A stretch of DNA of 64,000 nucleotides, from assembly GCA_036253495.1 (NCBI GenBank), contig GCA_036253495.1_4125.1. One strand, written 5' to 3'. Source of the DNA: a phage. This document shows positions 1 through 64,000 of this stretch, piece after piece. Numbering within the stretch: the first letter of the stretch is position 1; each line of letters opens with the position of its first letter. Below the pieces are notes generated by a model. It worked only from the letters and a program-made list of their open reading frames with translations, made no database searches and had not been told where the DNA came from. Position numbers and translations under genes: made by a program.

Positions 1-23
1 AGTACTGGGCAAGAACCAATAAT

Positions 24-1073
24 ATGCCGTCACTTATACTCGACAATGAACCGAAAAAAGGTTTTGCTATTGTTCAAAAATTGATTCACAGTGGGCGTGA
101 TACCTATTTTGTTTGTCGTCACCCAGAAGGATTTGAGTTCAATATCACTGCAAACAATATGCTGGACTTAATCACACACAATGATATCGTTAATGGTGTA
201 TTCCAAGATGCTATGTTCTTTAATAATAATCTTGAACTCATCAATGGTAATACAAAAACATTTGCTAAGATGCAAGAGAAGCAAGAAAAAGCTGAAGAAC
301 GTAAAAGCGTTGTTGGTGAGTTGAAAGTTGGTGATGGATTCCTTTATAACAAAAAAGAGTACTACTATTGTGGTCGCGTTCATGCTCTTTGTTTGAAGAA
401 AACTAAAGAATTCTCTTTACCTAACAAAAGTTCTTTCTATCATATGGTGTATTGTATCGCTGATGGTACATATGGTGTATGTGCAAGCCTTGACCGATAC
501 GAATTAACACCCAGAGCACTCCATAACGTTAAAACAACAATGGAAGCTGAAATTGTTAAAGCAAATGCGTATTTCAATACGTACCGAATGCGAACTGAGA
601 ACGCATTAGGTGAATGCAATAGACCAGTACTGATCAGTACTAAATCATTTAAAAGTACTGATATGAAAGTAAAATACACTGAAATCACTAAAGATGTTCT
701 TGTTAATGGTCGTTTCAATGAAAACGTATTATTCATGACTGAACAGAATGGTCAAAAATATCGTGTATTCTTTGGTATTTCAGATAACAACAGCAGAAAT
801 TCCTATGGATATTATCGCCATGATTATTCTATAGCGTACAAGGGTGATTTTGAAAAATACTGCGGATACCCAGTGGAAGTTGATGCGAATGGTGTAATGT
901 CAATGGATGTTGATATCGATGAACATACATCTTTCAATACATGGCGTGGTTATAATTCACCTTTCTATCCACCAACCAAACGATACAGTAATAATACATC
1001 AGAATCTAATAAAAAACCTATGGTTCATATTAGCACTGACTGTCCTATTTTTTATGGAACCTATTATCTATAA
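24..1073 (+). CDS. hypothetical protein (349 aa)
   Basis: Long ORF with ATG start, ends 10 nt before ligase gene; no recognisable motif. Confidence 0.5.
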   Translation: MPSLILDNEPKKGFAIVQKLIHSGRDTYFVCRHPEGFEFNITANNMLDLITHNDIVNGVFQDAMFFNNNLELINGNTKTFAKMQEKQEKAEERKSVVGELKVGDGFLYNKKEYYYCGRVHALCLKKTKEFSLPNKSSFYHMVYCIADGTYGVCASLDRYELTPRALHNVKTTMEAEIVKANAYFNTYRMRTENALGECNRPVLISTKSFKSTDMKVKYTEITKDVLVNGRFNENVLFMTEQNGQKYRVFFGISDNNSRNSYGYYRHDYSIAYKGDFEKYCGYPVEVDANGVMSMDVDIDEHTSFNTWRGYNSPFYPPTKRYSNNTSESNKKPMVHISTDCPIFYGTYYL

Positions 1074-1082
1074 GGGAATATA

Positions 1083-2501
1083 ATGAGCATTTTAGCAATT
1101 CTGGAACAAATCAAAAAGACTTCAAGTACACTTGGTAAGAAAGCAATCCTTGAAGAAAACAAAAACAATGAAACACTCAAAAAAGTACTGAAATATACGC
1201 TAGACCCTACTATCGTAAGTGGCTATAAGAAGCTACCAGACGCTACTGACGTGTATCAACATATGACGTTAGATGAAGCTATTGATAAGCTAGAATGCAT
1301 CTATAAGCGTGGTGTGACGGGTAATACAGGGCGTGATTTCATTGCTTCAGTACTAGGTTCTGTTTCCGACGATGACCAGGAAGTTCTCCGTAAAATGCTC
1401 ACGAAGAACCTTGATTGTGGTATTCAGGAAAAGAACTGTAATGATGTATTCGGTAAAGGCTTCATTAAAGATGAACCTTATATGCGTTGTTCATTGATTG
1501 ACAAGAAAACTGCTAAGAACATCAACTTCAAAGATTATGGTTATGCAGTCGCTGAGCATAAATTAGATGGGATGTATATGAACCACGTTGTTATCAATGC
1601 ATCATTAACATCCACTTCCCGTAATGGTAAGATTTATGACTTCCTCGGTTGTCGTGATGCTGAAATGGCTGGCCTTGCTCATCATATCCAAAGTACAGAT
1701 GAACGTTTCAGTAGTGGTGTAGTCTTTATGGGTGAGGGTTTAGTACTGGATACTGATGGGGAAACTATTCTTCCACGTACAACTGGTAACGGCATCATTC
1801 AGAAAGCTGGTAAGGATACTATCACCCAAAACGAAGCAATGCGTACTGTATTTGTACTATGGGATGTAGTGCCATACGATGCATATTGTGATGGTATCTG
1901 GGATGTAAAACGTAAGGAACGTCGCGAGATTCTCGAAGGTGCAATCAATGCATTAGGTAGTGAATTCGTGCGTATGGTTGGATATCGTAAGGTGAAGGAT
2001 CTCAAAGAAGCCTTTGCTTACAACTCTGAACTCATGAGTTCAGGTGAAGAAGGTTCAGTACTGAAATGTGAAGATGGTATCTGGAAATCTCATACTTCTC
2101 CTAAGCAGTTGAAAATGAAATTGAAAATGCAACTGGACTTGCGTATTGTTGGTTTCAATGAAGGTGAAGGTAAGCGTAAAGGTATGCTTGGTTCTTTACA
2201 ACTCGAAAGTGCTTGTGGTACACTGAAAGTAAGTGTTGGAACAGGCATTAAAGAGAAAGACGCTGAATGGACATTTAAAACCATTTGGGAAAGAATGCAA
2301 GAACTCATTGGCAAAGTTGTTACAATAGAGTGCAATGACGTAGTATATGATAAGCGTACTGGTGAGCCATCACTATTTTTACCAGTGTTTATTGAATTTA
2401 GATTTGACAAAAACACGTGTGACGATTATACTCGTATTTTAGAAATTCGCGAGAGTGCAGTTGAAGTGTTCTCTAACAGTATTATTGAATCAATTTCGTA
2501 A
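1083..2501 (+). CDS. ATP-dependent DNA ligase (T4 gp30-like)
   Basis: 472 aa; adenylation motif KxDG (AEHKLDGMY); N-terminus resembles T4 DNA ligase as recalled from memory; SD AAGGGA upstream. Confidence 0.88.
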   Translation: MSILAILEQIKKTSSTLGKKAILEENKNNETLKKVLKYTLDPTIVSGYKKLPDATDVYQHMTLDEAIDKLECIYKRGVTGNTGRDFIASVLGSVSDDDQEVLRKMLTKNLDCGIQEKNCNDVFGKGFIKDEPYMRCSLIDKKTAKNINFKDYGYAVAEHKLDGMYMNHVVINASLTSTSRNGKIYDFLGCRDAEMAGLAHHIQSTDERFSSGVVFMGEGLVLDTDGETILPRTTGNGIIQKAGKDTITQNEAMRTVFVLWDVVPYDAYCDGIWDVKRKERREILEGAINALGSEFVRMVGYRKVKDLKEAFAYNSELMSSGEEGSVLKCEDGIWKSHTSPKQLKMKLKMQLDLRIVGFNEGEGKRKGMLGSLQLESACGTLKVSVGTGIKEKDAEWTFKTIWERMQELIGKVVTIECNDVVYDKRTGEPSLFLPVFIEFRFDKNTCDDYTRILEIRESAVEVFSNSIIESIS

Positions 2502-2515
2502 CGGATGATAATATC

Positions 2516-3592
2516 ATGATTGACAATGCTATTATACAAAGTGTGAATTTATTTTTATCAAGTGATGCATTGTCAATCTCTAATACTATTTGGAAAGAGA
2601 AATACAAATGGCTTCCAGAAAATTTTAGTTTTGATATGCTGGAAACTGATTCGTATAGTGAAAATAATAACAATATTCATGGTTTTGTCCGAACTGGTAA
2701 AAATGGATATACAAAAATGTATTTTCATAGTTGTGATGTTTGTAAACAAGATTCGTCATTGCACGGTCTTGGTATTTTCGCATCTGTACGAAGTAATTTG
2801 GAAAAAGGTATAGTTGCATGTGATTGTTCCATAACTTCAAAACTAACAAAATATCAATATATTGCTAAAATTTATAAAAAATGTTTGGAACTTGGATACG
2901 AATTTATTGGATTTAATGAGGATTGGGAATCAACACAGCCAAAAGGACTAATCCATCTAAAATTATCATGTAATATTCATGGATTATGGAATACAACAAC
3001 AATTGATAATTTACTGTTCCACTCTAAAGGTTGTAAGGAATGTGGGAGACGTAAAATCAGCCAAGCTAGAACAATTGGAGATGAATTCCATATAAATGAG
3101 TTTTTCAAAACAGGTAAATTTAGTAAAGGTAGTAAGTTTTGGCGTTCTGACCGTTTGAATACTTATGGTTACAAGAATTATTGGTTTTATGAATGTTCAG
3201 TATGTCATATGGTAGTTGAATCACAGATTGGTAACCTAAAGGATGGAAAAGTACCATGTTTATGTAATGGAAACATCCAACAACAATGCTATATAAATTT
3301 AGTACTTGACAATAATATTCCAATTGCATTAAAATATGGTATAGCAAACAACTTCACAACGAGAGAAAAATCTCAAAATAAGCATTCAATCTATGATATT
3401 GTAAACAGTGGTGTTTGGGAATTTGAAACAGTATCATTGTGTAAATCAGCAGAAGCGGAATGTAAGAGAATTTTCTCACCAGTACTTGAAGCTCGTGAAA
3501 TGAAAGATGGATATACGGAAACTACATCACCATTAGATATTGACAAAATCATTGAAATATATGAGAATTGGGGTGGTGTGCGAATAAAATAA
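2516..3592 (+). CDS. hypothetical Cys-rich protein with several CxxC/CxC motifs
   Basis: 358 aa ORF; repeated C-x2-C and HG-containing segments suggest zinc-ribbon modules; function unknown. Confidence 0.5.
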   Translation: MIDNAIIQSVNLFLSSDALSISNTIWKEKYKWLPENFSFDMLETDSYSENNNNIHGFVRTGKNGYTKMYFHSCDVCKQDSSLHGLGIFASVRSNLEKGIVACDCSITSKLTKYQYIAKIYKKCLELGYEFIGFNEDWESTQPKGLIHLKLSCNIHGLWNTTTIDNLLFHSKGCKECGRRKISQARTIGDEFHINEFFKTGKFSKGSKFWRSDRLNTYGYKNYWFYECSVCHMVVESQIGNLKDGKVPCLCNGNIQQQCYINLVLDNNIPIALKYGIANNFTTREKSQNKHSIYDIVNSGVWEFETVSLCKSAEAECKRIFSPVLEAREMKDGYTETTSPLDIDKIIEIYENWGGVRIK

Positions 3593-3604
3593 CTGGAGGT
3601 GATT

Positions 3605-4396
3605 ATGAAATTTGTTGTAACGTCAGACGTACACGGTGGCACTGATTACCTCCATAGTGGTGATTACAGTGATACAGTACTGATCATTGCAGGGGACTTT
3701 GATGAAGCTAAACGCAGTCGTTATCGTACTGGTATCGAATCCCTGTGCAAGCAGTTCAAGAATGTAGTACTGGTTCCTGGCAACCACGAGTACTACGGTT
3801 CAAACATTCACAAGACTAATAAAGTTCTGTCCGATATGCAAGATGAGATTCCAAATTTCATCTTTTTGCAAAACAAATTTGTATGGCTGGATGGTGTCCT
3901 GCTCGTTGGTAGTACTCTGTGGACAGACTTTGACAAAGGTAATTCCATGACGAAGTTTGATGCTCGTCAGAAGATGAACGATTACAAACATATTCGTCAT
4001 GGAACAACATCCGAGCCTTGGCGTAAGAAACTGACACCCGAAGATACTGAGTTCATGCATCACAAAGATAAACAATTTATCAAAAATTCAGTTGACACAG
4101 TACGCTTAATGCAGGATAATGATTTCAAGGTCATCGTGATTACCCATCACGCACCGAGTTTTCAAAGTGTTTCGCCAAAATATAAAAACGATTCACTGAA
4201 TGGTTGTTACTGTTCAGACATGGATCAGTACATTGAAGATTTGGGTGCTGATGTTTGGATTCATGGTCATGTTCATAGTAGCTTTGATTACCACATCGGT
4301 AAGACACGTATCATTTGTAATCCAAGAGGTTACGAATCTTATAGTGGAGCTTGTGAGAATTTCGATTACAATCCCAAATTGGTATTCGAAATCTAA
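3605..4396 (+). CDS. calcineurin-like metallophosphoesterase
   Basis: Motifs DVHGG, GDFDE, GNHEY, GHVH in canonical order; ATG at 3605 is 5 nt after GGAGG (track start 3599 is GTG). Confidence 0.75.
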   Translation: MKFVVTSDVHGGTDYLHSGDYSDTVLIIAGDFDEAKRSRYRTGIESLCKQFKNVVLVPGNHEYYGSNIHKTNKVLSDMQDEIPNFIFLQNKFVWLDGVLLVGSTLWTDFDKGNSMTKFDARQKMNDYKHIRHGTTSEPWRKKLTPEDTEFMHHKDKQFIKNSVDTVRLMQDNDFKVIVITHHAPSFQSVSPKYKNDSLNGCYCSDMDQYIEDLGADVWIHGHVHSSFDYHIGKTRIICNPRGYESYSGACENFDYNPKLVFEI

Positions 4397-4404
4397 GGAT
4401 TACT

Positions 4405-4800
4405 ATGATATATACATTGCATACAAAAGACAAAATGATCGTAATCAATGGAAGTACTCGTATGTTCCAAAGATATGGTATGCGTCTAGTGACTTATTGT
4501 GATAAAGTTCAATTCTATGATGATAAGAAAGGAATCAATTCAGTACTGAAAGATAGGTATCACTATAGTCGTGATATCCAGAGAGCAGATGATTTGGATT
4601 CTTTTAGTGGTAAAGTGTACGTTGTTGTTTGTGATGATAGTAAAGGTGATGTGTTACCTTTCAGTACTTTTGCATGTAATATGTTCTTTAGAAATGAACT
4701 CCCTGATTCATTCAGAATGATTGAGGTTGATTTTGATACCATACCGTGTGGAATTCGTTTAGAATTTCTTAACGCACTGGTATCAATTAGGGAGTACTGA
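4405..4800 (+). CDS. hypothetical protein
   Basis: 131 aa ORF, SD AAGGA upstream. Confidence 0.5.
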   Translation: MIYTLHTKDKMIVINGSTRMFQRYGMRLVTYCDKVQFYDDKKGINSVLKDRYHYSRDIQRADDLDSFSGKVYVVVCDDSKGDVLPFSTFACNMFFRNELPDSFRMIEVDFDTIPCGIRLEFLNALVSIREY

Positions 4801-5183
4801 TGAAACTTATTACTGTGTACACAATTGTATATAATAACGAAATCAAGTACGTGTTAAATGCAAACTTACACCACACTAGAGGTGAAACAAAGTTACAACA
4901 GAACAGTACAGAAATCTCTCACTACTGGCTGGATGATGATTCAGTTGAAGTGTATATTGATGGTCGTGCTGAATACTATGATGCAGTTTTCTTTGAAGAT
5001 TTAGATAAATCGAACGAATTCTTCATTTATGTCAGTACTGACCAATATTATACGCATTCTTTGTTTGACATTACCAACACTTCTGTGTATGATACAGGTA
5101 TGGTTAGGTTACTGAAGATAGACCCAACTCTGTACAACAAAGAAACAATTTACGGTTTACTAGATTTTACAAGAAAATTGTAG
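4800..5183 (+). CDS. hypothetical protein
   Basis: 127 aa ORF, start overlaps upstream stop (TGATG). Confidence 0.5.
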   Translation: MKLITVYTIVYNNEIKYVLNANLHHTRGETKLQQNSTEISHYWLDDDSVEVYIDGRAEYYDAVFFEDLDKSNEFFIYVSTDQYYTHSLFDITNTSVYDTGMVRLLKIDPTLYNKETIYGLLDFTRKL

Positions 5184-5243
5184 ACAAATACGAACACTGT
5201 GATATAATACTCACATCAATGAAACAATAGAGGAAAATATACA

Positions 5244-5939
5244 ATGACTCAACAATTTATGTTTGGTGGTTATGCGAATGGTGAAACAACTAACATTTCA
5301 ATTCCATATGTAGTTGAAAAAGTTAATGGCAACGAACGTACTTATGATCTAGCATCTCGTATGATGCAAGACCGTATCATTTTCCTTGATACTGATTTCA
5401 ACGACCAGATGGCACATATCATCAAGCAACAATTGGTGTGGTTGGATTCTCAAGGTTCTGAACCAATTACTCTTTATATTTCCTCGCCGGGTGGTAGTGT
5501 TCATGCAGGTTTGGGTATTTCTGATATTGCTAAATCTTGTGTATCACCAATCCGCACAGTAGTGATGGGTTATGCAGCATCAATGGGTTGCTACACACAA
5601 TCAGTAGTTGGTACTAAAGGTTATCGTCTTGGTGGTAAACGCTCGTACTTTATGTGTCACCAAGTAAGTTCTGGTACACAAGGTCTGATCACTGATCAGA
5701 AAATTGCACTAAAACACTCTGATGCATTGAACACATTGCTGACGAAAGAAATCGCTGAAGCTGTAGGTGTTTCTCATGAAAAACTACTAGAAGATGCGGA
5801 CCGCGATTTGTGGTTGAGTGCAGATGAAGCACTTGAGTATGGTGAACTTGGATTTATCGATGGTATTATCCTTGGTCCACGTAATGAAAAAGGTCAATAC
5901 CTAGTTAAACGTCGCGGTGGCGTGGAAGAGTGGGTATAA
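5244..5939 (+). CDS. clpP: ClpP-family serine protease
   Basis: ClpP signature ISSPGGSVHAGLGI, catalytic Ser in GYAASMG, His in FMCHQ, Asp in DADRD; extended -10 promoter-like TGaTATAAT upstream. Confidence 0.78.
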   Translation: MTQQFMFGGYANGETTNISIPYVVEKVNGNERTYDLASRMMQDRIIFLDTDFNDQMAHIIKQQLVWLDSQGSEPITLYISSPGGSVHAGLGISDIAKSCVSPIRTVVMGYAASMGCYTQSVVGTKGYRLGGKRSYFMCHQVSSGTQGLITDQKIALKHSDALNTLLTKEIAEAVGVSHEKLLEDADRDLWLSADEALEYGELGFIDGIILGPRNEKGQYLVKRRGGVEEWV

Positions 5940-5962
5940 TTCAGTACTAAAACTTAAAATAT

Positions 5963-5990
5963 ATTATGCCTCACTATGTGGGGCATTTTC
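5963..5990 (+). terminator. intrinsic terminator-like stem-loop (ATGCCTCAC-TAT-GTGGGGCAT then T-rich)
   Basis: Hairpin with G-U wobble followed by TTTTC; shares core CCTCACTATGTGGGG with 44562-44588. Confidence 0.45.
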
Positions 5991-6002
5991 TAAGGAGTTA
6001 AA

Positions 6003-6296
6003 ATGTCAAAGAAACTTGTACGAAACTCTAGCACTGAAGAAGTTGAAATTCTTGATGATTCGGAATTCATCAGTACTGCACTAGAGCAGATCAGTACTCA
6101 AGCGTTAGCACTAAAAGACATTAAAGAATCAGAAGACCTACTGGTTGGTATGGCTGAAATTCTTGAATTGATGCAAGAAGTTCTTATGAAGAACAATATT
6201 AAACCAATTGATGCGGTGCAATATGCTGCAAATTTGCGAGCCGAACACGGTTCATTCAACGAGAAAAAAGCTGTCAGCACAGAAGATAAGGAATAA
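6003..6296 (+). CDS. hypothetical acidic protein
   Basis: 97 aa ORF with SD AAGGAG upstream. Confidence 0.45.
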   Translation: MSKKLVRNSSTEEVEILDDSEFISTALEQISTQALALKDIKESEDLLVGMAEILELMQEVLMKNNIKPIDAVQYAANLRAEHGSFNEKKAVSTEDKE

Positions 6297-6300
6297 TACA

Positions 6301-6747
6301 ATGGCTAATGAACAACACAAAGAAGGTTATGACGCGTTTAAAAACAAAGTAGTTTTTAACAATGAACAGCTAAAATCACAGCACCCACTATTCCGTCAAG
6401 GCTATCGTGCTGCACAAGCTGACGCAATGAAGAAAAACAATGTAACCTTCCCAACTACATTGTTTGATATTCCTAAACGTCCTGAAGTGTTTAAGGCTGA
6501 TTGGACTGATATTATGGCAGCAACTAAACGACCACGTTTTGCAAAACTACATACCGACGAAGGTAAATGGCTGCTAATGGGTATCATGAAAGCTGTTGAA
6601 AAACGTGCACATACTATTGTCCGTTATCGTGATGTTGTTACTATGGTAGATGAAGCATTTGATATTGTACTTCAGTACGGCTACGATGAAGGTGTATTAA
6701 CTGTTGAAGATTGTCAACAATATAACTATACACCGACCGAAAAGTGA
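6301..6747 (+). CDS. hypothetical protein
   Basis: ATG at 6301 immediately after upstream stop; track ORF 6208 begins inside previous gene, so internal ATG preferred. Confidence 0.5.
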   Translation: MANEQHKEGYDAFKNKVVFNNEQLKSQHPLFRQGYRAAQADAMKKNNVTFPTTLFDIPKRPEVFKADWTDIMAATKRPRFAKLHTDEGKWLLMGIMKAVEKRAHTIVRYRDVVTMVDEAFDIVLQYGYDEGVLTVEDCQQYNYTPTEK

Positions 6748-6795
6748 TTAAATAAATGGGAGTCATTGTACTCCCTTTTCGCATAGGTAAATTAT

Positions 6796-7149
6796 ATGAG
6801 TAAAGTTTACATTTCTGTTGATATGGATTATTCATCTGATCCTATATGGACTTCTAAAACAGGAGACTATTGGATTAATGATGATCTTGATGGATACAAA
6901 AAACTTTTTAGTGCAGGTTTAATGCATAGCTTGTATGTTTACCAGCAAATTTGGGAGGCATCCAATTGGAGTTCATATCTGTCACCATCGGATATGATAA
7001 ATGTGGAAGCACCTGGGATGTTTATGATCCAACAAGCATCACATATATTAAGTCAAGCTTGTGCAGTACAAATAAAGAAGGAGTTTCCTGACTGGCACGT
7101 CTTTTATTGGTGCGACGCAAGTAACACTAGGAAGGAGGTAATACTTTAA
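6796..7149 (+). CDS. hypothetical protein
   Basis: 117 aa ORF. Confidence 0.45.
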   Translation: MSKVYISVDMDYSSDPIWTSKTGDYWINDDLDGYKKLFSAGLMHSLYVYQQIWEASNWSSYLSPSDMINVEAPGMFMIQQASHILSQACAVQIKKEFPDWHVFYWCDASNTRKEVIL

Positions 7150-7658
7150 TGATCTTTAAAATCACTAAAGAAAGCAGTATTGAGTTCTCAAAAAATATGT
7201 TTTTAATAAATGAGTACGCAAAAAATATCAGTACTGAAGCAATAGAAATAACCAAGAAATGGTACGATAATTATTTGAATACAAGAAAATGGTATCATAA
7301 AATTAATGATTACCAGTGGTTTCTTACTACTATAACTGAGGGAGATGGACTAGTATTAAGATATAATTGTATGAATTTTAATTACATTGGACTTGATTTC
7401 AATTCAACAATTGTTGGTATGGATATTAAAAAAATTAGAAAATTAACATCAATCAATACTAAGGAAATATATGAAGAATCGGGTAAAGTTTGGGAAGCTG
7501 TAACATTTATGATTAAGCACTCGTCATTTATGTATAGAAATTATGATATTAGTATGGATTTACAAGGTCGTAATATCCCATATACTTTAGATGAAAAACA
7601 ATATCATCACATGAAAATGTGTGAAGAGATGGTTGAATCTTTAAAATTAAAGGAGTGA
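7149..7658 (+). CDS. hypothetical protein
   Basis: 169 aa ORF, start overlaps upstream stop. Confidence 0.45.
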   Translation: MIFKITKESSIEFSKNMFLINEYAKNISTEAIEITKKWYDNYLNTRKWYHKINDYQWFLTTITEGDGLVLRYNCMNFNYIGLDFNSTIVGMDIKKIRKLTSINTKEIYEESGKVWEAVTFMIKHSSFMYRNYDISMDLQGRNIPYTLDEKQYHHMKMCEEMVESLKLKE

Positions 7659-7659
7659 T

Positions 7660-8181
7660 ATGAACTATAATCAATTATCACAAGAAGATACTGATATTTG
7701 GCTAAAGAACGTAAACAATACGTTGGAACTTGTGCGACAATGTATTTCGGAAGCTGACCGTGTATCAGACGAAGCTAAAGAAAAAACATACAAACACTTT
7801 CACCGTAATATCTTCATGAAAATTTATGCACTTACTATGTATAATATGTACAAACCATCTGATATTTTTATTGGGTTGTATAGTGGGGCGATGTTCACAT
7901 TAGGTGGGATTTTTTCAGATACTGGTCGTACATTAGAACAAAACGAAAAAGATGTTATCGTGGCAGTTGATAAGATTATGAATAAGGAAGTGGATTTCAT
8001 TCTGGAAATCGTTCGTTGCTGGAATGTTTATAGCTCAAAACCATTTGACATTACACAGAAAGATATAGTAGACTATATGCGTATTTTACGTACACATCAG
8101 ATCTGTAAAGAACTATTAACCAATTTAGGGACATATGATGAAACATACAACGTGGTTGAAGATAGCCAGTGTCGTTGCTGA
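7660..8181 (+). CDS. hypothetical protein
   Basis: 173 aa ORF, SD AAAGGAG upstream. Confidence 0.45.
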   Translation: MNYNQLSQEDTDIWLKNVNNTLELVRQCISEADRVSDEAKEKTYKHFHRNIFMKIYALTMYNMYKPSDIFIGLYSGAMFTLGGIFSDTGRTLEQNEKDVIVAVDKIMNKEVDFILEIVRCWNVYSSKPFDITQKDIVDYMRILRTHQICKELLTNLGTYDETYNVVEDSQCRC

Positions 8182-8617
8182 GGAAAGTAAGTGTCTTTCC
8201 CAGAAAGTAGGTTGTGTTATTGTAAAGAATAACCGAGTATTGAGTACTGGATATAACGGTACACCATCAAAGCAACCTAACTGTTGTGATGTTAATAAAC
8301 ATCTCGTAAACAATGGTCAATTTCAAAATTGGATTGATGAAGATGCAAAACACTTACATCACGAGTGGAGCAACATTCATGAGATCCATGCGGAAATGAA
8401 TGCATTACTATATAGTTCACCACAAGAACGTCAGGGTGCAACACTTTACACCACACTCCAACCGTGCTATACTTGTTCTAAGTTAATCGCTGGTAGTGGT
8501 ATTTCTCGTGTAATTTACGAAAAATCGTATCCTCGCACTCCACCAGAAGCTATTAAAGTACTGGAAGATGCTGGGATTATTGTAAATTGTATCTATGATA
8601 ATGGACTCAATAAATGA
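8138..8617 (+). CDS. cd: dCMP deaminase
   Basis: Zinc-binding deaminase motifs HAEMNAL and PCYTCSKLI; N-terminus MKHTTWLKIASVVAEESKC resembles T4 Cd as recalled. Confidence 0.8.
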   Translation: MKHTTWLKIASVVAEESKCLSQKVGCVIVKNNRVLSTGYNGTPSKQPNCCDVNKHLVNNGQFQNWIDEDAKHLHHEWSNIHEIHAEMNALLYSSPQERQGATLYTTLQPCYTCSKLIAGSGISRVIYEKSYPRTPPEAIKVLEDAGIIVNCIYDNGLNK

Positions 8618-8874
8618 CAATGGTATATTTGTTTCTAGGTTGTATTGTTATATTTGTATTGTTTGCTATCTATTGTTTAGTTGATACTGATTATTCAATG
8701 CGTGGTAATAAGAATTATCAAGTACGTTTTTCCCCGCATAATAACAAGTACTACATTGTGAATGTTAGCCACACTACTGGTCGTGAAATGAAAGTAACTG
8801 GTAGATTTGGCTTTACAATTTACTATGATAACCAAATTGATGTTGATTATGTTGTTGAAAAGTTAAATAAATGA
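8614..8874 (+). CDS. small membrane protein
   Basis: 86 aa, N-terminal hydrophobic helix. Confidence 0.4.
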   Translation: MTMVYLFLGCIVIFVLFAIYCLVDTDYSMRGNKNYQVRFSPHNNKYYIVNVSHTTGREMKVTGRFGFTIYYDNQIDVDYVVEKLNK

Positions 8875-8875
8875 G

Positions 8876-8900
8876 AAAAGGAGCCTATGGCTCCTTTTTT
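8876..8900. terminator. bidirectional intrinsic terminator (GGAGCC-TATG-GCTCC, flanked by A-run and T-run)
   Basis: Perfect hairpin between convergent genes 8614-8874 (+) and 8902-9276 (-). Confidence 0.6.
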
Positions 8901-8901
8901 A

Positions 8902-9276
8902 TTATGCTTTTTTACGTAGGATGTATTGTCCATTATGTAATTTAATTTTGTGAATCATGTACATAGTGCAAAACCCTTCAATACCTGCTTCTTCATCTTT
9001 CAATTTAATGAAGAAAGTATTATCTCTTAGGCTTTCTACAAGGCTTTCATCTGAATCTTCGAAATTCATGATATATGAATCTTTATTTCTATACACCATC
9101 TGAACATATTCATAAACCTTACCGCTTTCATCGATTAGATCATAAGTATGTGCTGAACGTTGTTTTAAAATATATAGTTTACCAAGAATAGCTGCTCCAT
9201 TAATTTTAGCACCAGTAATTTCGATACCATTAATAGAAAAAGGAAGTCTTCCGGTTAATGCAATTGGTTTACCCAT
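8902..9276 (-). CDS. paralog A of inverted cassette (shared N-terminal domain only)
   Basis: Shares LPF-x-I-GG-I, AKI-GxxL, LY-x-QRS-x-YDLI, IKL-NG motifs with the two neighbours; start set at MGKPIALTG by paralog alignment (track ORF extends to 9318). Confidence 0.5.
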   Translation of the reverse strand: MGKPIALTGRLPFSINGIEITGAKINGAAILGKLYILKQRSAHTYDLIDESGKVYEYVQMVYRNKDSYIMNFEDSDESLVESLRDNTFFIKLKDEEAGIEGFCTMYMIHKIKLHNGQYILRKKA

Positions 9277-9336
9277 TATTATTATACTTCTCCAAGTAAA
9301 GTGCATGATAATTTTCATGCACTATATTATTAAAAA

Positions 9337-11763
9337 TTAAGCACTGATTGTTACAGTTGCAGTATCAGTTTTATTGCCATTCGCAGTAGTCACTGTAATG
9401 ACTACAGTACCTTCTTCTAGAGCAGTTACTAATCCATCATCACTAATAGATACTTTAGTAGGTTCATCTGCACTATAAGTTACTGATTTGTTAGTTGCGT
9501 TAGCTGGAAGAACTTCTGGAACTAGTTGAACTGTTTTAGTACCTGATAGTGAAAGATCAGTGGCTTTAGGTGTTAAACCAACGCTGGATACTGGTACTGG
9601 AATATTAACAGTTACAGCACATTTTGCAGTTTTTGCACCATCAGTAGTTTTTACAGTGATATCAGCAGTACCGTTTGCAACAGCAGTGATTAAACCACTT
9701 GCACTAACAGTTGCGACCCCAGCAGCAGAAGTACTATAAGTTACTGCTTTGTTAGTTGCATTAGCTGGTAGTACAGTTGGTGTTAGTTGTTGAGTTGCAC
9801 CAACAGATGTTAAAGTTGCTGTTGTTGGAGAAACAGAAACACTAGCTACAGGAACTGGGATTGACACAGTAATGACACCTTGACCTGTTTTACCACTTCC
9901 ATCAGCGGCAGTTGCGATAATGTTTGCAGTACCGTTAGTTAACGCAGTTACAACACCAGTACTAGCATCAACTTTCGCTACAGCAGGTGCACTAGAAGAC
10001 CATGTTACAGCTTTATTAGTTGCGTTAGCTGGAAGAACTTCAGCAGCCATTGCTTGAGTTGCGTTAACAGCAGTCAATGTTTTAGTTGCTGGTGTAACAT
10101 TAATAGTTGTTACTGGAACTGGAATTGCTACAGTTACTGCACAAACCGCAGTTTTTGCACCATCAGCGGTTGTTACGGTGATGTTAGCAGTGCCATTTGC
10201 TACAGCAGTTATCAATCCTGAAGTGCTAACAGTTGCTACACCCGCATTAGAAGTACTATAAGTTACTGCTTTATTGGTTGCATTAGTTGGTGCAACCGAT
10301 GGTGTTAGTTGTTGTGTTGCACCAACAGATCTTAAAGTTGCTGTTGTTGGAGAAACAGAAACACCAGTTACTGGTACTGGAATATTAACAGTTACAGCAC
10401 AAACTTTACTAAAGCCACCATCAGCAGTAGTAGCCGTGATATTAGCAGTGCCATTCGCTACCGCAGTGATTAAACCACTTGTACTAACGGTTGCAACACC
10501 AGCAGCAGAAGTTGCGTATGTTACTGCTTTGTTACGAGCATTAGCTGGTAGAACAGTTGCAGTTAATTGCTGTGTTGCACCAACAGAAGTTAATGAAGCG
10601 GTTGCAGGTGTTAGGTTAATACCAGTTACTGGGATCGTCACATCAATAATTGATTGTGCGGTTTTTTCACCATCAATAGTTGTTACGGTAATAGTGGCAG
10701 TACCATTATTAACAGAAGTTACTAAACCGTCATCATCAACTTCTGCTACTGTAGGTGCAGAAGATTCATAACGAACTTCCTGATTTGATGCAGTTCTTGG
10801 TAGTACCGTTGCTGTTAATGGTTCATTTGCACCAATAGTAGTGAATGTATATGTTTCAGGTGTTAACGTAACACCAGTTACTGCTGTTTGAACTTTAATA
10901 GAAGAAGTATCAGTAAATGAACCATCTTCAGATGTTGCAGTAATAGTAACATCACCATTGGATACACCTGTTACCAACCCAGAATCTTTATCAACTGTTG
11001 CAACGGATGGAGCAGATGAAGTCCATATAACTTTCTTGTCTGTTGCTGAGGCCGGAGTAACTTCAGCTAACAATTGTTGAGTTGACCCAACGTTTACAGT
11101 TGCAGATTTAGGAGAAACGGTAACACCAGTAACACCAGTACTGACAACGATAGAACACACATCTGTGAAATCACCATCGTGAGTTGTTACGGTTACATCA
11201 GCATTGCCATTTGCAAGTGCAGTTGCTAGACCTGTTTGAGCATCAACTTCAACGATTGTAGGAGCAGATGAAGAGTAGGTTACTGCCTTGTCTTTTGCAT
11301 TAGATGGAACTACTTGGGCTGATAGTTGTTTTGTTGCACCAACTTTAAGAGATGCATCTTTGGGTGTAATTACAACACCAGTTACGGGGATATCAGCATT
11401 AACATAATCGCGTTTTACGATACGACCATTATTTAATTTAATAACACGACCCATATAAAGCATAGTATACCCCATGCTAATACCATCATCAACATAGATC
11501 ATGAATGAATTGTCTTGAACCATATTAATTGCGTCTGCTGGTTCAACAGAATTTGGAATGTCGATACCACGAGTATCATACCAACGCATGGAAACTTTGT
11601 AATAGATATCACCATTATCATTGATGAGATCATACACGTTACCGGAACGTTGACGGTTAATATATAAAGTTTCCGTTAACACCTTACCATCGATTTTAGC
11701 GACAGAAACTTTAATACCACCAATACCAAAAGGCAATTTACCTTCACTAGATATTGCTTTCAT
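9337..11763 (-). CDS. Ig-like (Big_2-type) repeat protein with paralog N-terminal domain
   Basis: 808 aa; N-terminal ~130 aa paralogous domain followed by at least 9 tandem ~88-aa repeats (VTGV..P....L.VG.T.QL...V.P.NAT.K.V.Y.SS...VATV...GL.TAV..G.A.IT..T.DG). Confidence 0.7.
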   Translation of the reverse strand: MKAISSEGKLPFGIGGIKVSVAKIDGKVLTETLYINRQRSGNVYDLINDNGDIYYKVSMRWYDTRGIDIPNSVEPADAINMVQDNSFMIYVDDGISMGYTMLYMGRVIKLNNGRIVKRDYVNADIPVTGVVITPKDASLKVGATKQLSAQVVPSNAKDKAVTYSSSAPTIVEVDAQTGLATALANGNADVTVTTHDGDFTDVCSIVVSTGVTGVTVSPKSATVNVGSTQQLLAEVTPASATDKKVIWTSSAPSVATVDKDSGLVTGVSNGDVTITATSEDGSFTDTSSIKVQTAVTGVTLTPETYTFTTIGANEPLTATVLPRTASNQEVRYESSAPTVAEVDDDGLVTSVNNGTATITVTTIDGEKTAQSIIDVTIPVTGINLTPATASLTSVGATQQLTATVLPANARNKAVTYATSAAGVATVSTSGLITAVANGTANITATTADGGFSKVCAVTVNIPVPVTGVSVSPTTATLRSVGATQQLTPSVAPTNATNKAVTYSTSNAGVATVSTSGLITAVANGTANITVTTADGAKTAVCAVTVAIPVPVTTINVTPATKTLTAVNATQAMAAEVLPANATNKAVTWSSSAPAVAKVDASTGVVTALTNGTANIIATAADGSGKTGQGVITVSIPVPVASVSVSPTTATLTSVGATQQLTPTVLPANATNKAVTYSTSAAGVATVSASGLITAVANGTADITVKTTDGAKTAKCAVTVNIPVPVSSVGLTPKATDLSLSGTKTVQLVPEVLPANATNKSVTYSADEPTKVSISDDGLVTALEEGTVVITVTTANGNKTDTATVTISA
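9400..10780 (-). repeat. tandem ~261-264 bp DNA repeats encoding Ig-like domains
   Basis: Near-identical segments such as GTTACTGCTTTGTTAGTTGCATTAGCTGGTAG recur at about 9478, 9738, 10003, 10261, 10520. Confidence 0.65.
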
Positions 11764-11829
11764 ATACTTTCCTTTATAAATTGTATTGTAGTGTTATATT
11801 ATTTATATTATACCAAAAGTATTTTAGGA

Positions 11830-11857
11830 TTAAAAAAAGGAGTCCGAAGACTCCTTA
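11830..11857 (-). terminator. intrinsic terminator (minus strand) downstream of 11868-12383
   Basis: Hairpin AAGGAGTC-CGAA-GACTCCTT followed on the minus strand by a U-run. Confidence 0.55.
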
Positions 11858-11867
11858 AAATATAAAG

Positions 11868-12383
11868 TTATTGGAAACGAGCATACGGTGGGAATCTGGT
11901 TTGGTCAGGCCAATCTTTCGGAGAGAAGTAAGCAGTGAATTGCATTTTATCATTTGAATAAAGAACAAAATCATCTGGCTTTATTATAACTTTAGACAAC
12001 GAATTTGGCTCCACGTTCGTTCTTCTGAAAATTATTTCACCATTATGTAATTTTATTTTATTACTTTGATATTGAATACCAAAACCATACTTATTATTAA
12101 TAGCATCAGCTTCTTTTATGCAAAATGTATTATTTGCTAAAGATTTAGCAATTTCAGCATCGTCATCATCATACAACAATGTTGATTTATCTTTATTTCT
12201 ACCTGTGATTTTTATATCTTTGTAAATCTTGAAATTTTCAGATATTAAATCATATGAATCGAATGTTCTTTGTTTTATAACATACAATTCTTTAACAAAT
12301 ACTTGCCCTTCTATCTTTGCAGCAGTAACCTGCAATCCACCTATAACAAATGGAAATTGATCTAAGCCAGCTATTGGTTTCAT
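11868..12383 (-). CDS. paralog C of inverted cassette
   Basis: 171 aa; shares N-terminal domain with 8902-9276 and 9337-11763; SD AAGGAGATG on minus strand. Confidence 0.55.
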   Translation of the reverse strand: MKPIAGLDQFPFVIGGLQVTAAKIEGQVFVKELYVIKQRTFDSYDLISENFKIYKDIKITGRNKDKSTLLYDDDDAEIAKSLANNTFCIKEADAINNKYGFGIQYQSNKIKLHNGEIIFRRTNVEPNSLSKVIIKPDDFVLYSNDKMQFTAYFSPKDWPDQTRFPPYARFQ

Positions 12384-12581
12384 AACATCTCCTTACCTTA
12401 AAAATGGGATTGTAAACTGCCTCCCAATATGATACCATAGTTCAAATGGTCAATTGGTAAATCAATGAACTTAACAAAAACACTTGATACTACAGTCATA
12501 ATTGTTCAGTTTTGCACTTGACATAATTGATCAATTATTGTACTATTATTTATGTTCCTTAACTCAAATCCGAGGTAATCA

Positions 12582-13187
12582 ATGAAACGAATCTTGAAAG
12601 AGATTGTACAAACCGTTGTTTTAATCGCTGCATTAAACTTTCCGGCAGCGGCAGAAGTTTCAAAAAAATCATCTGTTTTTCTATTAAATGAACATGTTGT
12701 GTCAATTGATGGTGAACTAAATGATGAAACTGTACAAGAAGTGAAGAAGTTGTGGAAAGAAACAAGATTTAAAATTTTAACAATTACATCACCTGGTGGA
12801 GATTTTGATGCAGGATTAGATTTGGGATTGTTTGTGGCTGCTAAAAAGTTAACTGTTTATGTCCCAAAGCAATGTAATTCGTCTTGTAGTCTGGTTTTTT
12901 TCTCTGCATCATCTGAACGTAGGGATATGAGTGATACCGCAGTGATGGGTTTACATAACATCTCACTAGTATCTACGAATGGTGCAGATCCAGATACGAC
13001 ATTCGTTTCAGTTAGACAGTTGATGGAGTTTACACATCAAGTCTCAACTAAAGTTGGGTATCTTTTTACACTGTACGCACATAACGGTATCCCCGCTGAA
13101 ACACTCATTGATATCAGTACTAAACATGGTGAGGATATCGTTGTCTTACGAAGATCAGATCTCGTTAAATGGGGAATCATTCAATAA
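12582..13187 (+). CDS. secreted ClpP/S49-like protein (putative protease, catalytic residues uncertain)
   Basis: N-terminal signal-peptide-like segment; ITSPGGDFDAGLDLGLF resembles the ClpP/SppA SPGG motif. Confidence 0.45.
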   Translation: MKRILKEIVQTVVLIAALNFPAAAEVSKKSSVFLLNEHVVSIDGELNDETVQEVKKLWKETRFKILTITSPGGDFDAGLDLGLFVAAKKLTVYVPKQCNSSCSLVFFSASSERRDMSDTAVMGLHNISLVSTNGADPDTTFVSVRQLMEFTHQVSTKVGYLFTLYAHNGIPAETLIDISTKHGEDIVVLRRSDLVKWGIIQ

Positions 13188-13314
13188 AAAGTTGTATTTT
13201 TTATGAAGCAATGATATAATCCTAATACTAATTCATGATTTTGGTTAAGGGTGGTGTACTGCCACCCGATTTTAAGATATAATGGTTGTACATTATCAAC
13301 CAAGGAAACAAAAA

Positions 13315-13578
13315 ATGACAGAATTATCACATCTTCAAGGCTGGACAGAGTTCATCTTCTATGCTACTATAGTTACATATGGAATCATTGTTCTTTTATC
13401 AGTGATTATGGCAAGTGATTTCAAGAGTGGTTTTCTTGAAGAAAATGGTGAGTTTTCTTCTAAAACTGAAAAGTACTTTTATTATTTCTTTAAAATTTCG
13501 TATACAATTTTACTCATAATTTTGGGTTTACTATTGTATTTCATGTACACAATCTTAGATGTAATGCATCTTTTATAA
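13315..13578 (+). CDS. small membrane protein
   Basis: Two hydrophobic helices; ATG at 13315 with SD AAGGAAA (track start 13282). Confidence 0.35.
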   Translation: MTELSHLQGWTEFIFYATIVTYGIIVLLSVIMASDFKSGFLEENGEFSSKTEKYFYYFFKISYTILLIILGLLLYFMYTILDVMHLL

Positions 13579-13589
13579 CGGAGATATCA

Positions 13590-14192
13590 ATGACTTGTAT
13601 TATTGCTTACACTGATGGTAACACATCTTTTATCGCGGGTGACAAACTGGGTAGTAATGGTTTCACTAAAGCAATTCAAACTGAACCAAAAGTGTTTGAA
13701 AAAGAATTCATCAAAATCGATGAAAGTGGATTGAATCGCACCAAAGAAGTTATGGCAATGGGATACACGTCGAGCTTCCGCATGGGACAATTGCTGACGT
13801 ATAAACTTGATTTACCTGAACAGCAATCAAACCAAACATTCTCACAGTACTTAGTACTTGAGGTAATCCCACGTATTCGCACACTCTTCAAAGAAGAATG
13901 GGGTGCTCGTGATACAACTCAAGACGTTGGTGGTGGACAGTTTATTATTCTCCACAATCATACAATTTATGAAGTTCAAGAGGATTTTTCAGTACTCCAA
14001 CCTAAGACACAAATTACATCTGTTGGTAGTGGTACATATCATGCAATTGCAGCTATGCAAGCATATATTGAAGTTCAAAAAGAAACAGGTGTTAAGATGG
14101 TTGATCGCACCGATTCTATCTTCAAAATTGTAAGTGATAATGTTACCAGCGTTAGTGCTGAGTATGATTTACTAAGCTATCCTAAGCTGTAA
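13590..14192 (+). CDS. HslV/proteasome-like Ntn-hydrolase family protein
   Basis: N-terminus MTCIIAYTDGNTSFIAGD resembles HslV TTIV...IAGDG; later ITSVGSGTYHAIAAMQA resembles HslV GSGG.YA.AAA. Confidence 0.5.
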   Translation: MTCIIAYTDGNTSFIAGDKLGSNGFTKAIQTEPKVFEKEFIKIDESGLNRTKEVMAMGYTSSFRMGQLLTYKLDLPEQQSNQTFSQYLVLEVIPRIRTLFKEEWGARDTTQDVGGGQFIILHNHTIYEVQEDFSVLQPKTQITSVGSGTYHAIAAMQAYIEVQKETGVKMVDRTDSIFKIVSDNVTSVSAEYDLLSYPKL

Positions 14193-14199
14193 TACAAAA

Positions 14200-14226
14200 A
14201 AGGGGATTCTTATAATCCCCTATATT
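14200..14226 (+). terminator. intrinsic terminator-like hairpin (GGGGATT-CTTAT-AATCCCC)
   Basis: Perfect 7-bp stem after stop of 13590-14192; weak U-tract. Confidence 0.45.
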
Positions 14227-14252
14227 AATTTAATAAGGAGAGTATTATAACT

Positions 14253-14465
14253 ATGATAACTATCAATTACTTTTCACTATGCTTTGTTTATTTTGTTGTT
14301 GTATTTCTAGCAGTTGTAGCGTACAATAATATTAAATGTATATATAAAATTATCAAAAACAAAGAGAAATTCAATGGATGGATGATATATCACATTGTCA
14401 TCTCGGTTGTGTGTATCTTATTTGTATACGATTTGAGTTCATTAGGTACAGTAGGTAAGCTATGA
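14253..14465 (+). CDS. small membrane protein
   Basis: 70 aa, hydrophobic; stop overlaps start of Sir2 gene. Confidence 0.35.
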   Translation: MITINYFSLCFVYFVVVFLAVVAYNNIKCIYKIIKNKEKFNGWMIYHIVISVVCILFVYDLSSLGTVGKL

Positions 14466-15214
14466 TTTCTGACTCTTTTATAAAAAATAAAGGTAATAAA
14501 CGTGTATTGGTTATTTCCGGTGCAGGTCTATCCGTTGAAAGTGGGATGGAACCGTTTCGCATGGACGATGGCCTATGGGATCAATTTCAAATAAATGATG
14601 TATGTAACATTGCACGTCTTAGTACTAAGTATCATTTAGTACACACTTTCTATAATACATTACGTGTTAAAATGAAAGATTGTGTTCCTAATGATATGCA
14701 TTATTATATCAAATCTATAGAAGATACATACGGTGATAACTTTTTACATATGACTTCGAATATGGATGATCTCTATACTCGTATTGGTGGCAATGAATTA
14801 AAGTTACATGGTAATTTAAAAGAAGTTATTGAGAATTTTACAATTGGTGGTGACGATTATAGTATTGTGGATTGTGGTTATGAACCGTACATTCCGAAAG
14901 AAGGTGTCTTTGCGAAACCAAACGTAGTGTTCATTGGTGAATATTATCGTTATGTTGATGGTGAAAAACTCCCAATATACGATGAGCGTAATTTAGTATT
15001 GCAATCCTTAACAGAAGATGATACAGTTGTAGTCATTGGTAGCAGTGACACAGTACTGAAATGGTCACATCTGGTTGCGTGTTTACCATGCTTTAGTGTT
15101 AATATCAACATCAGAAAAAATGATAACGATTTCATGTTCAATGAAAAAATTATAAAACCAGCTACAAAAGCGATTCCAGTACTGGAAACTATCATTAAGG
15201 ATAGAATGAAATGA
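14462..15214 (+). CDS. Sir2-family (sirtuin-like) NAD-dependent protein
   Basis: Motifs GAGLSVESGMEPFR, TSNMDDLY, LHG, PNVVFIGE, IGSSDTV in sirtuin order; no Zn-ribbon CxxC seen. Confidence 0.7.
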   Translation: MISDSFIKNKGNKRVLVISGAGLSVESGMEPFRMDDGLWDQFQINDVCNIARLSTKYHLVHTFYNTLRVKMKDCVPNDMHYYIKSIEDTYGDNFLHMTSNMDDLYTRIGGNELKLHGNLKEVIENFTIGGDDYSIVDCGYEPYIPKEGVFAKPNVVFIGEYYRYVDGEKLPIYDERNLVLQSLTEDDTVVVIGSSDTVLKWSHLVACLPCFSVNINIRKNDNDFMFNEKIIKPATKAIPVLETIIKDRMK

Positions 15215-15759
15215 TTCGAGAAGTACCTCTAGGTGAGTATGGTAAACGAGCAAACTTTGTATTCTGTTACTTCTTTGCTCGAAATTGTAACCCATATAAA
15301 GGTTATGATTTAAATGATATCCCTGTTGTGAATCTGGTATTACTCCAGCTTCGTTGGGATGGTTTACTGGGTGGTTGTGGTGGAACAGTTGAAGATACCG
15401 ATGCCACCTTAGAAGATGCACTATTCCGTGAAATTCAGGAAGAGATGGATTATAATATTTTCATCGAACAACTGAAACCATTGAAAACTTACGAACTATA
15501 TCCAGGAGCACATACTCATAGCTATAGTTATGAAGTTACTTACGAAGAATTGAAAGCGATTCGCGATGGATACTGTACTGCTAAACATGCAAGTGCAGAA
15601 GTGGCTGGTGTTAATTTATGTCACATTTCTCGTTATTCAAAGGGACAAAACCGAGAAGCAGGATATAATAATCTTATGACACAAAACTTCATAGGAACTG
15701 CTAAAATGGAATTAGAACATCTTGTTCAATCCGAGAATTTACTGATTAGTTACTTATAA
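15211..15759 (+). CDS. hypothetical protein with divergent Nudix-like box
   Basis: GGTVEDTDATLEDALFREIQEE approximates the Nudix box with one extra residue; ATG overlaps Sir2 stop (ATGA). Confidence 0.4.
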   Translation: MIREVPLGEYGKRANFVFCYFFARNCNPYKGYDLNDIPVVNLVLLQLRWDGLLGGCGGTVEDTDATLEDALFREIQEEMDYNIFIEQLKPLKTYELYPGAHTHSYSYEVTYEELKAIRDGYCTAKHASAEVAGVNLCHISRYSKGQNREAGYNNLMTQNFIGTAKMELEHLVQSENLLISYL

Positions 15760-15770
15760 GGTGAATTATA

Positions 15771-16103
15771 ATGTCTTACTCAATGTTTCTGGATGATATT
15801 CGTGATCCTGAAAAGTATTATCCAAATCAAAACATGGTTTTATGTCGTGATTATGAAAGTGCATGTGCTTATGTAAATGAACATGGTTTACCACAATTTA
15901 TTAGCTTCGATCATGACTTAGGTGATGTTGGGGAGGATGAAAAAACAGGGTATTCATTTGCAAAATTTCTAATTGATTATATGGTCGAAAACAATATCAG
16001 TACTGGATTCGATTATATTATTCATAGCAGTAATCCTGTAGGGAAGGTCAACATTGACACATACTTACAGAATGGTTTTAGATTTTTGAGAGGGGACAAT
16101 TGA
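15771..16103 (+). CDS. hypothetical protein
   Basis: 110 aa ORF, SD AAGGTG. Confidence 0.45.
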   Translation: MSYSMFLDDIRDPEKYYPNQNMVLCRDYESACAYVNEHGLPQFISFDHDLGDVGEDEKTGYSFAKFLIDYMVENNISTGFDYIIHSSNPVGKVNIDTYLQNGFRFLRGDN

Positions 16104-16399
16104 CAAAACATCATATACAAAGCTTTATAATCACAAGTGTTATATTTCTTGTTGTGTTTTGGTTCTTCTATCATCAAGATCAAACCAAGCACCGAAATAT
16201 ATACTACCGTACTGCTGTTGTTACTGACATAGGGCAGTGTGAAGAAAATACATGTTCATTTACTTATAAGACTGAAGATGGGTCTATTAAGTATGGAGCA
16301 TCAAGGAAACCAGTTTCAGTTGGGCAAATTGTTTACAATGAATGCTGGACAGAAAAGGCTCGCGGTCACCGCTGCTACGTTGACTATGAGCCACAATAA
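16100..16399 (+). CDS. hypothetical membrane protein (TTG start)
   Basis: 99 aa, N-terminal TM helix; TTG start overlapping upstream stop. Confidence 0.35.
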   Translation: MTKHHIQSFIITSVIFLVVFWFFYHQDQTKHRNIYYRTAVVTDIGQCEENTCSFTYKTEDGSIKYGASRKPVSVGQIVYNECWTEKARGHRCYVDYEPQ

Positions 16400-16463
16400 G
16401 AAGTGTCTGAGTCTATAATCTACCGTAGAGCACAAGGATGTGCTCATAACTCAAGGATGTTTT

Positions 16464-17903
16464 ATGAAAAAATACACAATTGACACAAACGTACTACTAT
16501 CCGATCCAAATGCAACCGTAGCATTTGATGGGGCAGCAGTGATTCTACCATTCACTGTTCTTGAAGAACTTGATTCAATCAAGAGCCGTAATGTTGACGT
16601 ATCACGTGATGCACGTTTCGCAATCCGTAACATCGATGCAATTCTGAAAGATGCTACTCATGAAGAAATCAGCAGTACTGGTGTTAATATTGCCAATATC
16701 CACAAAAATATGGATGCATCCAGTAAGCTATTCGTTATGACGAATGAAGAAGCTGAAGCACTTATTCGTATGGGCGGCAGTGAAGATAAAGTAGAAACTC
16801 TACTTAAAAGTACTGTACCAGATGACAAAATCATTCTAGTGGCTTTGGCATCACAATCAGTACTGGTAACTCGCGACATTAACATGCGTATCAAAGCAAT
16901 GAGCTACGGTGTTGAGGTACAAGATTACCGTCATGACGTTGCAATCGAAGATAGTGAGTTGATTCATATTGGTCAGCACCACCTTGATATTGATTTCTGG
17001 AAAACATTCAGTGAAGTTAATAATGCTGAAATTAAATCCCAACAAGAAGGTCGCCGTCTATATCACTATATTCCAACCGCATTGATTCAAGATGTTCTAC
17101 CAGATAATCTATGTATTGGTGATTATCTATATGATAATGCTGATGTACTATTCGTATACGAAGGTCAATCTGCTATCGAAGAAGAAGACGGTTCACTAAC
17201 ACCTGAAGATATTTTGGTATTCCAGGATATTGGTCAAAGTATCGCTCTTCGTGCTAAAGTTTGGGATATTAAAGCAAAGAATATTCAACAGGCACTAGCA
17301 ATTAACAGTATTCTTGACCCTGATGTACATTTGACAGTACTACTCGGTTCAGCAGGTACTGGTAAAACATTGATTACTGTTGCTACTTCACTCGAATTAG
17401 TGCTGGAAAAACGTAAATACGATCGTATAATCTTCTCCAAAACACAAGATTCTCAATTTGAAGAAATTGGTTTCTTGCCTGGTTCTGAAGCTGAAAAGGT
17501 CATCCCATTCTGTGGGGCTGCAATCGATGCTCTAGAGTATCTACACAAAGATGATGCTAACCCACAAGGTAGCATTGAAGAGATTCTCAAACGTAACGTA
17601 ATGCAGTTTAAAGCATTGAACTTTATTCGTGGTCGTTCTTTCACTAATACAATTCTAATTGTAGATGAATTCCAGAACATCACCCCTGCACAGGCAAAGA
17701 CTATTCTTACCCGTGCTGGACAAAACTGTAAGGTTATCATTATGGGTAACTTAGCACAGATTGATAGTAAGTTTATTAGTCCAGTGAACAGTGGTTTGAC
17801 ATATGTAACTGAAAAATTCAAAGATTGGGAAGGTTGCCGTATCATTGAATTGGAAGGTGTAGTACGTTCTGCACTCGCTGAGTTTGCAGAAGAAAATATG
17901 TAA
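16464..17903 (+). CDS. phoH: PIN-domain / PhoH-like ATPase fusion
   Basis: N-terminal PIN-like segment KKYTIDTNVLL; Walker A LLGSAGTGKTL; ATG at 16464 preferred over track start 16440. Confidence 0.78.
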   Translation: MKKYTIDTNVLLSDPNATVAFDGAAVILPFTVLEELDSIKSRNVDVSRDARFAIRNIDAILKDATHEEISSTGVNIANIHKNMDASSKLFVMTNEEAEALIRMGGSEDKVETLLKSTVPDDKIILVALASQSVLVTRDINMRIKAMSYGVEVQDYRHDVAIEDSELIHIGQHHLDIDFWKTFSEVNNAEIKSQQEGRRLYHYIPTALIQDVLPDNLCIGDYLYDNADVLFVYEGQSAIEEEDGSLTPEDILVFQDIGQSIALRAKVWDIKAKNIQQALAINSILDPDVHLTVLLGSAGTGKTLITVATSLELVLEKRKYDRIIFSKTQDSQFEEIGFLPGSEAEKVIPFCGAAIDALEYLHKDDANPQGSIEEILKRNVMQFKALNFIRGRSFTNTILIVDEFQNITPAQAKTILTRAGQNCKVIIMGNLAQIDSKFISPVNSGLTYVTEKFKDWEGCRIIELEGVVRSALAEFAEENM

Positions 17904-17910
17904 TCTATTA

Positions 17911-17939
17911 TTGACATTAAATGTGTTCATTGCTATAAT
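17911..17939 (+). promoter_or_regulatory. consensus sigma70-type promoter (TTGACA-17nt-TATAAT)
   Basis: TTGACA 17911-17916, 17-nt spacer, TATAAT 17934-17939; inverted repeat GTGTTCAT/ATGAACAC straddles the -10. Confidence 0.6.
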
Positions 17940-17971
17940 GAACACACCATTATCGAAGAAGGAAGTAAATC

Positions 17972-18160
17972 ATGGCTAAACAACCTAAGAAAAAAGAACC
18001 AGAAGTTAAAGTTAAAAAAGTGAAAGTTATTCAATCCAAAGAACAACGCACTTATGAGCTACGTAAAGCTGAAACTTTAAGTGGGCTTCAGTCTCTACGT
18101 AAGCAAGGTGTACTAACACGTGCACAATATCGTGAACTGGTTGCACAAAAAGGTTTTTGA
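17972..18160 (+). CDS. small basic protein
   Basis: 62 aa, Lys-rich N-terminus; SD AAGGAAG. Confidence 0.45.
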   Translation: MAKQPKKKEPEVKVKKVKVIQSKEQRTYELRKAETLSGLQSLRKQGVLTRAQYRELVAQKGF

Positions 18161-18304
18161 TTTAACGCGTTTTTTTGGAGTTCTTAATAAATACTTTCAT
18201 AAGAATAATAATACTTTTTATGAATTTAAAAAGAACTCCATGTGTTATTTCAGTAAGTTTTTCATCCCTGTCAATTGGCAGGGATTTTTTATTGGTGGTA
18301 AACT

Positions 18305-19051
18305 ATGGATCTTGAAAAACAAACCGAAGCAATCATCACCGAACTAATCAAAATTGGTTATAAATGCCCATTTATCTATGGTTCGTGGAATACTTTTTGT
18401 TTGTATAAGTATGATGACAAATTACCAAATGATATTGATGTTATTAATATAGTACCAGAAGAGTTTGAAGAAGGTGAGTTCTCTGTAAAATTAGATTGTA
18501 TTGATATACCTGTCAATATTGAATGTATGACTCTCAATCATCTTCGTGTCGAATTAATGCGTGGTGATGTTAAATACTATACCATCGGTTTTGGTACTAT
18601 TGTACCGAAATGTGCAAATCATCTTTTGATGTACCTTGGTCATATCGGTTCGGTTATGATGACACGCCGTAACAGTGAGATTCGTAAAATTTGCAGTACT
18701 GCATCAGATAAAGCCTTTAATAAAGGAAAAAAGAAGTTGACAGTACTGGAAGATTACGATAAGATGTTAGGACTAAAGAACATCTGGCATAGCATTCACT
18801 TCATCTATATCATTACGCATTATTACAATCTGTACAGATCCAACACTGAACATGAAATGAATATTGCGTCAATGAAACAAGAGTTTGATGTGCTTGAAAT
18901 GCTGAACATTCGCGACAACATATATAAGATATATGATGAAACATATGGTGATTATCATGTAAAAGCACAAGCTGTTATTGATTATGCGAAACCGATTCGT
19001 AACAAACTGATGACTGAATTTAGAAAATTATACCCCAAGGAGGATGTATGA
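18305..19051 (+). CDS. hypothetical protein with nucleotidyltransferase-like GS...DxD motif
   Basis: YGSWNTFCLYKYDDKLPNDIDVI fits a loose Pol-beta NTase pattern; weak. Confidence 0.4.
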   Translation: MDLEKQTEAIITELIKIGYKCPFIYGSWNTFCLYKYDDKLPNDIDVINIVPEEFEEGEFSVKLDCIDIPVNIECMTLNHLRVELMRGDVKYYTIGFGTIVPKCANHLLMYLGHIGSVMMTRRNSEIRKICSTASDKAFNKGKKKLTVLEDYDKMLGLKNIWHSIHFIYIITHYYNLYRSNTEHEMNIASMKQEFDVLEMLNIRDNIYKIYDETYGDYHVKAQAVIDYAKPIRNKLMTEFRKLYPKEDV

Positions 19052-19114
19052 AAGATACTTTCAGAGGTCGCATGACTTTCCATTAAGGAACTTTAACTTA
19101 ATGGAGAAAATAAT

Positions 19115-19672
19115 ATGTTCTTTGACCAAACATTTACGTTGTACCATGATTCTGGAAAAGTAGAGATTGTTGATAATCTTCTACAATATATTGCTGACCA
19201 CGAAGGGGTTGATCTATTTCACAGCAAAATGAAATTTGATTTATCCGAGTTCAACAAGAAGAATCGTGAATCATTCTGGAAAAATCGTTTCTATTACGAA
19301 ATGTATCCTGAAAAGTTTGTAGGTTATTATCTCTGTACTGAAAAAGGTTTATTAGTATCGCCTGATTTACTTATGGGTGAATACATGGTTCTCTATAATG
19401 AGTACTGGGAACATAAACGTAAGGCCCGTGACACCGAATGGCGACACAAACGCTCTTACATGTACAAGCATAACCATTCTCGCTACAAACGTCCTAAGAC
19501 CCAACAAGAGCGTCGTATGGCGTGTGCAGTACTGAAGGATGATGGTGAACCTGATATTCGTGGAAAACGCAAGATGCGTTCACTACCGACATATTGGGAC
19601 GATTTTAGAACAAGACACAGTACTGGCTGGAAATACAGTACTAAGCGTAAAAAACAATACAAAGGGAGCTAA
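19115..19672 (+). CDS. hypothetical protein with very basic C-terminus
   Basis: 185 aa; C-terminal Arg/Lys-rich segment. Confidence 0.45.
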   Translation: MFFDQTFTLYHDSGKVEIVDNLLQYIADHEGVDLFHSKMKFDLSEFNKKNRESFWKNRFYYEMYPEKFVGYYLCTEKGLLVSPDLLMGEYMVLYNEYWEHKRKARDTEWRHKRSYMYKHNHSRYKRPKTQQERRMACAVLKDDGEPDIRGKRKMRSLPTYWDDFRTRHSTGWKYSTKRKKQYKGS

Positions 19673-19690
19673 TGCTCCCTATTTTTATAG
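19662..19690 (+). terminator. intrinsic terminator (GGGAGC-TAAT-GCTCCC then TATTTTTA)
   Basis: Perfect hairpin overlapping stop codon of 19115-19672. Confidence 0.5.
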
Positions 19691-19700
19691 GTTAAACGTT

Positions 19701-20030
19701 ATGAGCAAAGTTGATGTTGATGTAGTTATTGGCTATATTGAAATTGAACAGTGTTGTATTGATACATTGATTGACACTCTTAATAAGTACCGTGCAGAGT
19801 ACAAGGGTAACATTAGTCTTTCACCGGACGGTGGTTACGGTGGATTCGATGGATACAATGTAATTTGGACACGAGAAGAAACGGATGAAGAATACAATAT
19901 CCGTTTGCAGTTAGAATCACAACGTCGCGAAGAAATTGAACGTCAAGAAATGAAACATTTAATGAACAAGAAATCATTAAGTGCTGAAGAGAAATCTAAA
20001 CTTCTAAAATATATCAAGGATTACATGTAA
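19701..20030 (+). CDS. hypothetical protein
   Basis: ATG at 19701 just after terminator; track ORF 19539 upstream part overlaps previous gene. Confidence 0.4.
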   Translation: MSKVDVDVVIGYIEIEQCCIDTLIDTLNKYRAEYKGNISLSPDGGYGGFDGYNVIWTREETDEEYNIRLQLESQRREEIERQEMKHLMNKKSLSAEEKSKLLKYIKDYM

Positions 20031-20677
20031 TGAAAAATGTAACTCAAGAAAAGATTCTGTATCACGCTAAACATAACGGTTCTTTCAATATTATTAGCCG
20101 AGAATACGTTGGTCATATGGCTAAGTTGATTGATAATTTACTGGAATTTGATTTCCTGAATTGGGAAACTAATGATCTTTGGTATGAATACGCGGGACAG
20201 CAATGGGAACGTGATTATGATAATGCAACACATTCATACACTATCACCAAAGCAGGTGAAGTTCGTTTAGCCATTATGCGTTGTGCATATGCTTACAAAA
20301 ATCACAAAGGTGAAGAAAAACATACTCGTAGAAATGAAGAGCTATTGCTTCTCATGGAATCAGCAAAAATTACAATGCATGATTTGTTCCACCACCCACG
20401 TTGGTATGAAAATCTAACCAAAGCAGAGTACAAAGCGTTGCGTTACATTGATGAACAGAACAAAACGCCAATTTTAGTAGATGAAAGTGACGGTGAACTA
20501 AGCCTCAAATGTGTATTTGACAATTCCAGTACTGAGAGCATTGCTGACATTTCAGTACAAATGGCACTTAAAGCTATGGAACTATTCAAGACGCAATACC
20601 AAGGTACAAATGCCGATGAAATTGAGCGTGAGTTCATTACACGCGTACAGATTGCATTAGCTAAGACCAAAACTTAA
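20030..20677 (+). CDS. hypothetical protein
   Basis: 215 aa, start overlaps upstream stop (TAATG). Confidence 0.45.
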   Translation: MKNVTQEKILYHAKHNGSFNIISREYVGHMAKLIDNLLEFDFLNWETNDLWYEYAGQQWERDYDNATHSYTITKAGEVRLAIMRCAYAYKNHKGEEKHTRRNEELLLLMESAKITMHDLFHHPRWYENLTKAEYKALRYIDEQNKTPILVDESDGELSLKCVFDNSSTESIADISVQMALKAMELFKTQYQGTNADEIEREFITRVQIALAKTKT

Positions 20678-20695
20678 AAACATTGGAAAATAATC

Positions 20696-20881
20696 ATGAA
20701 AAGACTTGCATATGTATTAGTATTAATGTTAATATCATCTTGTTCACTAATGGACTTTAAATACAGTACACAATACTATTCAGTGTTTGAAGAAGCACCA
20801 GATAACTGTTTACTAGAAAGTAATCAGATGTATGTCATTAATGGTGAAACAAAATTACAATACATTTGCAAAGAGGATTAA
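20696..20881 (+). CDS. small lipoprotein
   Basis: Signal peptide with lipobox-like LISSC. Confidence 0.4.
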   Translation: MKRLAYVLVLMLISSCSLMDFKYSTQYYSVFEEAPDNCLLESNQMYVINGETKLQYICKED

Positions 20882-20884
20882 TTC

Positions 20885-21118
20885 ATGAAAAAGATTATCA
20901 TTTCTTGTTTAGTTGCTGGGGCAACCTTACTCGTAGGCTGTGCACCTAAAGTTAACGAGATGGATGCAGAAATGATCCGTAAGGACTTAACTAAACTGAA
21001 TCATAATGGCACACTCTATGCCTGTCATGAGATGCGACACGGACAGGATCTAAATCTTATGTGTCGCAAAATTGTTAACCGCAAACGCTTAACAACAGTC
21101 CCAAAGGATGCTCAATGA
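20885..21118 (+). CDS. small lipoprotein
   Basis: Signal peptide with lipobox LVGC. Confidence 0.45.
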   Translation: MKKIIISCLVAGATLLVGCAPKVNEMDAEMIRKDLTKLNHNGTLYACHEMRHGQDLNLMCRKIVNRKRLTTVPKDAQ

Positions 21119-21140
21119 AAGACGTAATGGGATATAAACT

Positions 21141-21500
21141 ATGAGTGATTATGTTGCATTCCTACATCGTTTTGGTAAAGCTGAAGAAAAGCACATCATT
21201 CGTCTACCAGCTTATGGTGAGAAAGACTGGTACAAAAGTACTATCAGTGTAGGTGCATTCCGTGACCGTGAAGCTGAATTCTTTCTCGGTAAACAACATG
21301 AACGAGAGGTACTTTGCTCCCTTTGGCGTTTAGACGAATGGGATGAAGAGAATGCAAGAACTGCGGTATCAATGCTTAAAATTGTTGGCATTGAGAACTA
21401 TCAGCACCCATATGATCTCTTACCTACGTTTGAACATGCTTCGTTATTTGACTTTTACAAAGCAATAGGGTACGATTATAAAAAGAAACGTTACATTTGA
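21141..21500 (+). CDS. hypothetical protein
   Basis: 119 aa ORF. Confidence 0.45.
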   Translation: MSDYVAFLHRFGKAEEKHIIRLPAYGEKDWYKSTISVGAFRDREAEFFLGKQHEREVLCSLWRLDEWDEENARTAVSMLKIVGIENYQHPYDLLPTFEHASLFDFYKAIGYDYKKKRYI

Positions 21501-21507
21501 GGATATC

Positions 21508-22125
21508 ATGACAACATCACAAAAGTACTGGTGGATTTTGGGACACCCTGAATTTATCAATAAAGACTACGTTGATGCTCGCATTGATGTTGAGCCACAC
21601 GATGTATGTCCCATCACCAATCGTATTGAAGATTATCCGGTACTGAATACAAAAACACAGTACTGGATCGAAATGCTAACTCCGTTTTTCGATGAAGACG
21701 AAGGGAAGTTCGTTCGTGGACATGAGTACGAGTTGGATTGTGGTGGTGATACATATGAAGAAGCAATTGATAATTTATACACCAAGATCCTAGAAAAGTA
21801 TGGTGATTACACACAAGAAGAAGCGGAAGCTAAGTATGATGCTGTACATCAGCGTGTAGTGACGAAAAGTGCTTTTCCTTCATCAATGTTCCAACCAGAA
21901 GAACTTCGTAACACATGGGAGAACTCAAAATTATCTGAAATTGAACTTGATTATATTCCAGGTGATATTGAAAACATTAAAGGTACAATAAAAGCCTTGA
22001 AAGAATTCCTCAAAACTTGTACAATAGAAGAACAAGAAGAGGCAAACAAACATTTACAATCAGAGGAATGTAAACTATGGGTGCTTGAGGAATCACTTAG
22101 AAAAGGTATAGACTACAACATATGA
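21508..22125 (+). CDS. hypothetical protein
   Basis: 205 aa ORF. Confidence 0.45.
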   Translation: MTTSQKYWWILGHPEFINKDYVDARIDVEPHDVCPITNRIEDYPVLNTKTQYWIEMLTPFFDEDEGKFVRGHEYELDCGGDTYEEAIDNLYTKILEKYGDYTQEEAEAKYDAVHQRVVTKSAFPSSMFQPEELRNTWENSKLSEIELDYIPGDIENIKGTIKALKEFLKTCTIEEQEEANKHLQSEECKLWVLEESLRKGIDYNI

Positions 22126-22490
22126 ACCCGAAATTGCTTAAACTGGTAGAAGAACTCCGTGAGATGCCGCCGATTGAACAAGTCGGTAATTACAAACGGT
22201 ATAGAGTAATTGCTCGTGCACTGGATAAGAAAGGTCGAGTACTGGCTACTCGTACCAACTCTTACACACAGACTCACCCTAAGCAGAAAGGCTTTGCAAT
22301 TCGTGCGGGTCGCCCTCAAGGGGAATTTTTACACGCTGAAATTTCGTGTCTTCTTGCTGCTCGTGCTGAAGTACATACTCTTCTTATCGCTCGTGTAAGT
22401 AAAGATGGAATTCCAGTTCCAGCAAAACCTTGTGAGATTTGTACATTAGCAATTCAGGAGTACGGGGTAAAAGAGATTATCCATACATGA
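22122..22490 (+). CDS. small cytidine-deaminase-fold protein
   Basis: HAE...PCxxC zinc-binding pattern (FLHAEISCLLAA ... KPCEICTLAI) in 122 aa; start overlaps upstream stop. Confidence 0.5.
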   Translation: MNPKLLKLVEELREMPPIEQVGNYKRYRVIARALDKKGRVLATRTNSYTQTHPKQKGFAIRAGRPQGEFLHAEISCLLAARAEVHTLLIARVSKDGIPVPAKPCEICTLAIQEYGVKEIIHT

Positions 22491-22708
22491 AAATTGAACG
22501 ATATCAGCACCATACTGTACTGTTTGGTGAATCAATAATGTACTATTATATTTTTGAGCCAAAACATTCGTTACAAATAACTATATACGAAAATGGTAAA
22601 TTTAAAGATACCAATTTCCCATTACATGAATTGGCATTATATTCCAGTACTGATCACTTTAAGCATTTAGTATTTGTATATTGTATTCCAAATGAAAACG
22701 AGGAATAA
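22487..22708 (+). CDS. hypothetical protein
   Basis: ATG at 22487 overlapping upstream stop. Confidence 0.35.
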   Translation: MKIERYQHHTVLFGESIMYYYIFEPKHSLQITIYENGKFKDTNFPLHELALYSSTDHFKHLVFVYCIPNENEE

Positions 22709-22710
22709 CT

Positions 22711-23121
22711 ATGTTAGAAGATGAGTTTCTAAAATTAAGTAGAAAGATATTTGATATACTAGGTGATGAAACAGATTTCAATCTAAGCGATAAAGATATC
22801 CCATTGGAAGATGGTGGTTTCTTTTTCGCATTTGGATCTACGTATAATCTGGATATTTCAAAGCCTATCAGTGATGATAGTGATTATACTGCAACAACAT
22901 ATTTTGATTTCCAGCTTAATGGACACAAAGAGCGTTTACTAACGTACAGACGTAAAGGTAGTTTCAATAGAACCGAGATTACATTAATGGATTTTGAGAA
23001 ACGCATCGAACTCGCGAAGAAACATCCATTCATCAGTACTCATGCGTTTAATAGGCTAATCGATCTATTAGACAGTTATCCAGAGACAATACGAGGGTCA
23101 TTACGTTTAAATGCAGATTGA
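22711..23121 (+). CDS. hypothetical protein
   Basis: 136 aa ORF. Confidence 0.45.
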   Translation: MLEDEFLKLSRKIFDILGDETDFNLSDKDIPLEDGGFFFAFGSTYNLDISKPISDDSDYTATTYFDFQLNGHKERLLTYRRKGSFNRTEITLMDFEKRIELAKKHPFISTHAFNRLIDLLDSYPETIRGSLRLNAD

Positions 23122-23296
23122 AATTTTAAAAAAAGAATATGATGGTGAAAGTCTATATGATATCCAAAGAGATGTGCATGAAGCTTTTGATTCAAGATTT
23201 AACCCATTAGCTGAACAAATCCCACAAGATGAATATGGCTTCCAACAAGGTACATTTACTGTAACTATTACATGGAGTCCAGATAAGACTAATTAA
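23111..23296 (+). CDS. hypothetical small protein
   Basis: 61 aa ORF overlapping previous gene end. Confidence 0.35.
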   Translation: MQIEILKKEYDGESLYDIQRDVHEAFDSRFNPLAEQIPQDEYGFQQGTFTVTITWSPDKTN

Positions 23297-23398
23297 ACTA
23301 TTCATTGGTTGCAGTGCAATTGCAATTTATATGTTATGCCCAGCACCAATTAACACTGTTATGCTAATATGGTCAGTTGTTATTTTGTCTATTCTATA

Positions 23399-23425
23399 AA
23401 GCACCCAAGTGGTGCTTTTTGTGTT
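23399..23425 (+). terminator. intrinsic terminator (AGCACC-CAAGT-GGTGCT then TTTTGTG)
   Basis: Perfect stem-loop in intergenic region before nrdD. Confidence 0.55.
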
Positions 23426-23554
23426 TGTACAGTACTTAATCAATTGCACTTTTCCTTGATTTAGGTCAAGAGAAAAAGGCCAATATGAGGCTATAATGCT
23501 CTTTGTTGAAGTTAAATAAATTCACCCAAACGAATAACATACAAGGAATGTGAA

Positions 23555-24496
23555 ATGCAAATAGATAAATTATATACGGACGTAACTAACTTCCTCAACC
23601 AGAGTAACGCTGATTTAACAAATGAAAATGCAAATAAAGACGCTAAATGTGTTAATACACATCGTGATTTATTGGCAGGTATTCTTTCTAAACATTATTC
23701 CCAAGATGTGATTCCTGATGAATTGATGAAGTGGCATAATGAAGGTTACGGTCATATTCATGATTTAGACTATTACATTAGCCCATTAACAAACTGTTGT
23801 TTAGTTAATTATCCTGATATGCTTGCTAATGGCTTCATGATTGGTTGTGCCAAGATTGAAGAACCAAAAAGCTTTGGGGTAGCTTGTACAGTACTAACAC
23901 AGATTGTTCAGGCTGTGGCAAGTTCACAGTACGGTGGTCAGTCGTTGGCTCACATTGACACTGGCCTTGCACCATATGTACAAAAGTCATGGGATAAACT
24001 TCTAGAAAAACAAAAGAAATACAATCTTAGTACTGAATTCATCGAAGATGAGTTGCGTAAGGAAGTTTATGACGGTTGTCAAACAATTCTATATCAAACA
24101 AACTCAATGATCAGTACTAATGGTCAGGCTGCGTTCATTTCTTTGAGTTTAGGATTAGGTACATCTAAATTTGAAAAACTAATCACTGAACAATATTTGA
24201 AAGTACATGAAAATGGACTAGGTAAAGATAAGATTACTCCAGTATTTCCTAAAGTAATATTCTTTCTTCAGGATGGAATTAATATGAATACCAATGATAC
24301 TAACTATGATCTTAAACAGTTAGCTATGCGTTGTGCATCAAAAAGAATCTATCCAGACTTTGTTTCTGTACCATTGAACCATAAAGTAACTGGAAGTACC
24401 AGTACTGCTGTTACTCCTATGGGATGCAGAAGCTTCTTAGGTAAATGGGAAGATGAAAATGGCAACGAACAGTACAATGGCCGTTTCAATTTGGGT
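23555..24496 (+). CDS. nrdD: anaerobic ribonucleoside-triphosphate reductase NrdD, exon 1
   Basis: N-terminal NrdD-like region ending ...PMGCRSFLGKWEDENGNEQYNGRFNLG, matching the E. coli NrdD segment PMGCRSFLG...NLG recalled from memory; exon end placed at T24496. Confidence 0.72.
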
Positions 24497-25666
24497 AGAC
24501 ATACATGCCCCATTGCTGAGTGATCAGTAATTGCAAACACGTTAACATGCTGGAACCCCCTAAAGCCATAAACACTACAACGCAATCTTAATAGATAAAC
24601 GTGAATGTTACGAGAGTAGAAAAAAGTTTTATGGATATATAATAAGTTGTAAATCATATTATATGTACAATGGGAAATCAGCAGCCAAGCCATCATTAAT
24701 ATAATGGTGGAAGGTTCAACGAGTATAATACGTGACTCTAATATTAAAACTTCCATAAATAATATTTTATGGAGGATATATAATGAGAAAAGGAAGTATA
24801 TATAAAATAGAATGTATAGTAACTAATAAAGTTTATATTGGACAAACCGTTTTATATCCACCGATGAAAAGATGGGTGGAACACTGCCAAAACAATGATG
24901 AAAAATCATGTATTAGTAAAGCTATTAAAAAATTTGGTTTTGAAAATTTCACATTTCAAATTTTAAAAACTAATATTGATTTAAATAATCTTAATGATGA
25001 AGAAATAAAATATATTGAAATTTATGATAGTTATAAGAATGGTTACAACTCAACATTAGGTGGTCACCAAACCTTTAATGGAAGTAAAATAACTGAACTT
25101 GATGCTATAAAAATTATAGAATATATTAAATCATATAAAGATCTTTCATTCGTAGAAATAGCAAAAACTTTAAATGTTCCATACGGCTGTGTAAGTGATA
25201 TAAATTGTGGCGAAACTTGGTATCAAATAAATGAAACATACCCTATTAGAGATAACAAAAGAAATAAGATTGAAGATAATATAGATTCAATTTATGAGTT
25301 ATTGAGAAATGGTGTTTCTAGTATAGAAATTGCAAAAATATATAATGTTTCAAATGTCACCATTTGTAACGTTAATAATGGAACAATCTATCGAAACGAA
25401 TCAGTTGAATACCCAATTTTTAAACCACAAAATTCATCAAAACGACATTCTATTGAAATAGTTTCTAAGATTATTGATATGTTAATTAATACAGATAAAA
25501 ATTATTCTGAAATTGCAAAATGTTTAAATGTAGGAAGAAAAACTGTTGCAAATATCAATAACGGTTCTGGATATAAAGAACTATCAAATGAACTTGGTTA
25601 TATATCATTTCCTCTTCGTTAGAGTATGGTGTACTCTAATCCTTCATGAAAGTGAAGGTACAAATG
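24497..25666 (+). mobile_element. group I intron interrupting nrdD, carrying a GIY-YIG homing endonuclease ORF
   Basis: Exon ends in U; P-like ATGCTGGAA (24546), Q-like AATCAGCAGCC (24675), R-like GTTCAACGAG (24713); GACTCTAA (24735) pairs with TTAGAGT (25621) as P7; P9-like hairpin CCTTCA-TGAAAG-TGAAGG; terminal G at 25666; spliced product reads GRFNLG|VVSINLP in frame. Confidence 0.65.
24783..25622 (+). CDS. GIY-YIG homing endonuclease (intron-encoded)
   Basis: N-terminal IYKIECIVTNKVYIGQT (GIY-x10-YIG); SD GGAGG upstream; located inside nrdD intron. Confidence 0.8.
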   Translation: MRKGSIYKIECIVTNKVYIGQTVLYPPMKRWVEHCQNNDEKSCISKAIKKFGFENFTFQILKTNIDLNNLNDEEIKYIEIYDSYKNGYNSTLGGHQTFNGSKITELDAIKIIEYIKSYKDLSFVEIAKTLNVPYGCVSDINCGETWYQINETYPIRDNKRNKIEDNIDSIYELLRNGVSSIEIAKIYNVSNVTICNVNNGTIYRNESVEYPIFKPQNSSKRHSIEIVSKIIDMLINTDKNYSEIAKCLNVGRKTVANINNGSGYKELSNELGYISFPLR

Positions 25667-26530
25667 GTTGTCTCAATCAACCTACCGCTAATTGCTCTTG
25701 AAAGCACTACTGATGGTGATTTCTTTGATAAGATAGATGAGCATATGAACATTGCATACAGAGCACAGATGAACCGTGTAGAGCGTTTAAAAGGTACTAA
25801 GGCTAAACAGAACCCGATTCTGTTCATGGAAGGTGCTCTTGCACGTCTTGATGCAGAAGAAACTATTGACAAACTCTTCTACGATGGTTATGCTAGTATT
25901 AGTATTGGTTATGTAGGATTAGTTGAATGTTCAGAGATTTTGACTGGTTCAATCAGTAAAGAGTTCTGTATGTCAGTACTGAATTATATGAAAGTCAAAT
26001 GCGATGAGTTCAAAAAAGAGAGTAACATAGCTTTTAGTCTATATGGAACCCCAGCAGAGTCACTTTGCTACAAATTTGCACGTTGCATCGAATCTAAGTA
26101 CCCTTCAGTACTAAAACGTGATTACATCACAAATTCCTTCCATCAACCAGTATGGGTAGAAAGTTCACCATTTGATAAGTGGAGTTACGAAGAGGGCTTT
26201 GCTTACCTCAGCAATGGAGGAAACATCAGTTATGTGGAATCACCCAACCTAAGTAACAATATTCAAGCACTTGAGACTTTAGTCAATTACGCTTACACAA
26301 AGATTCCATATTTTGGCATCAACCAGCCAATTGACCAGTGTTTCGAGTGTGGGTATAAAGGTGAGTTCAGTGTAGATAAACACGGTTTTCATTGTCCAGT
26401 ATGTGATAATCGCAATGAGAAGACAATCTCAGTGATTCGTCGTGTTTCTGGATATTTGGGGAACCCATCGTCTCGTGGATTCAACAAAGGCAAACAACAA
26501 GAATGTTGTGAGCGTATACAACACAAATAA
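25667..26530 (+). CDS. nrdD: anaerobic ribonucleoside-triphosphate reductase NrdD, exon 2
   Basis: VVSINLPLIALE...; C-terminal Zn ribbon CFECG...CPVCDN and glycyl-radical motif RRVSGYLG. Confidence 0.75.
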   Translation, partial: VVSINLPLIALESTTDGDFFDKIDEHMNIAYRAQMNRVERLKGTKAKQNPILFMEGALARLDAEETIDKLFYDGYASISIGYVGLVECSEILTGSISKEFCMSVLNYMKVKCDEFKKESNIAFSLYGTPAESLCYKFARCIESKYPSVLKRDYITNSFHQPVWVESSPFDKWSYEEGFAYLSNGGNISYVESPNLSNNIQALETLVNYAYTKIPYFGINQPIDQCFECGYKGEFSVDKHGFHCPVCDNRNEKTISVIRRVSGYLGNPSSRGFNKGKQQECCERIQHK

Positions 26531-26538
26531 GGTACATT

Positions 26539-26871
26539 ATGGATTTAAAGCCAATTGTAGTTAACAAATATAAAGAACCATATGATGTGTATATTGGTCG
26601 TGGGTCTAAATGGGGAAATCCATTTACCCACATTAATGACAAACAAACAAAGGCAGAGTTTATAGTTCCGACACGAGAAGAGTCGATTGAGAAGTTCAGA
26701 GAGTATCTTATCCAAAGAATTGAAAATGGTGAGGTTACTATCGAAGAACTACTTGAATTGGCTGGGAAGCGTCTTGGGTGCTTTTGTAAGCCAAAATCAT
26801 GTCATGGTGATGTTCTTGTAGAAATAGTGAGTGCAATATTAGATGAATTACCAGACGATAATCAAGGATGA
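26539..26871 (+). CDS. hypothetical conserved protein (CxC...C.H motif)
   Basis: 110 aa; YIGRGSKWGNPF and LGCFCKPKSCHGD motifs; family not assigned. Confidence 0.45.
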   Translation: MDLKPIVVNKYKEPYDVYIGRGSKWGNPFTHINDKQTKAEFIVPTREESIEKFREYLIQRIENGEVTIEELLELAGKRLGCFCKPKSCHGDVLVEIVSAILDELPDDNQG

Positions 26872-27322
26872 TTTAGTCAATGGAGAGGGAGTTAGATGCT
26901 CCCTTTTTGTTTCAGGGTGTAGCCACGGATGTGAAGAATGCTTCAACGAAAAAGCATGGGATTATCGCAGTGGGGAAGTATTCAGTACTGAAACAGTTGA
27001 AATCATCCTGAATGAACTTAACAAGCCATATGTACAAGGATTATCCCTTTTAGGTGGTGATCCATTGATGCCAAAGAATATCAGTACTGTTATTGAGTTA
27101 TGTAAAGTAGTAAAAGAAAAATATCCAAATAAAGATATTTGGTGCTGGAGTGGTTATACTTTAGAGGAAATAATAAATAATCATGCCTCCGCAATACTAG
27201 AGTACATTGATGTATTAGTTGATGGTAAATTTATTCTTGAAGAAAAGAATTTAGAATTACCATTTAGAGGCTCTAATAATCAACGTATTCTTCGTAAAGG
27301 AGTAGATTATGCGTTATCTTGA
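26843..27322 (+). CDS. nrdG: anaerobic ribonucleotide reductase activating protein NrdG
   Basis: Radical-SAM activase N-terminus DDLVNGEGVRCSLFVSGCSHGCEECFN; overlaps upstream gene by 29 nt. Confidence 0.75.
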   Translation: MNYQTIIKDDLVNGEGVRCSLFVSGCSHGCEECFNEKAWDYRSGEVFSTETVEIILNELNKPYVQGLSLLGGDPLMPKNISTVIELCKVVKEKYPNKDIWCWSGYTLEEIINNHASAILEYIDVLVDGKFILEEKNLELPFRGSNNQRILRKGVDYALS

Positions 27323-27467
27323 TATTATTTCTGAAAAGATACAGAAACGTGGAAATGAGTGGGTTGTTACTGACCACACAGGGAAGAAAGTTCTCGGTCG
27401 TCACCCAACCAGAAAAGAAGCACTTAAACAATTAAGAGCAGTTGAATTTTCTAAACACGGCGGTTAA
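27309..27467 (+). CDS. small hypothetical protein (52 aa)
   Basis: ATG at 27309 after GGAG; not in ORF track (<60 aa); followed by terminator. Confidence 0.25.
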   Translation: MRYLDIISEKIQKRGNEWVVTDHTGKKVLGRHPTRKEALKQLRAVEFSKHGG

Positions 27468-27471
27468 TATG

Positions 27472-27500
27472 AAGAAGCACCCTTTGGGTGCTTTTTTTAT
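27472..27500 (+). terminator. intrinsic terminator (GAAGCACCC-TTT-GGGTGCTT then T7)
   Basis: Strong hairpin plus U-tract at end of early block. Confidence 0.65.
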
Positions 27501-27505
27501 ACTAT

Positions 27506-27513
27506 TATAAATA
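27506..27513 (+). promoter_or_regulatory. late-promoter-like TATAAATA box
   Basis: Exact TATAAATA about 30 nt upstream of tail-fibre gene start 27545. Confidence 0.5.
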
Positions 27514-27544
27514 CACTATGGATATCTAGATAAAAGGGATATAT

Positions 27545-30244
27545 ATGGCAAAGAAAATATATGGTGGCATTGATGTTACACATAATGTAACAGTCAAAGG
27601 TAAGAGAAGTGTTCAGAGCATCAATGATAACGTATTTGATGAAAATGGCAATCTCACAATAGATGCATATACACAAGATGATATGCTGGAAATGGTTGGT
27701 ATGTTACCCATTTCTCGTTATGGTACACAAAACTATCTACCTGCTGGTGTCAATGGTACAACAGTTGGTTCTTCAGAAAATGCTAGTTCCAGAAATACAA
27801 AATTATTTTTGGAAGATGATAACACTTTAGTAATGTTACGTCCGGGTACTAATGGAAGTTCACAGGGGATTTATTATAGTTATATGACCCAGGCGGTTGG
27901 TACAACAAATACAAGTCGTATGGTTAATACTACTCGTGCATATAAACCAAATTATTTTGGTGCTGGGTATGCAGTTTATTTGTATCCAAGCAGTGATGAT
28001 ATTACTTGTGGTTTGGTGAGAACTGAAAATTCTGATGGTACATATATTGATAGAGTTTTTGTTTCAGTCAATAATGGTACTATGAATGATACAATGCACA
28101 CTGGTATTATTCTATCAGACCATACAGCCGTACAACCTTTTGGTGCAATACAATTTGTTATTCGTGCTGAAGATGGTTCATTATACTTTTTCAGTTTAGA
28201 TACACCAAGCAATACTCTTAAAATATCCGTTACTAAAGTTACTTTTAGTCCAAGTAATAACCCAGGTGGTGGTACTTATAGTGTTACTAGAATTACTGGT
28301 TGGGCCACAAGAACTTTTTATAATGCAATGGTATATGATGACAATATTGTTCCAACTATGAAAATAAATTCAACAAATACCAATGATAATCCATACGTTT
28401 TAATTCCAAGTGGTATTATTGGGTTTGGTGTTTATATGACAGATCCAGATTTATATGTTGCACAGAAATCTGGTACATCCGAATTCAGATTTAGATTATG
28501 TGGTGATATGTGGATGACAAATGGACGATATGACACACGCCCACAACATGGTTTTAGTATGACTTTTGATGTTGTGACAAAACAATGTAAATTAGATAAT
28601 ATGTTAACGACTACACCAGTTGCTGTTAATGACACGGGTTCAAGTATGAATGTAACGGGTCAATGCATAACAAAAGATCCATTTTATCTTCACGCGGGTC
28701 TGCGTAATATTTTTAGTAATTATTGCTATGTACCATCAACTGGTGATGCATTTTGTTCATTCTCACCAAACCTCGCAGAAGCATTGAACTTATCATATGC
28801 GAAATATCCACCACAGTCATTGTTTAATTTAATGAATGTTAGAAGTGTATCAGCAACTAATTTTATTAATGGTGTAGTATCACCAAGATTTGGTTCAGCA
28901 GTTGGTTCATACCAAGTAGGTGTAGAGTTATTACCAAATAACAGTACTAAACAATATTCAAGACGTTCTGGTGATGGTCGTTTTTATCCATCCTATGCTG
29001 TACATAAAGCTACACCGAACTTCACATTTAAGTCTCTAGACTATGGTACTGTTCCTGGTTATGAACCAACACCAGACCGAGCGTTTATAACTACACCAGA
29101 ATCTAGAATTTTTATAAGTTCAATTTCTGGATCAACGGTAACGACTAATGGTGGTGTTTTGGTGGCTGATAATAGAACATCAACTCCTATTAGTTTTGAT
29201 TATAAAGGTAATGTACTGAATAATGGTACAATCAGTATGTCTCAAGATATAATGAATGCTATTCGAAATTCCGAATTTGCTAAAGTTGCTAGTTCATGGA
29301 ATATATCACCAGAATCAATAAAAACATTATCTGTATTTGTTCCACAACAAACTGATATTCCTGTTTTTGGTGTTCTTGCAGCATCTACTACAGCCCGTGG
29401 TCTATATATTCGAGTTGTTGAATTGAATGTCAATACAAGAACTGGTGATATTACAACGTGGTCGTTCAAACGTTTAGTACATGAAAGTGTTCAAGCTGGG
29501 GATTACAAAACAGATACCGCATATCATCTTGATAGTGGAAGTATTGGTATTACTATATATGATGCGGGTTCTTTCTACTTCATTGGTGGTGGTATTCCTG
29601 GTTTCTTTAATACAGTTGGTAATACAAACTCTCCATTTTTCCGTGCTACAGTGGATAAAGCGACAGCCCAATTTAATAATTTCCATATAGCTGGTGGACG
29701 TCCGATCTATGCATTAGATGGTCAACCATTCGCTTTACCTAACATTGGGTTTGGTATTCTTCAAAGTATAGATAATAATAACAAAACAATTTTTAGAACA
29801 TATGGTACAACATTAGCGGATTATAATGCATGGACTGATAAAGGAAATCCAGTTATATGTCTTGTTTCCCAAGATGTTGCTCAAGGTTTTATTATATACT
29901 TCACCGAAGAGACACCAGTACTGATATCCGGTAAACACTATACATTACCAATATCAAATATAGATTTAACAACTGTGAAAGCAAATCCTGCCAATACTAC
30001 ATTTTATGTGTATATTAAATTAGTACAGGGTATTGCAAACTATCATATATCAACAACTGAATTAGCTGAAACTCATTCAATATTCTGGATTGGTACAGTG
30101 AAAACTGATAATTTACAAATAACCGAAATTAATATAGAAAAACGTTCTCGTTTAGACCTGTTTGGTTCATCATTCAACGCTGCCGGAAGTTCCTTCCCAG
30201 TAAGTTCTGGGTTCCCTTCAAGTTCTGGTAATGTGAATTGGTAA
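27545..30244 (+). CDS. tail fibre-like protein (899 aa)
   Basis: Large late ORF; shares N-terminal motif (D.M...LP.SR.G.Q.YLP...NGT) with 30856-33597 and C-terminal ~130-aa module with both neighbours. Confidence 0.55.
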   Translation: MAKKIYGGIDVTHNVTVKGKRSVQSINDNVFDENGNLTIDAYTQDDMLEMVGMLPISRYGTQNYLPAGVNGTTVGSSENASSRNTKLFLEDDNTLVMLRPGTNGSSQGIYYSYMTQAVGTTNTSRMVNTTRAYKPNYFGAGYAVYLYPSSDDITCGLVRTENSDGTYIDRVFVSVNNGTMNDTMHTGIILSDHTAVQPFGAIQFVIRAEDGSLYFFSLDTPSNTLKISVTKVTFSPSNNPGGGTYSVTRITGWATRTFYNAMVYDDNIVPTMKINSTNTNDNPYVLIPSGIIGFGVYMTDPDLYVAQKSGTSEFRFRLCGDMWMTNGRYDTRPQHGFSMTFDVVTKQCKLDNMLTTTPVAVNDTGSSMNVTGQCITKDPFYLHAGLRNIFSNYCYVPSTGDAFCSFSPNLAEALNLSYAKYPPQSLFNLMNVRSVSATNFINGVVSPRFGSAVGSYQVGVELLPNNSTKQYSRRSGDGRFYPSYAVHKATPNFTFKSLDYGTVPGYEPTPDRAFITTPESRIFISSISGSTVTTNGGVLVADNRTSTPISFDYKGNVLNNGTISMSQDIMNAIRNSEFAKVASSWNISPESIKTLSVFVPQQTDIPVFGVLAASTTARGLYIRVVELNVNTRTGDITTWSFKRLVHESVQAGDYKTDTAYHLDSGSIGITIYDAGSFYFIGGGIPGFFNTVGNTNSPFFRATVDKATAQFNNFHIAGGRPIYALDGQPFALPNIGFGILQSIDNNNKTIFRTYGTTLADYNAWTDKGNPVICLVSQDVAQGFIIYFTEETPVLISGKHYTLPISNIDLTTVKANPANTTFYVYIKLVQGIANYHISTTELAETHSIFWIGTVKTDNLQITEINIEKRSRLDLFGSSFNAAGSSFPVSSGFPSSSGNVNW

Positions 30245-30254
30245 TGGAGATAAT

Positions 30255-30845
30255 ATGGCTTATAAATTTAGATCTGATGTGGAAGCGTATGCTTCCGTTA
30301 AATCACAAGGAAAAAATACTGGGACCACGATAACTGATCGTTCTGGTAATGTGTATCAAGCTGATGCTAATGGGAATGTTGATGTACCACTCATGAGTAC
30401 AGATGATGTGAATTACATTACCAGTTCCTTTCCGTTATCACAATTTGGTTCACTTTACAGTACTGAACCATTGGGTATTTCTGCTGCTGGTTTCAATTTA
30501 ACTTTCAGCAAAGAATTACCGTTATTCATGGCGGGAGCGGCGTATACCCTCCCAGCTAAAACAATAACGGACCCAGGAGTTACTGGAACTAATATTGAAA
30601 CACATTATGTATATGTTATATTAGATGTTGGGGTAGCTGACTACCTCATTTCTAAAACTCAACGCCCTGAAAGTAGTGTTAATATGTACATAGGACAACT
30701 GACAGTTTTCCCAGATGGCATTACAGGGGTCAGTATAAATAAAGTGTCAAGATTTGACGACTTCAGAGTAAGTGCTACAAAAATTGGTTCAGCTATCCCT
30801 ATCAGTTCTGGTACACCAGATGTGAATAGTGGGACAGAATGGTAA
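30255..30845 (+). CDS. tail fibre-associated protein sharing C-terminal module
   Basis: 196 aa; C-terminal KVSRF...IPISSGTPDVNSGTEW parallels termini of the flanking large proteins. Confidence 0.5.
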   Translation: MAYKFRSDVEAYASVKSQGKNTGTTITDRSGNVYQADANGNVDVPLMSTDDVNYITSSFPLSQFGSLYSTEPLGISAAGFNLTFSKELPLFMAGAAYTLPAKTITDPGVTGTNIETHYVYVILDVGVADYLISKTQRPESSVNMYIGQLTVFPDGITGVSINKVSRFDDFRVSATKIGSAIPISSGTPDVNSGTEW

Positions 30846-30855
30846 AGGAATATAT

Positions 30856-33597
30856 ATGGCTTCGAGACGAATTATAGGAAACGCAGAAATACTAGGGAAT
30901 TTGAAAATTAATGGAAAGTATGCATTACGTTCCTTTAATGGATTCCCTGCTGATTCTGCTGGTAATATCACTTACCAATATTATGACAAAGCGGAAGTGG
31001 ATCAAATGTTTGATATGCTTCCTGTTTCAAGGGTAGGTGATCAAGATTACCTACCGATGAGTATTAACGGTACATTTGAAGGTGCTTCTTCCTTTTCATT
31101 TGCAAAAATAATGCAACCTTGTATCATTGAAAATGATGGTACTGGTGTAATTTTACGTGCAGGTACAAATGGAAGTTCTTATGGTTTCTATTATGCTTAT
31201 ATAAAAAATATAAGAGATATAGAAACATTAACTCAAGATAATATAATTACAACCAACACGATGTATAGACCTTCTGTGCTACCAAGTACTGATTACATTT
31301 ATGAATTTTATGGGTCAAATGCATATGAATTACTATTTTGGGAATCGACTGATAGAGCATCATACTACCTTACATTAACAAATGAAACATTAAATGAATC
31401 TGCTCATAAACACTGTAGAATTCCAAAAACAGCAATAACAAATAAACCAATCTATGCACACATCGTAAATGATTCAGTTTATATATGGTGTATGGATTCA
31501 AGTGTATTGAGTAGTGTTCGCGGGTGTGCATTTATCATATACACAGTACCTTTAACTGCATTTAATACTGGTTCAGTTTCGACAGTAACACAGATTAGTG
31601 GTTATTCAGGAAGAACTATAAGAAATGTAACATACACTGCATCTAATAATATTCGTGTTTATGATAGTTATTCAGTGTTGGGTTCAGGTGGTGATGCACT
31701 AATAGCATATGATAATGGTGTTTCCAGAATAGATTATTGGGAAAATAACGCATTTAATACCCAAGCAGTTCTTAGCCCTGATGGTACAAAAATAAGAGTA
31801 GCGATATATCCAGGGTTTCGTGTCTTTACCGCAACAAAAACATCTAGTGTATATGCACTTGGTATCAGCTTTACATATGATATCAGTACTAAAACAATGA
31901 CACTTGACGGTTCTGAACGTGGTCCAATCAGAGTATCAGCTAATACATCAACTGGTAGTATAACAGTGAGTAACCCGTTTTCAATCAATATGGAAAACTT
32001 TACAGGGTTTTATGATGGTGCACTTGGTAACTATGGTTCAATCTGTCAAACTTCTGATGGTTTTGTTTTCACTACCAAAGCAAGATGGTCATCCATGCCG
32101 ACCTATGCAGTACAAACATACAAAGTTTCTGGTACACCTTATGATAGTTGGGTTGCTAAAACACGTACTGGTAGTAATTTAAAACGTGTAGAAGTAATGC
32201 CAGTTTATGGCTCCCCTGTCGGTGAAAACTTAATAGGTGTTCGTTTCGTAGATAAACGTAAGATACTTGTTGCATGTTCTGGTACTGCTGATGGAATTTC
32301 TTATGGTTATGATAGTACAGTTTTTACTGAAATAGGTGAGAATCCAACTTATAGTTATAAAAACTTGGAACAAAATACCACAATGAATGGTTTTGCACCA
32401 TCAGGTAATAGACACTATTTAAGTACTGATTACAAATATGCAGGTATGGTAACATTGGTTGATGCCAATGGAAATGTCAGCACTTATGGATCTTCTTTAA
32501 TAGAAGGTATCGATAAACCAGCTTATGGAAAATTCGACCCTGTTACAATGGACTTTAACAATGATAGATATGAAATTTCAGGAACTACATTATCAGGTAT
32601 AGGTTATAATGCCGTTGCTAAAGCTGGATTGACTGGAATAACTGAACATAAAACTGTTTTTTATTATGTACCTGATACTACATATTCTAAATCTATTGCA
32701 GTCACTTCTGCACTAAACGGTACTACCAACGTGTGTTATATTATTTTTTCCGAAATATCATGTAGTGCACTGGGTACAAGTGGTACTATAATTTTACGTG
32801 GTATTAGTGTTGATACAGCAAGATATACATCAATCACGAATACATTCCAAATTTCACCAAATGAAATGATCAAACGTTGGGCTGGTATGACTGTTGCTAA
32901 GTTTAGTGGTTTTAACTACTTAGGTGTGAACATTTTATATGGCATTGATACCCCAGGTTGGACTCGTTATCCTAACATGATTGCTAAAGTGAAAAATGGT
33001 ATTATTTCAAGTCAACGATATATGGAAACAACTTATATTTCAAACGCACAATTTGATATAGGTACAATTCCAGGGATTGGGTTTGGATATTACCAAATGA
33101 ACAAAAACGATTATCAAACTAAATCAGTTTTTGCTGTATGTGGTACTACTGAAGCAGATATGGATAAACTAATATCTGGTAATGAAACGATATCACAGTA
33201 CTTAGTTGTTGCTTCACAGGATGTGGCACAAGGGTTCAACGTGTACTTTTCACAAGAAGTACCAGTTTTCTTGGGTGGAAAGTTTGCAAAGATACCACCG
33301 ACTATGATAGACTTATCTACCATAAGTACTACACCAGATAATTCAACATTCTACATATATGCGGTTATGGATAGAGGTACATCTACAGCTTCGTATCAGA
33401 TATCACTATATCAATTATCAGAAACTATGACATCAACCTACATTGGTAAGATAGTAACTGATGCTAATGGTATTGCATCAATCGAGTCTGAAAAAGTGTC
33501 CAGATTCTTGCTATACCGCCCAAGTACCTACAATCGTGGTTCTGCTATCCCAGCTAGTTCTGGGTTACCATCACAATCTGGTACTCGTTGGAGTTAA
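30856..33597 (+). CDS. tail fibre-like protein (about 913 aa)
   Basis: ATG at 30856 after SD AAGGAA (track start 30829 lies inside previous gene); shared N- and C-terminal modules with 27545-30244. Confidence 0.55.
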   Translation: MASRRIIGNAEILGNLKINGKYALRSFNGFPADSAGNITYQYYDKAEVDQMFDMLPVSRVGDQDYLPMSINGTFEGASSFSFAKIMQPCIIENDGTGVILRAGTNGSSYGFYYAYIKNIRDIETLTQDNIITTNTMYRPSVLPSTDYIYEFYGSNAYELLFWESTDRASYYLTLTNETLNESAHKHCRIPKTAITNKPIYAHIVNDSVYIWCMDSSVLSSVRGCAFIIYTVPLTAFNTGSVSTVTQISGYSGRTIRNVTYTASNNIRVYDSYSVLGSGGDALIAYDNGVSRIDYWENNAFNTQAVLSPDGTKIRVAIYPGFRVFTATKTSSVYALGISFTYDISTKTMTLDGSERGPIRVSANTSTGSITVSNPFSINMENFTGFYDGALGNYGSICQTSDGFVFTTKARWSSMPTYAVQTYKVSGTPYDSWVAKTRTGSNLKRVEVMPVYGSPVGENLIGVRFVDKRKILVACSGTADGISYGYDSTVFTEIGENPTYSYKNLEQNTTMNGFAPSGNRHYLSTDYKYAGMVTLVDANGNVSTYGSSLIEGIDKPAYGKFDPVTMDFNNDRYEISGTTLSGIGYNAVAKAGLTGITEHKTVFYYVPDTTYSKSIAVTSALNGTTNVCYIIFSEISCSALGTSGTIILRGISVDTARYTSITNTFQISPNEMIKRWAGMTVAKFSGFNYLGVNILYGIDTPGWTRYPNMIAKVKNGIISSQRYMETTYISNAQFDIGTIPGIGFGYYQMNKNDYQTKSVFAVCGTTEADMDKLISGNETISQYLVVASQDVAQGFNVYFSQEVPVFLGGKFAKIPPTMIDLSTISTTPDNSTFYIYAVMDRGTSTASYQISLYQLSETMTSTYIGKIVTDANGIASIESEKVSRFLLYRPSTYNRGSAIPASSGLPSQSGTRWS

Positions 33598-33602
33598 AAA
33601 AA

Positions 33603-33634
33603 TTAAGCCTGTCTATTGACAGGCTTTTCTTTTA
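33603..33634 (+). terminator. intrinsic terminator (GCCTGTC-TATT-GACAGGC then TTTTCTTTT)
   Basis: Perfect hairpin after tail-fibre block. Confidence 0.6.
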
Positions 33635-33666
33635 TCCGTATAATGCTAAAAAACTAGGAGGAAACT

Positions 33667-34227
33667 ATGGTACAATCACGTTTTAGACCACCGCTGTCAC
33701 CAGCACAGTTACAACGTTTAAAAGAAAAAGAGCAGCACTTTCAGAATACCCTAGTAGTTCGTTTGCTATGCAAAAGTGTAACTCTTAAAGATTTTGTGAA
33801 AACCGATAATGAACGTAAATCACTTATCGAACTTAAGTACAAGTTAAGTAAGCATAAACTATATGGATTACTAGCAGAATACACCCAAAATCCATTCAGT
33901 GATCGTTGGTCTATGGTTCAAAAAAAACTGTGGGGTGGTGATGAAGAATTCACACTACGTGATTTAAAAAATGCAATCATGTTTAAGGTCGATTATACAC
34001 CAGCAGGGATTGAACACAGAACCGAAGAAACTATCATTCAATCAAGAGATTTATCATGTGTTGTTTCTTCAAACTTCGGTGTTCATTATGATATGCTTGA
34101 TGACGATGAGTTAATGATCCTGTTCCATGTGATTATTGGTGCTGAAGATATTAAAGAAAAGTTATCACAAATTGAAGAAGAACAGCGTAAATTCAAAATC
34201 CAAAAGAGAATAACTGATTTATATTAA
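33667..34227 (+). CDS. hypothetical protein, paralog family member 1 of 3
   Basis: 186 aa; shares TD-(N/E)-(E/D)-R motif region and coiled-coil-like C-terminus with next two genes. Confidence 0.45.
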   Translation: MVQSRFRPPLSPAQLQRLKEKEQHFQNTLVVRLLCKSVTLKDFVKTDNERKSLIELKYKLSKHKLYGLLAEYTQNPFSDRWSMVQKKLWGGDEEFTLRDLKNAIMFKVDYTPAGIEHRTEETIIQSRDLSCVVSSNFGVHYDMLDDDELMILFHVIIGAEDIKEKLSQIEEEQRKFKIQKRITDLY

Positions 34228-34236
34228 GAGGTTACT

Positions 34237-34737
34237 ATGTTTTTCAAAAAGAAAAATAATGATCACAAAAGAGAAAATGTAGAGTGGTGTACATTAATTC
34301 TTCCAGTACTGATGAAAAGCTATTCTTTAAAAGAAATTATCCGTACTGATGAAGATCGTAGAACTATACTTAAAATTAAAGAAATGTTAAGTTCTCATTC
34401 TCTAATGAAACTAATCACAGACCTAGTTAAAGAACCATACGGTGAACGTTGGTTATATGAACCAGTATTCATATATGGTAATCATATCAACCGTGTAAAA
34501 TTGTTTGATACCGAAACTAAGGTTGATTTTAATGCAGTAACATATTCATCTAAAGATTATGATGAAAAACATACATTTGTTTATATTAACGGAGATGCGA
34601 ATATTCTACCTAAACATGAACAAATGTTTTTGTTTCATTTACTCGTTGCACTTCGTGAGCTTGAAACAAAGTACAAGAAGTTAGAATACGAGCAGCATAA
34701 ACTTAATGAATTTAATAAATTAAAAGGATTATACTAA
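34237..34737 (+). CDS. hypothetical protein, paralog family member 2 of 3
   Basis: 166 aa; paralogous to 33667-34227. Confidence 0.45.
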   Translation: MFFKKKNNDHKRENVEWCTLILPVLMKSYSLKEIIRTDEDRRTILKIKEMLSSHSLMKLITDLVKEPYGERWLYEPVFIYGNHINRVKLFDTETKVDFNAVTYSSKDYDEKHTFVYINGDANILPKHEQMFLFHLLVALRELETKYKKLEYEQHKLNEFNKLKGLY

Positions 34738-35243
34738 TGTTCTTCGGTAAACATAAAGTAAAAGATGATGGTATTCTTCAGTACTTAGTTGCGTTGATTT
34801 TAAACAAAAGTACTTTATTAGTACCTAATATTAAATCAGACAAAGATCGCAGAGAAATTATTCAAAACAAATATCTTCTTTCAAAATGTGATCCTGTTAT
34901 CTATGCATTTTGTAAGTACTGTTCAAAAAACTTGTTCAGTATTCATGTAGATTTTGAAAGACAAGAAAGCAGCACACGAAATTCTTGTTTTAAAGTGTAT
35001 ATGATTAATGATTTAAATCGTGGGAATCGAGGGTTCATGTTCTGGATGGACGGACGTGATATACGTGTGCGTATTAAAATGTCAGTTGGGTGGAAGGATT
35101 TTTCAACTTCTGTATCTGATTTTCTTGTACTTCACGCACTATATAACAGTATTACTAACGTGAAAGATATCGACAAGAAAATTCAGGAACAAAAAGAATT
35201 GGATGATGCAAAGAACGAATACTTACAACATTACAGGAGTTAA
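34737..35243 (+). CDS. hypothetical protein, paralog family member 3 of 3 (divergent)
   Basis: 168 aa; same size and N-terminal MFF-K start as member 2. Confidence 0.4.
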   Translation: MFFGKHKVKDDGILQYLVALILNKSTLLVPNIKSDKDRREIIQNKYLLSKCDPVIYAFCKYCSKNLFSIHVDFERQESSTRNSCFKVYMINDLNRGNRGFMFWMDGRDIRVRIKMSVGWKDFSTSVSDFLVLHALYNSITNVKDIDKKIQEQKELDDAKNEYLQHYRS

Positions 35244-35246
35244 TAT

Positions 35247-35648
35247 ATGGATCTTGATGATGTGTATAGCACCATAAGACAGATGGATTCGTATAAAAAA
35301 GTATATAGTGGTTACAAGAGTGATAAACAATTTTATGGAATCGGGGAGTATGATGTAATATCATTCGAATACGATGATACTGGTGAAAGTTCCATTAATA
35401 TTGTTTGTCCTCGTGACCGTGAAAATAACTTCATGTACGTTGAAATCAATAATGATGGTTTACACTTTACTAAAATATTAAATGGTGGCAAACAATCTAT
35501 TTCTCTGGATTTATCCGAAGAAGAAAAGTTCTTTCAAGAAGATACTATAATCAATCTAGGTTTTAGTTTATCAGAATACAAAGTTCTTCATAAAGATTTC
35601 ATGAAGTACTATAATGGGTTTCTTAAGGAGCTAACATTACATCTATGA
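35247..35648 (+). CDS. hypothetical protein
   Basis: 133 aa ORF. Confidence 0.45.
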   Translation: MDLDDVYSTIRQMDSYKKVYSGYKSDKQFYGIGEYDVISFEYDDTGESSINIVCPRDRENNFMYVEINNDGLHFTKILNGGKQSISLDLSEEEKFFQEDTIINLGFSLSEYKVLHKDFMKYYNGFLKELTLHL

Positions 35649-36886
35649 ATAATAACAAATTTCTTGAACAAACAATTGTGAAGCACTTAGCAGGTTCACA
35701 AGCGTATGGAACCAGTACACCTGAAAGTGATACGGATTATCGTGGTATTTTTCTTGCTAACAAAGAGTTCATTCTGACACCTTTTTATAATGTAAAAGAA
35801 GTTTCTGATTCAAGAGAAGAAGATACTAAATTCTATGAACTAAACCAGTACTTAAGACTATACACAGAGGCTAACCCAAATATCCTTGAATCACTATGGG
35901 TTGATCCTGAACACATCGTAGAAAGTACTGAAATCTATGATTATCTACGTACATTCAATCAACAATTACTTAGTTCTAAGATCGCATTCTCTTATACCGG
36001 TTATGCATATAATCAGGTTAAACGTATGTCCAATCACCACGGGTGGATGGATAAAGAGCGTATTGCTGAAAAACGTCTAAATGAAATCTTAGAAGATTTT
36101 CCTGTAGATGAAACTTTAGCATGGATGTATGAAAACTTCCCACACTATTTGGTAGAACGTTTAGATACTTCTAAACTACATCCATTTAATGCTAAGAAAA
36201 TAGATTTTGAAAAATACATGCGTGATACTTCATTGCAGTTAGTTTCGACTCATCCGTTGAAACAGTATCATTTTGTACGTTTAGTACATAATTACAGTAC
36301 TGATAAAGTACTAGACCGTGATTTCAACTTATTGGATTATAACAATGGGTACGAATTAATTCATTACGGTGAAAATATCTTTGGTGTTATTATCAATCCT
36401 AATGAAAGTACAATTAACGCTGATGGTTCTTTACGTTATTTCAACAAAGAACGCAGTACTGAAGAATTGAAAGTGCGACCTGAACTCATTGTTAAATTCA
36501 ATGAAAAAGAATACAGTGAGAACAGTGAGAACCGTAAAAGTTATCACAAATGGAAAGAGAATCGTAATGCTAAACGTGCAATTCTTGAATCCAAACACGG
36601 CTACGATTGCAAACATGCTATGCATACGATCAGACTTTTGAATACAGCCGAAGAAGCATTACAAAGCGGTATTATCCTTGTTAAACGTCCTGATGCTGAT
36701 ATGCTAATGGATATCCGCAACGGTAAATGGAAGTATGAAGAAGTCATGGATTATTTCAATGAAAAGGTTGACTATATCCGCAATGTGGTGTATCCTAAGT
36801 CAGTTCTACCAAAGAAACCAAACATTCAACTAGCTGCAAAAGTTCTAATCGATATTCGAGAAATGCAGTGGTATGGTAAAAAATAA
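35645..36886 (+). CDS. nucleotidyltransferase-fold protein (Pol-beta superfamily)
   Basis: Classic motif HLAGSQAYGTSTPESDTDYRGIF (GS-x10-DxD); 413 aa with large C-terminal extension. Confidence 0.55.
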   Translation: MNNNKFLEQTIVKHLAGSQAYGTSTPESDTDYRGIFLANKEFILTPFYNVKEVSDSREEDTKFYELNQYLRLYTEANPNILESLWVDPEHIVESTEIYDYLRTFNQQLLSSKIAFSYTGYAYNQVKRMSNHHGWMDKERIAEKRLNEILEDFPVDETLAWMYENFPHYLVERLDTSKLHPFNAKKIDFEKYMRDTSLQLVSTHPLKQYHFVRLVHNYSTDKVLDRDFNLLDYNNGYELIHYGENIFGVIINPNESTINADGSLRYFNKERSTEELKVRPELIVKFNEKEYSENSENRKSYHKWKENRNAKRAILESKHGYDCKHAMHTIRLLNTAEEALQSGIILVKRPDADMLMDIRNGKWKYEEVMDYFNEKVDYIRNVVYPKSVLPKKPNIQLAAKVLIDIREMQWYGKK

Positions 36887-36895
36887 GAGGATTAT

Positions 36896-37321
36896 ATGCT
36901 GAATTCAACAATTATTGATGCACTACGTGTACTGAATCGCGAAGTTAGCCGTATCCATAAAAGTACTGATCGTTATAAAGTAATGCATGAAATTAAACTA
37001 GAATTAGAAGCTATCAATAAGGGTGAATGGTTCCTTGAACCAGAATACCGTACACGTGGACCAACTGACGTTGAGAAAGCAATTGCAAAATTCATTTCTG
37101 GACGTTATGGTGATGTATCAGAGGCAGATGTACTGATGAATTTACATTTAACCTCCTTAGAAATTGAAGAAAAATTCAAATTTGATTCACTGGACTGGGT
37201 AGAAATGATCATGGAACTTGAAGATGAATTTAAGGTTGAGATCGAAGATAAGTATGAATCTGGAGATACCAGAATCGTGCATCTCGTTGAACATGTACAA
37301 ACAATGATCGATAAACGCTAA
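36896..37321 (+). CDS. hypothetical protein
   Basis: 141 aa ORF. Confidence 0.45.
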   Translation: MLNSTIIDALRVLNREVSRIHKSTDRYKVMHEIKLELEAINKGEWFLEPEYRTRGPTDVEKAIAKFISGRYGDVSEADVLMNLHLTSLEIEEKFKFDSLDWVEMIMELEDEFKVEIEDKYESGDTRIVHLVEHVQTMIDKR

Positions 37322-37366
37322 TTTTAAGCACTCTAAATAATATCATCATCTATAGGAGATATTATT

Positions 37367-37741
37367 ATGAGTGTACTAGATATTATTGTTTCAAAAGTAC
37401 TGATACCGTTCTGGAAACCAATTGCGTTTGTTCTCCTGATGGCATCATGTACTTTTGGTGGCTGGAAGGCTAATACTTTTTATACTGGGTATAAAGAAAG
37501 TATTGAATTAAAAATAGAGAAGAAAGTAGATGCGGCTTTAAGTAAAATTGAAAGCCAAAATACCAAAAACTATGTAGAAACTAAACAGATAATGCAAAAT
37601 AATGCAAAGGTAATAGAAACTAAAGTACCAGTTATTATTGAGCGTGAAGTGTATAGAAATGTATGTTTAGATGAAGAAGGGGTAAAACTTTTGAATGATC
37701 TAAAACAAAATTCACTTGCAGCTAGAGAGAAATTTAAATGA
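37367..37741 (+). CDS. i-spanin-like membrane protein
   Basis: N-terminal TM helix then charged, coiled-coil-like region; immediately upstream of a lipoprotein gene. Confidence 0.4.
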   Translation: MSVLDIIVSKVLIPFWKPIAFVLLMASCTFGGWKANTFYTGYKESIELKIEKKVDAALSKIESQNTKNYVETKQIMQNNAKVIETKVPVIIEREVYRNVCLDEEGVKLLNDLKQNSLAAREKFK

Positions 37742-38052
37742 AATACATATTAACATTCTTGATTACTTTTATGTTTATCACTGGGTGTTCTAATAAGGTT
37801 CCAGTTCAAGCGTCACCAATAATCACCCAGGAAATCTTATTAGAACGATGCGAAGAAGATACACCAATTCCTAAAAAAATTGTTGTTGACTCACATGGTA
37901 ATAGAGGATATGCTGGTGATGAAATTCTTAACGTTCTGACGCGTTGGGATTCCATGTACAATGAATGTGCACTGAGATATGATGCACTAATTGATACAAT
38001 TCGCAAACTCCAAGACCAAAATATTCGTGTTAACATAAAAGTTAAGGAATAG
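37738..38052 (+). CDS. o-spanin-like lipoprotein
   Basis: Signal peptide with lipobox ITGCS; start overlaps upstream stop. Confidence 0.45.
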   Translation: MKYILTFLITFMFITGCSNKVPVQASPIITQEILLERCEEDTPIPKKIVVDSHGNRGYAGDEILNVLTRWDSMYNECALRYDALIDTIRKLQDQNIRVNIKVKE

Positions 38053-38053
38053 T

Positions 38054-38665
38054 ATGTCTAAATATCATGTTTATTATGTAACCAAATTGAGTTTACTAGA
38101 TGAACTCAATCATACTAGTACCAAAATGAAACGTTATACTTATAATGGTATTACTTTCAGATACTTTCCACAAAAAGTACTAACATTCGTTAAGAATTGT
38201 AAGTGCGTTGCTTGTGGCATCGAGGCTACAGAAGTTCGAATCGAACGTTCTAACTGTAGTGATCCGGTATATGGTAAACCGCATTTAAATGTGTATGCAG
38301 TATGTGGTCTTTATGAAGTTATGATGACTGTAGATCATAATCATCTTGCATCTAAAGGTGGTGCTGATTTGGAGTCAAACTTCAATACTATGTGTGCGAG
38401 ATGTAATCAGTTGCGTTCAAATAAAACTGAAACAGTTGATGAATTCCTTGAGAAAGTCAAAAGCCGAAATCTACTTGAAGAACATATGAATCGTTATTTC
38501 AATAAGATTGAGAAGGAAAGTAAACGTCCTACACCAGAAATGCTCGAAGAACGTAGATTGCGTCAAGAGCTATGGGATAACGATCATCTGTGGCATGTTC
38601 GTGAGTACGGGCGACACATGAAAGCATTAAAAAAGGCACAAAAGCTGTTGGATAAACATGAGTAA
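38054..38665 (+). CDS. HNH endonuclease
   Basis: CKCVACG ... DHNH ... CARCNQ arrangement typical of HNH nucleases. Confidence 0.55.
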   Translation: MSKYHVYYVTKLSLLDELNHTSTKMKRYTYNGITFRYFPQKVLTFVKNCKCVACGIEATEVRIERSNCSDPVYGKPHLNVYAVCGLYEVMMTVDHNHLASKGGADLESNFNTMCARCNQLRSNKTETVDEFLEKVKSRNLLEEHMNRYFNKIEKESKRPTPEMLEERRLRQELWDNDHLWHVREYGRHMKALKKAQKLLDKHE

Positions 38666-38677
38666 TATGTTATAATA

Positions 38678-38706
38678 GGGACTTGAGAAATCAAGTCCTT
38701 TTTTAA
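38678..38706 (+). terminator. intrinsic terminator (GGACTTGA-GAAA-TCAAGTCC then T6)
   Basis: Perfect 8-bp stem plus U-tract. Confidence 0.65.
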
Positions 38707-38718
38707 TGGAGAAAATAA

Positions 38719-39075
38719 ATGAAATCAAAAATCTTTTTACCACAGTTAATGTGGCATCTTGCAGAGTTAGATGAAGATGATGTGTATACTGACTATGGTA
38801 CATGGGATGACAGTACTGAAACCTTTGGTCCAGATGTGCAGTACAAAATCATTTACAATGAAAGTAAAGGGCATAGACGATTTACTGAAGAATTTGATCT
38901 TGTTTTTCTTGACATGAACGAGAACAAGTATTATCATTGTACGTATGAACGAGGTTTAACAGAATATCGACCACAACGACCATTCGAGTATGAAACGGAT
39001 GGTGTTAAGTGCAATGAAGTTTCTGTTACCAGAGAAGAAATTATCACTTATAGAACTTTGTGGAAATATGTGTAA
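38719..39075 (+). CDS. hypothetical protein
   Basis: 118 aa ORF. Confidence 0.45.
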   Translation: MKSKIFLPQLMWHLAELDEDDVYTDYGTWDDSTETFGPDVQYKIIYNESKGHRRFTEEFDLVFLDMNENKYYHCTYERGLTEYRPQRPFEYETDGVKCNEVSVTREEIITYRTLWKYV

Positions 39076-39317
39076 TGCTTAAAGATTTAGATTTTTCAAA
39101 CTTAGAAATTGTTAGTGCTGTGAAAAATATCTCTGACATGGGAGACGAAAAGACAGTACTGTTAACTATTACATTTGTCAAAGAAGAAGATAGTTATTTA
39201 CATCTTACAGGTATTGAAGAACTAATTCATAAAACTAATCTACAAGATAATGGGAAGTTTATTAAGCTTCAGGCTTCCTATACGAAAAAAAACGTCAAAT
39301 TTTGTAGACCTAAATAG
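39075..39317 (+). CDS. hypothetical protein (possibly continues to 39474 via shift at A8 run)
   Basis: ATG overlapping upstream stop; A8 homopolymer at 39285-39292 joins this frame to ORF 39250-39474. Confidence 0.4.
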   Translation: MLKDLDFSNLEIVSAVKNISDMGDEKTVLLTITFVKEEDSYLHLTGIEELIHKTNLQDNGKFIKLQASYTKKNVKFCRPK

Positions 39318-39479
39318 TGTAGTCAAGGTGGTATTCAATCACCCTGAACAAAAGTACAGAAATGTGTCACGCAATGAGACAGATGCCAGTACTCTACAGC
39401 TTCTTCAGGATATTGAGTTCATTGAAACAGTATTTGAACGAAGCAGCAAAGAATTGAAAAAAGTTTATATGTAATTGGG

Positions 39480-40194
39480 ACAATACTTTATATTGTGCTA
39501 TAATTATATTGTAATGGAAAATGTCAGTGGACGTTTTAACAACGGACAAGAAGAACCTACTTCTCTTGAAAATGTAAAGGATAGATGAGCCTTCCCACTG
39601 AGGCGATGAGCAAAAGAAACCCGTTAGTACCATCCAAGTGCATTCATACAAACGCGAAATAAGACACGGATCACACGGCGACACGGCTCAATAAAGAACT
39701 CCGATAAGCATACAGAGAGTTCCTCGATAGATGTATAAGGATCGCACCTTACCAGATTTGCTAAGGGAGTTTTACTTAAAACAAGCGGTCAATTTTTCTA
39801 CGGGAAAGTTGCACCCAAAATTTGAGTAAAACGAGTACTGAATTGATCGAATAGTTCCAGTACTTTAGTGCAGGGGATGAAAATACCTGCGACCGTTGCA
39901 TATGACTGCGATAGAGAGAAACAGAGCAACCCGCTTTCGTTCTCCAAAAATTGGACACCCTTGATCCGTCCAAAATATGGAGAAATTCGCAATTCGATAA
40001 ATTCCGATGCCATCAGCGTCAAAATCAAGAACCTTAATTGGTTCTTTTTTAATATCATTCCCCTGCGGGGGGATGAAAATGTCCTCAACAAATCCCGTCA
40101 ATCTTTAAAAGTACAATACAATATTAATTAATATGAATGAGTGAGTTATCGTAGATAACGAAACGAATTCTTGAGTTACGAGAGAACGAAGTGA
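39480..40194. other. ORF-poor region with internal repeats and hairpins (candidate ncRNA or regulatory region)
   Basis: No convincing ORF; only mutually overlapping short ORFs on both strands; GGGGATGAAAAT twice, ACACGG three times, GATGAGC twice; terminator-like hairpin at 40023-40050. Confidence 0.3.
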
Positions 40195-40611
40195 ATGAGT
40201 AACGCAACGAATATTAAAAATTCATCTGATTTAACCAAAGAATTGTTTAAAAAGTTTTTTGAGTATCAAATCAATGAAGAGCACGGAATTAAACAGAATT
40301 ACATAAGTACAATAAAAACTAATAATATCCGTACTGAAATCTATGATAGTGTAATTGAATTTATTAATGCATTGAGTACTGAAAGACCTATAGTAGTTTT
40401 GTTTTTTAAACGAGATTATCCAGTACAAGTCAACAGGAATGTTCATTTCATTACAGAAAATGATTTAAGTACTTACACAACGAGTTCTATTAGGAATTGT
40501 ATACTGATAGTATGTGATGACTCCGAGTATTTTAGTAAAGTTGTATGGGATAGAAGACGTAATTCAGTAATAAGAGATATGAATCCCGAATTTACATTTC
40601 TGATCAAATAA
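40195..40611 (+). CDS. hypothetical protein
   Basis: 138 aa ORF. Confidence 0.4.
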   Translation: MSNATNIKNSSDLTKELFKKFFEYQINEEHGIKQNYISTIKTNNIRTEIYDSVIEFINALSTERPIVVLFFKRDYPVQVNRNVHFITENDLSTYTTSSIRNCILIVCDDSEYFSKVVWDRRRNSVIRDMNPEFTFLIK

Positions 40612-40622
40612 ATAGACATAGA

Positions 40623-41084
40623 ATGACTCCCTGGAGAGATTTTATGGAAAATATTAACGACTTGCGACATGTTATGGACTTCATTGGCTGTACTGAAGAA
40701 GACAGTGCTTATGATGAAGTACTATTGACATTTATTGAAAACAGCATTATACTACCAGCAATTGCACATAGCTGGCATTTACAAAGTAAACACTACACAA
40801 AACATCTACAATTAGATGAGTTGTATAAAGAGTTACCAGAATATGTCGATGCGTTCATTGAAGGCATTATGAACACTCGTGGTGCTTTACAAATTGGTAC
40901 TGGACACAGTTATAAGTTCACACCAATTGAACAGTGTATTCCGATTCTTGAAGAATACTGTGAACAATGTAAGTACGTTCATGCTATGCTTGAAGAAGCT
41001 GAAGACTATGGCAGTACTAATACCCTTGAAGATATAATGAGTTTCATTGAGGGTACTTTATATAAACTTAAGTATCTTGAATAA
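40623..41084 (+). CDS. hypothetical protein
   Basis: 153 aa ORF. Confidence 0.45.
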   Translation: MTPWRDFMENINDLRHVMDFIGCTEEDSAYDEVLLTFIENSIILPAIAHSWHLQSKHYTKHLQLDELYKELPEYVDAFIEGIMNTRGALQIGTGHSYKFTPIEQCIPILEEYCEQCKYVHAMLEEAEDYGSTNTLEDIMSFIEGTLYKLKYLE

Positions 41085-41093
41085 TATAAACAT

Positions 41094-41125
41094 GGAGAGT
41101 CATTTTGACTCTCCTTTTCTTTTAC
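41094..41125 (+). terminator. intrinsic terminator (GGAGAGTC-ATTTT-GACTCTCC then TTTTCTTTT)
   Basis: Perfect 8-bp stem plus U-tract. Confidence 0.65.
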
Positions 41126-41139
41126 TATAAAAAAAGAGG

Positions 41140-41499
41140 TTGACTATGAGTGATTATCGCATAACAGCAGGTCTTATTGCACGTTTAGTAGATCCAGTAC
41201 CACGAGAAGATTGGGAATCTATCACTGACCGTCTGTTTCAAGCAGATGTAAACCTTCATATTTCTTATGATGGTATGCTAGTATATAGTACTGATAAAGA
41301 TGTTACAATGTACGAGTTTGATATTCTCATTGGAGAACCAAGTGACAGTACAGAATTCAGTACTAAATGTGAACGAGAAGGTCTTTGCATTGATACTTCT
41401 TCTATTAAGCCTTATGTATCTTTATGGTATGATGGTGCTGATAGTCCAATGTCAACTACTGAAATCGGTGATTTCCTGAATGCAAATCAAAAAAATTAA
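41140..41499 (+). CDS. hypothetical protein
   Basis: 119 aa ORF with SD AAGAGG. Confidence 0.45.
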   Translation: MTMSDYRITAGLIARLVDPVPREDWESITDRLFQADVNLHISYDGMLVYSTDKDVTMYEFDILIGEPSDSTEFSTKCEREGLCIDTSSIKPYVSLWYDGADSPMSTTEIGDFLNANQKN

Positions 41500-41872
41500 A
41501 TTCCATCAGCATTGCTCAATTCATGAATGTGATGACTGTGGTATGTGTATGAGTGATATTTTTACAGTTTCCTGTAAAGGATTCAAATTCACACATGGTG
41601 AACCTGCGTATTGTTATGGTACTGAAGAAGGTGATATTGAAGTAGTACTGAAAGAGTTGTTCCAGTACTTGCAAAGTGCAGGGCATGATGTTACAATGCC
41701 CACATATTATGAAGATGAATATGACACTCATGTGGAAGAAAACATTTACTATAATCAATTCGTTTATGGTAATGGTTTTATCACATACCTTCACGAGAAT
41801 GGTATTGAGGTAAAAACTAAGTACACAAGTGACGATTATGATGATGATAATTCTATGGAGATTGAAGATTGA
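41480..41872 (+). CDS. hypothetical Cys-containing protein
   Basis: 130 aa ORF overlapping upstream gene end; start uncertain. Confidence 0.4.
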   Translation: MQIKKIKFHQHCSIHECDDCGMCMSDIFTVSCKGFKFTHGEPAYCYGTEEGDIEVVLKELFQYLQSAGHDVTMPTYYEDEYDTHVEENIYYNQFVYGNGFITYLHENGIEVKTKYTSDDYDDDNSMEIED

Positions 41873-42438
41873 AAGCAAAAGACTTAGCAGCACTGTTGAT
41901 GCAGAATCCTGAAATGGAAGTGTATCATGAGCACATGCACATTGATGATATGTGTGAGGTTTACTATTCTGCTGAAAATGTCACTGGTATTGAAATTACT
42001 CCAAGTGGTGTATTCATCAGTACTGAACGTGTTGATTTCAATTCCCAGCAAGAAATCAAAACTCCACATAATAAACCTCGCATTGGTGCTATTGACCTAG
42101 TATTTCATCAGGACCGTTTGGTAGAATATGATGAAGACGATGGTACTACCAGAACTGATGTTGAGAATGTTGTTTTTCGTTTTTATAATGCATACGAAGA
42201 CCCAACTACTGGGGAAGACTTCTTCCGTGAGCTATTCGAGGATGGTCAAGTTTATGGTCAGGATGGAACAGTTTTTGTTCTGGACCCTAACTATGAGCCA
42301 GATCACAATACATGGCAATTCTATACACCACAAGATGTAATGGAAGTTAAAGTACTGACTTCTGTTGACGATGCGTGGAATCCAGTATATACTTCAATGA
42401 CCTTTGAAGAAGCACGTAATTTCTTTGTAAACAAATAA
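41869..42438 (+). CDS. hypothetical protein (non-ATG start likely)
   Basis: 189 aa ORF; TTG at 41869 overlaps upstream stop. Confidence 0.4.
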   Translation: MKAKDLAALLMQNPEMEVYHEHMHIDDMCEVYYSAENVTGIEITPSGVFISTERVDFNSQQEIKTPHNKPRIGAIDLVFHQDRLVEYDEDDGTTRTDVENVVFRFYNAYEDPTTGEDFFRELFEDGQVYGQDGTVFVLDPNYEPDHNTWQFYTPQDVMEVKVLTSVDDAWNPVYTSMTFEEARNFFVNK

Positions 42439-42453
42439 TAAGGATTCAAATAT

Positions 42454-42735
42454 ATGAAAATTGTTGGCGTAGCATGGATGTTGATGAATGATGGTACTAA
42501 AGGCTTTGAAGAATATGCAATCCTTGAAAATGTAAATGATTTAAAGCATTTCAAGAAAACCACTGACGATGATACATTCGATATCGTCTATACGTACCAG
42601 CTTATCCCTAATGACACAGACTACGAAGCATTTGAGTATGATTCTGATTTGTTTAACTCTGTAATTATGGATTCAGCAGAGTCCCTTGATGAAAATGCAG
42701 TACTTCTAATGTTGAGTACAGTACCAGCAATGTAG
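42454..42735 (+). CDS. hypothetical protein
   Basis: 93 aa ORF with SD AAGGA. Confidence 0.45.
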   Translation: MKIVGVAWMLMNDGTKGFEEYAILENVNDLKHFKKTTDDDTFDIVYTYQLIPNDTDYEAFEYDSDLFNSVIMDSAESLDENAVLLMLSTVPAM

Positions 42736-42742
42736 AGGTTTT

Positions 42743-43240
42743 ATGTATACAATTATATTATTGCGTAGTTCATATGGTGAATCTGATTGTGCAACTGATG
42801 GTATAATGAGTTTTGATTACGCACATAGTACATCAGATGCGATTGATACCATTAAAGAGATTGTACGAACTGAACATTACCGTGTACGTTCTGAACCATC
42901 GAATGCATTTGCCGATATTGCAATCACTGCCTTGTATAATGGTAAAGTTTTTAGTACGTACCCACAATATTCTGAAGATATCTATATAGTTGCTGAAGCA
43001 CCAGAATTCAGTACTGAAGAAGAAAAGTACATTTTCAATGTTGGTGATATAATGTTTTCAGAAAGTAAGAAAATCACAAAAAATCATGCTTTCTGTGAAC
43101 GAATTAAAAACGAAGAAAATGTATTAGGTATAAAGTTAAAAACACTATATTCTAATAGCTTACTTGAAGAACAAGAACGTAAACGTCTTACTGAACTAAT
43201 GGAAAAGTATCCTGATATGGTGAAAAATTATGGCACTTAG
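42743..43240 (+). CDS. hypothetical protein
   Basis: 165 aa ORF. Confidence 0.45.
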   Translation: MYTIILLRSSYGESDCATDGIMSFDYAHSTSDAIDTIKEIVRTEHYRVRSEPSNAFADIAITALYNGKVFSTYPQYSEDIYIVAEAPEFSTEEEKYIFNVGDIMFSESKKITKNHAFCERIKNEENVLGIKLKTLYSNSLLEEQERKRLTELMEKYPDMVKNYGT

Positions 43241-43565
43241 AGGTAGTAAGAAATATAATGCTTTTGAAACATACGTTTCGAAAGATGGAAAACTACACCG
43301 AGATTTAAAGCCTGAGTGTAAGGTATTACTTGATACAGTGCGTGATGCACCTTATGGTGGTAAACGCCGCAAATTGATTTATGAAATTCTGAAAAGCGGT
43401 GCAGAATTACAGGTTAATGGTAAACATTGTGTCCAAACGAAGAATGATCCTGATATTTTACGTCTTCTTAAAGAAGGTAAGATTGAAATGTTCAATGAAG
43501 GTGTTTCTTATTACGGACAAAGAGTAAAATGTAAACATACTTTTTTGAGAATTAAAAATGGATGA
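43230..43565 (+). CDS. hypothetical protein
   Basis: 111 aa ORF. Confidence 0.45.
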   Translation: MALRGSKKYNAFETYVSKDGKLHRDLKPECKVLLDTVRDAPYGGKRRKLIYEILKSGAELQVNGKHCVQTKNDPDILRLLKEGKIEMFNEGVSYYGQRVKCKHTFLRIKNG

Positions 43566-43742
43566 AACAGATATAGAATTACTAATTCAAAATAATCTTA
43601 GTGTAGAAATAGAATCAGAAGATGTAGAACTGTGGAATAGTGATGGTAGTACTTCACCACATAAACGCATTACTGTAAAATTACTATACGGAGGTAGTGT
43701 AATTAGTACAACAGAAACAAGTTTATAAACTAAGGATTGGTT

Positions 43743-44327
43743 ATGGGTAAACTTATTTTCTTTAGTGGGAGTATGTCATCAGGAAAGAGTACACATCTTT
43801 TACAGAACGCATATAACCACAAGAAGAACGGGATGAAAGTCATCTACTTAACGAGTGCATTAGATGATCGTTATGGTACTGGTAAAATAACATCGAGAAT
43901 CGGTATAGAATCTGAAGCTCAAGTTATTCCAAAAGATGACCTAAGCGTTATTCATGACGTAATAAAACTATTACAGGTTGACAATGATTATAATAGTATC
44001 TACGTTGATGAATGTCAGTTTTTAAATCGAAAACAAATTGATTTATTAGCCGATATTGCTGATGAGCATATGGTTGATGTATATTGTTATGGTATTAAAA
44101 CCGATTTTGAATCAAATACATTTGAAGGTTCTCAAAGGTTATTTGAAATAGCAGATGAGATCCATGAATTAAAGAACGTATGTGAAAATCAAAAGTGCGG
44201 AAGAAATGCTATAATGAATGCTCGCATCGTAGATAGTACTGATAAAGTGTTTATTGGTGGTGATGAATCATATAAGAGCCTGTGTAGAAAATGTTATAAA
44301 AACTATATGAGGAATAAAAATGGTTGA
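43743..44327 (+). CDS. tk: thymidine kinase
   Basis: P-loop FFSGSMSSGKST near N-terminus and C-terminal Cys pairs (CENQKCG ... CRKCY); ATG at 43743 after AAGGA. Confidence 0.85.
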   Translation: MGKLIFFSGSMSSGKSTHLLQNAYNHKKNGMKVIYLTSALDDRYGTGKITSRIGIESEAQVIPKDDLSVIHDVIKLLQVDNDYNSIYVDECQFLNRKQIDLLADIADEHMVDVYCYGIKTDFESNTFEGSQRLFEIADEIHELKNVCENQKCGRNAIMNARIVDSTDKVFIGGDESYKSLCRKCYKNYMRNKNG

Positions 44328-44553
44328 TAAACTACTTAAAAATATTGCAGTACGCTTGTTGGATGGTTTTGTTGATACAGTGAAACTACTATTCAGTACT
44401 GCAATGAGCATTTTAGTAATATTGATGTTCGCATTAGTATTACATTTCGTACCAGTATGGATTGTAATTACTGCAATTGTCGTTCTACTTATCATCATCT
44501 CGTATTTCACATATCGTGAAGAATTGCAAGAGTTGCTTGATAAAGATGACTAA
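44320..44553 (+). CDS. small membrane protein
   Basis: 77 aa with two hydrophobic helices. Confidence 0.4.
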   Translation: MVDKLLKNIAVRLLDGFVDTVKLLFSTAMSILVILMFALVLHFVPVWIVITAIVVLLIIISYFTYREELQELLDKDD

Positions 44554-44561
44554 AACTTTAT

Positions 44562-44588
44562 ATTCCTCACTATGTGGGGAATATTTTT
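44562..44588 (+). terminator. intrinsic terminator-like stem-loop (TTCCTCAC-TAT-GTGGGGAA then TATTTTT)
   Basis: Same 15-nt core CCTCACTATGTGGGG as at 5963-5990. Confidence 0.45.
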
Positions 44589-44599
44589 AAGGTAATATT

Positions 44600-45061
44600 A
44601 TGATTAATCGTGAAATATTGCAATGCTTGTATCGTTTGGTTGATGTTTGTAAAGATACTAATCTATTGAAAATGGATTTTTATGAACACAAAGCTAATAT
44701 ATTAGCTGAAATTCTTGGATATACAAATCCTCAATTCCGATACTATGACGGTGCGATGTTTAGTGCATTTGATGGTAATTATTCAGTCCAATGCGTAGCA
44801 CAAGAGTTATTTTATGTGTGGGATGACACAACGAATTGTCAGGTTATGATCGAAGTTAGATATCCAGATGGGAGTAATACACCAATGGGTGAATATAATA
44901 GATTAGATACATTTTATGCATTACAACCATCCACACCTACACCTGTTCCATATCCTAATATTGAATCTGAAATTATCCATTATGAGATGATTCAGAAATG
45001 TAAATCACTCTCAACTTATGATGAGATATATTTTCCATTAGTTTTTATAGGATCTAAATGA
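44600..45061 (+). CDS. hypothetical protein
   Basis: 153 aa ORF. Confidence 0.45.
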   Translation: MINREILQCLYRLVDVCKDTNLLKMDFYEHKANILAEILGYTNPQFRYYDGAMFSAFDGNYSVQCVAQELFYVWDDTTNCQVMIEVRYPDGSNTPMGEYNRLDTFYALQPSTPTPVPYPNIESEIIHYEMIQKCKSLSTYDEIYFPLVFIGSK

Positions 45062-45444
45062 TGAGATGGAAAAAGAGACATACTAAACGATTTACTGAGA
45101 TCGTCAAAAAGTATTATAATTCTAAAGATAGTTTTGCATCTATGTTGTATGAAAGTATTACACCTAGACGTTATCCACAATGCTATGTTAATGTAAGAAA
45201 CAAAAGTAAGAACCGATATACAGTAGAGTTATATGGGGAAGGTACTACATTTCTTGGGACTCGTATTTCAGTACCTTCTTACCTGTACTCAAGAGTTAAA
45301 CGCAGTCGTGTTCAGGGTGTACTAGTCGGATATCAAATGTTGTCCATTGATGAAGTTAATGATAAGCTCACACGAAACTTTTCTTACACAGATTTCGAAA
45401 TTCATGATATAATCTTAGATATCTTATCAGATTTGGGGAATTGA
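45058..45444 (+). CDS. hypothetical protein
   Basis: 128 aa ORF overlapping upstream stop. Confidence 0.45.
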   Translation: MMRWKKRHTKRFTEIVKKYYNSKDSFASMLYESITPRRYPQCYVNVRNKSKNRYTVELYGEGTTFLGTRISVPSYLYSRVKRSRVQGVLVGYQMLSIDEVNDKLTRNFSYTDFEIHDIILDILSDLGN

Positions 45445-45493
45445 CCGTGGTATACGTAGAAGTCTTTATGTTTGATGTTAAAAAAGGAAAAAA

Positions 45494-45628
45494 ATGATGA
45501 AAGGATTAAAGAAATTTGGATCGGATTTTGTTAAGTGTATTCGCTACACTTATGATGCAAATCCAGAAATGACCGCCATTGTCGGTGTGTTTATTACATT
45601 AGTTGTGTTAAGCTTTGTAGTGGTGTAA
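45494..45628 (+). CDS. small tail-anchored membrane protein (44 aa)
   Basis: Short ORF not in track; SD AAAGGA; C-terminal hydrophobic helix. Confidence 0.3.
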   Translation: MMKGLKKFGSDFVKCIRYTYDANPEMTAIVGVFITLVVLSFVVV

Positions 45629-45631
45629 AAT

Positions 45632-46042
45632 ATGATTGAAATGGAAGGAACTCTGGTGTATGATCCAGACCGTGGCACTATGAAAAAGAAGAAGGACTTC
45701 TGGTTAGTACTGCAACTTCCATTACAGTTGGTTAGATACTACCAGTACTTCATCAGAACTGATCTCCACATTGATGTTAAAGACCCACAATGGGGAGCAC
45801 ACGTCAGTATTGTTCGTGGTGAAGTGCCACCAAATCCAGAGTACTGGAAAAAGTACGATGGTCAAAAAATTAAAATAAAATTCAATCCTGATATTGTTCA
45901 AGTGAAAGATAAAAAGAAACCAGGCTCGTTCTTTATCATAGAGTTCGATGATGAATTCATTGGACACATTCGCAATGAACTAGGATTACAATCAAAGTAC
46001 TTACGTTATCACCTCACAGTAGGGAGAACGTACTACGACTAA
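45632..46042 (+). CDS. hypothetical protein
   Basis: 136 aa ORF. Confidence 0.45.
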   Translation: MIEMEGTLVYDPDRGTMKKKKDFWLVLQLPLQLVRYYQYFIRTDLHIDVKDPQWGAHVSIVRGEVPPNPEYWKKYDGQKIKIKFNPDIVQVKDKKKPGSFFIIEFDDEFIGHIRNELGLQSKYLRYHLTVGRTYYD

Positions 46043-46127
46043 CCTATAGGTTTGTCATACAATTGGCTAAATAAAATGGGTATTAATATACCCATAATTA
46101 TAACCAAAAGAAATATCAAGATTTTAC

Positions 46128-46155
46128 TTGATATGAAATTGAAAGATGCTATACT
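46128..46155 (+). promoter_or_regulatory. sigma70-like promoter (TTGATA-16nt-TATACT)
   Basis: Near-consensus -35 and -10 hexamers in a 250-bp intergenic region upstream of 46290. Confidence 0.4.
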
Positions 46156-46289
46156 ACTTACATGTACAGAATGAAAGTTACCTTTTCAGTACTGAAAGTA
46201 TTGTAGAAAGTCCGATGAGGCTTTTGCAAATGGCCTCATAAGCCCTCTTTGTAATTGCTCATCATAACACGCAAACAAAGGAGGCGTTT

Positions 46290-47216
46290 TTGACAATAGC
46301 GATACAAACACCTAAAACTAAGACAGCTATAGGCTTATTAGTTTCACTTGTTATCATCGCTGCGTTTGGATTTTATGGTTTTTCTCAACATGATCGTGCA
46401 TCATCATCGGGCGAAAGTCAGGTGCACAATTTAAAACCGCAAGTTACACAAATTCAAAAGCAGGAATTACCTAAAGGGTATACACCTAAAGTAGTTCCAG
46501 GCAGCGAGAAACATTATACTGTTGAATACGGTGATAGTTATCATTCGATAGCTAAGAAGTTTAAACCGCATAATGTGTTGTTTGAAGATTACGTTACAGT
46601 ATTGAAGAATATCAATCTTAATGCTAAACTTCATACATCGCAGGGTATCTTTATCCCAACAAAAGAGGATTTGAAAGACGTACTGTTACCTGATGTGGTA
46701 GTACTTTTCGATTATAATGATCCTGAAATAGTAGCACACATCAAAGAAGCTGAAGGTTCAATTGAATTTCAGTCCAAGAACAAAAGACGTTTACTTGGGG
46801 GAAAAGTTGGAGTTCCTTTCTACAATTCAAAATTTCATCCTTATAAGGATATGAAAGGTAACTACACAATCGCATATGGTCACTACCTCGGTCCACGTGA
46901 ATCAGATGCTATAAAATATAGGAATGGTATCACAGTTACTGAAGCCCATAACTTGTTACTCACTGATATGAAAAGAATCAATGATGAATTGATTCTATTA
47001 TTGAAGAAGAAAAATGCAACATATCTCACAGTTGAACAACAAATAATACTATTTGATATGGCATTTACTTTAGGTATTAATAAGCTCAATACTTTTAATA
47101 AGTTATGGAAAAGTGTTGAAAAAAGGAATGCAAAAAAGTTTAAAAAAGAAATTAAGAATTCACTATGGTATAGACAAGTTGGGAAACGTGGGGAATTATT
47201 AGTTAATAATTTGTAA
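46290..47216 (+). CDS. lysozyme-like (T4 lysozyme fold) protein with N-terminal TM anchor, TTG start
   Basis: N-terminal hydrophobic helix; C-terminal region (GNYTIAYGHYLG ... LWYRQVGKRGELLVNNL) resembles T4 lysozyme as recalled; strong SD AAGGAGG before TTG. Confidence 0.5.
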   Translation: MTIAIQTPKTKTAIGLLVSLVIIAAFGFYGFSQHDRASSSGESQVHNLKPQVTQIQKQELPKGYTPKVVPGSEKHYTVEYGDSYHSIAKKFKPHNVLFEDYVTVLKNINLNAKLHTSQGIFIPTKEDLKDVLLPDVVVLFDYNDPEIVAHIKEAEGSIEFQSKNKRRLLGGKVGVPFYNSKFHPYKDMKGNYTIAYGHYLGPRESDAIKYRNGITVTEAHNLLLTDMKRINDELILLLKKKNATYLTVEQQIILFDMAFTLGINKLNTFNKLWKSVEKRNAKKFKKEIKNSLWYRQVGKRGELLVNNL

Positions 47217-47220
47217 TTAT

Positions 47221-47245
47221 AGGGATGTTTAACATCCCTTTTTAA
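47221..47245 (+). terminator. intrinsic terminator (GGGATGTT-T-AACATCCC then TTTTT)
   Basis: Perfect stem plus U-tract. Confidence 0.6.
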
Positions 47246-47260
47246 TCGGAGTTTTAGATT

Positions 47261-47893
47261 ATGCTATATAATATTGGTATTATGGACGTACCTGGTGATG
47301 GTAACATAAAATCTCCTGATAATAAAATATATAAAACATGGTGTTCAATCTTTGTTAGATGCTATTCGCCAATATCACTAAAAAAACGCCCAACGTATGA
47401 ATTAACCGAAGTATGTGATGAATGGAAACTATATTCAAACTTCAAAAAATGGTATATAAGTAATTATATAGAAGGTTACTTTCTTGATAAAGATATTATT
47501 GATGGTACTTCTAATATTTACTCACCATATACTTGCTCGTTTGTTCCAAACATTATAAATTGTTGTATTTTGGATGGGAATTCAAAAAACTCTAATCTAC
47601 CAATTGGTGTTCATTATAGACCGAAAGGGAAAGATATGGTCAACGAATTTTCGAATCCATATCAAGCAAGACTCTGGAAATATAAAAAACGTGTATCACT
47701 CGGATGTTATCCTACACCATATGATGCACATAAAGCGTGGCAATTTGGTAAGAAAGAATACTTATTAGAATTGATTAACGACTATAGTGATAAAGTTACC
47801 CCTGAAGTTGTTGTCGGTTTACAACGTAGAATTGATATACTAACCGATGATATAAAAAAATGTAGAATTACAAATTCAATCAGTAAAATATAG
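47261..47893 (+). CDS. putative HNH-type homing endonuclease-like protein
   Basis: N-terminal W-x2-I-x2-RC and VCDEW..F..F..W pattern typical of phage HNH endonuclease N-terminal modules. Confidence 0.4.
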   Translation: MLYNIGIMDVPGDGNIKSPDNKIYKTWCSIFVRCYSPISLKKRPTYELTEVCDEWKLYSNFKKWYISNYIEGYFLDKDIIDGTSNIYSPYTCSFVPNIINCCILDGNSKNSNLPIGVHYRPKGKDMVNEFSNPYQARLWKYKKRVSLGCYPTPYDAHKAWQFGKKEYLLELINDYSDKVTPEVVVGLQRRIDILTDDIKKCRITNSISKI

Positions 47894-47898
47894 AGAGG

Positions 47899-48237
47899 TT
47901 GTATATGCTAAATCTAGTTATTCAAGGTAATGTTGATATTACTCCAGCAATCCATGACGCAATTCATCAAGAAGCAAACACTCTAAATAAATTTAGTGAT
48001 TCTTCAGTACTGAATATTGGTGTTCATGTGAAAAAAGAGCATAAGACACAGTACGCAGTAACTTTAACATCAGGTGGTAAGTCTGTTACTGCCGATGATG
48101 CAGATTTATACAAGGCGATTGTCGATTCATTCGAAAAAATGGAAACTGTATTCAGTAAAGACAAAAGCATTAAATTGCACCGCCGAAACCATCCAGACCG
48201 TCCAGTTGTAGTTGATGTAACTGACGAAGAAGAGTAA
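47899..48237 (+). CDS. ribosome hibernation promoting factor (HPF/RaiA-family) homolog
   Basis: 112 aa; MLNLVIQGNVDITPAIHDAIHQ... and ...ADDADLYKAIVDSFEKME match HPF/YfiA architecture and length. Confidence 0.6.
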   Translation: MYMLNLVIQGNVDITPAIHDAIHQEANTLNKFSDSSVLNIGVHVKKEHKTQYAVTLTSGGKSVTADDADLYKAIVDSFEKMETVFSKDKSIKLHRRNHPDRPVVVDVTDEEE

Positions 48238-48244
48238 TATAACA

Positions 48245-48275
48245 AAGGGACAGATTAATTCTGTCCCTTTTCTTA
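48245..48275 (+). terminator. intrinsic terminator (GGGACAG-ATTAATT-CTGTCCC then TTTTCTT)
   Basis: Perfect 7-bp stem plus U-tract. Confidence 0.6.
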
Positions 48276-48288
48276 TGGAGTTTTAATT

Positions 48289-48699
48289 ATGAATTATGCT
48301 TGGATGGAAATTGTAAAATCTCTCGTATCAACACATGATGTTGATTTACCAGATAGTCTAGTATTTAATAGATGGTACTATCCATATCCAGAGGACCGTA
48401 GGGTTGGAATTGGATTTTTTATTAATGATAAATCTAATTTGATTGGATTAATTGAAGATCTGAAATCCAACGTAGTGTCGTTCTCAATTGAGTTTAATGA
48501 CGATCACATAAAATACTACACCAGTAAAATGGACGAAGACGATGTTATAATCCCTATGGATATAGATGAAGCTTCATTTTTTCAGTTATCATTGATTTAT
48601 GATCTATCTAACATTACTTATGATAATGTGAAAGACCTTTTTATATTGTACAATAAAATGTATAATTACTTTTTAAGACCTTTTTATATTGTACAATAA
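48289..48699 (+). CDS. hypothetical protein
   Basis: 136 aa ORF. Confidence 0.45.
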   Translation: MNYAWMEIVKSLVSTHDVDLPDSLVFNRWYYPYPEDRRVGIGFFINDKSNLIGLIEDLKSNVVSFSIEFNDDHIKYYTSKMDEDDVIIPMDIDEASFFQLSLIYDLSNITYDNVKDLFILYNKMYNYFLRPFYIVQ

Positions 48700-48734
48700 A
48701 ATGTATAATTACTTTTTATAACAGAGGTATAGTG

Positions 48735-48920
48735 ATGGAATATACAATAGGTGCAATAGTATGTATCGCAGCATTATTAGGTGGCATTGGTGTGATGATT
48801 TACTTTGATGCAGAACCCAGTACTGAAATGGGTACAACCCTGGAACTCAAACCTGGCATTAAGGTGAACGACTCTTACTGTTACGATCCACATAGTAATA
48901 AGTATGTGATTTGTTTATGA
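48735..48920 (+). CDS. small membrane protein
   Basis: ATG at 48735 five nt after GAGGT; N-terminal TM helix. Confidence 0.4.
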   Translation: MEYTIGAIVCIAALLGGIGVMIYFDAEPSTEMGTTLELKPGIKVNDSYCYDPHSNKYVICL

Positions 48921-49327
48921 AAAAGTTTAATATTAAACCGATATTTGATGCTATCGAAATTAAATTGAAAGACCAACGAAAACCCGATGGTACTGGTTTA
49001 TTCTTTAGTTTAGATAGAACCTACGTTGAAACACATGTATCAAGTTTTGATAGAACTGGTAATCTTTTCATCCGTTCATATAACATGTTTTATAGTGAAG
49101 ATGTTTTTATGATAGATATCACTTTAGATGAAAGTATAGGTTTGATGTACATTGAAGATGTTCAATCAAACGATCAACGAAACGGCACACTTCCTATTGG
49201 TGCTACCGAGGAAGAGTTTATGCAATATCAGTTCATTGATGATACCTTTGGTATTGACTTTGTGACATATCAGAGTATAATGCGTGTATACGAACAGTAT
49301 GAGGATTACGTAATTGGACGTTACTAA
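48917..49327 (+). CDS. hypothetical protein, tandem paralog 1
   Basis: C-terminal QYQFIDDTFGIDFVTYQSIMRVYEQYE nearly identical in pattern to next gene. Confidence 0.45.
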   Translation: MKKFNIKPIFDAIEIKLKDQRKPDGTGLFFSLDRTYVETHVSSFDRTGNLFIRSYNMFYSEDVFMIDITLDESIGLMYIEDVQSNDQRNGTLPIGATEEEFMQYQFIDDTFGIDFVTYQSIMRVYEQYEDYVIGRY

Positions 49328-49736
49328 AATACCCAAATTCAACGAAACGTTAAAGTACTTTTCTGAACAAGAGTTCAGTACTGAAAGACGTGGTTTAGTC
49401 ACATACAACCAATATCGCGTAATGTATACTAACCAGTTACAAGGAACAGTACGTATTAAAATCCGTAATGCATATGATGATGGTGATGAATTATTAATTA
49501 TACTAAGAAAAAGTAAGATAGAACTACAATACCATAGATTTGATACTTCCGATGAGTTTGCATGGAATGTGTTAGAAAAAAAAGCAGGTTCATTGCCTGT
49601 AGTTGATGATGGACCTGAAGTACTGGCCCAGTATATGTTCATTGATGACACATTTGGTATTGACTATTCTTCATTTCAGTATATACTATCTATACATAAA
49701 CAATATGAATCCCGCTTGCGTGACAGATTAATTTAA
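49314..49736 (+). CDS. hypothetical protein, tandem paralog 2 (TTG start)
   Basis: C-terminal QYMFIDDTFGIDYSSFQYILSIHKQYE; N-terminus aligns with paralog 1. Confidence 0.4.
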   Translation: MDVTKIPKFNETLKYFSEQEFSTERRGLVTYNQYRVMYTNQLQGTVRIKIRNAYDDGDELLIILRKSKIELQYHRFDTSDEFAWNVLEKKAGSLPVVDDGPEVLAQYMFIDDTFGIDYSSFQYILSIHKQYESRLRDRLI

Positions 49737-49872
49737 TTGGAGGCTTTATGATTGCAATGTTAGAAGAAGATTGGGGTGTTTCTGAACAAGGAACCGACGA
49801 ATATCAAGTTCCAGAATACAAGCCAAAAGGCTTCTGGGAAAGTCTGCGTGATTGGTTGATGGGAGAATAAGA

Positions 49873-50985
49873 ATGAAAAAATACCTTGTTGGTGGATACT
49901 GCCGCGACCGTCTAATGGGCATTCGTGCAAAGGACAAAGATTATGTCATTGTTGGTGCAACTGAATCTGATATAAAATACTTAGAAAGTATTGGATATAA
50001 ACAGGTTGGTAAAGATTTTCCAGTTTATCTAAGCCCAGAAGGTAACGAACACGCATTAGCCCGTACTGAACGAAAAACTGGTACTGGATACGGTGGCTTC
50101 GAAGTGGATACAAAAGGTGTAACACTGGAACAAGATTTGTATCGTCGTGATCTTACAATTAATGCAATCGCGTATGATCCAGTACTGCAAATTCACATCG
50201 ACCCATACGGTGGTAAAGCTGATATCAAGAATAAAGTACTACGCCATGTATCCGAGCACTTCAAAGAAGATCCATTGCGTGTATTACGTCTAGCTCGCTT
50301 TGCTACGCGTTATTCTGATTTCTCTATACACGAGACTACTGAAGCACTTGCAATCGATATGGTAGCGTCTGGTGAGCTAAATCACCTTGTTCCAGACCGT
50401 GTTTATGTTGAATTTGAAAAGGCATTGTCAGAAGAGAAGCCAGCTAAGTTCCTTAAAACACTAAGTAAGTTGGGTTACTATGAAAAAGCATTTAATGCTA
50501 CATTAACCAAAAAGTCATTGGAACTCATTGATCATATCTCTGATAATTGTACTGAAGCATATAAGCCATATTTCTTATGGTCTGTGCTTCTTGAGAAAGA
50601 AGAAGTTGGCGAGGATTCAGTACTGAATGGTGCTATTAAAATGCCCGTTAAGTACGTTAAATTCAGTAATTACATCAAACGTTTCCGTGATGATATCAAG
50701 GCATTCCGTAAAAAGACCCCAAATGAAATGGGACAATTATTACTGGATATGAATATCAAGAATAACGGCGGTGAAGAATTCCTTTACAAAGTACTGGAAT
50801 ATTTTATTCTACGTAAAGAGATTGATTTAGACCTTGAAGATTTAATCATTAAGGTATATGATCGTTACACTGATGTAGTACTTCCAGATATTCAACAACT
50901 GGTAAAAGACGGTGAGTTAGAAGCATCTGAAATCCGTGATTTTGTTTCAGATTTACGTTGTGAAGCAATTCAACAAATGTTTTAA
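49873..50985 (+). CDS. tRNA nucleotidyltransferase (CCA-adding enzyme) family protein
   Basis: Head-domain motif YLVGGYCRDRLMGIRAKDKDYV (GG.xRD..LG....D.D); ATG at 49873 after GGAG. Confidence 0.7.
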   Translation: MKKYLVGGYCRDRLMGIRAKDKDYVIVGATESDIKYLESIGYKQVGKDFPVYLSPEGNEHALARTERKTGTGYGGFEVDTKGVTLEQDLYRRDLTINAIAYDPVLQIHIDPYGGKADIKNKVLRHVSEHFKEDPLRVLRLARFATRYSDFSIHETTEALAIDMVASGELNHLVPDRVYVEFEKALSEEKPAKFLKTLSKLGYYEKAFNATLTKKSLELIDHISDNCTEAYKPYFLWSVLLEKEEVGEDSVLNGAIKMPVKYVKFSNYIKRFRDDIKAFRKKTPNEMGQLLLDMNIKNNGGEEFLYKVLEYFILRKEIDLDLEDLIIKVYDRYTDVVLPDIQQLVKDGELEASEIRDFVSDLRCEAIQQMF

Positions 50986-51058
50986 AACTCTGGGACAATA
51001 GAACGACTTCTGATATAATAATTGTATCTGGGCATCATTGCTATTAAGAGATAAGATT

Positions 51059-51488
51059 ATGCGTTATAGTTGTGGCATTATATTTTATCGTGATGGTCAG
51101 ATACTTGTTGGACACACAACACGGACAGAAGCATTGGGATTTACCAAAAGGTAAAACCGAGGGCAATGAAACATTTGCTGAAGCTGCTGTTCGTGAGTGC
51201 TATGAAGAAACAGGATTTGAGATTGATGAAAAGGATCTTCTCTTATTAGGTGATGTATCATACAGGAAAGGGAAAAGATTAGTTTTATTTTTCTATACAG
51301 CTAAATACAAACCCGAACCGGATGAACTGAAGTGTAACAGTACTTATACCAATCGATATGGTAAAAGCCATCCAGAATTGGATAAATTCATGTACATTGA
51401 TGTTCAAGATTGTCAAAAGTATTTGACCGAACGAATGTGTAACAGTATAATTAAAGCTGTTAAATTGTTTCAAAAAAATAAAGGATAG
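51059..51488 (+). CDS. Nudix hydrolase, apparently interrupted by a +1 frameshift near 51113-51125
   Basis: Frame A (51059-51154) encodes MRYSCGIIFYRDGQILVGHTTR; frame B (track ORF 51072-51488) carries an exact Nudix box GKTEGNETFAEAAVRECYEETG. Confidence 0.5.
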
Positions 51489-51492
51489 TTAT

Positions 51493-51741
51493 ATGAAAGT
51501 GAAAATTTATGGTCGCACGACTGGTTGTAATTTCTGTGATACAGCAAAAGCAATTTGTGAGAACAATTCATTTGAAATGGATTTTATCGATGTGGTTTCT
51601 GAAGGTATTGATGGTGCTAAACTATCAGAAATTTGCGGTGAGCCAGTTCGTCAAGTTCCACAAATTTTCGTAAATGATGAGTATGTTCCTGGTGGATGTA
51701 CTGGTTTTGTTAACGGGCTAAAAGAAGGTCGCTGGAACTAA
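51493..51741 (+). CDS. glutaredoxin/NrdC-like thioredoxin-fold protein
   Basis: 82 aa; CxxC active site (TGCNFC) near N-terminus and C-terminal VPQIFVNDEYVPGGCTGF. Confidence 0.6.
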   Translation: MKVKIYGRTTGCNFCDTAKAICENNSFEMDFIDVVSEGIDGAKLSEICGEPVRQVPQIFVNDEYVPGGCTGFVNGLKEGRWN

Positions 51742-51980
51742 TGAATATCGATAAGGTATCATCACGAGCACGTGCATTGGCTGACAGTTTGGGAGTTAAA
51801 TTTGAAACTCCAGATATCAACCAATCAAAACAAAAAGCTCAAAAGAAAATTCATGAAATGAAAGAATACACATCAAGACGTGAAGAATACGATGCTGCTA
51901 TTTCTCACATTATTGAAGTGTTTAGTAAAGATGATATTTTAGCATTTATTGCTTCACATGAGGTTGTAAAAAACCCCTAA
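51741..51980 (+). CDS. hypothetical protein
   Basis: 79 aa ORF, start overlaps upstream stop. Confidence 0.4.
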   Translation: MNIDKVSSRARALADSLGVKFETPDINQSKQKAQKKIHEMKEYTSRREEYDAAISHIIEVFSKDDILAFIASHEVVKNP

Positions 51981-52030
51981 ATAATATTGAAGAACAACAA
52001 GTTCTTCTTAACAATTTGGGAGATACTATT

Positions 52031-52273
52031 ATGCTCAGTTTTCGTGAACAATTAGCAAAAGGTCAATTTCAGACTAAAGCTCAAACAAATATTCCTAAAA
52101 AATCTGCATTCTTAGGAACAATTACGGAAGATGGTTATTGTGACTTCAATCCACCAGAAGATAGCTGGTATATTGAAAAAGACACAAAACGTAGTAATAG
52201 ACTTCACAAAAGTACAATAGCAAGAAAGCATCGAAAAGAATTGAAGAAAATTCGTTTCGGTGAAGAAGAATAA
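52031..52273 (+). CDS. hypothetical basic protein
   Basis: ATG at 52031 (track start 52016 is TTG). Confidence 0.4.
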   Translation: MLSFREQLAKGQFQTKAQTNIPKKSAFLGTITEDGYCDFNPPEDSWYIEKDTKRSNRLHKSTIARKHRKELKKIRFGEEE

Positions 52274-52285
52274 CCTAATAATATA

Positions 52286-52316
52286 AAGGACTTGAGATTA
52301 TCGAGTCCTTTTCTTT
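52286..52316 (+). terminator. intrinsic terminator-like hairpin then TTTTCTTTT
   Basis: Imperfect stem GGACTTGAG/ATCGAGTCC followed by U-tract. Confidence 0.5.
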
Positions 52317-52328
52317 TCGGAGCACTAA

Positions 52329-52808
52329 ATGATACATGAACATAGCGGCAATCTGTTTGATTTATTCAGTACTGTTACTGATGATCAAACCGCGTTGCAT
52401 ATAATCGCTCATGGTTGTAATGCACAGGGTAAGATGGGTTCGGGTTTTGCAAAAGAATTAAGAAAGCGTCACCAATTGGCATATGATGTGTATCATACAC
52501 GTTATACCAATCAGAATGGTTTGAAATTGGGTGAAGTTGTCTATGCAGCACCAAATAATAACTTAATTATTGCAAACTGCATTACACAAGAGTATTATGG
52601 TAATGATGGTAAGAAGTATGTAAGTTATGATGCGATTGACCTTGCATTTAACTCGATGAATGAATTCATTAAAAATGAACCACAAGAGATCCATGTACAC
52701 TTCCCGAAAATTGGAGCCGATTTAGGCGGTGGTAACTGGAACGTTATCAAAGAAATCATTGACCACAGGCTGGTTAATGCTGAAAAACATTTATATATTC
52801 TCAAATAA
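52329..52808 (+). CDS. macro-domain-like protein (tentative)
   Basis: TALHIIAHGCNAQGKMGSGFAKEL loosely resembles the macro-domain ADP-ribose-binding segment. Confidence 0.4.
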   Translation: MIHEHSGNLFDLFSTVTDDQTALHIIAHGCNAQGKMGSGFAKELRKRHQLAYDVYHTRYTNQNGLKLGEVVYAAPNNNLIIANCITQEYYGNDGKKYVSYDAIDLAFNSMNEFIKNEPQEIHVHFPKIGADLGGGNWNVIKEIIDHRLVNAEKHLYILK

Positions 52809-52828
52809 ACAAAAAGGACTTGACAAAA

Positions 52829-53137
52829 ATGACTATTACCGTTAAACTACTAAACATCAACAACGTTGGCCCAGTACTAGCAGTTCTACAAACCGATGCT
52901 CCAGAAGCAGTAGTAGTTAACTACCCAGCACAGCTAGGTACTGACGAAAAAGGTGAAATCATTCTACGTGATTATCTAGAATTTATTAGTTCAGAAAAAG
53001 GTGTTATTTTCTTCAAATCTAACATCATCAGTATCAGTGATGCAAACCCTGCACTGGTTGATGCTTATGTTGAAGCAATTAAGACTCTAGAAGATAAGCC
53101 AGCGTTGATTGTCCCTGACAACAAAATCATCCTATAA
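52829..53137 (+). CDS. hypothetical protein
   Basis: ATG at 52829 (track start 52820 is TTG). Confidence 0.4.
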   Translation: MTITVKLLNINNVGPVLAVLQTDAPEAVVVNYPAQLGTDEKGEIILRDYLEFISSEKGVIFFKSNIISISDANPALVDAYVEAIKTLEDKPALIVPDNKIIL

Positions 53138-53149
53138 TAGAGGTATAAA

Positions 53150-53527
53150 ATGGCTGCTAATGAAGTGAAAGCAAAAACTATTCAAGCTATCGTAGTACTG
53201 AAAGGTAAAACCCCATCACCAAAAGAATTGGTTATGGCTGGCATGACTATGCTACATCAGTACAACCCAGCATCCCCTAACTATGTTCAAGAATATGAAG
53301 CCAAACAGTTTAAAGCTCATTGGGATTCATGGATTAAAGACAATGAACTGGAACAAGTTGTCTATGAAGCAGATGACATGGATGAAATGATGCAGATTGA
53401 ATATCTTGCGAATCAGCAGTCAGTACCACTAAGTATGTTTGGTAATGGGGAAGAGGTTCTAGTACTCGGCCCCTTCACTAAAAAAGATATTGAACACATT
53501 GTCACTAACTGTACAAAGATAAGTTAA
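53150..53527 (+). CDS. hypothetical protein
   Basis: 125 aa ORF with SD AGAGGT. Confidence 0.45.
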   Translation: MAANEVKAKTIQAIVVLKGKTPSPKELVMAGMTMLHQYNPASPNYVQEYEAKQFKAHWDSWIKDNELEQVVYEADDMDEMMQIEYLANQQSVPLSMFGNGEEVLVLGPFTKKDIEHIVTNCTKIS

Positions 53528-53739
53528 TGAGCGATCATCTTTTAACAGGTGTTTATAATCATAAATTAATAGTCGGAAATACTCATTACTGGATTGAGCC
53601 AAATCAAGACTATATAATATACTATCATGATGGGAAACATATATATTCAGTTAGTATATTTGGTTTCCTTGATATGATAGATACTGAACACTTTGTTAAC
53701 TTAGTTTATTTGCGTTGTTGGTACGATAGACTAAGCTAA
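53527..53739 (+). CDS. hypothetical protein
   Basis: 70 aa ORF overlapping upstream stop. Confidence 0.4.
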   Translation: MSDHLLTGVYNHKLIVGNTHYWIEPNQDYIIYYHDGKHIYSVSIFGFLDMIDTEHFVNLVYLRCWYDRLS

Positions 53740-53790
53740 ATCAATAGCACCTCTAAATAATGTATATAAACATTAAAGAGGTGCTTTTTT

Positions 53791-54582
53791 ATGTCATATG
53801 ACTATATGGGTGGAAATCCAGATGCCCCAAATTACGATCACCGTGAAAAATTAAAAGATGTGATTACACAAATGTTGGGTGCTGGTGCTGTTGAAGTTGA
53901 AATTACTGATGGACAATTAGAAATCGCAATCGATAATGCGGTATCAAACTACAGAGCATGGAGTTCTGCATCAAAAGAAGAAGCTTTTTTAAGCATGAAA
54001 TTCTATGATTCTCAATCAGTTTACATGCTACCAACTGAAGTGGAAATTGTTAAGAAAATTTATCGTTATGGTAATGGTTATTTGAGTTCTGGTAGTGGTA
54101 ACTCAGTTGATCCATTTTCAATTGCATTTACAAACACATATCTACTAACGTCTGCTCGCAACGCTGGTGGTTATGATTTAACAACCTATGACTTCAGCTT
54201 CCAGTTTCAGGAATTAGTAGGTCGTATGTTTGGACGTGAGATTATTTTCCAGTTTAACCCTATGACTAAGAAACTGGTTATTGACCGTGATATTCGCGGC
54301 ACAGAAGAAGTACTGGTTCATGTGTATCATAACATCCCAGAACCACTACTATTCCAACGTCAAATGAGTTATCCGTGGCTTCGTGATTGGGCTTTATCGG
54401 AAGCGATGATTATGTTAGGTCGCAACCGTGCTAAGTTTGCTTCTTTGCCTGGACCACAAGGAACATTTTCAATGGATGGTGATACACTTCGTAATGAAGG
54501 TATGCAACTCCAGGAACAACTTAAAGAACAGTTGAAGAGATACAAAGATGGTGGTGAACCACTTGGTATGATTATTGGTTAA
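53791..54582 (+). CDS. hypothetical protein (possibly virion-associated)
   Basis: 263 aa ORF with SD AAAGAGGTG; precedes dNMP kinase and tail genes. Confidence 0.45.
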   Translation: MSYDYMGGNPDAPNYDHREKLKDVITQMLGAGAVEVEITDGQLEIAIDNAVSNYRAWSSASKEEAFLSMKFYDSQSVYMLPTEVEIVKKIYRYGNGYLSSGSGNSVDPFSIAFTNTYLLTSARNAGGYDLTTYDFSFQFQELVGRMFGREIIFQFNPMTKKLVIDRDIRGTEEVLVHVYHNIPEPLLFQRQMSYPWLRDWALSEAMIMLGRNRAKFASLPGPQGTFSMDGDTLRNEGMQLQEQLKEQLKRYKDGGEPLGMIIG

Positions 54583-54631
54583 AATAAAAAAAGACTCCAT
54601 GTTGGGGTCTTTTTTCATATACGGTGATATA

Positions 54632-54889
54632 ATGACAATTGAATATGCAAAATTCAGATGTGGAAAATTAAGCGACAATTATTTCGAATCAGAACAGTAC
54701 TGGCGATTTATCAAAAATGCATTAGTAGATGTATTCACCAGGGATGTAATTAACGCATGGGCAAGTATATGCAGGGATGATAATGGAAAAACATTTTATG
54801 TTGTATATGTGTCAGTATACAACGGTAATGAAACTATTATTGATATAGTTAGAAGCTTAGTTGGTGATGAATATATGAAGGAAGTGTAA
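54632..54889 (+). CDS. hypothetical protein
   Basis: ATG at 54632 downstream of a terminator-like hairpin (track start 54575 spans the hairpin). Confidence 0.4.
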   Translation: MTIEYAKFRCGKLSDNYFESEQYWRFIKNALVDVFTRDVINAWASICRDDNGKTFYVVYVSVYNGNETIIDIVRSLVGDEYMKEV

Positions 54890-54891
54890 CT

Positions 54892-55518
54892 ATGGAAAGA
54901 AAAATCGTAGCCATCAATGGCTCAATAGGAAGTGGTAAAGATACATACGCTAAAACATTCATCGATAATGGATATACCCGTATGTCGTTTGCAAAGAACC
55001 TGAAAGATTCAGTTGCAGCTATTTTTGGCTGGGACAGGGAAATGCTTGAAGGAACTACTAAAGAAGGTCGTGCTATTCGTGAACAACCGGATCAGTACTG
55101 GTGTAATAAATTAGGACGTGATGATGTTTCACCACGTTGGGTACTGCAAAATTACGGTACTAATGTAGTTCGTCGTTATTTGCATAATGACATTTGGGTA
55201 TTCAGTTTAGAACGTTCTATGATGGAAATAGAAGGTAACATTATCATTACTGATTGTCGTTTTCCAAATGAATTGAAAATGATTCGTGAAAATAACGGTA
55301 TCATCATTGAAGTTCAACGTAATTTACCATTCTGGTATGGTCTAGCAGCATCATACAATAAAGGTGATATCCAAATGAAACCAGTTGAACTGGAATCAGT
55401 ACATGAATCTGAATGGGCATGGATTGGTATTAACAACCCACATTATATTATCAAGAATAATGGAACTATAAAAGACCTAGAAAACAAAGCACTGGATATT
55501 ATTTATACGAAAAACTGA
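54892..55518 (+). CDS. deoxynucleoside monophosphate kinase (T4 gp1-like)
   Basis: P-loop IVAINGSIGSGKDT and following YTRMSFAKNLKDSVAAIFGW resemble T4 gp1 as recalled. Confidence 0.6.
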   Translation: MERKIVAINGSIGSGKDTYAKTFIDNGYTRMSFAKNLKDSVAAIFGWDREMLEGTTKEGRAIREQPDQYWCNKLGRDDVSPRWVLQNYGTNVVRRYLHNDIWVFSLERSMMEIEGNIIITDCRFPNELKMIRENNGIIIEVQRNLPFWYGLAASYNKGDIQMKPVELESVHESEWAWIGINNPHYIIKNNGTIKDLENKALDIIYTKN

Positions 55519-55612
55519 TAAAAAATCAATTAGCTCAAGTCAATTAAATCCACCAATAAATAAGACTATACGAAATATATTCGAATAACCAATTATTTTT
55601 GGAGGATTTAAT

Positions 55613-58276
55613 ATGGCAGGAGAACTCCTATCGCCTGGCGTTTCCATTTCAGTTACTGATGAAAGTATGAGCACTGCTTCCGCACCTGGAACAGTACCAC
55701 TATTCATCATTGCTACCGCAGAAGATAAATTAGTACCAGGTAGCAACACAATCGCTGCTGGAACCACAAAAGCAAATGCTGGTAAGTTGCAACTTCTAAC
55801 TTCTCAGAAAAGTTCACTAGACACTTACGGCACACCGATTTTTCAATCAAGTAATGGTTCAGTTGTTCAAGGTGACGAACTAAACGAATACGGCCTACAT
55901 GCTGCTTATTCTTACCTTGGTATTACTAACCGTGCTTATGTTGTACGTGCAGATATCGACTTAGCACAACTATCACCTTCTGCTACTGCTCCAACTGGTC
56001 CAGTACCAAACGGTACATTGTGGCTAGATGTTGCTCAATCACAAGTTGAAGCATATGTTTCTAAAGTGGATTCACCAACCAGTTTCTATGACTGGCAACT
56101 AAAACCAGTAACTATTGTTAGTGCTGAAGAAGTTAGTGATGTTAGCCTAGTTGGTATTAACGTTGACGATCTAGTACTACGTTATAAGCCAAGCAATGGT
56201 CAAATGCTAATGTACAAACGTGCAGCATCTGGTCTAGTTCAAGTTGAAACTTACCTTTCACCAATCAACAAAGTACCAGTAGGTAATACAGTTGAGAAAG
56301 GTAATATCTGGATTCGTGATGGTTACACTCAAAATGGTGCTAATTACTTCGGTACTCGTTTTGTTATTAAACGTTATGCATCCCTAACTCAAGTTTGGAA
56401 TCAAGTACAAGCATTCACTGGTAACAGTTTCCAAGAAATTGAATCCAAAAGTGGTGTTCTAAATAACAGCTTCATCGCTACTCGTTTTGACTGGGATAGT
56501 AAGAGTTTCTCTTTCTATATTCAAAGTGCAAAACTACCAGCACTAAGTGCTCCAGCGATTCCAGTTGGTGAAACTGTAGTTGTTCAAGCAGACCAAGATT
56601 CTTACTTGACTTTCTCTTATTTGACCAAAACTGTTAAAGTACTAGCAGTTGCACTAGGTGGTGTTATTAACACTCAAACTATTCTTGACAATCTAAATGC
56701 TTCATCTGAACTAATCAATGATGGCTTTAAATTTAAAAGAGAAAGTAATGGTGGCCTAGTAATTAATAGTTCTAAAGGTTATAGTTTCAAAACTGCACAA
56801 AGTGGTAGTGTACTATTTGATGAAGATGAATTTGCAAAACTAACTGTTGATAGTAATAACTATGCTTTGATTAACGTTAACAATTTCCGTGTTGATAGTA
56901 ACGTTCCACGTAGTATCGCTAAAGAAGGTACTCTATGGTATGATTTCAGTAATTCTGATAATCTAAATGTTACCATGTATCTAGCTGATGTTGCTAATGA
57001 CAAATGGGTTGAAGTTGACGAAGCTAACAAATATGTGCAAGTTGACGAACCTGCTGCTGACCGTACAATCTGGGTTTCTCCTAAATCACAAGGTATTGAT
57101 GGCTACGATTTCTATCGTAATGTTAATGGTGAGTGGGTTAAACTTGACAGTACTGATCAAAGTACACTAAACGGTATGATCTTCAAGGACTTTAACTTCC
57201 CTGAACAAGTTCCAGCGGCTGCTCTATACCAAAACGGTATGCTCGCAATCGACCTTGGAAATACTGAAGGTGTGGTTAAGAAAATGATCGATGGATTTTG
57301 GCATGTTGTCAGTGGTGTTGGTCTTGATGGGAATGGCTTGTTTGGTCGTGCTGCTCAACGCCAATTGGTTGTAGAAGCACTAAATGCAGTTATCGTTGGA
57401 AACGATGATATCCGTTCTGAATTCATTGACTTTAACCTAATTTCTGTTCCTGGTTATGTTGAATGTTTAGATGAGTGTGTGACCCTAAACACCGACCGTA
57501 AAGAAACTGCTTTCATCGTAACTGATGTTCCAGCACGTTTGAACCCAACTGGTAACGGTAATGCTGTTCAACAATGGGCAACTAACGCAAATAACGCACC
57601 AAGTAATGGTGATGTTGGTCGTACTACTGCATATGATTATGCTGCTCAATATATGGGCTGGTGCTTAAGTACTAACGTTGATGGTGAAGAAGTTGCAGTT
57701 CCTGGCAGTACTATTGCAATGCGTACCTATGCATACAGCGACAGCGTAAGTTATGTATGGTATCCACCTGCTGGTACTACTCGTGGTGTTGTAACAAACG
57801 CTGCATCTGTAGGCTTCATCAATGATGAAGGTGAATATCAGCCAGTAGTTTATAACCAAGGTCAACGTGATGTAATGTACACCAACAACATTAACCCAAT
57901 TGCAATGCGTCCAAATCGTGGTTTGCTAGTATATGGTGATAAAACACTATCTCCTAACCAAACTTCCGCATTAAGCCGTGTTAACGTTGCACGTTTAGTA
58001 GTGTATATTCGTCGTCAACTAGAAATTATTTCTGAACCATTCCTATTCCGTTTGAATACTCCAAGTACTCGTCAGGAATTCAGTGGTGTAGTTAATAGCT
58101 TCCTAGCTGAAATCGTTCAACAACAAGGTCTATATAACTTCGCAGTTGTTTGTGATGAAAGTAACAACACCTCCGAGCGTATTGACCGTAACGAACTTTG
58201 GATGGATATCGCAATCCAACCTACTAAGTCTATCAACTTCATTTACGTACCGATTCGTATTGAAAAGACTCAATAA
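55613..58276 (+). CDS. contractile tail sheath protein
   Basis: N-terminus MAGELLSPGVSISVT and C-terminal region (VNVARLVVYIRRQLE ... YNFAVVCDESNNTSERIDRNELWMDIAIQPTKSINFIYV) parallel T4 gp18 termini as recalled. Confidence 0.7.
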   Translation: MAGELLSPGVSISVTDESMSTASAPGTVPLFIIATAEDKLVPGSNTIAAGTTKANAGKLQLLTSQKSSLDTYGTPIFQSSNGSVVQGDELNEYGLHAAYSYLGITNRAYVVRADIDLAQLSPSATAPTGPVPNGTLWLDVAQSQVEAYVSKVDSPTSFYDWQLKPVTIVSAEEVSDVSLVGINVDDLVLRYKPSNGQMLMYKRAASGLVQVETYLSPINKVPVGNTVEKGNIWIRDGYTQNGANYFGTRFVIKRYASLTQVWNQVQAFTGNSFQEIESKSGVLNNSFIATRFDWDSKSFSFYIQSAKLPALSAPAIPVGETVVVQADQDSYLTFSYLTKTVKVLAVALGGVINTQTILDNLNASSELINDGFKFKRESNGGLVINSSKGYSFKTAQSGSVLFDEDEFAKLTVDSNNYALINVNNFRVDSNVPRSIAKEGTLWYDFSNSDNLNVTMYLADVANDKWVEVDEANKYVQVDEPAADRTIWVSPKSQGIDGYDFYRNVNGEWVKLDSTDQSTLNGMIFKDFNFPEQVPAAALYQNGMLAIDLGNTEGVVKKMIDGFWHVVSGVGLDGNGLFGRAAQRQLVVEALNAVIVGNDDIRSEFIDFNLISVPGYVECLDECVTLNTDRKETAFIVTDVPARLNPTGNGNAVQQWATNANNAPSNGDVGRTTAYDYAAQYMGWCLSTNVDGEEVAVPGSTIAMRTYAYSDSVSYVWYPPAGTTRGVVTNAASVGFINDEGEYQPVVYNQGQRDVMYTNNINPIAMRPNRGLLVYGDKTLSPNQTSALSRVNVARLVVYIRRQLEIISEPFLFRLNTPSTRQEFSGVVNSFLAEIVQQQGLYNFAVVCDESNNTSERIDRNELWMDIAIQPTKSINFIYVPIRIEKTQ

Positions 58277-58282
58277 CACACT

Positions 58283-58310
58283 AAGGGAACCATATGGTTC
58301 CCTTTTTTAT
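58283..58310 (+). terminator. intrinsic terminator (GGGAACC-ATAT-GGTTCCC then T6)
   Basis: Perfect palindromic hairpin plus U-tract after sheath gene. Confidence 0.65.
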
Positions 58311-58354
58311 TGTTTAAATTAAATACCATATATTCAGTAAGGTGAGAGGGATAT

Positions 58355-58525
58355 ATGGACGAAATAATTAAAAGTATCCTGCAAGAATTGGCCTTTAATT
58401 CAGAATCACAAGAAGAAGCCCAAAATCTTATAGAAGCCTTAATGGAAGTATTAAAAGATGTGGGTATTGTGAGTGATTTTTCTGCTTATACAAATGGCAG
58501 ATGGTCAGTTCGGTGTAAGGTTTAA
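58355..58525 (+). CDS. small acidic hypothetical protein (56 aa)
   Basis: Short ORF not in track; SD GAGAGG upstream. Confidence 0.25.
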   Translation: MDEIIKSILQELAFNSESQEEAQNLIEALMEVLKDVGIVSDFSAYTNGRWSVRCKV

Positions 58526-58626
58526 GCTATATACTGGTGAATTCCAGTACACATATTGTATTAATATGGATTGGTTCCCTATAGATAAAACATATCATTA
58601 AGTACTACATAAAGTATGTTAATTTT

Positions 58627-58634
58627 TATAAATA
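58627..58634 (+). promoter_or_regulatory. late-promoter-like TATAAATA box
   Basis: Exact TATAAATA about 38 nt upstream of tube-like gene start 58672. Confidence 0.5.
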
Positions 58635-58671
58635 ATATAAAGATCTCATTTCCTAATAGGAGAATTAATTA

Positions 58672-59355
58672 ATGGCTACTATGCTAGATCGATATGGCGT
58701 TCCGCTTGCTGGTGGTGGTCGTATTTCAATGAAACAACCAAAAGCAAAATATAAATTCCGTGTAATTTTCTTTGGTTTTGGTGCCAATGATGATGGCAAC
58801 ATGATTACACTAGATACAAACACTGTTGGTGCAGTATCTGTATCGCATGAAAACGTAACTGTTCATAGTTATAACAGTTCCGCACACTATAAAGGCAAAT
58901 ATACTTGGGATGCGATTGAAGTTGCTTTCCGTGATTCAGTTGGTAATGCTTCAGCAAAAGCACTTTACAACCAAATGCGTAAAGAATTCAACTACTATAG
59001 TCAAGAATCTCGTATGACTGATTCCCAGTTTAAATTTGAAATGTGGATTCAAGAACTAGATGGTTCTAACAGCGAAAATGCAACAAACCTTTTTGAAGGT
59101 ACTCTAAGTACTTGGGTTTGTCAGGGTTGCTTTATTGAATCCAGCAACTTTGGTGATTGGGATTATTCTTCAAGCGAAGCACAAGTTATTACAATGAGTG
59201 TTCAACCAGATGGTTGTGCTAAGTTGGGTCCAAACGGTGAAGCATTCGGTGATGAAGTTACTGGTTTCGGTAATCCAAGTACTGCATCTTCTATTAGTGG
59301 TGCACAAACCAACATTAGTAGTACTACACTACCTGATACAAACTTCTTTGATTAA
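58672..59355 (+). CDS. tail tube-like protein (paralog 1)
   Basis: Follows sheath gene; N-terminus YGVPLAGGGRISMKQPKAKYKFRVIFFGFG paralogous to next gene; tube assignment by position. Confidence 0.45.
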   Translation: MATMLDRYGVPLAGGGRISMKQPKAKYKFRVIFFGFGANDDGNMITLDTNTVGAVSVSHENVTVHSYNSSAHYKGKYTWDAIEVAFRDSVGNASAKALYNQMRKEFNYYSQESRMTDSQFKFEMWIQELDGSNSENATNLFEGTLSTWVCQGCFIESSNFGDWDYSSSEAQVITMSVQPDGCAKLGPNGEAFGDEVTGFGNPSTASSISGAQTNISSTTLPDTNFFD

Positions 59356-59369
59356 TTAAAGATACTTCT

Positions 59370-59401
59370 AAAGCCTCGAAACTATTTCGGGGCTTTTTTT
59401 A
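59370..59401 (+). terminator. intrinsic terminator (AGCCTCGAAA-CTA-TTTCGGGGCT then T7)
   Basis: Hairpin with one bulge plus strong U-tract. Confidence 0.6.
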
Positions 59402-59442
59402 TGCTAAATAAAGTATAATACCTTAAATTAAAAGAGGTTGCT

Positions 59443-60219
59443 ATGGCAAAAAACATGATTAGTAAATATGGCGTTCCATTACCATCAGGAAGAAATAAAA
59501 CAATGCTACAACCTAAAGCGAAGTATAAATTTAGAGTTATTGTTTATAATTTCGGTACTGATATTGATGAGCGTGATCACATCGCATTAGATGTTGATAA
59601 AGTTGATAGACCAACAGTAACATTCAGTACTCATAAATTGAACCATTTTACTACCAATACTACATATATTGGTAATCATAACTGGGAACCCATCACACTA
59701 ACAATTCGTGATTCAATTGGCAATGAAAGTGCTAAAGCATTGTCTAGACAGTTACAAAAACAATTAGATTTTCAAAGACGTATTACCTCCAGAAGTGAAC
59801 AAGACTATGGTTCGTATAAATTTGGTATGGTTATTCAAATGCTAAATGGACGTAACACAGATGATAGTATTGAAGATTTGGCAAGAAATACTGCTGTTTC
59901 TGCTGCTACCGCTGTGACAAATAATGGTGGGTTAGTTAATGCAGTAGATCAGTTCATTGGTGGCTCAAACTATAACAGTGCTGGTGTAATGGAATACTTT
60001 GTTCTTACAGGGTGTATCATCACCAATATTAGTTACGATACATTGGAATATAGCTCTAGTGCACCAGTAACTATGGATATTACAATTAAGCCTGATAATT
60101 GTATTCAATTTGATAATATTGAAGAAATGTATAGTACACGCATTAATTCATTACTACCAGAAAAAGTTAATCAAGGACTAGATATCATTGACCGTGTATT
60201 CGGTAATATAGGATTTTAA
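59443..60219 (+). CDS. tail tube-like protein (paralog 2)
   Basis: N-terminus YGVPLPSGRNKTMLQPKAKYKFRVIVYNFG paralogous to 58672-59355. Confidence 0.45.
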   Translation: MAKNMISKYGVPLPSGRNKTMLQPKAKYKFRVIVYNFGTDIDERDHIALDVDKVDRPTVTFSTHKLNHFTTNTTYIGNHNWEPITLTIRDSIGNESAKALSRQLQKQLDFQRRITSRSEQDYGSYKFGMVIQMLNGRNTDDSIEDLARNTAVSAATAVTNNGGLVNAVDQFIGGSNYNSAGVMEYFVLTGCIITNISYDTLEYSSSAPVTMDITIKPDNCIQFDNIEEMYSTRINSLLPEKVNQGLDIIDRVFGNIGF

Positions 60220-60229
60220 GGAGAGTACT

Positions 60230-62343
<2,114 letters not shown>

Positions 62344-62371
62344 CTTAAACGACCATTAATGGAGTTATTAA

Positions 62372-62902
62372 ATGAACAAACTACAACAAATTCTAACAGA
62401 AAATAAACCTGTATATGAATATCGTGTCAAATTTGCATTTGAACCTAGTACTGAACAATTGAGTAAAGTTACCCAACGTCTAGTAGATCGCTATGATGCT
62501 TTCGAAGTTGGTGCTCTGAAGAAAACTATTTTCATGGAAAAACCACTAGACTTTTATGAACTAGATTGTGGTGAAATCTGGATGTTTGATTTCAAATGCA
62601 ATCGTGGCGTACAGTCTAATGTACTAATGTATGAAATTGGAAACCTTCTATCTGTTACTGAAGCACTTATTCGTGTTCGCAGTAAAGATGAACCACGTCA
62701 GATTGAAATGTCCATCAGTGAAGATGACGTTGATTTTGACGAAATTCGTGTTATCGGGAAAGATTTCGGTGATGCAGTAGATAGTACTGGTATTTCTGGT
62801 CAAGAACGTGCTGATAAAGCAGTTGAAGACGCAAAAGAAGAGATTAAACGTGATAATAAATACTCTCAATATATGAGTGCTGGTTTTGGTAAAAAGGAAT
62901 AA
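62372..62902 (+). CDS. hypothetical protein
   Basis: 176 aa ORF with SD AATGGAG. Confidence 0.45.
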   Translation: MNKLQQILTENKPVYEYRVKFAFEPSTEQLSKVTQRLVDRYDAFEVGALKKTIFMEKPLDFYELDCGEIWMFDFKCNRGVQSNVLMYEIGNLLSVTEALIRVRSKDEPRQIEMSISEDDVDFDEIRVIGKDFGDAVDSTGISGQERADKAVEDAKEEIKRDNKYSQYMSAGFGKKE

Positions 62903-62905
62903 ACG

Positions 62906-63457
62906 ATGAGTATACTTAATGAAATGTTTGAGTATGAGGACAATGAACTGAATGAAGCTCGTCCTTATAGTCGTTCTCAAAGTGCTATTGATAGTGCTAA
63001 AGGGAAAGTAAAAGGTATGTTCGGTAGTGGGCAGATTGAGCAAGGTGCACAGGAAGTTGGTGCAGAAGCTAACCGCCTATGGGCTGAATTTAAACGATAT
63101 ATTGGTAAAAAATATGGTAAAGCACAAAGCTCTGTTCCATATGCTGATGTTGCACAATTCTTCAAAGGTAATCAATTGGATGTGAAATTCCTCGGTAATA
63201 ATCAACGCCGTTCTTTTACACCAAAAGATGTTGGTAACGCTCTATTACAGGCTGCTCGTGAATACATGAACACATATCGTGATCAAGAAGAGCCAGCACC
63301 AGCTAAACCACAAAGTGAACCAGCAGCAGCACCACAAGCTTCAAATGAACCACCACAACCAGCGGCGAATCCATCTACCCAATCACAAGGTATTGCTGGT
63401 ATTCTACAAGGTCTAAGTCCTGCTGAACGTGAGCAACTACTTCGAATGATTTCGTAA
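62906..63457 (+). CDS. hypothetical protein with Pro/Ala/Gln-rich C-terminal linker
   Basis: 183 aa ORF; low-complexity segment EPAPAKPQSEPAAAPQASNEPPQPAANP. Confidence 0.45.
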   Translation: MSILNEMFEYEDNELNEARPYSRSQSAIDSAKGKVKGMFGSGQIEQGAQEVGAEANRLWAEFKRYIGKKYGKAQSSVPYADVAQFFKGNQLDVKFLGNNQRRSFTPKDVGNALLQAAREYMNTYRDQEEPAPAKPQSEPAAAPQASNEPPQPAANPSTQSQGIAGILQGLSPAEREQLLRMIS

Positions 63458-63469
63458 GGGGATAATACA

Positions 63470-64000
63470 ATGCTTAAATTATTCAGTACTGAAAGTACGG
63501 TAGTTCCTAATGGGTATATCTATACTTCCCATACTGGAGCAAAATATGTCTTCTTAGAAGGTATGTGGTTCAATGATAGTAATATGATGATGGTTGATCC
63601 ACAAAAATATCCAAATATGTATGCTTGTGCTCGACAACAAATTGTTGAGCACAACAATAAATCAAACACTGCATTTAAAATTGGCGAAAACTATCTTCAC
63701 AATGGAAAAGAGTGTACGTTCATCGGTGAAAGCCGCTTCCATAGTGATGACGGTACTATTCTTTCTGAAAGTGAAGTTATTACAGAACTAATGGGTGATG
63801 AACAACGTGTATATCAAGTTTCCAAAGAAACTCTACAAAAAGAGTGGAGTACTTTGAAATTTTATATTCTACCCCCACATGCACAAGATATTTCTATCCC
63901 AGCAGGTATGGTAGTTCAAGGATATAAGTTTATTCCTAACAGTCATCGCTTTGTTGAACTAAAAAGCGGTCGCCCTGTAAGCCCAGAAATGACACGTAAG
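63470..64000 (+). CDS. hypothetical protein, 3' end beyond window
   Basis: ATG at 63470 after SD AAGGGG; open frame without stop to the window end. Confidence 0.45.
   Translation, partial: MLKLFSTESTVVPNGYIYTSHTGAKYVFLEGMWFNDSNMMMVDPQKYPNMYACARQQIVEHNNKSNTAFKIGENYLHNGKECTFIGESRFHSDDGTILSESEVITELMGDEQRVYQVSKETLQKEWSTLKFYILPPHAQDISIPAGMVVQGYKFIPNSHRFVELKSGRPVSPEMTRK

What the first reader, a model, noticed from the sequence alone, without database searches (positions are those of the whole stretch)
8876..12560. Inverted three-gene cassette of paralogs; the central one carries at least 9 near-identical Ig-like repeats
This is the only minus-strand block in the window and it is bounded by hairpin terminators at 8876-8900 and 11830-11857. 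Its three proteins share a roughly 125-aa N-terminal domain (LPF-x-IGG-I-V, AKI-G, LY-x-x-QRS-x-YDLI, IKL-NG-x-I) that I do not recognise. The 808-aa member adds a long array of Big_2-like domains encoded by about 261-264 bp DNA repeats that are nearly identical in places (for example 9738 and 10261). Such repeats are recombination-prone, so domain number could vary between isolates. The arrangement resembles Hoc-like decoration or adhesin modules, but the shared domain is N-terminal and triplicated, which is unusual.
Basis: partly seen in the sequence, partly recalled or inferred. Interest (0 to 1): 0.6.

Follow-up and report, generated by a model that had tools for sequence, protein, structure and literature searches.

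The report
Jumbo-phage virion decoration protein cassette
Three neighbouring genes of a giant E. coli phage share a small, uncharacterised N-terminal domain that most likely fastens them to the virus particle; one carries eight Ig-like domains, probably a sticky surface fibre, whose domain number changes between close relatives.

Summary
Three minus-strand genes (124/138, 808 and 171 aa) share a ~120-aa N-terminal domain (BLASTP E 1e-22 to 9e-34). The large one carries 8 Big_2 domains, not 9 or more, and the DNA units are 53-83% identical, not near-identical.

The window is an Asteriusvirus jumbo coliphage closest to phage A4. The locus is conserved in every RaK2-like jumbo phage examined: one or more opposite-strand genes next to dCMP deaminase. 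Orthologues were detected in purified virions by mass spectrometry (phAPEC6 gp347, 75% coverage; CBB_112).

The shared domain has no Pfam family and no solved relative. It is predicted as two small beta-barrels. In 98 database clusters it sits at the extreme N-terminus, followed by 0 to many Ig-like domains.

Best reading: a virion anchor plus an Ig display fibre, working like T5 pb10 or T4 Hoc but with an unrelated anchor. It appears to be transcribed late.

Ig number varies from 6 to 9 among four relatives. A4 differs from the window by one exact 258-bp unit. The two small paralogues are decaying in relatives.

There is no sign of a diversity-generating retroelement. The RefSeq label 'major tail protein' is not supported. 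Overall this is a modestly interesting new variant of a known kind. Where the protein sits on the virion is not shown.

The parts
8874..8900 (.). Bidirectional intrinsic terminator. It ends the plus-strand 86-aa gene (8614..8874) and the minus-strand cassette.
   Evidence: 10-12 bp stem with 5 G-C pairs and T-runs on both strands. Sequence.
8902..9276 (-). Paralogue 1: a 124-aa anchor-only protein. The mechanical ORF extends to 9318, but its upstream ATGs lie inside a hairpin.
   Evidence: It is 100% identical to A4_463 (124 aa, 'putative structural protein'). PHROG 10468 and 33171 'virion structural protein', E 3e-18 and 3e-16.
9300..9323 (-). Intergenic stem-loop between the 808-aa and 124-aa genes. 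It has no proper T-run, so it is probably not a full terminator.
9337..11763 (-). Paralogue 2: an 808-aa protein made of the N-terminal anchor plus 8 Big_2 Ig-like domains.
   Evidence: Pfam Big_2 E 4e-134 with 8 stretches. PHROG 215 'structural protein with Ig domain' and PHROG 33171 on residues 1-114.
11386..11763 (-). Anchor domain of the 808-aa protein (aa 1-126).
   Evidence: AlphaFold2 model: pLDDT 82.7, pTM 0.77; two five-stranded beta units joined by a helix. No solved relative.
9340..11385 (-). Array of eight Big_2 units: Ig1 11385-11134, Ig2 11133-10882, Ig3 10881-10630, Ig4 10629-10372, Ig5 10371-10114, Ig6 10113-9850, Ig7 9849-9592, Ig8 9591-9340.
   Evidence: Tandem Repeats Finder sees only the central 3.9 copies, at 67% matches.
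10147..10404 (-). A 258-bp segment (exactly one Ig unit) that is present here and absent from phage A4. The junction lies at the 8-nt shared GTTTGTGC.
11800..11807 (-). TATAAATA, a T4-type late-promoter-like box 37 nt upstream of the 808-aa start codon.
   Evidence: only 5 copies in the window against 11 expected. Others precede the tail tube gene and two 900-aa genes. A similar late motif was reported for CBB and GAP32.
11837..11856 (-). Intrinsic terminator after the 171-aa gene.
   Evidence: 8-bp stem followed by TTTTTTT. Sequence.
11868..12383 (-). Paralogue 3: a 171-aa protein made of the anchor plus a ~50-aa remnant of the first half of a Big_2 domain.
   Evidence: AlphaFold2: the anchor is confident, but residues 122-171 have pLDDT below 50 and no strands. 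PHROG 33171 E 5e-20.
12384..12581 (.). Divergent intergenic region between the cassette and the plus-strand ClpP-like protease gene (12582..13187). It holds the ribosome-binding site of the 171-aa gene and weak sigma-70-like boxes.

Best explanation
The cassette encodes accessory virion-surface (decoration) proteins of an Asteriusvirus jumbo coliphage.

- Anchor. The shared ~120-aa N-terminal domain is an all-beta module: two small SH3/Tudor-like barrels preceded by a conserved arm that is predicted flexible. I infer that it docks the protein onto a repeated site of the assembled particle. The most likely site is the capsid lattice, for example the unassigned density at hexon centres seen in 121Q and phAPEC6.
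- Display. Whatever follows the anchor is displayed outward. In the 808-aa protein that is a chain of eight Big_2 Ig-like domains joined by short Pro-rich linkers. If extended it would be roughly 30 nm long. It is expected to bind weakly to surface glycans on host cells or mucus, as proposed for Hoc and other phage Ig domains.
- The small paralogues. The 124-aa paralogue is a bare anchor. The 171-aa paralogue is an anchor with a decayed, probably unfolded, Ig stub.
- Expression. The 808-aa and 124-aa genes appear to be transcribed late from a T4-type TATAAATA box. The 171-aa gene is its own unit with its own terminator.
- Evolution. The Ig array grows and shrinks by unequal recombination between units. 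The small paralogues are being lost in relatives.

Shown: paralogy, domain content, synteny, virion presence of orthologues, unit-number variation, and decay of the paralogues.
Inferred: anchor function, site on the virion, adhesion, and timing of expression.
For: - Identity of the phage. The closest records are Asteriusvirus A4, UE-S1 and ph0011.
- Synteny. An opposite-strand gene carrying this N-domain lies next to dCMP deaminase in PBECO4, 121Q, phAPEC6, RaK2, CBB, BF, GAP32, Munch and EJP2.
- Virion presence. phAPEC6 gp347 is the 125-aa anchor-only orthologue. It gave 8 unique peptides and 75.2% coverage, the highest in that virion proteome and equal to the major capsid protein. CBB_112 (anchor plus 1 Ig) was found in the CBB virion with 4 peptides.
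- Free sites on the particle. 121Q and phAPEC6 capsids carry unassigned decoration densities, including one at each hexon centre with fibres.
- Family architecture. An HMM search of 1.84 billion representative proteins finds only 98 clusters. In nearly all of them the domain is at residues 1 to about 125, and total length runs from 102 to 1859 aa. The C-terminal parts are Big_2 x1-8, HYDIN/ASH-type Ig, or Invasin_D3/Big_1. This is a fixed anchor with an exchangeable display.
- Fold. The model is confident (pLDDT 82.7). The invariant N-terminal arm (M1, K2, I4, A5, P11, F12, G16) has low confidence in two independent models, as expected for a segment that orders on binding.
- Late promoter. TATAAATA lies 37 nt upstream of the 808-aa gene and also precedes the tail tube gene.
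- Ig variation. There are 6, 7, 8 and 9 units in four relatives, and the window differs from A4 by exactly one 258-bp unit.
- No signal peptide is visible in the three N-termini.
Against: - No experiment locates any member of this family on the particle.
- The 4.1 A capsid map of the RaK2 relative phiKp24 was interpreted as built from the major capsid protein alone, with the hexon-centre density assigned to capsid-protein C-terminal loops. That argues against a capsid site, at least in that genus, or means the protein is flexible or sub-stoichiometric there.
- RefSeq and the CBB authors file the orthologue under 'tail'.
- phAPEC6 and 121Q show fibres yet their orthologue has no Ig domains, so the anchor family is not simply 'the fibre'.
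- The anchor fold has no solved relative, so its binding role rests on architecture and analogy only.
- Glycan binding by these Big_2 domains is untested.
Confidence: 0.65

Rival explanations
1. The proteins decorate the tail rather than the capsid. They would sit on the sheath rings, collar or neck and form or anchor the 'hairy' whiskers described for CBB, phAPEC6 and 121Q.
For: The CBB authors grouped CBB_112 with tail proteins. phAPEC6 has fibres at three annular positions on the sheath, plus a collar and distal decoration protein, all unassigned. The phiKp24 capsid was modelled without any decoration protein.
Against: The 'tail' label comes from Big_2 similarity to siphophage tail-tube Ig appendages, not from localisation. 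CBB whiskers are about 119 nm long while CBB_112 has one Ig domain. The very high coverage of 14-kDa gp347 fits hundreds of copies better than a few rings. The locus lies about 45 kb from the sheath and tube genes at 55.6-59.4 kb.
Confidence: 0.22
2. The 808-aa protein is the major tail (tube) protein, as several RefSeq records name its orthologues.
For: RefSeq product names for RaK2, K64-1, CBB and GAP32. There are many PHROG 'major tail protein' hits.
Against: All those PHROG hits fall on the Big_2 units, not on the N-domain. The window has its own tail tube gene at 58672..59355 (phrog_4542, E 2e-83) beside the sheath gene. The N-domain model matches no tube fold. Orthologues of 125 aa lack the Ig part altogether.
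Confidence: 0.02
3. The Ig array is a hypervariable receptor-binding region diversified by a diversity-generating retroelement or a similar targeted mutator.
For: The sequence is repetitive and varies between relatives.
Against: No copy of any cassette segment exists elsewhere in the 64-kb window. Mismatches between the closest units involve all bases equally (15 of 45 at A in either unit) and fall mostly at third codon positions (26 of 45), which is ordinary divergence under purifying selection. The window and A4 differ by only 12 substitutions in 2169 nt plus one whole-unit indel. Big_2 is not the usual retroelement target fold (my own knowledge).
Confidence: 0.02
4. Only the 808-aa gene is functional. 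The two small paralogues are non-functional relics on their way to deletion, so the 'cassette' has no joint function.
For: The 171-aa gene carries an in-frame stop in A4. UE-S1 retains only fragments of both small genes, ph0011 only a fragment of the 124-aa gene, and a Logan contig lacks the 171-aa gene. The C-terminal stub of the 171-aa protein is predicted unfolded.
Against: In the window both small genes are intact and have ribosome-binding sites. The 171-aa gene has its own terminator. The 124-aa protein is 100% conserved with A4. Anchor-only proteins are the normal, virion-incorporated form in about 20 other Asteriusvirus genomes.
Confidence: 0.3

Closest known systems
T5 pb10 (capsid decoration protein that binds hexamer centres)
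   Same: The domain order is the same: an N-terminal particle-binding domain followed by a solvent-exposed C-terminal Ig-like domain. Both are accessory virion proteins.
T4 Hoc
   Same: A chain of Ig-like domains displayed from the virion, dispensable for assembly, and proposed to adhere weakly to glycans or mucus (for the architecture; the function is from my own knowledge of Fraser 2006 and Barr 2013).
   Different: Hoc has its Ig domains at the N-terminus and its capsid-binding part at the C-terminus, the reverse order. There is no sequence or fold similarity in the anchor. Hoc is a single gene, not a paralogue cluster.
RaK2-like phage 'structural protein with Ig domain' (PHROG 33171, 10468 and 215; RaK2 gp496/F403_gp039, CBB_112, GAP32_111, 121Q_471, phAPEC6 gp347)
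   Same: This is the same protein family at the same syntenic locus, with the same opposite-strand orientation. Members were detected in virions.
   Different: Those phages have one gene with 0-2 Ig domains. Here there are three paralogues, one with 8 Ig domains. The large gene's anchor is the most divergent of all (22-37% identity to other genera).
Siphophage major tail proteins with C-terminal Big_2 appendages (for example lambda gpV-type)
   Same: They display a Big_2 domain on a virion protein (PHROG hits).
   Different: The core domain there is the tail-tube fold. Here the core is an unrelated small anchor, and a separate tube gene exists.

Membership tests
Big_2 (PF02368) Ig-like repeat proteins | Matches to the Pfam Big_2 model above the gathering score | tested here: met
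   437 bits against a cut-off of 22.8, with 8 stretches, in the 808-aa protein. The 171-aa protein keeps only about half a unit.
RaK2-like virion structural protein family (PHROG 33171 / 10468) | Sequence match of the N-terminal domain to the family profiles | tested here: met
   All three proteins match, with E between 5e-20 and 4e-10 over residues 1 to about 120.
RaK2-like virion structural protein family (PHROG 33171 / 10468) | Conserved genomic position: opposite strand, next to dCMP deaminase and a ClpP-like protease or NAD-salvage genes | tested here: met
RaK2-like virion structural protein family (PHROG 33171 / 10468) | Presence in purified virions | not testable with these tools
   Shown for the orthologues phAPEC6 gp347 and CBB_112 only, not for this phage.
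T4 Hoc family | N-terminal Ig-like domains followed by a C-terminal capsid-binding domain | tested here: not met
   The order is reversed.
T4 Hoc family | Sequence or fold similarity of the capsid-binding part | tested here: not met
T5 pb10 family | N-terminal capsid-binding domain plus C-terminal Ig-like domain | tested here: met
   The domain order is the same.
T5 pb10 family | Alpha-helical fold of the capsid-binding domain | tested here: not met
   The model has eleven strands and a single helix. pb10 is absent from the listed fold-search matches.
T5 pb10 family | Binding at the centre of capsid hexamers | not testable with these tools
   There are only unassigned hexon-centre densities in 121Q and phAPEC6.
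Phage major tail (tube) protein | Tail-tube fold or family match in the non-Ig part | tested here: not met
Diversity-generating retroelement target | A nearby reverse transcriptase and a template repeat with adenine-specific differences from the variable region | tested here: not met
   There is no second copy in the window and no adenine bias. The rest of the ~350-kb genome could not be examined.

The most novel reading that the evidence does not exclude
The three paralogous anchors would compete for the same repeated site on the capsid, or co-assemble at it. The phage would then set the density and length of its surface fibres by the ratio of bare anchors (124 aa, 171 aa) to the long 8-Ig form. 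The all-beta double-barrel anchor would be a new class of capsid-binding module, specific to giant T=27/28 capsids. Gain and loss of paralogues and Ig units would be the evolutionary means of adjusting that surface coat.
Probability: 0.2. Interest if true: 0.55.

Novelty: new variant of a known kind. Interest (0 to 1): 0.35.

Why it matters
Ig-bearing decoration proteins are thought to help phages hold on to mucus and cell surfaces, and they are widely used as display scaffolds.

This family supplies a compact anchor domain that has not been structurally characterised. It is used across the RaK2-like jumbo phages examined and is paired with anything from zero to many Ig-like domains. It is a good candidate for one of the unassigned capsid densities reported in 121Q and phAPEC6.

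The window and its relatives also give a clean natural series: 0, 1, 2, 6, 7, 8 and 9 Ig units, and one, two or three paralogues. That series could be used to test whether fibre length and density affect adsorption, host range or retention in the gut.

In itself it is an incremental finding, not a new kind of system.

Tried and rejected
- Pfam and NCBIfam on the N-domain gave nothing meaningful. The Peptidase_S24 hit (E 0.002) and the DUF1425 hit (E 0.055) are below their cut-offs and appear in one member only.
- PDB sequence searches with two profiles hit only the Ig part or nothing at all.
- BFVD returned only the same phage family, plus weak hits to Atu_ph07 and uncultured phages.
- The retroelement idea was rejected.
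- The 'major tail protein' label was rejected.
- The first homologue search with a single sequence found only 2 proteins because of the tool's word index. A profile of ten phage orthologues was needed.
- The IMG/VR scan for close relatives of the large gene found none.
- One Logan contig carrying a relative ends inside the Ig array, so it gives no unit count.
- The UE-S1 and Sharanji genome papers do not mention the gene.
- Oligomer or capsid-complex modelling was not possible with the tools.
Full report
**What is in the sequence**

Between 8.9 and 12.4 kb the window carries three ORFs on the minus strand. Every other convincing gene of the 64-kb window is on the plus strand.
- 8902..9318: 138 aa by the mechanical ORF rule. 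The two upstream ATGs lie inside a stem-loop. The start at 9276 gives the 124-aa protein annotated in phage A4.
- 9337..11763: 808 aa.
- 11868..12383: 171 aa.

The three products share an N-terminal domain of about 120 residues. Identity is 36-42%. BLASTP E-values are 9e-34, 1e-23 and 4e-22.

The 808-aa protein then has eight Big_2 domains (Pfam E 4e-134, 8 stretches). The units are 84-88 aa long.

The 171-aa protein continues for about 50 residues that align with only the first half of a Big_2 unit. AlphaFold2 does not fold that tail: pLDDT is below 50 and no strands are predicted.

**Signals around the genes**
- A bidirectional terminator closes the cassette at 8874-8900.
- A second terminator at 11837-11856 separates the 171-aa gene from the 808-aa gene.
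- The octamer TATAAATA lies 37 nt upstream of the 808-aa start codon. It occurs only five times in the window, against 11 expected by chance.
- Other copies precede the tail tube gene and two ~900-aa genes.
- A T4-like late-promoter motif of this type has been proposed for the related phages CBB and GAP32.

- There are eight Ig units, not nine or more.
- The units are not near-identical. Unit-to-unit DNA identity is 53-83%; the best pair is Ig5/Ig7 at 83% DNA and 85% protein identity. The longest exact shared run is 33 nt.
- Tandem Repeats Finder sees only the central 3.9 copies, at 67% matches.
- The terminator near 11840 is internal to the cassette, not a boundary.

**Origin and synteny**

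The window is an Asteriusvirus, a ~350-kb jumbo myovirus of E. coli in the RaK2-like group. Its closest record is phage A4.

A tblastn search with the N-domain finds it in 58 phage records. All are RaK2-like jumbo phages of Escherichia, Klebsiella, Salmonella, Erwinia, Yersinia, Pectobacterium, Serratia, Cronobacter and Xanthomonas.

In every locus inspected the gene lies on the opposite strand to its neighbours. It sits beside dCMP deaminase and a ClpP-like protease or NAD-salvage genes.

Its length differs widely:

| Phage(s) | Length | Content |
|---|---|---|
| PBECO4, 121Q, phAPEC6 | 125 aa | anchor only |
| RaK2, CBB, Munch | 212-224 aa | anchor + one Ig |
| BF, GAP32 | 301-303 aa | anchor + two Ig |
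| UE-S1 | 633 aa | anchor + 6 Ig |
| A4 | 722 aa | anchor + 7 Ig |
| window | 808 aa | anchor + 8 Ig |
| ph0011 | 890 aa | anchor + 9 Ig |

**Experimental evidence from relatives**
- phAPEC6 gp347 is the 125-aa orthologue. It was found in purified virions with 8 unique peptides and 75.2% coverage. That is the highest coverage in the table and equal to the major capsid protein.
- CBB_112 was found in CBB virions with 4 peptides and 24% coverage.
- Low-resolution maps of 121Q and phAPEC6 show decoration densities that nobody has assigned to a gene. One sits at the centre of every hexon and carries a fibre.
- Against a capsid site, the 4.1 A map of phiKp24 was interpreted as major capsid protein only.

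**The shared domain**
- It has no Pfam or NCBIfam family and no sequence relative in the PDB.
- An AlphaFold2 model built from 25 family members is confident: pLDDT 82.7, pTM 0.77.
- The model shows two five-stranded beta units joined by one helix.
- A second model, of the 171-aa paralogue, gives the same element order.
- Among predicted viral structures, only the same phage family and a few uncharacterised phage proteins match.
- The first 16 residues are among the most conserved of the family but have low model confidence in both predictions. That pattern suits a segment that becomes ordered on a partner.

**Family-wide architecture**

A profile search of 1.84 billion representative proteins finds just 98 clusters. 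In nearly all of them the domain occupies residues 1 to about 125, and total length runs from 102 to 1859 aa.

The C-terminal parts sampled were Big_2 arrays, HYDIN/ASH-type Ig domains, or Invasin_D3/Big_1 domains.

So the family has a fixed N-terminal module with an exchangeable, extendable Ig-like display. This is the strongest comparative argument that the N-domain is an anchor.

**Dynamics of the Ig array**

Across 2169 aligned nucleotides the window and A4 genes differ by 12 substitutions. They also differ by one in-frame 258-bp indel that removes exactly one unit. Its junction lies on an 8-nt shared GTTTGTGC at the equivalent ends of Ig4 and Ig5.

Unit-by-unit comparison gives this picture:
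- A4 lacks Ig5.
- UE-S1 lacks Ig5 and Ig7.
- ph0011 has extra units.

Changes therefore concentrate in the more similar central units.

Differences between the closest units are not biased to adenines and fall mainly at third codon positions. No copy of any cassette segment exists elsewhere in the window. A diversity-generating retroelement is therefore not supported.

**Dynamics of the paralogues**

The three anchors are as far from one another (32-41%) as from orthologues in other genera. The 171-aa protein is closest to RaK2 gp039, at 50%. The cluster is therefore old or was assembled by exchange; it is not a recent duplication.

It is also being eroded (unless noted):
- In A4 the 171-aa gene has an in-frame stop and a 4-codon deletion.
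- UE-S1 keeps only fragments of the 124-aa gene (residues 82-122 at 83% identity) and of the 171-aa gene.
- ph0011 keeps only a fragment of the 124-aa gene.
- 121Q has a 30-residue remnant of a second copy.
- EJP2 has two intact copies flanking the protease gene.
- A metagenomic contig lacks the 171-aa gene.

The window holds the most complete version seen.

**Interpretation**

The best-supported reading is an accessory virion-surface protein family that works like T5 pb10 or T4 Hoc: an anchor on the particle and Ig-like domains projecting into the medium.

The order 'anchor first, Ig second' is the pb10 order, so it is not unusual. The anchor fold, however, is unrelated to either model.

I favour a capsid site, at about even odds. 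Two things point that way: the abundance implied by the phAPEC6 proteome, and the free hexon-centre densities. A tail or collar site remains a serious rival.

The RefSeq name 'major tail protein' comes from Ig-domain similarity and is not supported. The window has its own tube gene, and the anchor has no tube fold.

Whether the two small paralogues act together with the large one is open. They could compete for sites or tune fibre density, or they could simply be decaying.

**Verdict**

It is less exotic than described. I rate it a new variant of a known kind, of moderate interest. Its main value is the uncharacterised anchor domain and the natural series of Ig lengths.

Noticed in passing
window 39497-40080 (+): Candidate large structured non-coding RNA in a ~700-nt gap with no convincing ORF.
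- A perfect extended -10 box (TGcTATAAT, 39496-39504) is followed about 540 nt later by a hairpin plus T-run (40028-40050). A second conserved GC hairpin follows.
- The stretch is 100% identical in A4 and about 78% identical in other Asteriusvirus genomes.
- Blocks are conserved at 73-77% DNA identity in unannotated gaps of CBB, Erwinia pEa_SNUABM_44 and Salmonella SE_PL, with different neighbouring genes and 2-3 places per genome.
- A five-sequence alignment has long invariant blocks. 17 of 83 predicted pairs show compensatory changes, including the terminator stem.
- Consensus folding energy is -63.9 kcal/mol against -13.0 +/- 3.7 for column-shuffled alignments.
- Rfam has no match and no tRNA is present. 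I found no paper describing it.
- It may deserve its own investigation and could be more novel than the assigned finding.
   Followed up: partly
window 11800-11807(-), 27506-27513(+), 30734-30741(+), 58627-58634(+), 55500-55507(-): TATAAATA, the T4 late-promoter octamer, is under-represented: 5 copies against 11 expected. Four of the five lie shortly upstream of likely late genes: the 808-aa Ig protein, two ~900-aa paralogues, and the tail tube gene.
   Followed up: partly
window 27545..30244 and 30829..33597 (+): Two tandem ~900-aa paralogues, both in phrog_3573 (unknown function, E about 1e-200). Each is preceded by a TATAAATA box. This is another duplicated, probably late, gene pair.
   Followed up: no
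L001 (phage A4) 6021-6524; L002 (UE-S1) 4114-4318 and 6390-6473; L003 (ph0011) 4867-5013; L005 (121Q) 3873-3971: Pseudogene remnants of the small anchor paralogues in relatives. A4 annotates its interrupted 171-aa gene as two ORFs (A4_466 and A4_465). 121Q_472 (43 aa) is a relic of a second copy.
   Followed up: yes
L017 (Logan ERR11566739 contig, 28,312 nt), locus 5001-5641: A metagenomic relative of the large gene. The contig ends inside the Ig array and the N-domain is split into two called genes. This is probably an assembly break or error at the repeats. This relative has no 171-aa paralogue upstream.
   Followed up: no
window 9277-9323 (-): The mechanical 138-aa ORF begins with ATGs that lie inside a 9-bp stem-loop (9300-9323) between the 808-aa and 124-aa genes. 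The hairpin lacks a T-run. It may modulate read-through or translation of the downstream anchor-only gene.
   Followed up: no

What the first reader, a model, noticed from the sequence alone, without database searches (positions are those of the whole stretch)
12582..14192. Cluster of protease-fold proteins: secreted ClpP-like protein and HslV/proteasome-like Ntn hydrolase (plus a canonical ClpP at 5244-5939)
The window encodes three members of self-compartmentalising protease folds. 5244-5939 is a ClpP with an intact Ser-His-Asp triad. 12582-13187 is a ClpP/S49-like protein with an apparent signal peptide and uncertain catalytic residues. 13590-14192 has an HslV-like N-terminus (MTCIIAYTDG...IAGD) and a GSGxxxAxAA segment. 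Small membrane protein genes are interleaved. Multiple protease homologs in an early region are unusual and could reflect control of host proteolysis or a decoy function.
Basis: partly seen in the sequence, partly recalled or inferred. Interest (0 to 1): 0.5.

Follow-up and report, generated by a model that had tools for sequence, protein, structure and literature searches.

The report
Three protease-fold genes, jumbo phage
This stretch of a ~350-kb E. coli jumbo phage (121Q/A4 group) does encode a true ClpP, an exported ClpP-fold serine peptidase and a proteasome/HslV-like threonine peptidase, all with their key catalytic residues conserved, but related phage genomes already annotate these genes this way and each belongs to a known kind, so the finding is real but largely ordinary.

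Summary
The window is 97-99% identical to Escherichia phage A4 (Asteriusvirus). Phage 121Q already annotates the same three genes as "protease (ClpP-like)" twice and "protease (ClpYQ-like)".

- **P1 (5244-5939)** is a true ClpP with Ser/His/Asp, the oxyanion residues and the N-terminal gating motif intact. It is not the head protease, because a separate S77 prohead protease exists. Phage A4 also encodes its own ClpA (43% identical to E. coli ClpA, with LGL at the ClpP-docking loop). P1 is therefore most likely the core of a phage-encoded ClpAP.
- **P3 (13590-14192)** has a proteasome fold (pLDDT 91) with invariant Thr1, Asp17, Lys33 and G-x-G. Homologs occur in 198 phage records. No phage HslU was found.

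The three genes are not one system: RaK2-type phages keep P1 and P2 but lack P3 at this locus. The conserved catalytic residues argue against a decoy role. Substrates remain unknown.

The parts
5244..5939 (+). P1: canonical ClpP proteolytic subunit (231 aa), with an N-terminal extension of about 18 residues and a conserved C-terminal tail of about 22 residues
   Evidence: Pfam CLP_protease 7.7e-42. PDB ClpP 1y7o 1.4e-37. Ser/His/Asp, Gly68/Met98 and the N-terminal P-x-V-V-E...E-R motif are conserved, while docking-pocket residues have diverged: Y60T, F82S, F112L, L114G.
12518..12546 (+). Sigma-70-like site TTGACA-17-TACTAT, 36 bp upstream of P2 (weak evidence only)
   Evidence: 10/12 match. 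The count of such sites in the region is not above shuffled sequence.
12582..13187 (+). P2: exported ClpP-fold Ser/His peptidase (201 aa)
12582..12653 (+). P2 predicted Sec signal peptide (residues 1-24: MKRILKE / IVQTVVLIAALNF / PAAA|E)
   Evidence: Hydropathy peak at residues 8-26. A small-x-small site at residues 22-24 in 14 of 20 family members, 16 of 20 allowing a shift of 1-3 residues. AF2 places helix 2-19 followed by a disordered linker 19-28.
12873..12887 (+). P2 C98-N-S100-S-C102 motif: the nucleophile Ser flanked by the only two cysteines of the mature protein
   Evidence: C98, S100 and C102 are invariant in 20 of 20 sequences, with N99 nearly invariant. There are exactly 2 Cys after residue 30 in 20 of 20. 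C-x-S-x-C occurs in 144 of 147 wider-family representatives. hhalign places S100 on the ClpP nucleophile.
12954..12956 (+). P2 His125 codon (GLHNIS), the general-base candidate
   Evidence: Invariant. Aligned to the ClpP catalytic His. The Ser-to-His spacing of 25 residues equals E. coli ClpP Ser97-His122.
13315..13578 (+). Small 2-TM membrane protein (87 aa from the start used in phage A4; the ORF could begin at 13282)
   Evidence: Two hydrophobic segments. 39% identical to 121Q gp474. It is not a conserved neighbour of P3 homologs outside this clade.
13590..14192 (+). P3: proteasome/HslV-like N-terminal-threonine peptidase (200 aa)
   Evidence: phrog_1040 3.6e-21. AF2 pLDDT 91, pTM 0.87. Foldseek top hits are HslV and BPH. 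hhalign against E. coli HslV gives 97% probability.
13593..13691 (+). P3 catalytic residues: Thr2 (Thr1 after Met removal; 13593-13595), Asp18 (Asp17; 13641-13643), Lys34 (Lys33; 13689-13691)
   Evidence: M1, T2, C3, D18 and K34 are invariant in 27 sequences down to 28% identity.
14025..14033 (+). P3 G146-S-G148 loop (the proteasome Gly128-Ser129-Gly130 equivalent)
   Evidence: G146 and G148 are invariant. The middle residue is mostly S, but C, V or A in some members. It aligns to the GSG of E. coli HslV.
14201..14221 (.). G+C-rich hairpin 9 bp after the P3 stop codon (terminator-like; the T-rich tail is on the minus strand only)
14253..14465 (+). Small 2-TM membrane protein (70 aa), overlapping the start of the Sir2 gene
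   Evidence: Two hydrophobic segments. Annotated as A4_470.

Best explanation
These are three separate, catalytically competent peptidases that work in different places. They are not one system.

1. P1 is a cytoplasmic ClpP. Its most likely partner is the phage's own ClpA homolog, which is encoded about 90 kb away and outside this window. Together they would form a phage-encoded ATP-dependent ClpAP protease that degrades selected host or phage proteins during infection. P1 is not the capsid maturation protease.
2. P2 is made with a cleavable Sec signal peptide and exported to the periplasm. There, with no ATP or AAA+ partner available, it would act as a ClpP-fold Ser100/His125 peptidase. Its nucleophile turn is probably braced by a Cys98-Cys102 disulfide. 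Its fast evolution suggests that it acts on host envelope or periplasmic proteins.
3. P3 is a cytoplasmic proteasome-family peptidase. Removal of the initiator Met exposes Thr1, which works with Asp17 and Lys33. It has no phage-encoded unfoldase, so it either acts on its own on peptides and unfolded chains, as proposed for BPH-type homologs, or borrows the host HslU.

Shown here: the folds, the conserved catalytic residues, the export signal, the phage ClpA, and the absence of a phage HslU or ClpX. Inferred: oligomeric state, partners, the disulfide, and all substrates.
For: P1:
- Full-length match to cellular ClpP with every catalytic and gating residue conserved.
- It scores far better against cellular ClpP models (2.4e-46) than against the ClpP-related head-maturation model (5.9e-14, far below its cut-off).
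- A separate Peptidase_S77 prohead protease lies between the portal and scaffold/capsid genes in A4. [quoted passage not shown]
- A4_579 is a 761-aa ClpA, 43% identical to E. coli ClpA over 733 residues. It has two Walker A motifs and LGL aligned to the IGL617 ClpP-docking loop.
- ClpA is reported as conserved in most Rak2-like phages (PMC6102473).

P2:
- S100 and H125 are invariant and align to the ClpP Ser and His.
- The signal peptide is conserved, and there are exactly two cysteines in the mature part in 20 of 20 members.
- In the wider family, 144 of 147 representatives carry C-x-S-x-C and 119 of 147 have an N-terminal hydrophobic segment.
- Identity to 121Q, RaK2 and L019 is 43, 32 and 33%, against 90, 71 and 63% for P1.

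P3:
- Thr1, Asp17, Lys33 and G-x-G are invariant across 27 sequences.
- The model is confident and has the proteasome fold.
- tblastn found no HslU, ClpX or Lon homolog in 349 of the 355.5 kb of phage A4.
- Phage-borne proteasome homologs are documented (PMC8665760).
Against: - There is no biochemical or expression evidence for any of the three proteins.
- P1's IGF/IGL docking-pocket residues have diverged (Y60T, F82S, L114G), so pairing with any particular ATPase is unproven.
- The phage ClpA lies in a structural-gene region, far from P1.
- The annotated ClpS-like adaptor A4_74 could not be verified (Pfam 20.3 bits against a 23-bit cut-off; BLASTP against E. coli ClpS is not significant).
- P2 lacks a conserved acid at the ClpP Asp171 position.
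- P2's signal peptide was judged by rule, not by a trained predictor, and it could be an uncleaved membrane anchor.
- P3's oligomeric state and any dependence on HslU are untested.
Confidence: 0.6

Rival explanations
1. P3 hijacks the host unfoldase. Rings of the phage HslV-like protein would dock onto E. coli HslU, replacing or mixing with host HslV. The result would be a hybrid ATP-dependent protease with altered specificity.
For: The phage has no HslU of its own. HslV ties with BPH as the closest solved relative, and hhalign against E. coli HslV gives 97% probability. The catalytic set is complete. Other authors have noted phage HslV genes without an HslU (PMC7823757).
Against: P3 is only 12-19% identical to HslV and is equally close to BPH, which has no known ATPase partner. 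It scores far below the NCBIfam HslV cut-off (20 bits against 137). The Asteriusvirus proteins carry an insertion of about 18 residues (roughly 39-56) that other family members lack. No interface residues could be tested.
Confidence: 0.3
2. The proteins are decoys or inhibitors. They would mimic host ClpP or HslV in order to titrate host ClpX, ClpA or HslU, or to poison host rings, and would not act as proteases themselves.
For: P1's docking-pocket residues differ from those of E. coli ClpP. P3 has no cognate ATPase in the phage genome.
Against: The catalytic residues of all three proteins are strictly conserved over long evolutionary distances, which a pure decoy would not require. P2 is exported, away from any AAA+ partner. 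The phage also encodes its own ClpA.
Confidence: 0.08
3. P1 and/or P2 are virion (head) maturation proteases, as the RefSeq product names in 121Q and RaK2 suggest ('head maturation protease').
For: phrog_94 and NCBIfam Clp_rel_HeadMat match P1. Virion structural genes lie on the opposite strand between P1 and P2.
Against: A dedicated S77 (T4 gp21-type) prohead protease sits in the portal-scaffold-capsid module. Group 2 jumbo phages are reported to use S77 (PMC7824862). P1 matches cellular ClpP far better than the head-maturation model, and it lies among nucleotide-metabolism genes. P2 carries an export signal, which is incompatible with capsid assembly in the cytoplasm. Neither protein is flagged as a structural protein in the 121Q record, which does flag nearby genes that way.
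Confidence: 0.07
4. P2 is a membrane-anchored protease of the SppA or NfeD type. Its N-terminal helix would stay uncleaved, and it would process the small 2-TM proteins encoded next to it.
For: There are weak Pfam NfeD1b_N hits (E = 0.025). Small 2-TM genes lie adjacent. AF2 models residues 2-19 as one helix.
Confidence: 0.15

Closest known systems
Bacterial ClpP (MEROPS S14; E. coli ClpP, PDB 1tyf/1yg6)
   Same: P1 has the same fold, triad, oxyanion hole, N-terminal gating loop and length class, and is 36% identical to E. coli ClpP. P2 has the same fold, with Ser and His at the same positions and the same 25-residue spacing.
   Different: P1 has N- and C-terminal extensions that are conserved in the RaK2/121Q clade, and its docking-pocket residues have diverged. 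P2 has a signal peptide in place of the axial loop, no conserved Asp, and a C-x-S-x-C motif instead of G-x-S-x-G. It is exported, so it cannot use an ATPase.
SppA and NfeD (MEROPS S49, ClpP/crotonase fold, membrane-associated and ATP-independent)
   Same: Like P2, these are ClpP-fold peptidases that work at or beyond the inner membrane without ATP.
HslV (ClpQ), the bacterial proteasome-like peptidase
   Same: P3 has the same Ntn fold. Thr1 is exposed by Met removal without a propeptide, and IAGD (Asp17), Lys33 and GSG are present.
   Different: P3 is 12-19% identical to HslV and scores far below the HslV family cut-off. It has an extra beta-hairpin insertion. No HslU is encoded by the phage.
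BPH and the group I proteasome homologs carried by phages (PPH, AAH, CPH; Fuchs, Alva and Lupas 2021, PMC8665760)
   Same: P3 is a compact proteasome homolog without propeptide or C-terminal extension, and is phage-borne. BPH matches it structurally as well as HslV does (TM up to 0.72).
   Different: PPH is about 140 residues and lacks helix H2. P3 is 200 residues with both helix pairs, so it is not PPH. Assignment to AAH or CPH could not be tested because the reference sequences were not retrievable.
Clp components reported in jumbo phages (Iyer et al. 2021, PMC7824862; Atu_ph07, PMC6102473)
   Same: ClpP, ClpA and ClpS-type genes have been reported in Rak2-like and other jumbo phages and proposed to target host proteins. 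This window is another instance.
   Different: Those reports do not describe the exported P2 type or its C-x-S-x-C motif.

Membership tests
ClpP (S14) - P1 | Sequence match above the curated family threshold | tested here: met
   Pfam CLP_protease 143.7 bits against a 20.2 cut-off. It falls below the NCBIfam equivalog cut-offs (158 against 249-309), so it is a divergent member rather than an ortholog-grade ClpP.
ClpP (S14) - P1 | Ser-His-Asp triad and the Gly68/Met98 oxyanion hole | tested here: met
   All five residues are conserved in the alignment with E. coli ClpP and with 1y7o.
ClpP (S14) - P1 | N-terminal axial loop, and a hydrophobic pocket for the IGF/IGL loop of an AAA+ partner | tested here: inconclusive
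   The loop motif is conserved (P4, V6, V7, E8, E14, R15). Pocket residues are partly changed (Y60T, F82S, F112L, L114G).
ClpP (S14) - P1 | A cognate Clp ATPase is available | tested here: met
   Phage A4 encodes a ClpA homolog with LGL at the IGL loop. The host also supplies ClpX and ClpA. Physical pairing was not tested.
ClpP (S14) - P1 | Tetradecameric barrel | not testable with these tools
   No multimer prediction or experiment was available.
ClpP (S14) - P2 | Sequence match above the curated family threshold | tested here: not met
   Pfam 15.0 bits against 20.2, E = 0.023. NCBIfam hits reach at most 17 bits. hhalign against P1 gives only 18% probability.
ClpP (S14) - P2 | ClpP fold | tested here: met
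ClpP (S14) - P2 | Ser-His-Asp triad | tested here: not met
   Ser100 and His125 are invariant and aligned to ClpP. The position equivalent to Asp171 is variable, with D, R, Q, E, S, K or N. P2 therefore has a Ser/His dyad or uses a different acid.
ClpP (S14) - P2 | Cytoplasmic location with an AAA+ partner | tested here: not met
   A conserved Sec-type signal peptide replaces the axial loop. This is a rule-based prediction only.
SppA/NfeD (S49) - P2 | Ser-Lys catalytic dyad and an S49 sequence signature | tested here: not met
   There is no SppA hit. NfeD1b_N scores 14.6 bits against 40. His, not Lys, is conserved, and the structural match is weaker than to ClpP.
HslV - P3 | Sequence match above the curated family threshold | tested here: not met
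   NCBIfam HslV 20 bits against 137, and TIGR03692 18.8 against 157.75. There is no Pfam Proteasome hit for P3 itself, though three distant family members carry PF00227.
HslV - P3 | Proteasome beta / Ntn-hydrolase fold | tested here: met
   Foldseek E = 4e-9 to HslV and 1.3e-8 to BPH. hhalign against E. coli HslV gives 97% probability, E = 7.8e-11.
HslV - P3 | N-terminal Thr nucleophile with Asp17, Lys33 and the Gly-Ser-Gly loop | tested here: met
   T2, D18, K34, G146 and G148 are invariant in 27 sequences. The numbering after Met removal is exactly 1, 17 and 33. hhalign shifts the Lys by three residues, so the Lys33 assignment rests on position and invariance.
HslV - P3 | HslU partner encoded alongside | tested here: not met
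   No HslU homolog was found in 349 kb of phage A4 or next to homologs in six other phages. The host hslU exists.
HslV - P3 | Double hexameric ring | not testable with these tools
   No multimer modelling was available.
PPH (Fuchs 2021) - P3 | About 140 residues, lacking helix H2 | tested here: not met
   P3 is 200 aa, and the model has H1 63-72, H2 84-103, H3 149-166 and H4 170-184. The family definition comes from PMC8665760.
AAH/CPH (Fuchs 2021) - P3 | Clustering with the reference sequences WP_035979212 and WP_008185288 | not testable with these tools
   The reference sequences cannot be fetched by accession here, and the supplement holds no sequences.

The most novel reading that the evidence does not exclude
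P2 may represent a large, unnamed family of exported ClpP-fold peptidases, defined by a Sec signal and a Ser/His dyad whose nucleophile sits in an invariant C-x-S-x-C turn, probably braced by a disulfide. The family has about 4,300 representative clusters at E <= 1e-3, and no Pfam or NCBIfam model reaches its curated cut-off on the members scanned. On this reading, RaK2/121Q-type jumbo phages use such an ATP-independent 'periplasmic ClpP' to cut host envelope or periplasmic proteins. Possible purposes are superinfection exclusion, receptor removal, or disabling envelope-based defence.
Probability: 0.3. Interest if true: 0.6.

Novelty: new member of a known kind. Interest (0 to 1): 0.33.

Why it matters
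Nothing here changes how these protease families are understood, and all three genes are already annotated in related phages. Three things are useful in practice:

1. The RefSeq label "head maturation protease" on the ClpP-like genes of 121Q and RaK2 is probably wrong. The true prohead protease is a separate S77 gene.
2. These phages appear to carry a self-sufficient ClpA plus ClpP pair. That makes phage-directed ATP-dependent proteolysis testable with two genes.
3. P2 points to an uncharacterised but widespread family of exported ClpP-fold enzymes with a distinctive C-x-S-x-C active-site turn. A phage member that evolves quickly is a convenient entry point for finding what such enzymes cut.

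P3 is also a small, easily expressed, catalytically complete phage member of the proteasome superfamily. No function is known for that phage family.

Tried and rejected
- **Small membrane proteins as partners of P3:** I tested whether the 2-TM proteins flanking P3 are conserved partners, because T5-like phage Seafire also has a membrane protein upstream of its homolog. I rejected the idea. The Aeromonas, Vibrio, Salicola and Moorella homologs have no TM neighbour, and the Seafire protein is unrelated.
- **Plain sequence searches of P2 and P3 against the PDB:** these found nothing meaningful.
- **ClpS-like adaptor A4_74:** it could not be confirmed. Pfam is below its cut-off, and BLASTP against E. 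coli ClpS is not significant.
- **Promoter scan:** the TTGACA-17-TACTAT site upstream of P2 is a good match, but such sites are not enriched over shuffled sequence. I make no claim about timing.
- **Literature searches:** nothing was found for phage-encoded ClpP function or for a periplasmic ClpP-like family.
- **Supplement of Fuchs et al.:** it contains no sequences that would allow assignment to AAH or CPH.
- **Third catalytic residue for P2:** D74, D76 and D138 are conserved in the close family but not in the wider one. Without model coordinates this stays open.
- **Cys3 of P3:** it is invariant in the 27-sequence set, but T5-like homologs start MTA, so it is not essential to the family.
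Full report
**Source and prior annotation.** The window comes from a jumbo myovirus of the genus Asteriusvirus. It aligns at 97-99% identity, with several insertions and deletions, to Escherichia phage A4 (ON286972, 355.5 kb); window position 5244 corresponds to A4 position 88155. Phage A4 annotates the three genes as a "TP-dependent" [sic] Clp protease, "ClpP/crotonase-like domain protein" and "protease". The curated 121Q record (NC_025447) calls them "protease (ClpP-like)" for gp464 and gp473, and "peptidase HslV family / protease (ClpYQ-like)" for gp475. All three fall in existing PHROG families: phrog_94, phrog_26024 'protease' and phrog_1040 'peptidase HslV family'.

**P1 (5244-5939).** This is a true ClpP.
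- Pfam CLP_protease scores 7.7e-42, and the best solved relative is ClpP 1y7o at 1.4e-37.
- It is 36% identical to E. coli ClpP.
- In an alignment with E. coli ClpP, Ser97, His122, Asp171 and the oxyanion residues Gly68 and Met98 are all conserved. So is the N-terminal gating motif (Pro4, Val6, Val7, Glu8, Glu14, Arg15).
- Several residues of the IGF/IGL docking pocket differ: Y60T, F82S, F112L and L114G.

P1 is unlikely to be the head maturation protease, despite that RefSeq label in 121Q and RaK2, for three reasons.
- Phage A4 has a separate Peptidase_S77 (T4 gp21-type) protease between its portal and scaffold/capsid genes.
- Iyer et al. report S77 as the prohead protease of group 1 and group 2 jumbo phages. 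They describe ClpP as patchy and probably directed against the host (PMC7824862).

I then searched 349 of the 355.5 kb of phage A4 with the E. coli AAA+ proteins. This found a full-length ClpA homolog, A4_579 (761 aa). It is 43% identical to E. coli ClpA over 733 residues, has two Walker A motifs, and has the sequence KRSLGLSGG aligned to the IGL617 loop through which ClpA docks onto ClpP. The same search found no ClpX, HslU or Lon homolog. A ClpA gene is reported as conserved in most Rak2-like phages (PMC6102473). The simplest reading is a phage-encoded ClpA-ClpP protease. The annotated adaptor A4_74 could not be confirmed as ClpS.

**P2 (12582-13187).** Sequence methods alone barely link this protein to ClpP. 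Pfam gives E = 0.023, below threshold, and tblastn against P1 gives 24.5% identity over 106 residues at E = 0.003.
- *Distribution.* The close family is small. It has 22 clusters in the 5.8-billion-protein collection and 48 phage records, all of them jumbo phages infecting Escherichia, Klebsiella, Salmonella, Erwinia or Xanthomonas, mostly of the RaK2/121Q clade.
- *Catalytic residues.* The family alignment shows invariant SPGGDFD, C98, S100, C102 and H125, with N99 nearly invariant. Profile alignment to P1 puts Ser100 on the ClpP nucleophile and His125 on the ClpP base. The 25-residue spacing equals that of E. coli ClpP Ser97-His122. The position of ClpP Asp171 is not conserved in the family.
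- *Export.* The N-terminus is a classical Sec signal: MKRILKE, then a hydrophobic core, then PAAA|E. A small-x-small site at residues 22-24 occurs in 14 of 20 members, or 16 of 20 allowing a shift of 1-3 residues. The mature part contains exactly two cysteines in 20 of 20 members, and they flank the nucleophile. This pattern is typical of a disulfide in an exported protein.
- *Wider family.* An exhaustive profile search found 4,273 representative clusters at E <= 1e-3, but only 14 at E <= 1e-30. Of the 147 best new representatives, 144 carry C-x-S-x-C, 145 carry S-x-G-G and 119 have an N-terminal hydrophobic segment. Of the members I scanned, only two reached the generic Pfam CLP_protease threshold, and none reached an NCBIfam cut-off. 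I found no literature describing the family.
- *Rate of evolution.* P2 diverges much faster than P1. Identities to 121Q, RaK2 and L019 are 43, 32 and 33% for P2, against 90, 71 and 63% for P1.

I conclude that P2 is an exported, ATP-independent ClpP-fold Ser/His peptidase. Its target is unknown.

**P3 (13590-14192).**
- *Catalytic residues.* Sixty-five homologous clusters were found. In a 27-sequence alignment reaching 28% identity, M1, T2, C3, D18, K34, G146 and G148 are invariant. After removal of the initiator Met, these are exactly Thr1, Asp17, Lys33 and the Gly-x-Gly loop of proteasome beta subunits and HslV.
- *Fold.* The AlphaFold model is confident (pLDDT 91, pTM 0.87). Its best solved matches are HslV and BPH, at TM 0.6-0.72 and 12-19% identity. 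hhalign against E. coli HslV gives 97% probability. P3 nonetheless scores far below the curated HslV thresholds.
- *Distribution.* Homologs occur in 198 phage records. These include many T5-like Epseptimavirus genomes, where the protein starts MTA, and Vibrio, Aeromonas, Salicola and Moorella phages. They usually lie among nucleotide-metabolism genes.
- *Relation to described families.* Fuchs, Alva and Lupas (PMC8665760) have already described phage-borne proteasome homologs: PPH, AAH and CPH. P3 is not PPH, which is about 140 aa and lacks helix H2. Assignment to AAH or CPH could not be tested.
- *Partner.* No HslU is encoded by the phage. P3 therefore either works alone or uses the host HslU.

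**Is it a cluster?** P1 and P2 keep the same relative position across the whole RaK2/121Q clade: DNA ligase, ClpP, dCMP deaminase, a minus-strand Ig-repeat structural gene, then P2. This holds even at 33% identity. P3 is missing from that locus in RaK2 and in L019. The small 2-TM genes around P3 are conserved within Asteriusvirus only. The three genes are therefore neighbours rather than a system.

**Verdict.** The folds and the presence of active sites are right. A decoy role is disfavoured because the catalytic residues are conserved. The phage has its own ClpA, which changes the "host proteolysis" reading. Having several proteases is normal for this phage clade. I class the finding as a new member of known kinds. 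The exported C-x-S-x-C ClpP-fold family is the one aspect that is not yet described.

Noticed in passing
window 23555-26530: The anaerobic ribonucleotide reductase gene nrdD is split in two: 23555-24523 (Pfam NRDD positions 1-283) and 25646-26530 (NRDD 280-562 plus the glycyl-radical domain). A GIY-YIG + HTH homing-endonuclease-like ORF at 24783-25622 separates them. Phage A4 has the gene intact. Rfam gave no group I intron match at E <= 0.01, so this may be a split gene or an unmodelled intron.
   Followed up: partly
window 2516-3592: An extra 358-aa ORF with two CapR homology domains sits between the DNA ligase and metallophosphoesterase genes. It is absent from phage A4, so it is probably a mobile insertion.
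   Followed up: partly
window ~36885-36917, compared with A4 119525-123120: The window lacks about 3.6 kb that phage A4 carries here, holding A4_503 'putative tail fiber' and A4_504 'tail protein I'. This suggests a host-range module difference between the two phages.
   Followed up: no
window 8902-9318, 9337-11763 and 11868-12383 (minus strand): Three adjacent minus-strand genes share a paralogous N-terminal domain of about 120 aa (phrog_33171 / phrog_10468, 'virion structural protein'). The middle one carries 8 Big_2 Ig-like repeats and differs in repeat number from phage A4. They interrupt an otherwise plus-strand block between P1 and P2.
   Followed up: partly
window 14462-15759; L019 6728-12067: A Sir2 gene (14462-15214) and a Nudt16-like Nudix gene (15211-15759) follow P3. 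In the RaK2-like contig L019, the same block also holds an NMNAT-like/NUDIX gene, NAMPT, Acb1 (anti-CBASS) and a Nudix-cREC fusion. Together these look like an NAD-salvage and anti-defence neighbourhood.
   Followed up: no
L006 2501-3954 (Aeromonas phage 2L372D gp210-gp211): This phage has two adjacent proteasome-like genes. One belongs to the P3 family (183 aa). The second is 294 aa, starts VTTIAY and has a long acidic C-terminal extension. They might form a hetero-oligomer.
   Followed up: no
A4 (ON286972) 178050-180335, 153818-156621 and 263162-263707; all outside the window: Phage A4 encodes a full-length ClpA homolog, a MoxR-type ATPase plus vWA pair, two GroES-like co-chaperones, a DnaJ-like protein and an unverified 'protease adapter'. 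This is a sizeable phage-encoded proteostasis toolkit.
   Followed up: partly
window 14201-14221: A perfect 8-bp G+C-rich hairpin (AGGGGATT-CTTAT-AATCCCCT) lies 9 bp after the P3 stop codon. Its T-rich tail is on the minus strand only, although no minus-strand gene ends there.
   Followed up: no

What the first reader, a model, noticed from the sequence alone, without database searches (positions are those of the whole stretch)
14253..15759. Phage-encoded Sir2-family protein translationally coupled to a divergent Nudix-like protein
ORF 14462-15214 has the sirtuin motif series (GAGLSVESGMEPFR, TSNMDDLY, LHG, PNVVFIGE, IGSSDTV) but no Zn-ribbon cysteines. Its stop overlaps the start (ATGA) of a protein with a degenerate Nudix-like box, and a small membrane protein gene overlaps its start. 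Sir2 enzymes consume NAD+ and Nudix enzymes hydrolyse ADP-ribose-type products; a macro-like protein (52329-52808) and a canonical Nudix (51059-51488) lie elsewhere in the window. Together this suggests a phage module acting on NAD+ or ADP-ribose, for example countering NAD-depleting defences or modifying host proteins.
Basis: partly seen in the sequence, partly recalled or inferred. Interest (0 to 1): 0.6.

Follow-up and report, generated by a model that had tools for sequence, protein, structure and literature searches.

The report
Jumbo-phage Sir2–Nudix–cREC–PhoH operon
An E. coli jumbo phage carries a six-gene operon with a zinc-less sirtuin, a NUDT16-type Nudix hydrolase, a predicted cyclic-phosphate esterase and an RNA helicase/nuclease; comparative genomics described this cluster in 2022 as a predicted NAD+-dependent RNA-repair system, and its real activity has never been tested.

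Summary
In detail: the ORFs, the sirtuin motifs, the missing Zn cysteines and the ATGA overlaps are all there. The window is an Asteriusvirus jumbo phage, 98.9% identical here to Escherichia phage A4. The Sir2 is a confident CobB-like fold with an intact catalytic N100/D102/H116. The Nudix is not degenerate: it is a NUDT16-family enzyme with RExxEE intact. The unit is larger than reported: small membrane protein, Sir2, Nudt16-like Nudix, cREC, membrane protein, PIN-PhoH. This block is conserved across Rak2-like jumbo phages. The tight, conserved coupling is Nudix–cREC (fused in half of the loci), not Sir2–Nudix; one lineage lacks Sir2. The Zn-less sirtuin clade also sits beside RNA ligase, kinase and cREC in rV5-like phages and beside a HAD RNA-repair phosphatase in T5-like phages. 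Iyer et al. 2022 (PMC9503650) already described this neighbourhood and predicted a Tpt1/KptA-like role for the sirtuin. I found no experimental test. The distal macro and Nudix genes are 36 kb away, next to a CCA-adding enzyme. Verdict: a real feature, already described computationally, biochemically unresolved.

The parts
14201..14221 (+). Terminator-like hairpin (8-bp stem) between the HslV-like protease gene and the operon; likely upstream boundary of the unit
   Evidence: sequence. The T-run on the + strand is weak, so this is a boundary marker only
14253..14465 (+). Small two-TM membrane protein (70 aa); its stop overlaps the Sir2 start (ATGA)
   Evidence: A divergent 64-aa two-TM counterpart sharing YNNxKCxY sits at the same place in phage 121Q. 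No family hit. Absent in GAP32-type relatives
14462..15214 (+). Zn-less sirtuin (Sir2 family, CobB-like fold), 250 aa; catalytic N100, D102, H116; GAG loop at 20-33
   Evidence: Pfam PF02146 E=4.6e-19; CobB 1s5p E=4e-21; AF2 pLDDT 91.4; Foldseek top hit CobB, TM 0.77; invariant residues; clade traits
15211..15759 (+). NUDT16-family Nudix hydrolase, 182 aa; R73, E74, E77, E78 invariant
   Evidence: PF22327 E=4.9e-19; human NUDT16/X29 E~1e-13; AF2 pLDDT 77; top 39 PDB fold hits all NUDT16/X29/TIRR; alignments
15771..16103 (+). cREC (cyclic-phosphate processing receiver-like) protein, 110 aa; D8, D9, D47, D49, H85, N88, P89 invariant
   Evidence: PF20274 E=4.7e-22; alignment A3 across jumbo and rV5-like phages; fused to the Nudix in 9 of 18 related loci
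16100..16399 (+). Single-TM membrane protein (99 aa) with a Cys-containing C-terminal part; start overlaps the cREC stop (TTGA)
   Evidence: phrog_14661 E=1e-34; KD hydropathy; conserved in all jumbo relatives at 37-52% identity; absent in L172/L173
16440..17903 (+). PIN-PhoH (PhoH2-type) protein: PIN endoRNase domain plus PhoH ATPase. The likely true start is the ATG at 16464, as annotated in phage A4
   Evidence: PF13638 E=1.2e-21 and PF02562 E=1e-43; A4 annotation; 69-86% identity across relatives
17911..17939 (+). Perfect sigma-70 consensus promoter (TTGACA-17-TATAAT with TG) directly after the PhoH stop; marks the start of the next unit and so the downstream boundary
35645..36886 (+). RlaP (RNA-ligase-associated Pol-beta nucleotidyltransferase); unlinked, but shows that the phage carries RNA-repair genes. 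Lies about 5 kb from the block in L172
   Evidence: PF10127 E=1.8e-16; L172 context
49852..50985 (+). CCA-adding tRNA nucleotidyltransferase; heads the distal cluster that holds the canonical Nudix and the macro gene
   Evidence: PF01743 and PF12627
51072..51488 (+).
   Evidence: PF00293 E=2.2e-12
52329..52808 (+). Macro-domain protein of the BT1257/Poa1p type; not linked to the Sir2 operon
   Evidence: PDB 2fg1/2afc E~1e-15, macrodomain 5e3b E=2e-10, yeast ADP-ribose 1''-phosphate phosphatase 6lfu E=4.7e-4; Pfam Macro only E=0.003, below cutoff

Best explanation
The finding is part of a six-gene operon (14253-17903) of a Rak2-like jumbo coliphage. It most likely forms an NAD+-consuming module that works on RNA ends and clears the ADP-ribose by-product. 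Proposed order (published prediction of Iyer et al. 2022, which my data are compatible with): an RNA cut by a metal-independent nuclease carries a 2',3'-cyclic phosphate. A cyclic phosphodiesterase (cREC) opens it, leaving a 2'-phosphate. [quoted passage not shown] PIN-PhoH supplies RNA unwinding and cleavage. SHOWN here: domain identities, intact catalytic residues, confident folds, operon structure, conservation of the block, Nudix-cREC fusion, and linkage of this sirtuin clade to RNA-repair enzymes in three phage lineages. INFERRED: every substrate, the reaction order, and that the sirtuin acts on RNA at all.
For: Operon anatomy: three 4-nt overlaps, an 11-nt and a 40-nt spacer, a hairpin upstream and a consensus promoter downstream. 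Block Sir2-Nudt16-cREC-membrane-PIN-PhoH is kept in every jumbo relative that extends past the Sir2 gene, with Sir2 identity down to 38%, while the upstream genes vary. It also occurs in a more distant 237-kb lineage (L172). Nudix-cREC are always 11 nt or less apart, overlapping, or fused (9/18 loci; about 22 of 56 protein clusters), which argues for consecutive steps on one substrate. The Zn-less, Gln-less sirtuin clade is shared by jumbo, rV5-like and T5-like phages. Its neighbours are Metallophos / T4-type RNA ligase / cREC / AAA_33 kinase in rV5-like phages and HAD_SAK_2 ('Swiss Army Knife RNA repair') in T5-like phages. 50 of 71 Zn-less loci have such a partner within 4 kb, against 0 of 5 Cys4 sirtuin loci. 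NUDT16 has solved complexes with ADP-ribose, di-ADPR and FAD. The cREC acidic pocket is invariant. The phage carries RlaP and a CCA-adding enzyme and a Poa1p-like macro domain; its near-identical relative A4 has T4-type Rnl1 and Pnkp about 20 kb upstream. The published prediction is in PMC9503650 sec. 3.7.3. Chemistry (established knowledge): Tpt1 and sirtuins both displace nicotinamide from NAD+ with an oxygen nucleophile and then use the ribose 2''-OH.
Against: There is no experimental evidence for any step. The sirtuin's nearest sequence and structure relatives are protein deacylases (CobB, Sir2Af, SIRT5), and residues lining the CobB acyl pocket are largely kept (Y64, C48 for A76, M101 for I131). 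The neighbourhood evidence comes from only 3-4 independent lineages, and 21 of 71 Zn-less loci show no RNA-repair partner. Sir2 is dispensable for the Nudix-cREC-PhoH core (L173), and Rak2-type Sir2 has a degenerate NAD loop. In this phage the RNA ligase and Pnkp are 20 kb away, and T4-type Pnkp leaves no 2'-phosphate, so a Tpt1-like step is not obviously needed. The host has its own KptA (own knowledge). In relatives the adjacent '2H' gene is an Acb1 anti-CBASS family member and NAMPT lies next to it, which fits an anti-defence island as well as it fits RNA repair.
Confidence: 0.4

Rival explanations
1. The sirtuin is a CobB-like protein lysine deacylase (deacetylase or desuccinylase) that reprogrammes host or phage proteins early in infection. 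The NUDT16-like Nudix, with cREC, removes the O-acyl-ADP-ribose or ADP-ribose product.
For: Best sequence and fold matches are CobB, Sir2Af1/2 and SIRT5. NCBIfam deacylase models hit at E 1e-26 to 1e-9, all far below their cutoffs. Catalytic N/D/H, the GAG loop, the FGE-type loop and Y64 of the class III acidic-acyl motif are kept. Nudix enzymes are known to hydrolyse O-acetyl-ADP-ribose (own knowledge; PMC4004948 abstract). No PADLOC defence-type Sir2 hit.
Against: The whole clade has lost the Zn ribbon cysteines, the Gln of TQN and the GTSxxVxPA substrate-staple motif, which every cellular sirtuin in the comparison keeps at least in part. That points to a changed substrate. Gene partners are RNA-end enzymes, not protein-modification genes. 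The model gives no role to cREC or PIN-PhoH.
Confidence: 0.25
2. It is a counter-defence module. Nudix and cREC (with or without Sir2) destroy ADP-ribose-derived or cyclic-nucleotide immune signals or toxic NAD+ breakdown products, as part of an anti-defence island that in relatives also holds NAD+ salvage (NARP2-type NAMPT and NMNAT) and Acb1.
For: In GAP32/CBB/Serratia BF-type relatives and in L172 the order is NMNAT-Nudix / NAMPT / Acb1 / Sir2 / Nudt16 / cREC / PIN-PhoH. Acb1 Pfam E=1.2e-15. Iyer et al. propose that phage Nudix, Macro and similar domains counter low-molecular-weight ADPr signals. Distant Nudt16-like genes sit among early host-takeover genes in Aeh1.
Against: A catalytically intact sirtuin consumes NAD+, the opposite of what a phage facing NAD+ depletion needs. 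This window has no NAMPT or Acb1 homologue. The only PADLOC hit is a weak one for the Nudix (PDC-S07, E=2e-4) and none of the other five proteins hits. No known immune signal is a demonstrated substrate of NUDT16-type or cREC enzymes. Adjacency in one phage family may be simple synteny.
Confidence: 0.15
3. The functional core is Nudix-cREC-PIN-PhoH acting as an RNA 5'-end decapping and turnover module (NAD-, FAD-, dpCoA- or ADPr-capped RNA, as for mammalian NUDT16). The sirtuin is an accessory or independent neighbour.
For: NUDT16/X29 are RNA decapping enzymes, and the fold match is exclusive to that family. Phage T4 NudE.1, a different Nudix family, decaps NAD-RNA in vitro and T4 RNAs are NAD-capped. 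The core persists without Sir2 in L173. [quoted passage not shown] Nudt16-like genes occur alone in Aeh1 and LAh_9.
Against: It does not explain the recurrent Nudix-cREC fusion, since decapping produces no cyclic phosphate. It does not explain why the same sirtuin clade is linked to cREC and RNA ligase in rV5-like phages without any Nudt16-like gene.
Confidence: 0.15

Closest known systems
Sirtuin-centred predicted NAD+-dependent RNA-repair neighbourhood, type 1 (Serratia phage BF and other jumbo phages), Iyer, Burroughs, Anantharaman & Aravind 2022, Viruses 14:1977 (PMC9503650, sec. 3.7.3)
   Same: Same phage group (Rak2-like). Same genes in the same order: sirtuin, Nudix, cREC, PIN-domain protein. 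Serratia phage BF itself is among my related loci (357,154 bp).
   Different: In this window Nudix and cREC are separate genes rather than fused. The 2H gene, which I find to be Acb1-family, and NAMPT are absent. A small two-TM gene overlaps the Sir2 start. The paper does not assign the Nudix to the NUDT16 family (0 mentions), does not note the conserved membrane protein, and does not note that Sir2 can be missing.
E. coli CobB / human SIRT5 (class III sirtuin protein deacylases)
   Same: Rossmann fold, GAGxSxESG loop, N/D of the nicotinamide pocket, catalytic His, FGE-type loop; TM 0.77 and 28-29% identity to CobB.
   Different: No Zn-binding cysteines: a same-sized ribbon with conserved D-x-G-Y instead. 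S/T/A in place of the Gln of TQN. GSSDTVLKW in place of GTSGxVYPA. The Y+3 Arg of the acidic-acyl motif is shifted to Y+4 in jumbo phages.
Tpt1/KptA - cyclic phosphodiesterase (2H/Cpd1) - Poa1p macro pathway of tRNA splicing/repair
   Same: [quoted passage not shown] A Poa1p-like macro domain is present elsewhere in the window.
   Different: None of the fold families is shared: sirtuin instead of the Tpt1 ART fold, cREC instead of 2H, Nudix instead of or in addition to macro. This is a functional analogy only, and it is untested.
Human NUDT16 / Xenopus X29 (U8 snoRNA decapping enzyme; ADP-ribose, IDP and NAD/FAD-cap hydrolase)
   Same: Fold (TM about 0.75), family-specific Nudix box spacing, catalytic RExxEE.
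   Different: 26-28% identity. The terminal Gly of the box is not kept. Phage context, frequent C-terminal cREC fusion. Substrate unknown.
T4 NudE.1 (phage Nudix; ADPr/Ap3A/FAD/NAD hydrolase, NAD-RNA decapping in vitro)
   Same: Phage-encoded early Nudix acting on adenosine-diphosphate-X compounds.
   Different: Not the same family. T4 NudE hits only the generic NUDIX model, and hhalign aligns just 56 columns around the box.
PhoH2 (PIN-PhoH) RNA helicase/RNase proteins of mycobacteria
   Same: Same two-domain architecture.
   Different: Phage-encoded. Operonic with Nudix-cREC instead of an antitoxin. Activity untested.

Membership tests
Sirtuin (Sir2) superfamily | Rossmann-fold NAD+-binding domain with the GAGxSxxxG(I/V)PxFR loop | tested here: met
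   GAGLSVESGMEPFR at 20-33; Pfam SIR2 covers 20-198 (E=4.6e-19); AF2 pLDDT 91 with CobB as best fold match
Sirtuin (Sir2) superfamily | Catalytic His and the Asn/Asp of the nicotinamide (C) pocket | tested here: met
   H116, N100 and D102 align to the CobB HG and QNID motifs and are invariant in 21 sequences
Sirtuin (Sir2) superfamily | Cys4 zinc ribbon in the small domain | tested here: not met
   One Cys (C138) in the ribbon region. The whole phage clade has 0-1 Cys there, with D-x-G-Y instead. All cellular sirtuins aligned keep CxxC...CxxC
Sirtuin (Sir2) superfamily | NAD+-dependent deacylase, ADP-ribosyltransferase or NADase activity | not testable with these tools
   Needs enzyme assays
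Defence-type Sir2 NADases (ThsA, DSR, Sir2-HerA, SPARSA) | Match to defence-system Sir2 profiles and a partner sensor domain or gene | tested here: not met
   No PADLOC hit; no SLOG, HerA or Ago partner in the operon; fold matches are housekeeping deacylases
NUDT16 / X29 family of Nudix hydrolases (PF22327) | Nudix fold with closest similarity to NUDT16/X29 | tested here: met
   PF22327 E=4.9e-19, 69 bits against a cutoff of 27. Top 39 PDB fold hits are NUDT16/X29/TIRR at E~1e-12; the next family is at E=3.6e-6
NUDT16 / X29 family of Nudix hydrolases (PF22327) | Catalytic Nudix-box residues RExxEE (human R75, E76, E79, E80) | tested here: met
   R73, E74, E77 and E78 align to the human residues and are invariant in 15 sequences
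NUDT16 / X29 family of Nudix hydrolases (PF22327) | Hydrolysis of ADP-ribose, IDP or RNA caps | not testable with these tools
   Needs assays
cREC (PF20274) | Receiver-like domain with a conserved acidic pocket and no histidine-kinase partner | tested here: met
   PF20274 E=4.7e-22; D8, D9, D47, D49 invariant; no kinase in the neighbourhood
cREC (PF20274) | Cyclic-phosphate phosphodiesterase activity | not testable with these tools
   Predicted only; the source paper states that it is experimentally uncharacterised
Iyer et al. 2022 type-1 sirtuin RNA-repair neighbourhood | [quoted passage not shown] | tested here: met
Iyer et al. 2022 type-1 sirtuin RNA-repair neighbourhood | Linked 2H phosphoesterase | tested here: not met
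   No homologue of the relatives' 148-aa 2H/Acb1-like gene anywhere in the window (tblastn). It is present in L014-L027 and L172
Tpt1/KptA RNA 2'-phosphotransferase | Tpt1 (ART-type) fold and its catalytic R-H-R-R tetrad | tested here: not met
   The protein has a sirtuin fold. Any similarity is functional analogy, not membership
NARP1/NARP2/NARP3 NAD+ reconstitution pathways | NAMPT plus NMNAT, Adps plus Namat, or PnuC plus NadR genes | tested here: not met
   No NAMPT homologue in the window. NAMPT and NMNAT-Nudix are present only in relatives

The most novel reading that the evidence does not exclude
The Zn-less phage sirtuin is not a protein deacylase. It is a nucleic-acid-directed enzyme: an NAD+-dependent RNA 2'-phosphotransferase, a non-homologous analogue of Tpt1/KptA. 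[quoted passage not shown] That would be a new catalytic activity for the sirtuin fold and the first assigned activity for cREC.
Probability: 0.25. Interest if true: 0.8.

Novelty: already known. Interest (0 to 1): 0.35.

Why it matters
If the published prediction is right, sirtuins would gain an RNA substrate and phages would have a second, independently evolved way of removing 2'-phosphates during tRNA repair. cREC and phage NUDT16-like enzymes would also get their first biochemical roles. The locus is compact, the proteins are small and model well, and E. coli phages that carry it are in culture (A4, 121Q, PBECO4, T5, rV5-like Bas63), so the question can be tested directly. If the sirtuin turns out to be an ordinary deacylase, it would still be the first characterised phage sirtuin. 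Nothing about the existence or composition of the cluster is new. What this analysis adds is modest: the NUDT16-family assignment, Nudix-cREC-PhoH as the conserved core with Sir2 dispensable, the Acb1 identity of the neighbouring '2H' gene, and the clade-defining sequence changes of the sirtuin.

Tried and rejected
- **Defence-type Sir2 NADase:** rejected. No PADLOC hit and no sensor partner, and the fold matches are CobB and SIRT5.
- **Degenerate or inactive Nudix:** rejected. It has the NUDT16-type box with all catalytic residues.
- **T4 NudE.1 as the closest characterised phage homologue:** rejected. It belongs to a different Nudix family.
- **Macro and canonical Nudix as part of the same module:** rejected on linkage. 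They are 36 kb away, in a cluster with a CCA-adding enzyme and a glutaredoxin.
- **A divergent Sir2 in the 248-aa gene upstream of the Nudix in L173:** rejected (hhalign probability 0.1%, no Pfam hit).
- **RNA ligase, Pnkp, HAD_SAK, Acb1 or NAMPT homologues inside the window:** none found. Rnl1 and Pnkp lie just outside it in phage A4.
- **tRNA genes or Rfam RNAs in the window:** none.
- **Close bacterial relatives of the sirtuin:** none above 34% identity, and all are ordinary Cys4 sirtuins.
- **Experimental literature on phage sirtuins, the T5 Sir2 or sirtuin/Tpt1 links:** nothing found. PhageMaP on rV5-like Bas63 mentions only the Sir2-HerA defence system.
- **NARP3 and jumbo-phage NAD+ papers:** unrelated to this module.
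- It was repeated successfully.
Full report
**What the window is.** The region 13500-16500 is 98.9% identical to Escherichia phage A4 (ON286972, 355,528 bp, genus Asteriusvirus). It is 74-78% identical to other coliphages of 350-385 kb in the 121Q/PBECO4 group. In A4 the ORF at 14462-15214 is annotated 'Sir2-like protein' and its neighbours are 'hypothetical'. Other records already annotate the pair as Sir2 and NUDIX hydrolase.

**Checking the observation.** All three ORFs exist at the stated coordinates. The ATGA overlaps at 14462 and 15211 are real, and a third overlap (TTGA) joins the next two genes at 16100.
- The five quoted sirtuin motifs lie at residues 20-33, 98-105, 115-117, 153-160 and 192-198. 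Only one cysteine (C138) lies in the region where sirtuins carry a Cys4 zinc ribbon.
- Pfam SIR2 scores E=4.6e-19 and PHROG 2162 scores E=9e-72.
- The 70-aa ORF has two hydrophobic segments. A divergent 64-aa counterpart sharing a YNNxKCxY motif sits at the same place in 121Q.

**The sirtuin.** It aligns to E. coli CobB (1s5p, E=4e-21). GAGLSVESG matches GAGISAESG, TSNMDD matches TQNIDN, and LHG matches the catalytic MHG.
- G20, G22, N100, D102 and H116 are invariant in 21 homologues.
- An AlphaFold2 model is confident (pLDDT 91.4, pTM 0.89).
- Its best solved-structure matches are CobB (TM about 0.77, 28-29% identity), then archaeal Sir2Af and SIRT5.
- No defence-system profile matches.

I aligned jumbo, rV5-like and T5-like phage sirtuins with 14 bacterial sirtuins and CobB. 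This shows a sharply defined phage clade:
- All four zinc cysteines are lost. The ribbon segment keeps its length and acquires a conserved D-x-G-Y.
- The Gln of TQN becomes S, T or A.
- GTSGxVYPA becomes G(S/C)S(D/N)xV(I/L)x(W/F).

Every cellular sequence in the set keeps CxxC...CxxC. The closest bacterial genomic relatives are at most 34% identical.

**The Nudix.**
- Pfam places it in Nudt16-like (PF22327, E=4.9e-19, 69 bits against a cutoff of 27), ahead of generic NUDIX (E=5e-6).
- It aligns over 150 residues to human NUDT16 and Xenopus X29 (E about 1e-13 to 5e-11). R73/E74/E77/E78 sit on the human RELREE residues, with the same unusual spacing upstream of the box. These residues are invariant in 15 sequences.
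- The model is moderately confident (pLDDT 77, pTM 0.79).
- Its top 39 PDB matches are all NUDT16, X29 or TIRR (E about 1e-12, TM about 0.75). The next Nudix family appears only at E=3.6e-6.
- The second refutation criterion, no Nudix fold, is also not met.
- An exhaustive profile search of 1.84 billion cluster representatives finds 452 proteins at E<=1e-3 and only 3 at E<=1e-30. The family is small and the jumbo-phage clade is narrow.
- T4 NudE.1, which hydrolyses ADPr, FAD and NAD and decaps NAD-RNA in vitro, is not in this family.

**The unit is larger than reported.**
- Downstream follow a cREC domain protein (15771-16103, PF20274, E=4.7e-22), a single-TM protein (16100-16399, phrog_14661) and a PIN-PhoH protein (16440-17903; PIN_4 E=1.2e-21, PhoH E=1e-43).
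- A hairpin at 14201-14221 precedes the small membrane gene.
- A perfect TTGACA-17-TATAAT promoter at 17911-17939 follows the PhoH stop.
- With three 4-nt overlaps and spacers of 11 and 40 nt, this reads as one six-gene operon. That is inferred from the sequence, not shown by transcript data.

**Conservation.** I scanned 80 viral loci found with the sirtuin alignment and 9 found with the Nudix alignment.
- The block Sir2-Nudt16-cREC-membrane-PIN-PhoH is present in every roughly 350-kb Rak2-like phage locus that extends past the Sir2 gene. This includes Rak2, GAP32, CBB, Serratia BF and Yersinia fHe-Yen9-04. Sir2 identity falls to 38% and Nudix identity to about 50%, while the upstream genes differ.
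- The Sir2-to-Nudix junction is -4 nt only in the window and in 121Q. It is +2 to +11 nt in GAP32-type phages. It is +333 to +377 nt, with an inserted ORF, in two other groups.
- The Nudix-to-cREC junction is always 11 nt or less, overlapping, or a gene fusion (9 of 18 loci). Pfam confirms the fusion, and it accounts for about 22 of the 56 protein clusters.
- A more distant lineage (L173/L174, Nudix 39% identical) keeps Nudt16-cREC-PIN-PhoH. There the 248-aa gene in the Sir2 position is not a sirtuin (no Pfam hit; hhalign probability 0.1%).
- Still more distant Nudt16-like genes stand alone among early genes in Aeromonas phages Aeh1 and LAh_9.
- The conserved functional pair is therefore Nudix-cREC, joined by PIN-PhoH. 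Sir2 is a frequent partner but not an obligatory one.

**Partners of the sirtuin clade elsewhere.**
- In rV5-like phages the order is Metallophos, T4-type RNA ligase (PF09511), cREC, AAA_33 kinase, Sir2, ATP-dependent ligase.
- In T5-like phages Sir2 is followed by HAD_SAK_2, the 'Swiss Army Knife' RNA-repair phosphatase (E=4e-20).
- Of 71 loci with a Zn-less sirtuin, 50 have a cREC, Rnl1, PNK-type kinase, HAD_SAK_2 or Nudt16-like gene within 4 kb. None of the 5 loci with a Cys4 sirtuin does.
- These loci represent only three or four independent lineages, so the count is suggestive rather than statistical.

**Literature.**
- Iyer, Burroughs, Anantharaman and Aravind (Viruses 2022, PMC9503650, sec. 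3.7.3) describe exactly these three neighbourhood types. [quoted passage not shown]
- They propose that the sirtuin acts like KptA/Tpt1 in removing RNA 2'-phosphates, with the partners resolving cyclic phosphates or processing ADPr>p.
- cREC was defined in their 2021 jumbo-phage paper (PMC7824862) and is stated to be experimentally uncharacterised.
- Searches for experimental work on phage sirtuins or a sirtuin/Tpt1 link found nothing.
- The cluster is therefore already described, but only as a prediction.

**What my analysis adds or qualifies.**
1. The Nudix belongs to the NUDT16 family. That family has solved complexes with ADP-ribose, di-ADPR, FAD and IMP. The 2022 paper does not make this assignment.
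2. The core is Nudix-cREC-PhoH, and Sir2 is dispensable.
3. The '2H' gene adjacent to Sir2 in relatives scores as Acb1, the anti-CBASS phosphodiesterase family (PF23474, E=1.2e-15, against 2_5_RNA_ligase2 at E=3.5e-5, below its cutoff). NAMPT, and in L172 an NMNAT-Nudix gene as well, lie just upstream. That arrangement fits an anti-defence/NAD+ island as well as it fits RNA repair. None of these genes is in this window.
4. The phage does carry RNA-repair equipment. RlaP (35645-36886) and a CCA-adding enzyme (49852-50985) are in the window. A T4-type Rnl1 with its tRNA-specific C-terminal domain and a T4-type Pnkp lie about 20 kb upstream in the near-identical phage A4. T4-type Pnkp leaves no 2'-phosphate, so a Tpt1-like step is not obviously needed for that pathway.
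5. The distal macro protein is of the BT1257/Poa1p type. It matches yeast ADP-ribose 1''-phosphate phosphatase at E=4.7e-4. That is compatible with Appr-1''p metabolism, but the gene is unlinked.

**Mechanism and confidence.** I rank the published RNA-end/ADPr-by-product model first, at 0.4.
- It is the only model that gives every conserved gene a role.
- It explains the Nudix-cREC fusion as two consecutive steps on one small molecule.
- It explains the independent linkage of the same sirtuin clade to RNA ligase, kinase, cREC and HAD_SAK enzymes.
- The chemistry is plausible from established mechanisms. Both Tpt1 and sirtuins displace nicotinamide with an oxygen nucleophile and then use the ribose 2''-OH.

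The main rival, at 0.25, is a CobB-like protein deacylase with O-acyl-ADPr clearance. It rests on the sirtuin's nearest relatives and its largely conserved acyl-pocket residues. A counter-defence reading (0.15) and an RNA-decapping core with an accessory sirtuin (0.15) are not excluded. None of these can be separated without enzymology or genetics.

**Verdict.** The feature is real and the domain calls are correct. The emphasis on Sir2-Nudix coupling and on NAD-depletion defence is not well supported. The cluster is already in the literature as a computational prediction, so novelty is low. The unresolved biochemistry is what keeps it moderately interesting.

Noticed in passing
window 23555-26530: The anaerobic ribonucleotide reductase gene nrdD is in two pieces. 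23555-24523 covers Pfam NRDD positions 1-283. 25646-26530 covers positions 280-562 plus the glycyl-radical domain. They are separated by a 1.1-kb insert carrying a GIY-YIG/HTH homing-endonuclease ORF (24783-25622). The near-identical phage A4 has one continuous nrdD. No group I intron model matches even at E<=1, so it is either a 'genes-in-pieces' split by a free-standing endonuclease or a divergent intron.
   Followed up: partly
L014 3537-3983; L018/L023 around 2870-3750; L172 3953-4408: The '2H' gene next to Sir2 in GAP32/CBB/Serratia BF-type relatives is an Acb1 (anti-CBASS) family member by Pfam (E=1.2e-15). NAMPT (plus NMNAT-Nudix in L172) lies just upstream. Together they form an NAD-salvage / Acb1 / Sir2-Nudix-cREC-PhoH island. 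It is absent from this window.
   Followed up: partly
L013 3998-4738 (Klebsiella phage Rak2); proteins P0012, P0013: The Rak2/K64-1-type Sir2 has GNG instead of GAG and has lost the F32-R33 pair of the NAD-binding loop, while keeping N100/D102/H116. It may be inactive or may use a different cofactor.
   Followed up: no
L173/L174 4800-6014: In a divergent phage lineage the Nudt16-cREC-PIN-PhoH trio is preceded by 248-aa and 155-aa proteins with no Pfam hit and no similarity to Sir2. These may be a non-homologous replacement of the sirtuin.
   Followed up: partly
window 2516-3592: A 358-aa ORF with three CapR homology stretches lies between the ATP-dependent DNA ligase and the metallophosphoesterase. 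Phage A4 has no gene at that spot. Conversely, A4_535 (DUF4379/CapR, upstream of the CCA enzyme) has no counterpart in the window. So the window phage differs from A4 by gene-sized indels.
   Followed up: partly
window 52329-52808: The macro-domain protein is closest to the BT1257-type macrodomains and also matches yeast Poa1p (ADP-ribose 1''-phosphate phosphatase). It sits in a cluster with a CCA-adding enzyme, a canonical Nudix and a glutaredoxin-like protein.
   Followed up: partly
window 35645-36886: RlaP, the RNA-ligase-associated Pol-beta nucleotidyltransferase ('RNA repair pathway' family), is present. In L172 it lies only about 5 kb downstream of the Sir2 block.
   Followed up: no
window 26539-26871: A DUF4326 protein (E=5e-25) lies between nrdD and nrdG. 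Iyer et al. 2021 single out this domain as a predicted enzyme linked to NAD+-utilising systems.
   Followed up: no
L179 1543-2094 (Aeromonas phage Aeh1) and L180 4977-5522 (LAh_9): The Aeh1 gene annotated 'nudE' (next to rIIB, ndd, asiA) and LAh_9 gp19 are Nudt16-like Nudix proteins. T4 NudE itself is not. The 'nudE' label in Aeh1-type phages therefore covers a different Nudix family.
   Followed up: yes
window 17911-17939: A perfect extended sigma-70 promoter (TTGACA, 17 nt, TG-TATAAT) sits directly after the PIN-PhoH stop codon, ahead of a 62-aa lysine-rich ORF.
   Followed up: no
window 8902-12383 (- strand): Three consecutive minus-strand ORFs (138, 808 and 171 aa) share a similar N-terminal motif (G-x-LPF-x-IGG-[IL]-x-[VI]). 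They look like paralogues and are annotated in A4 as putative structural or hypothetical proteins.
   Followed up: no
window 12582-14192: Upstream of the operon lie a secreted ClpP/NfeD-like protease homologue (phrog_26024) and an HslV-like Ntn peptidase (phrog_1040). The HslV-like gene accompanies the Sir2 block in only some relatives.
   Followed up: no
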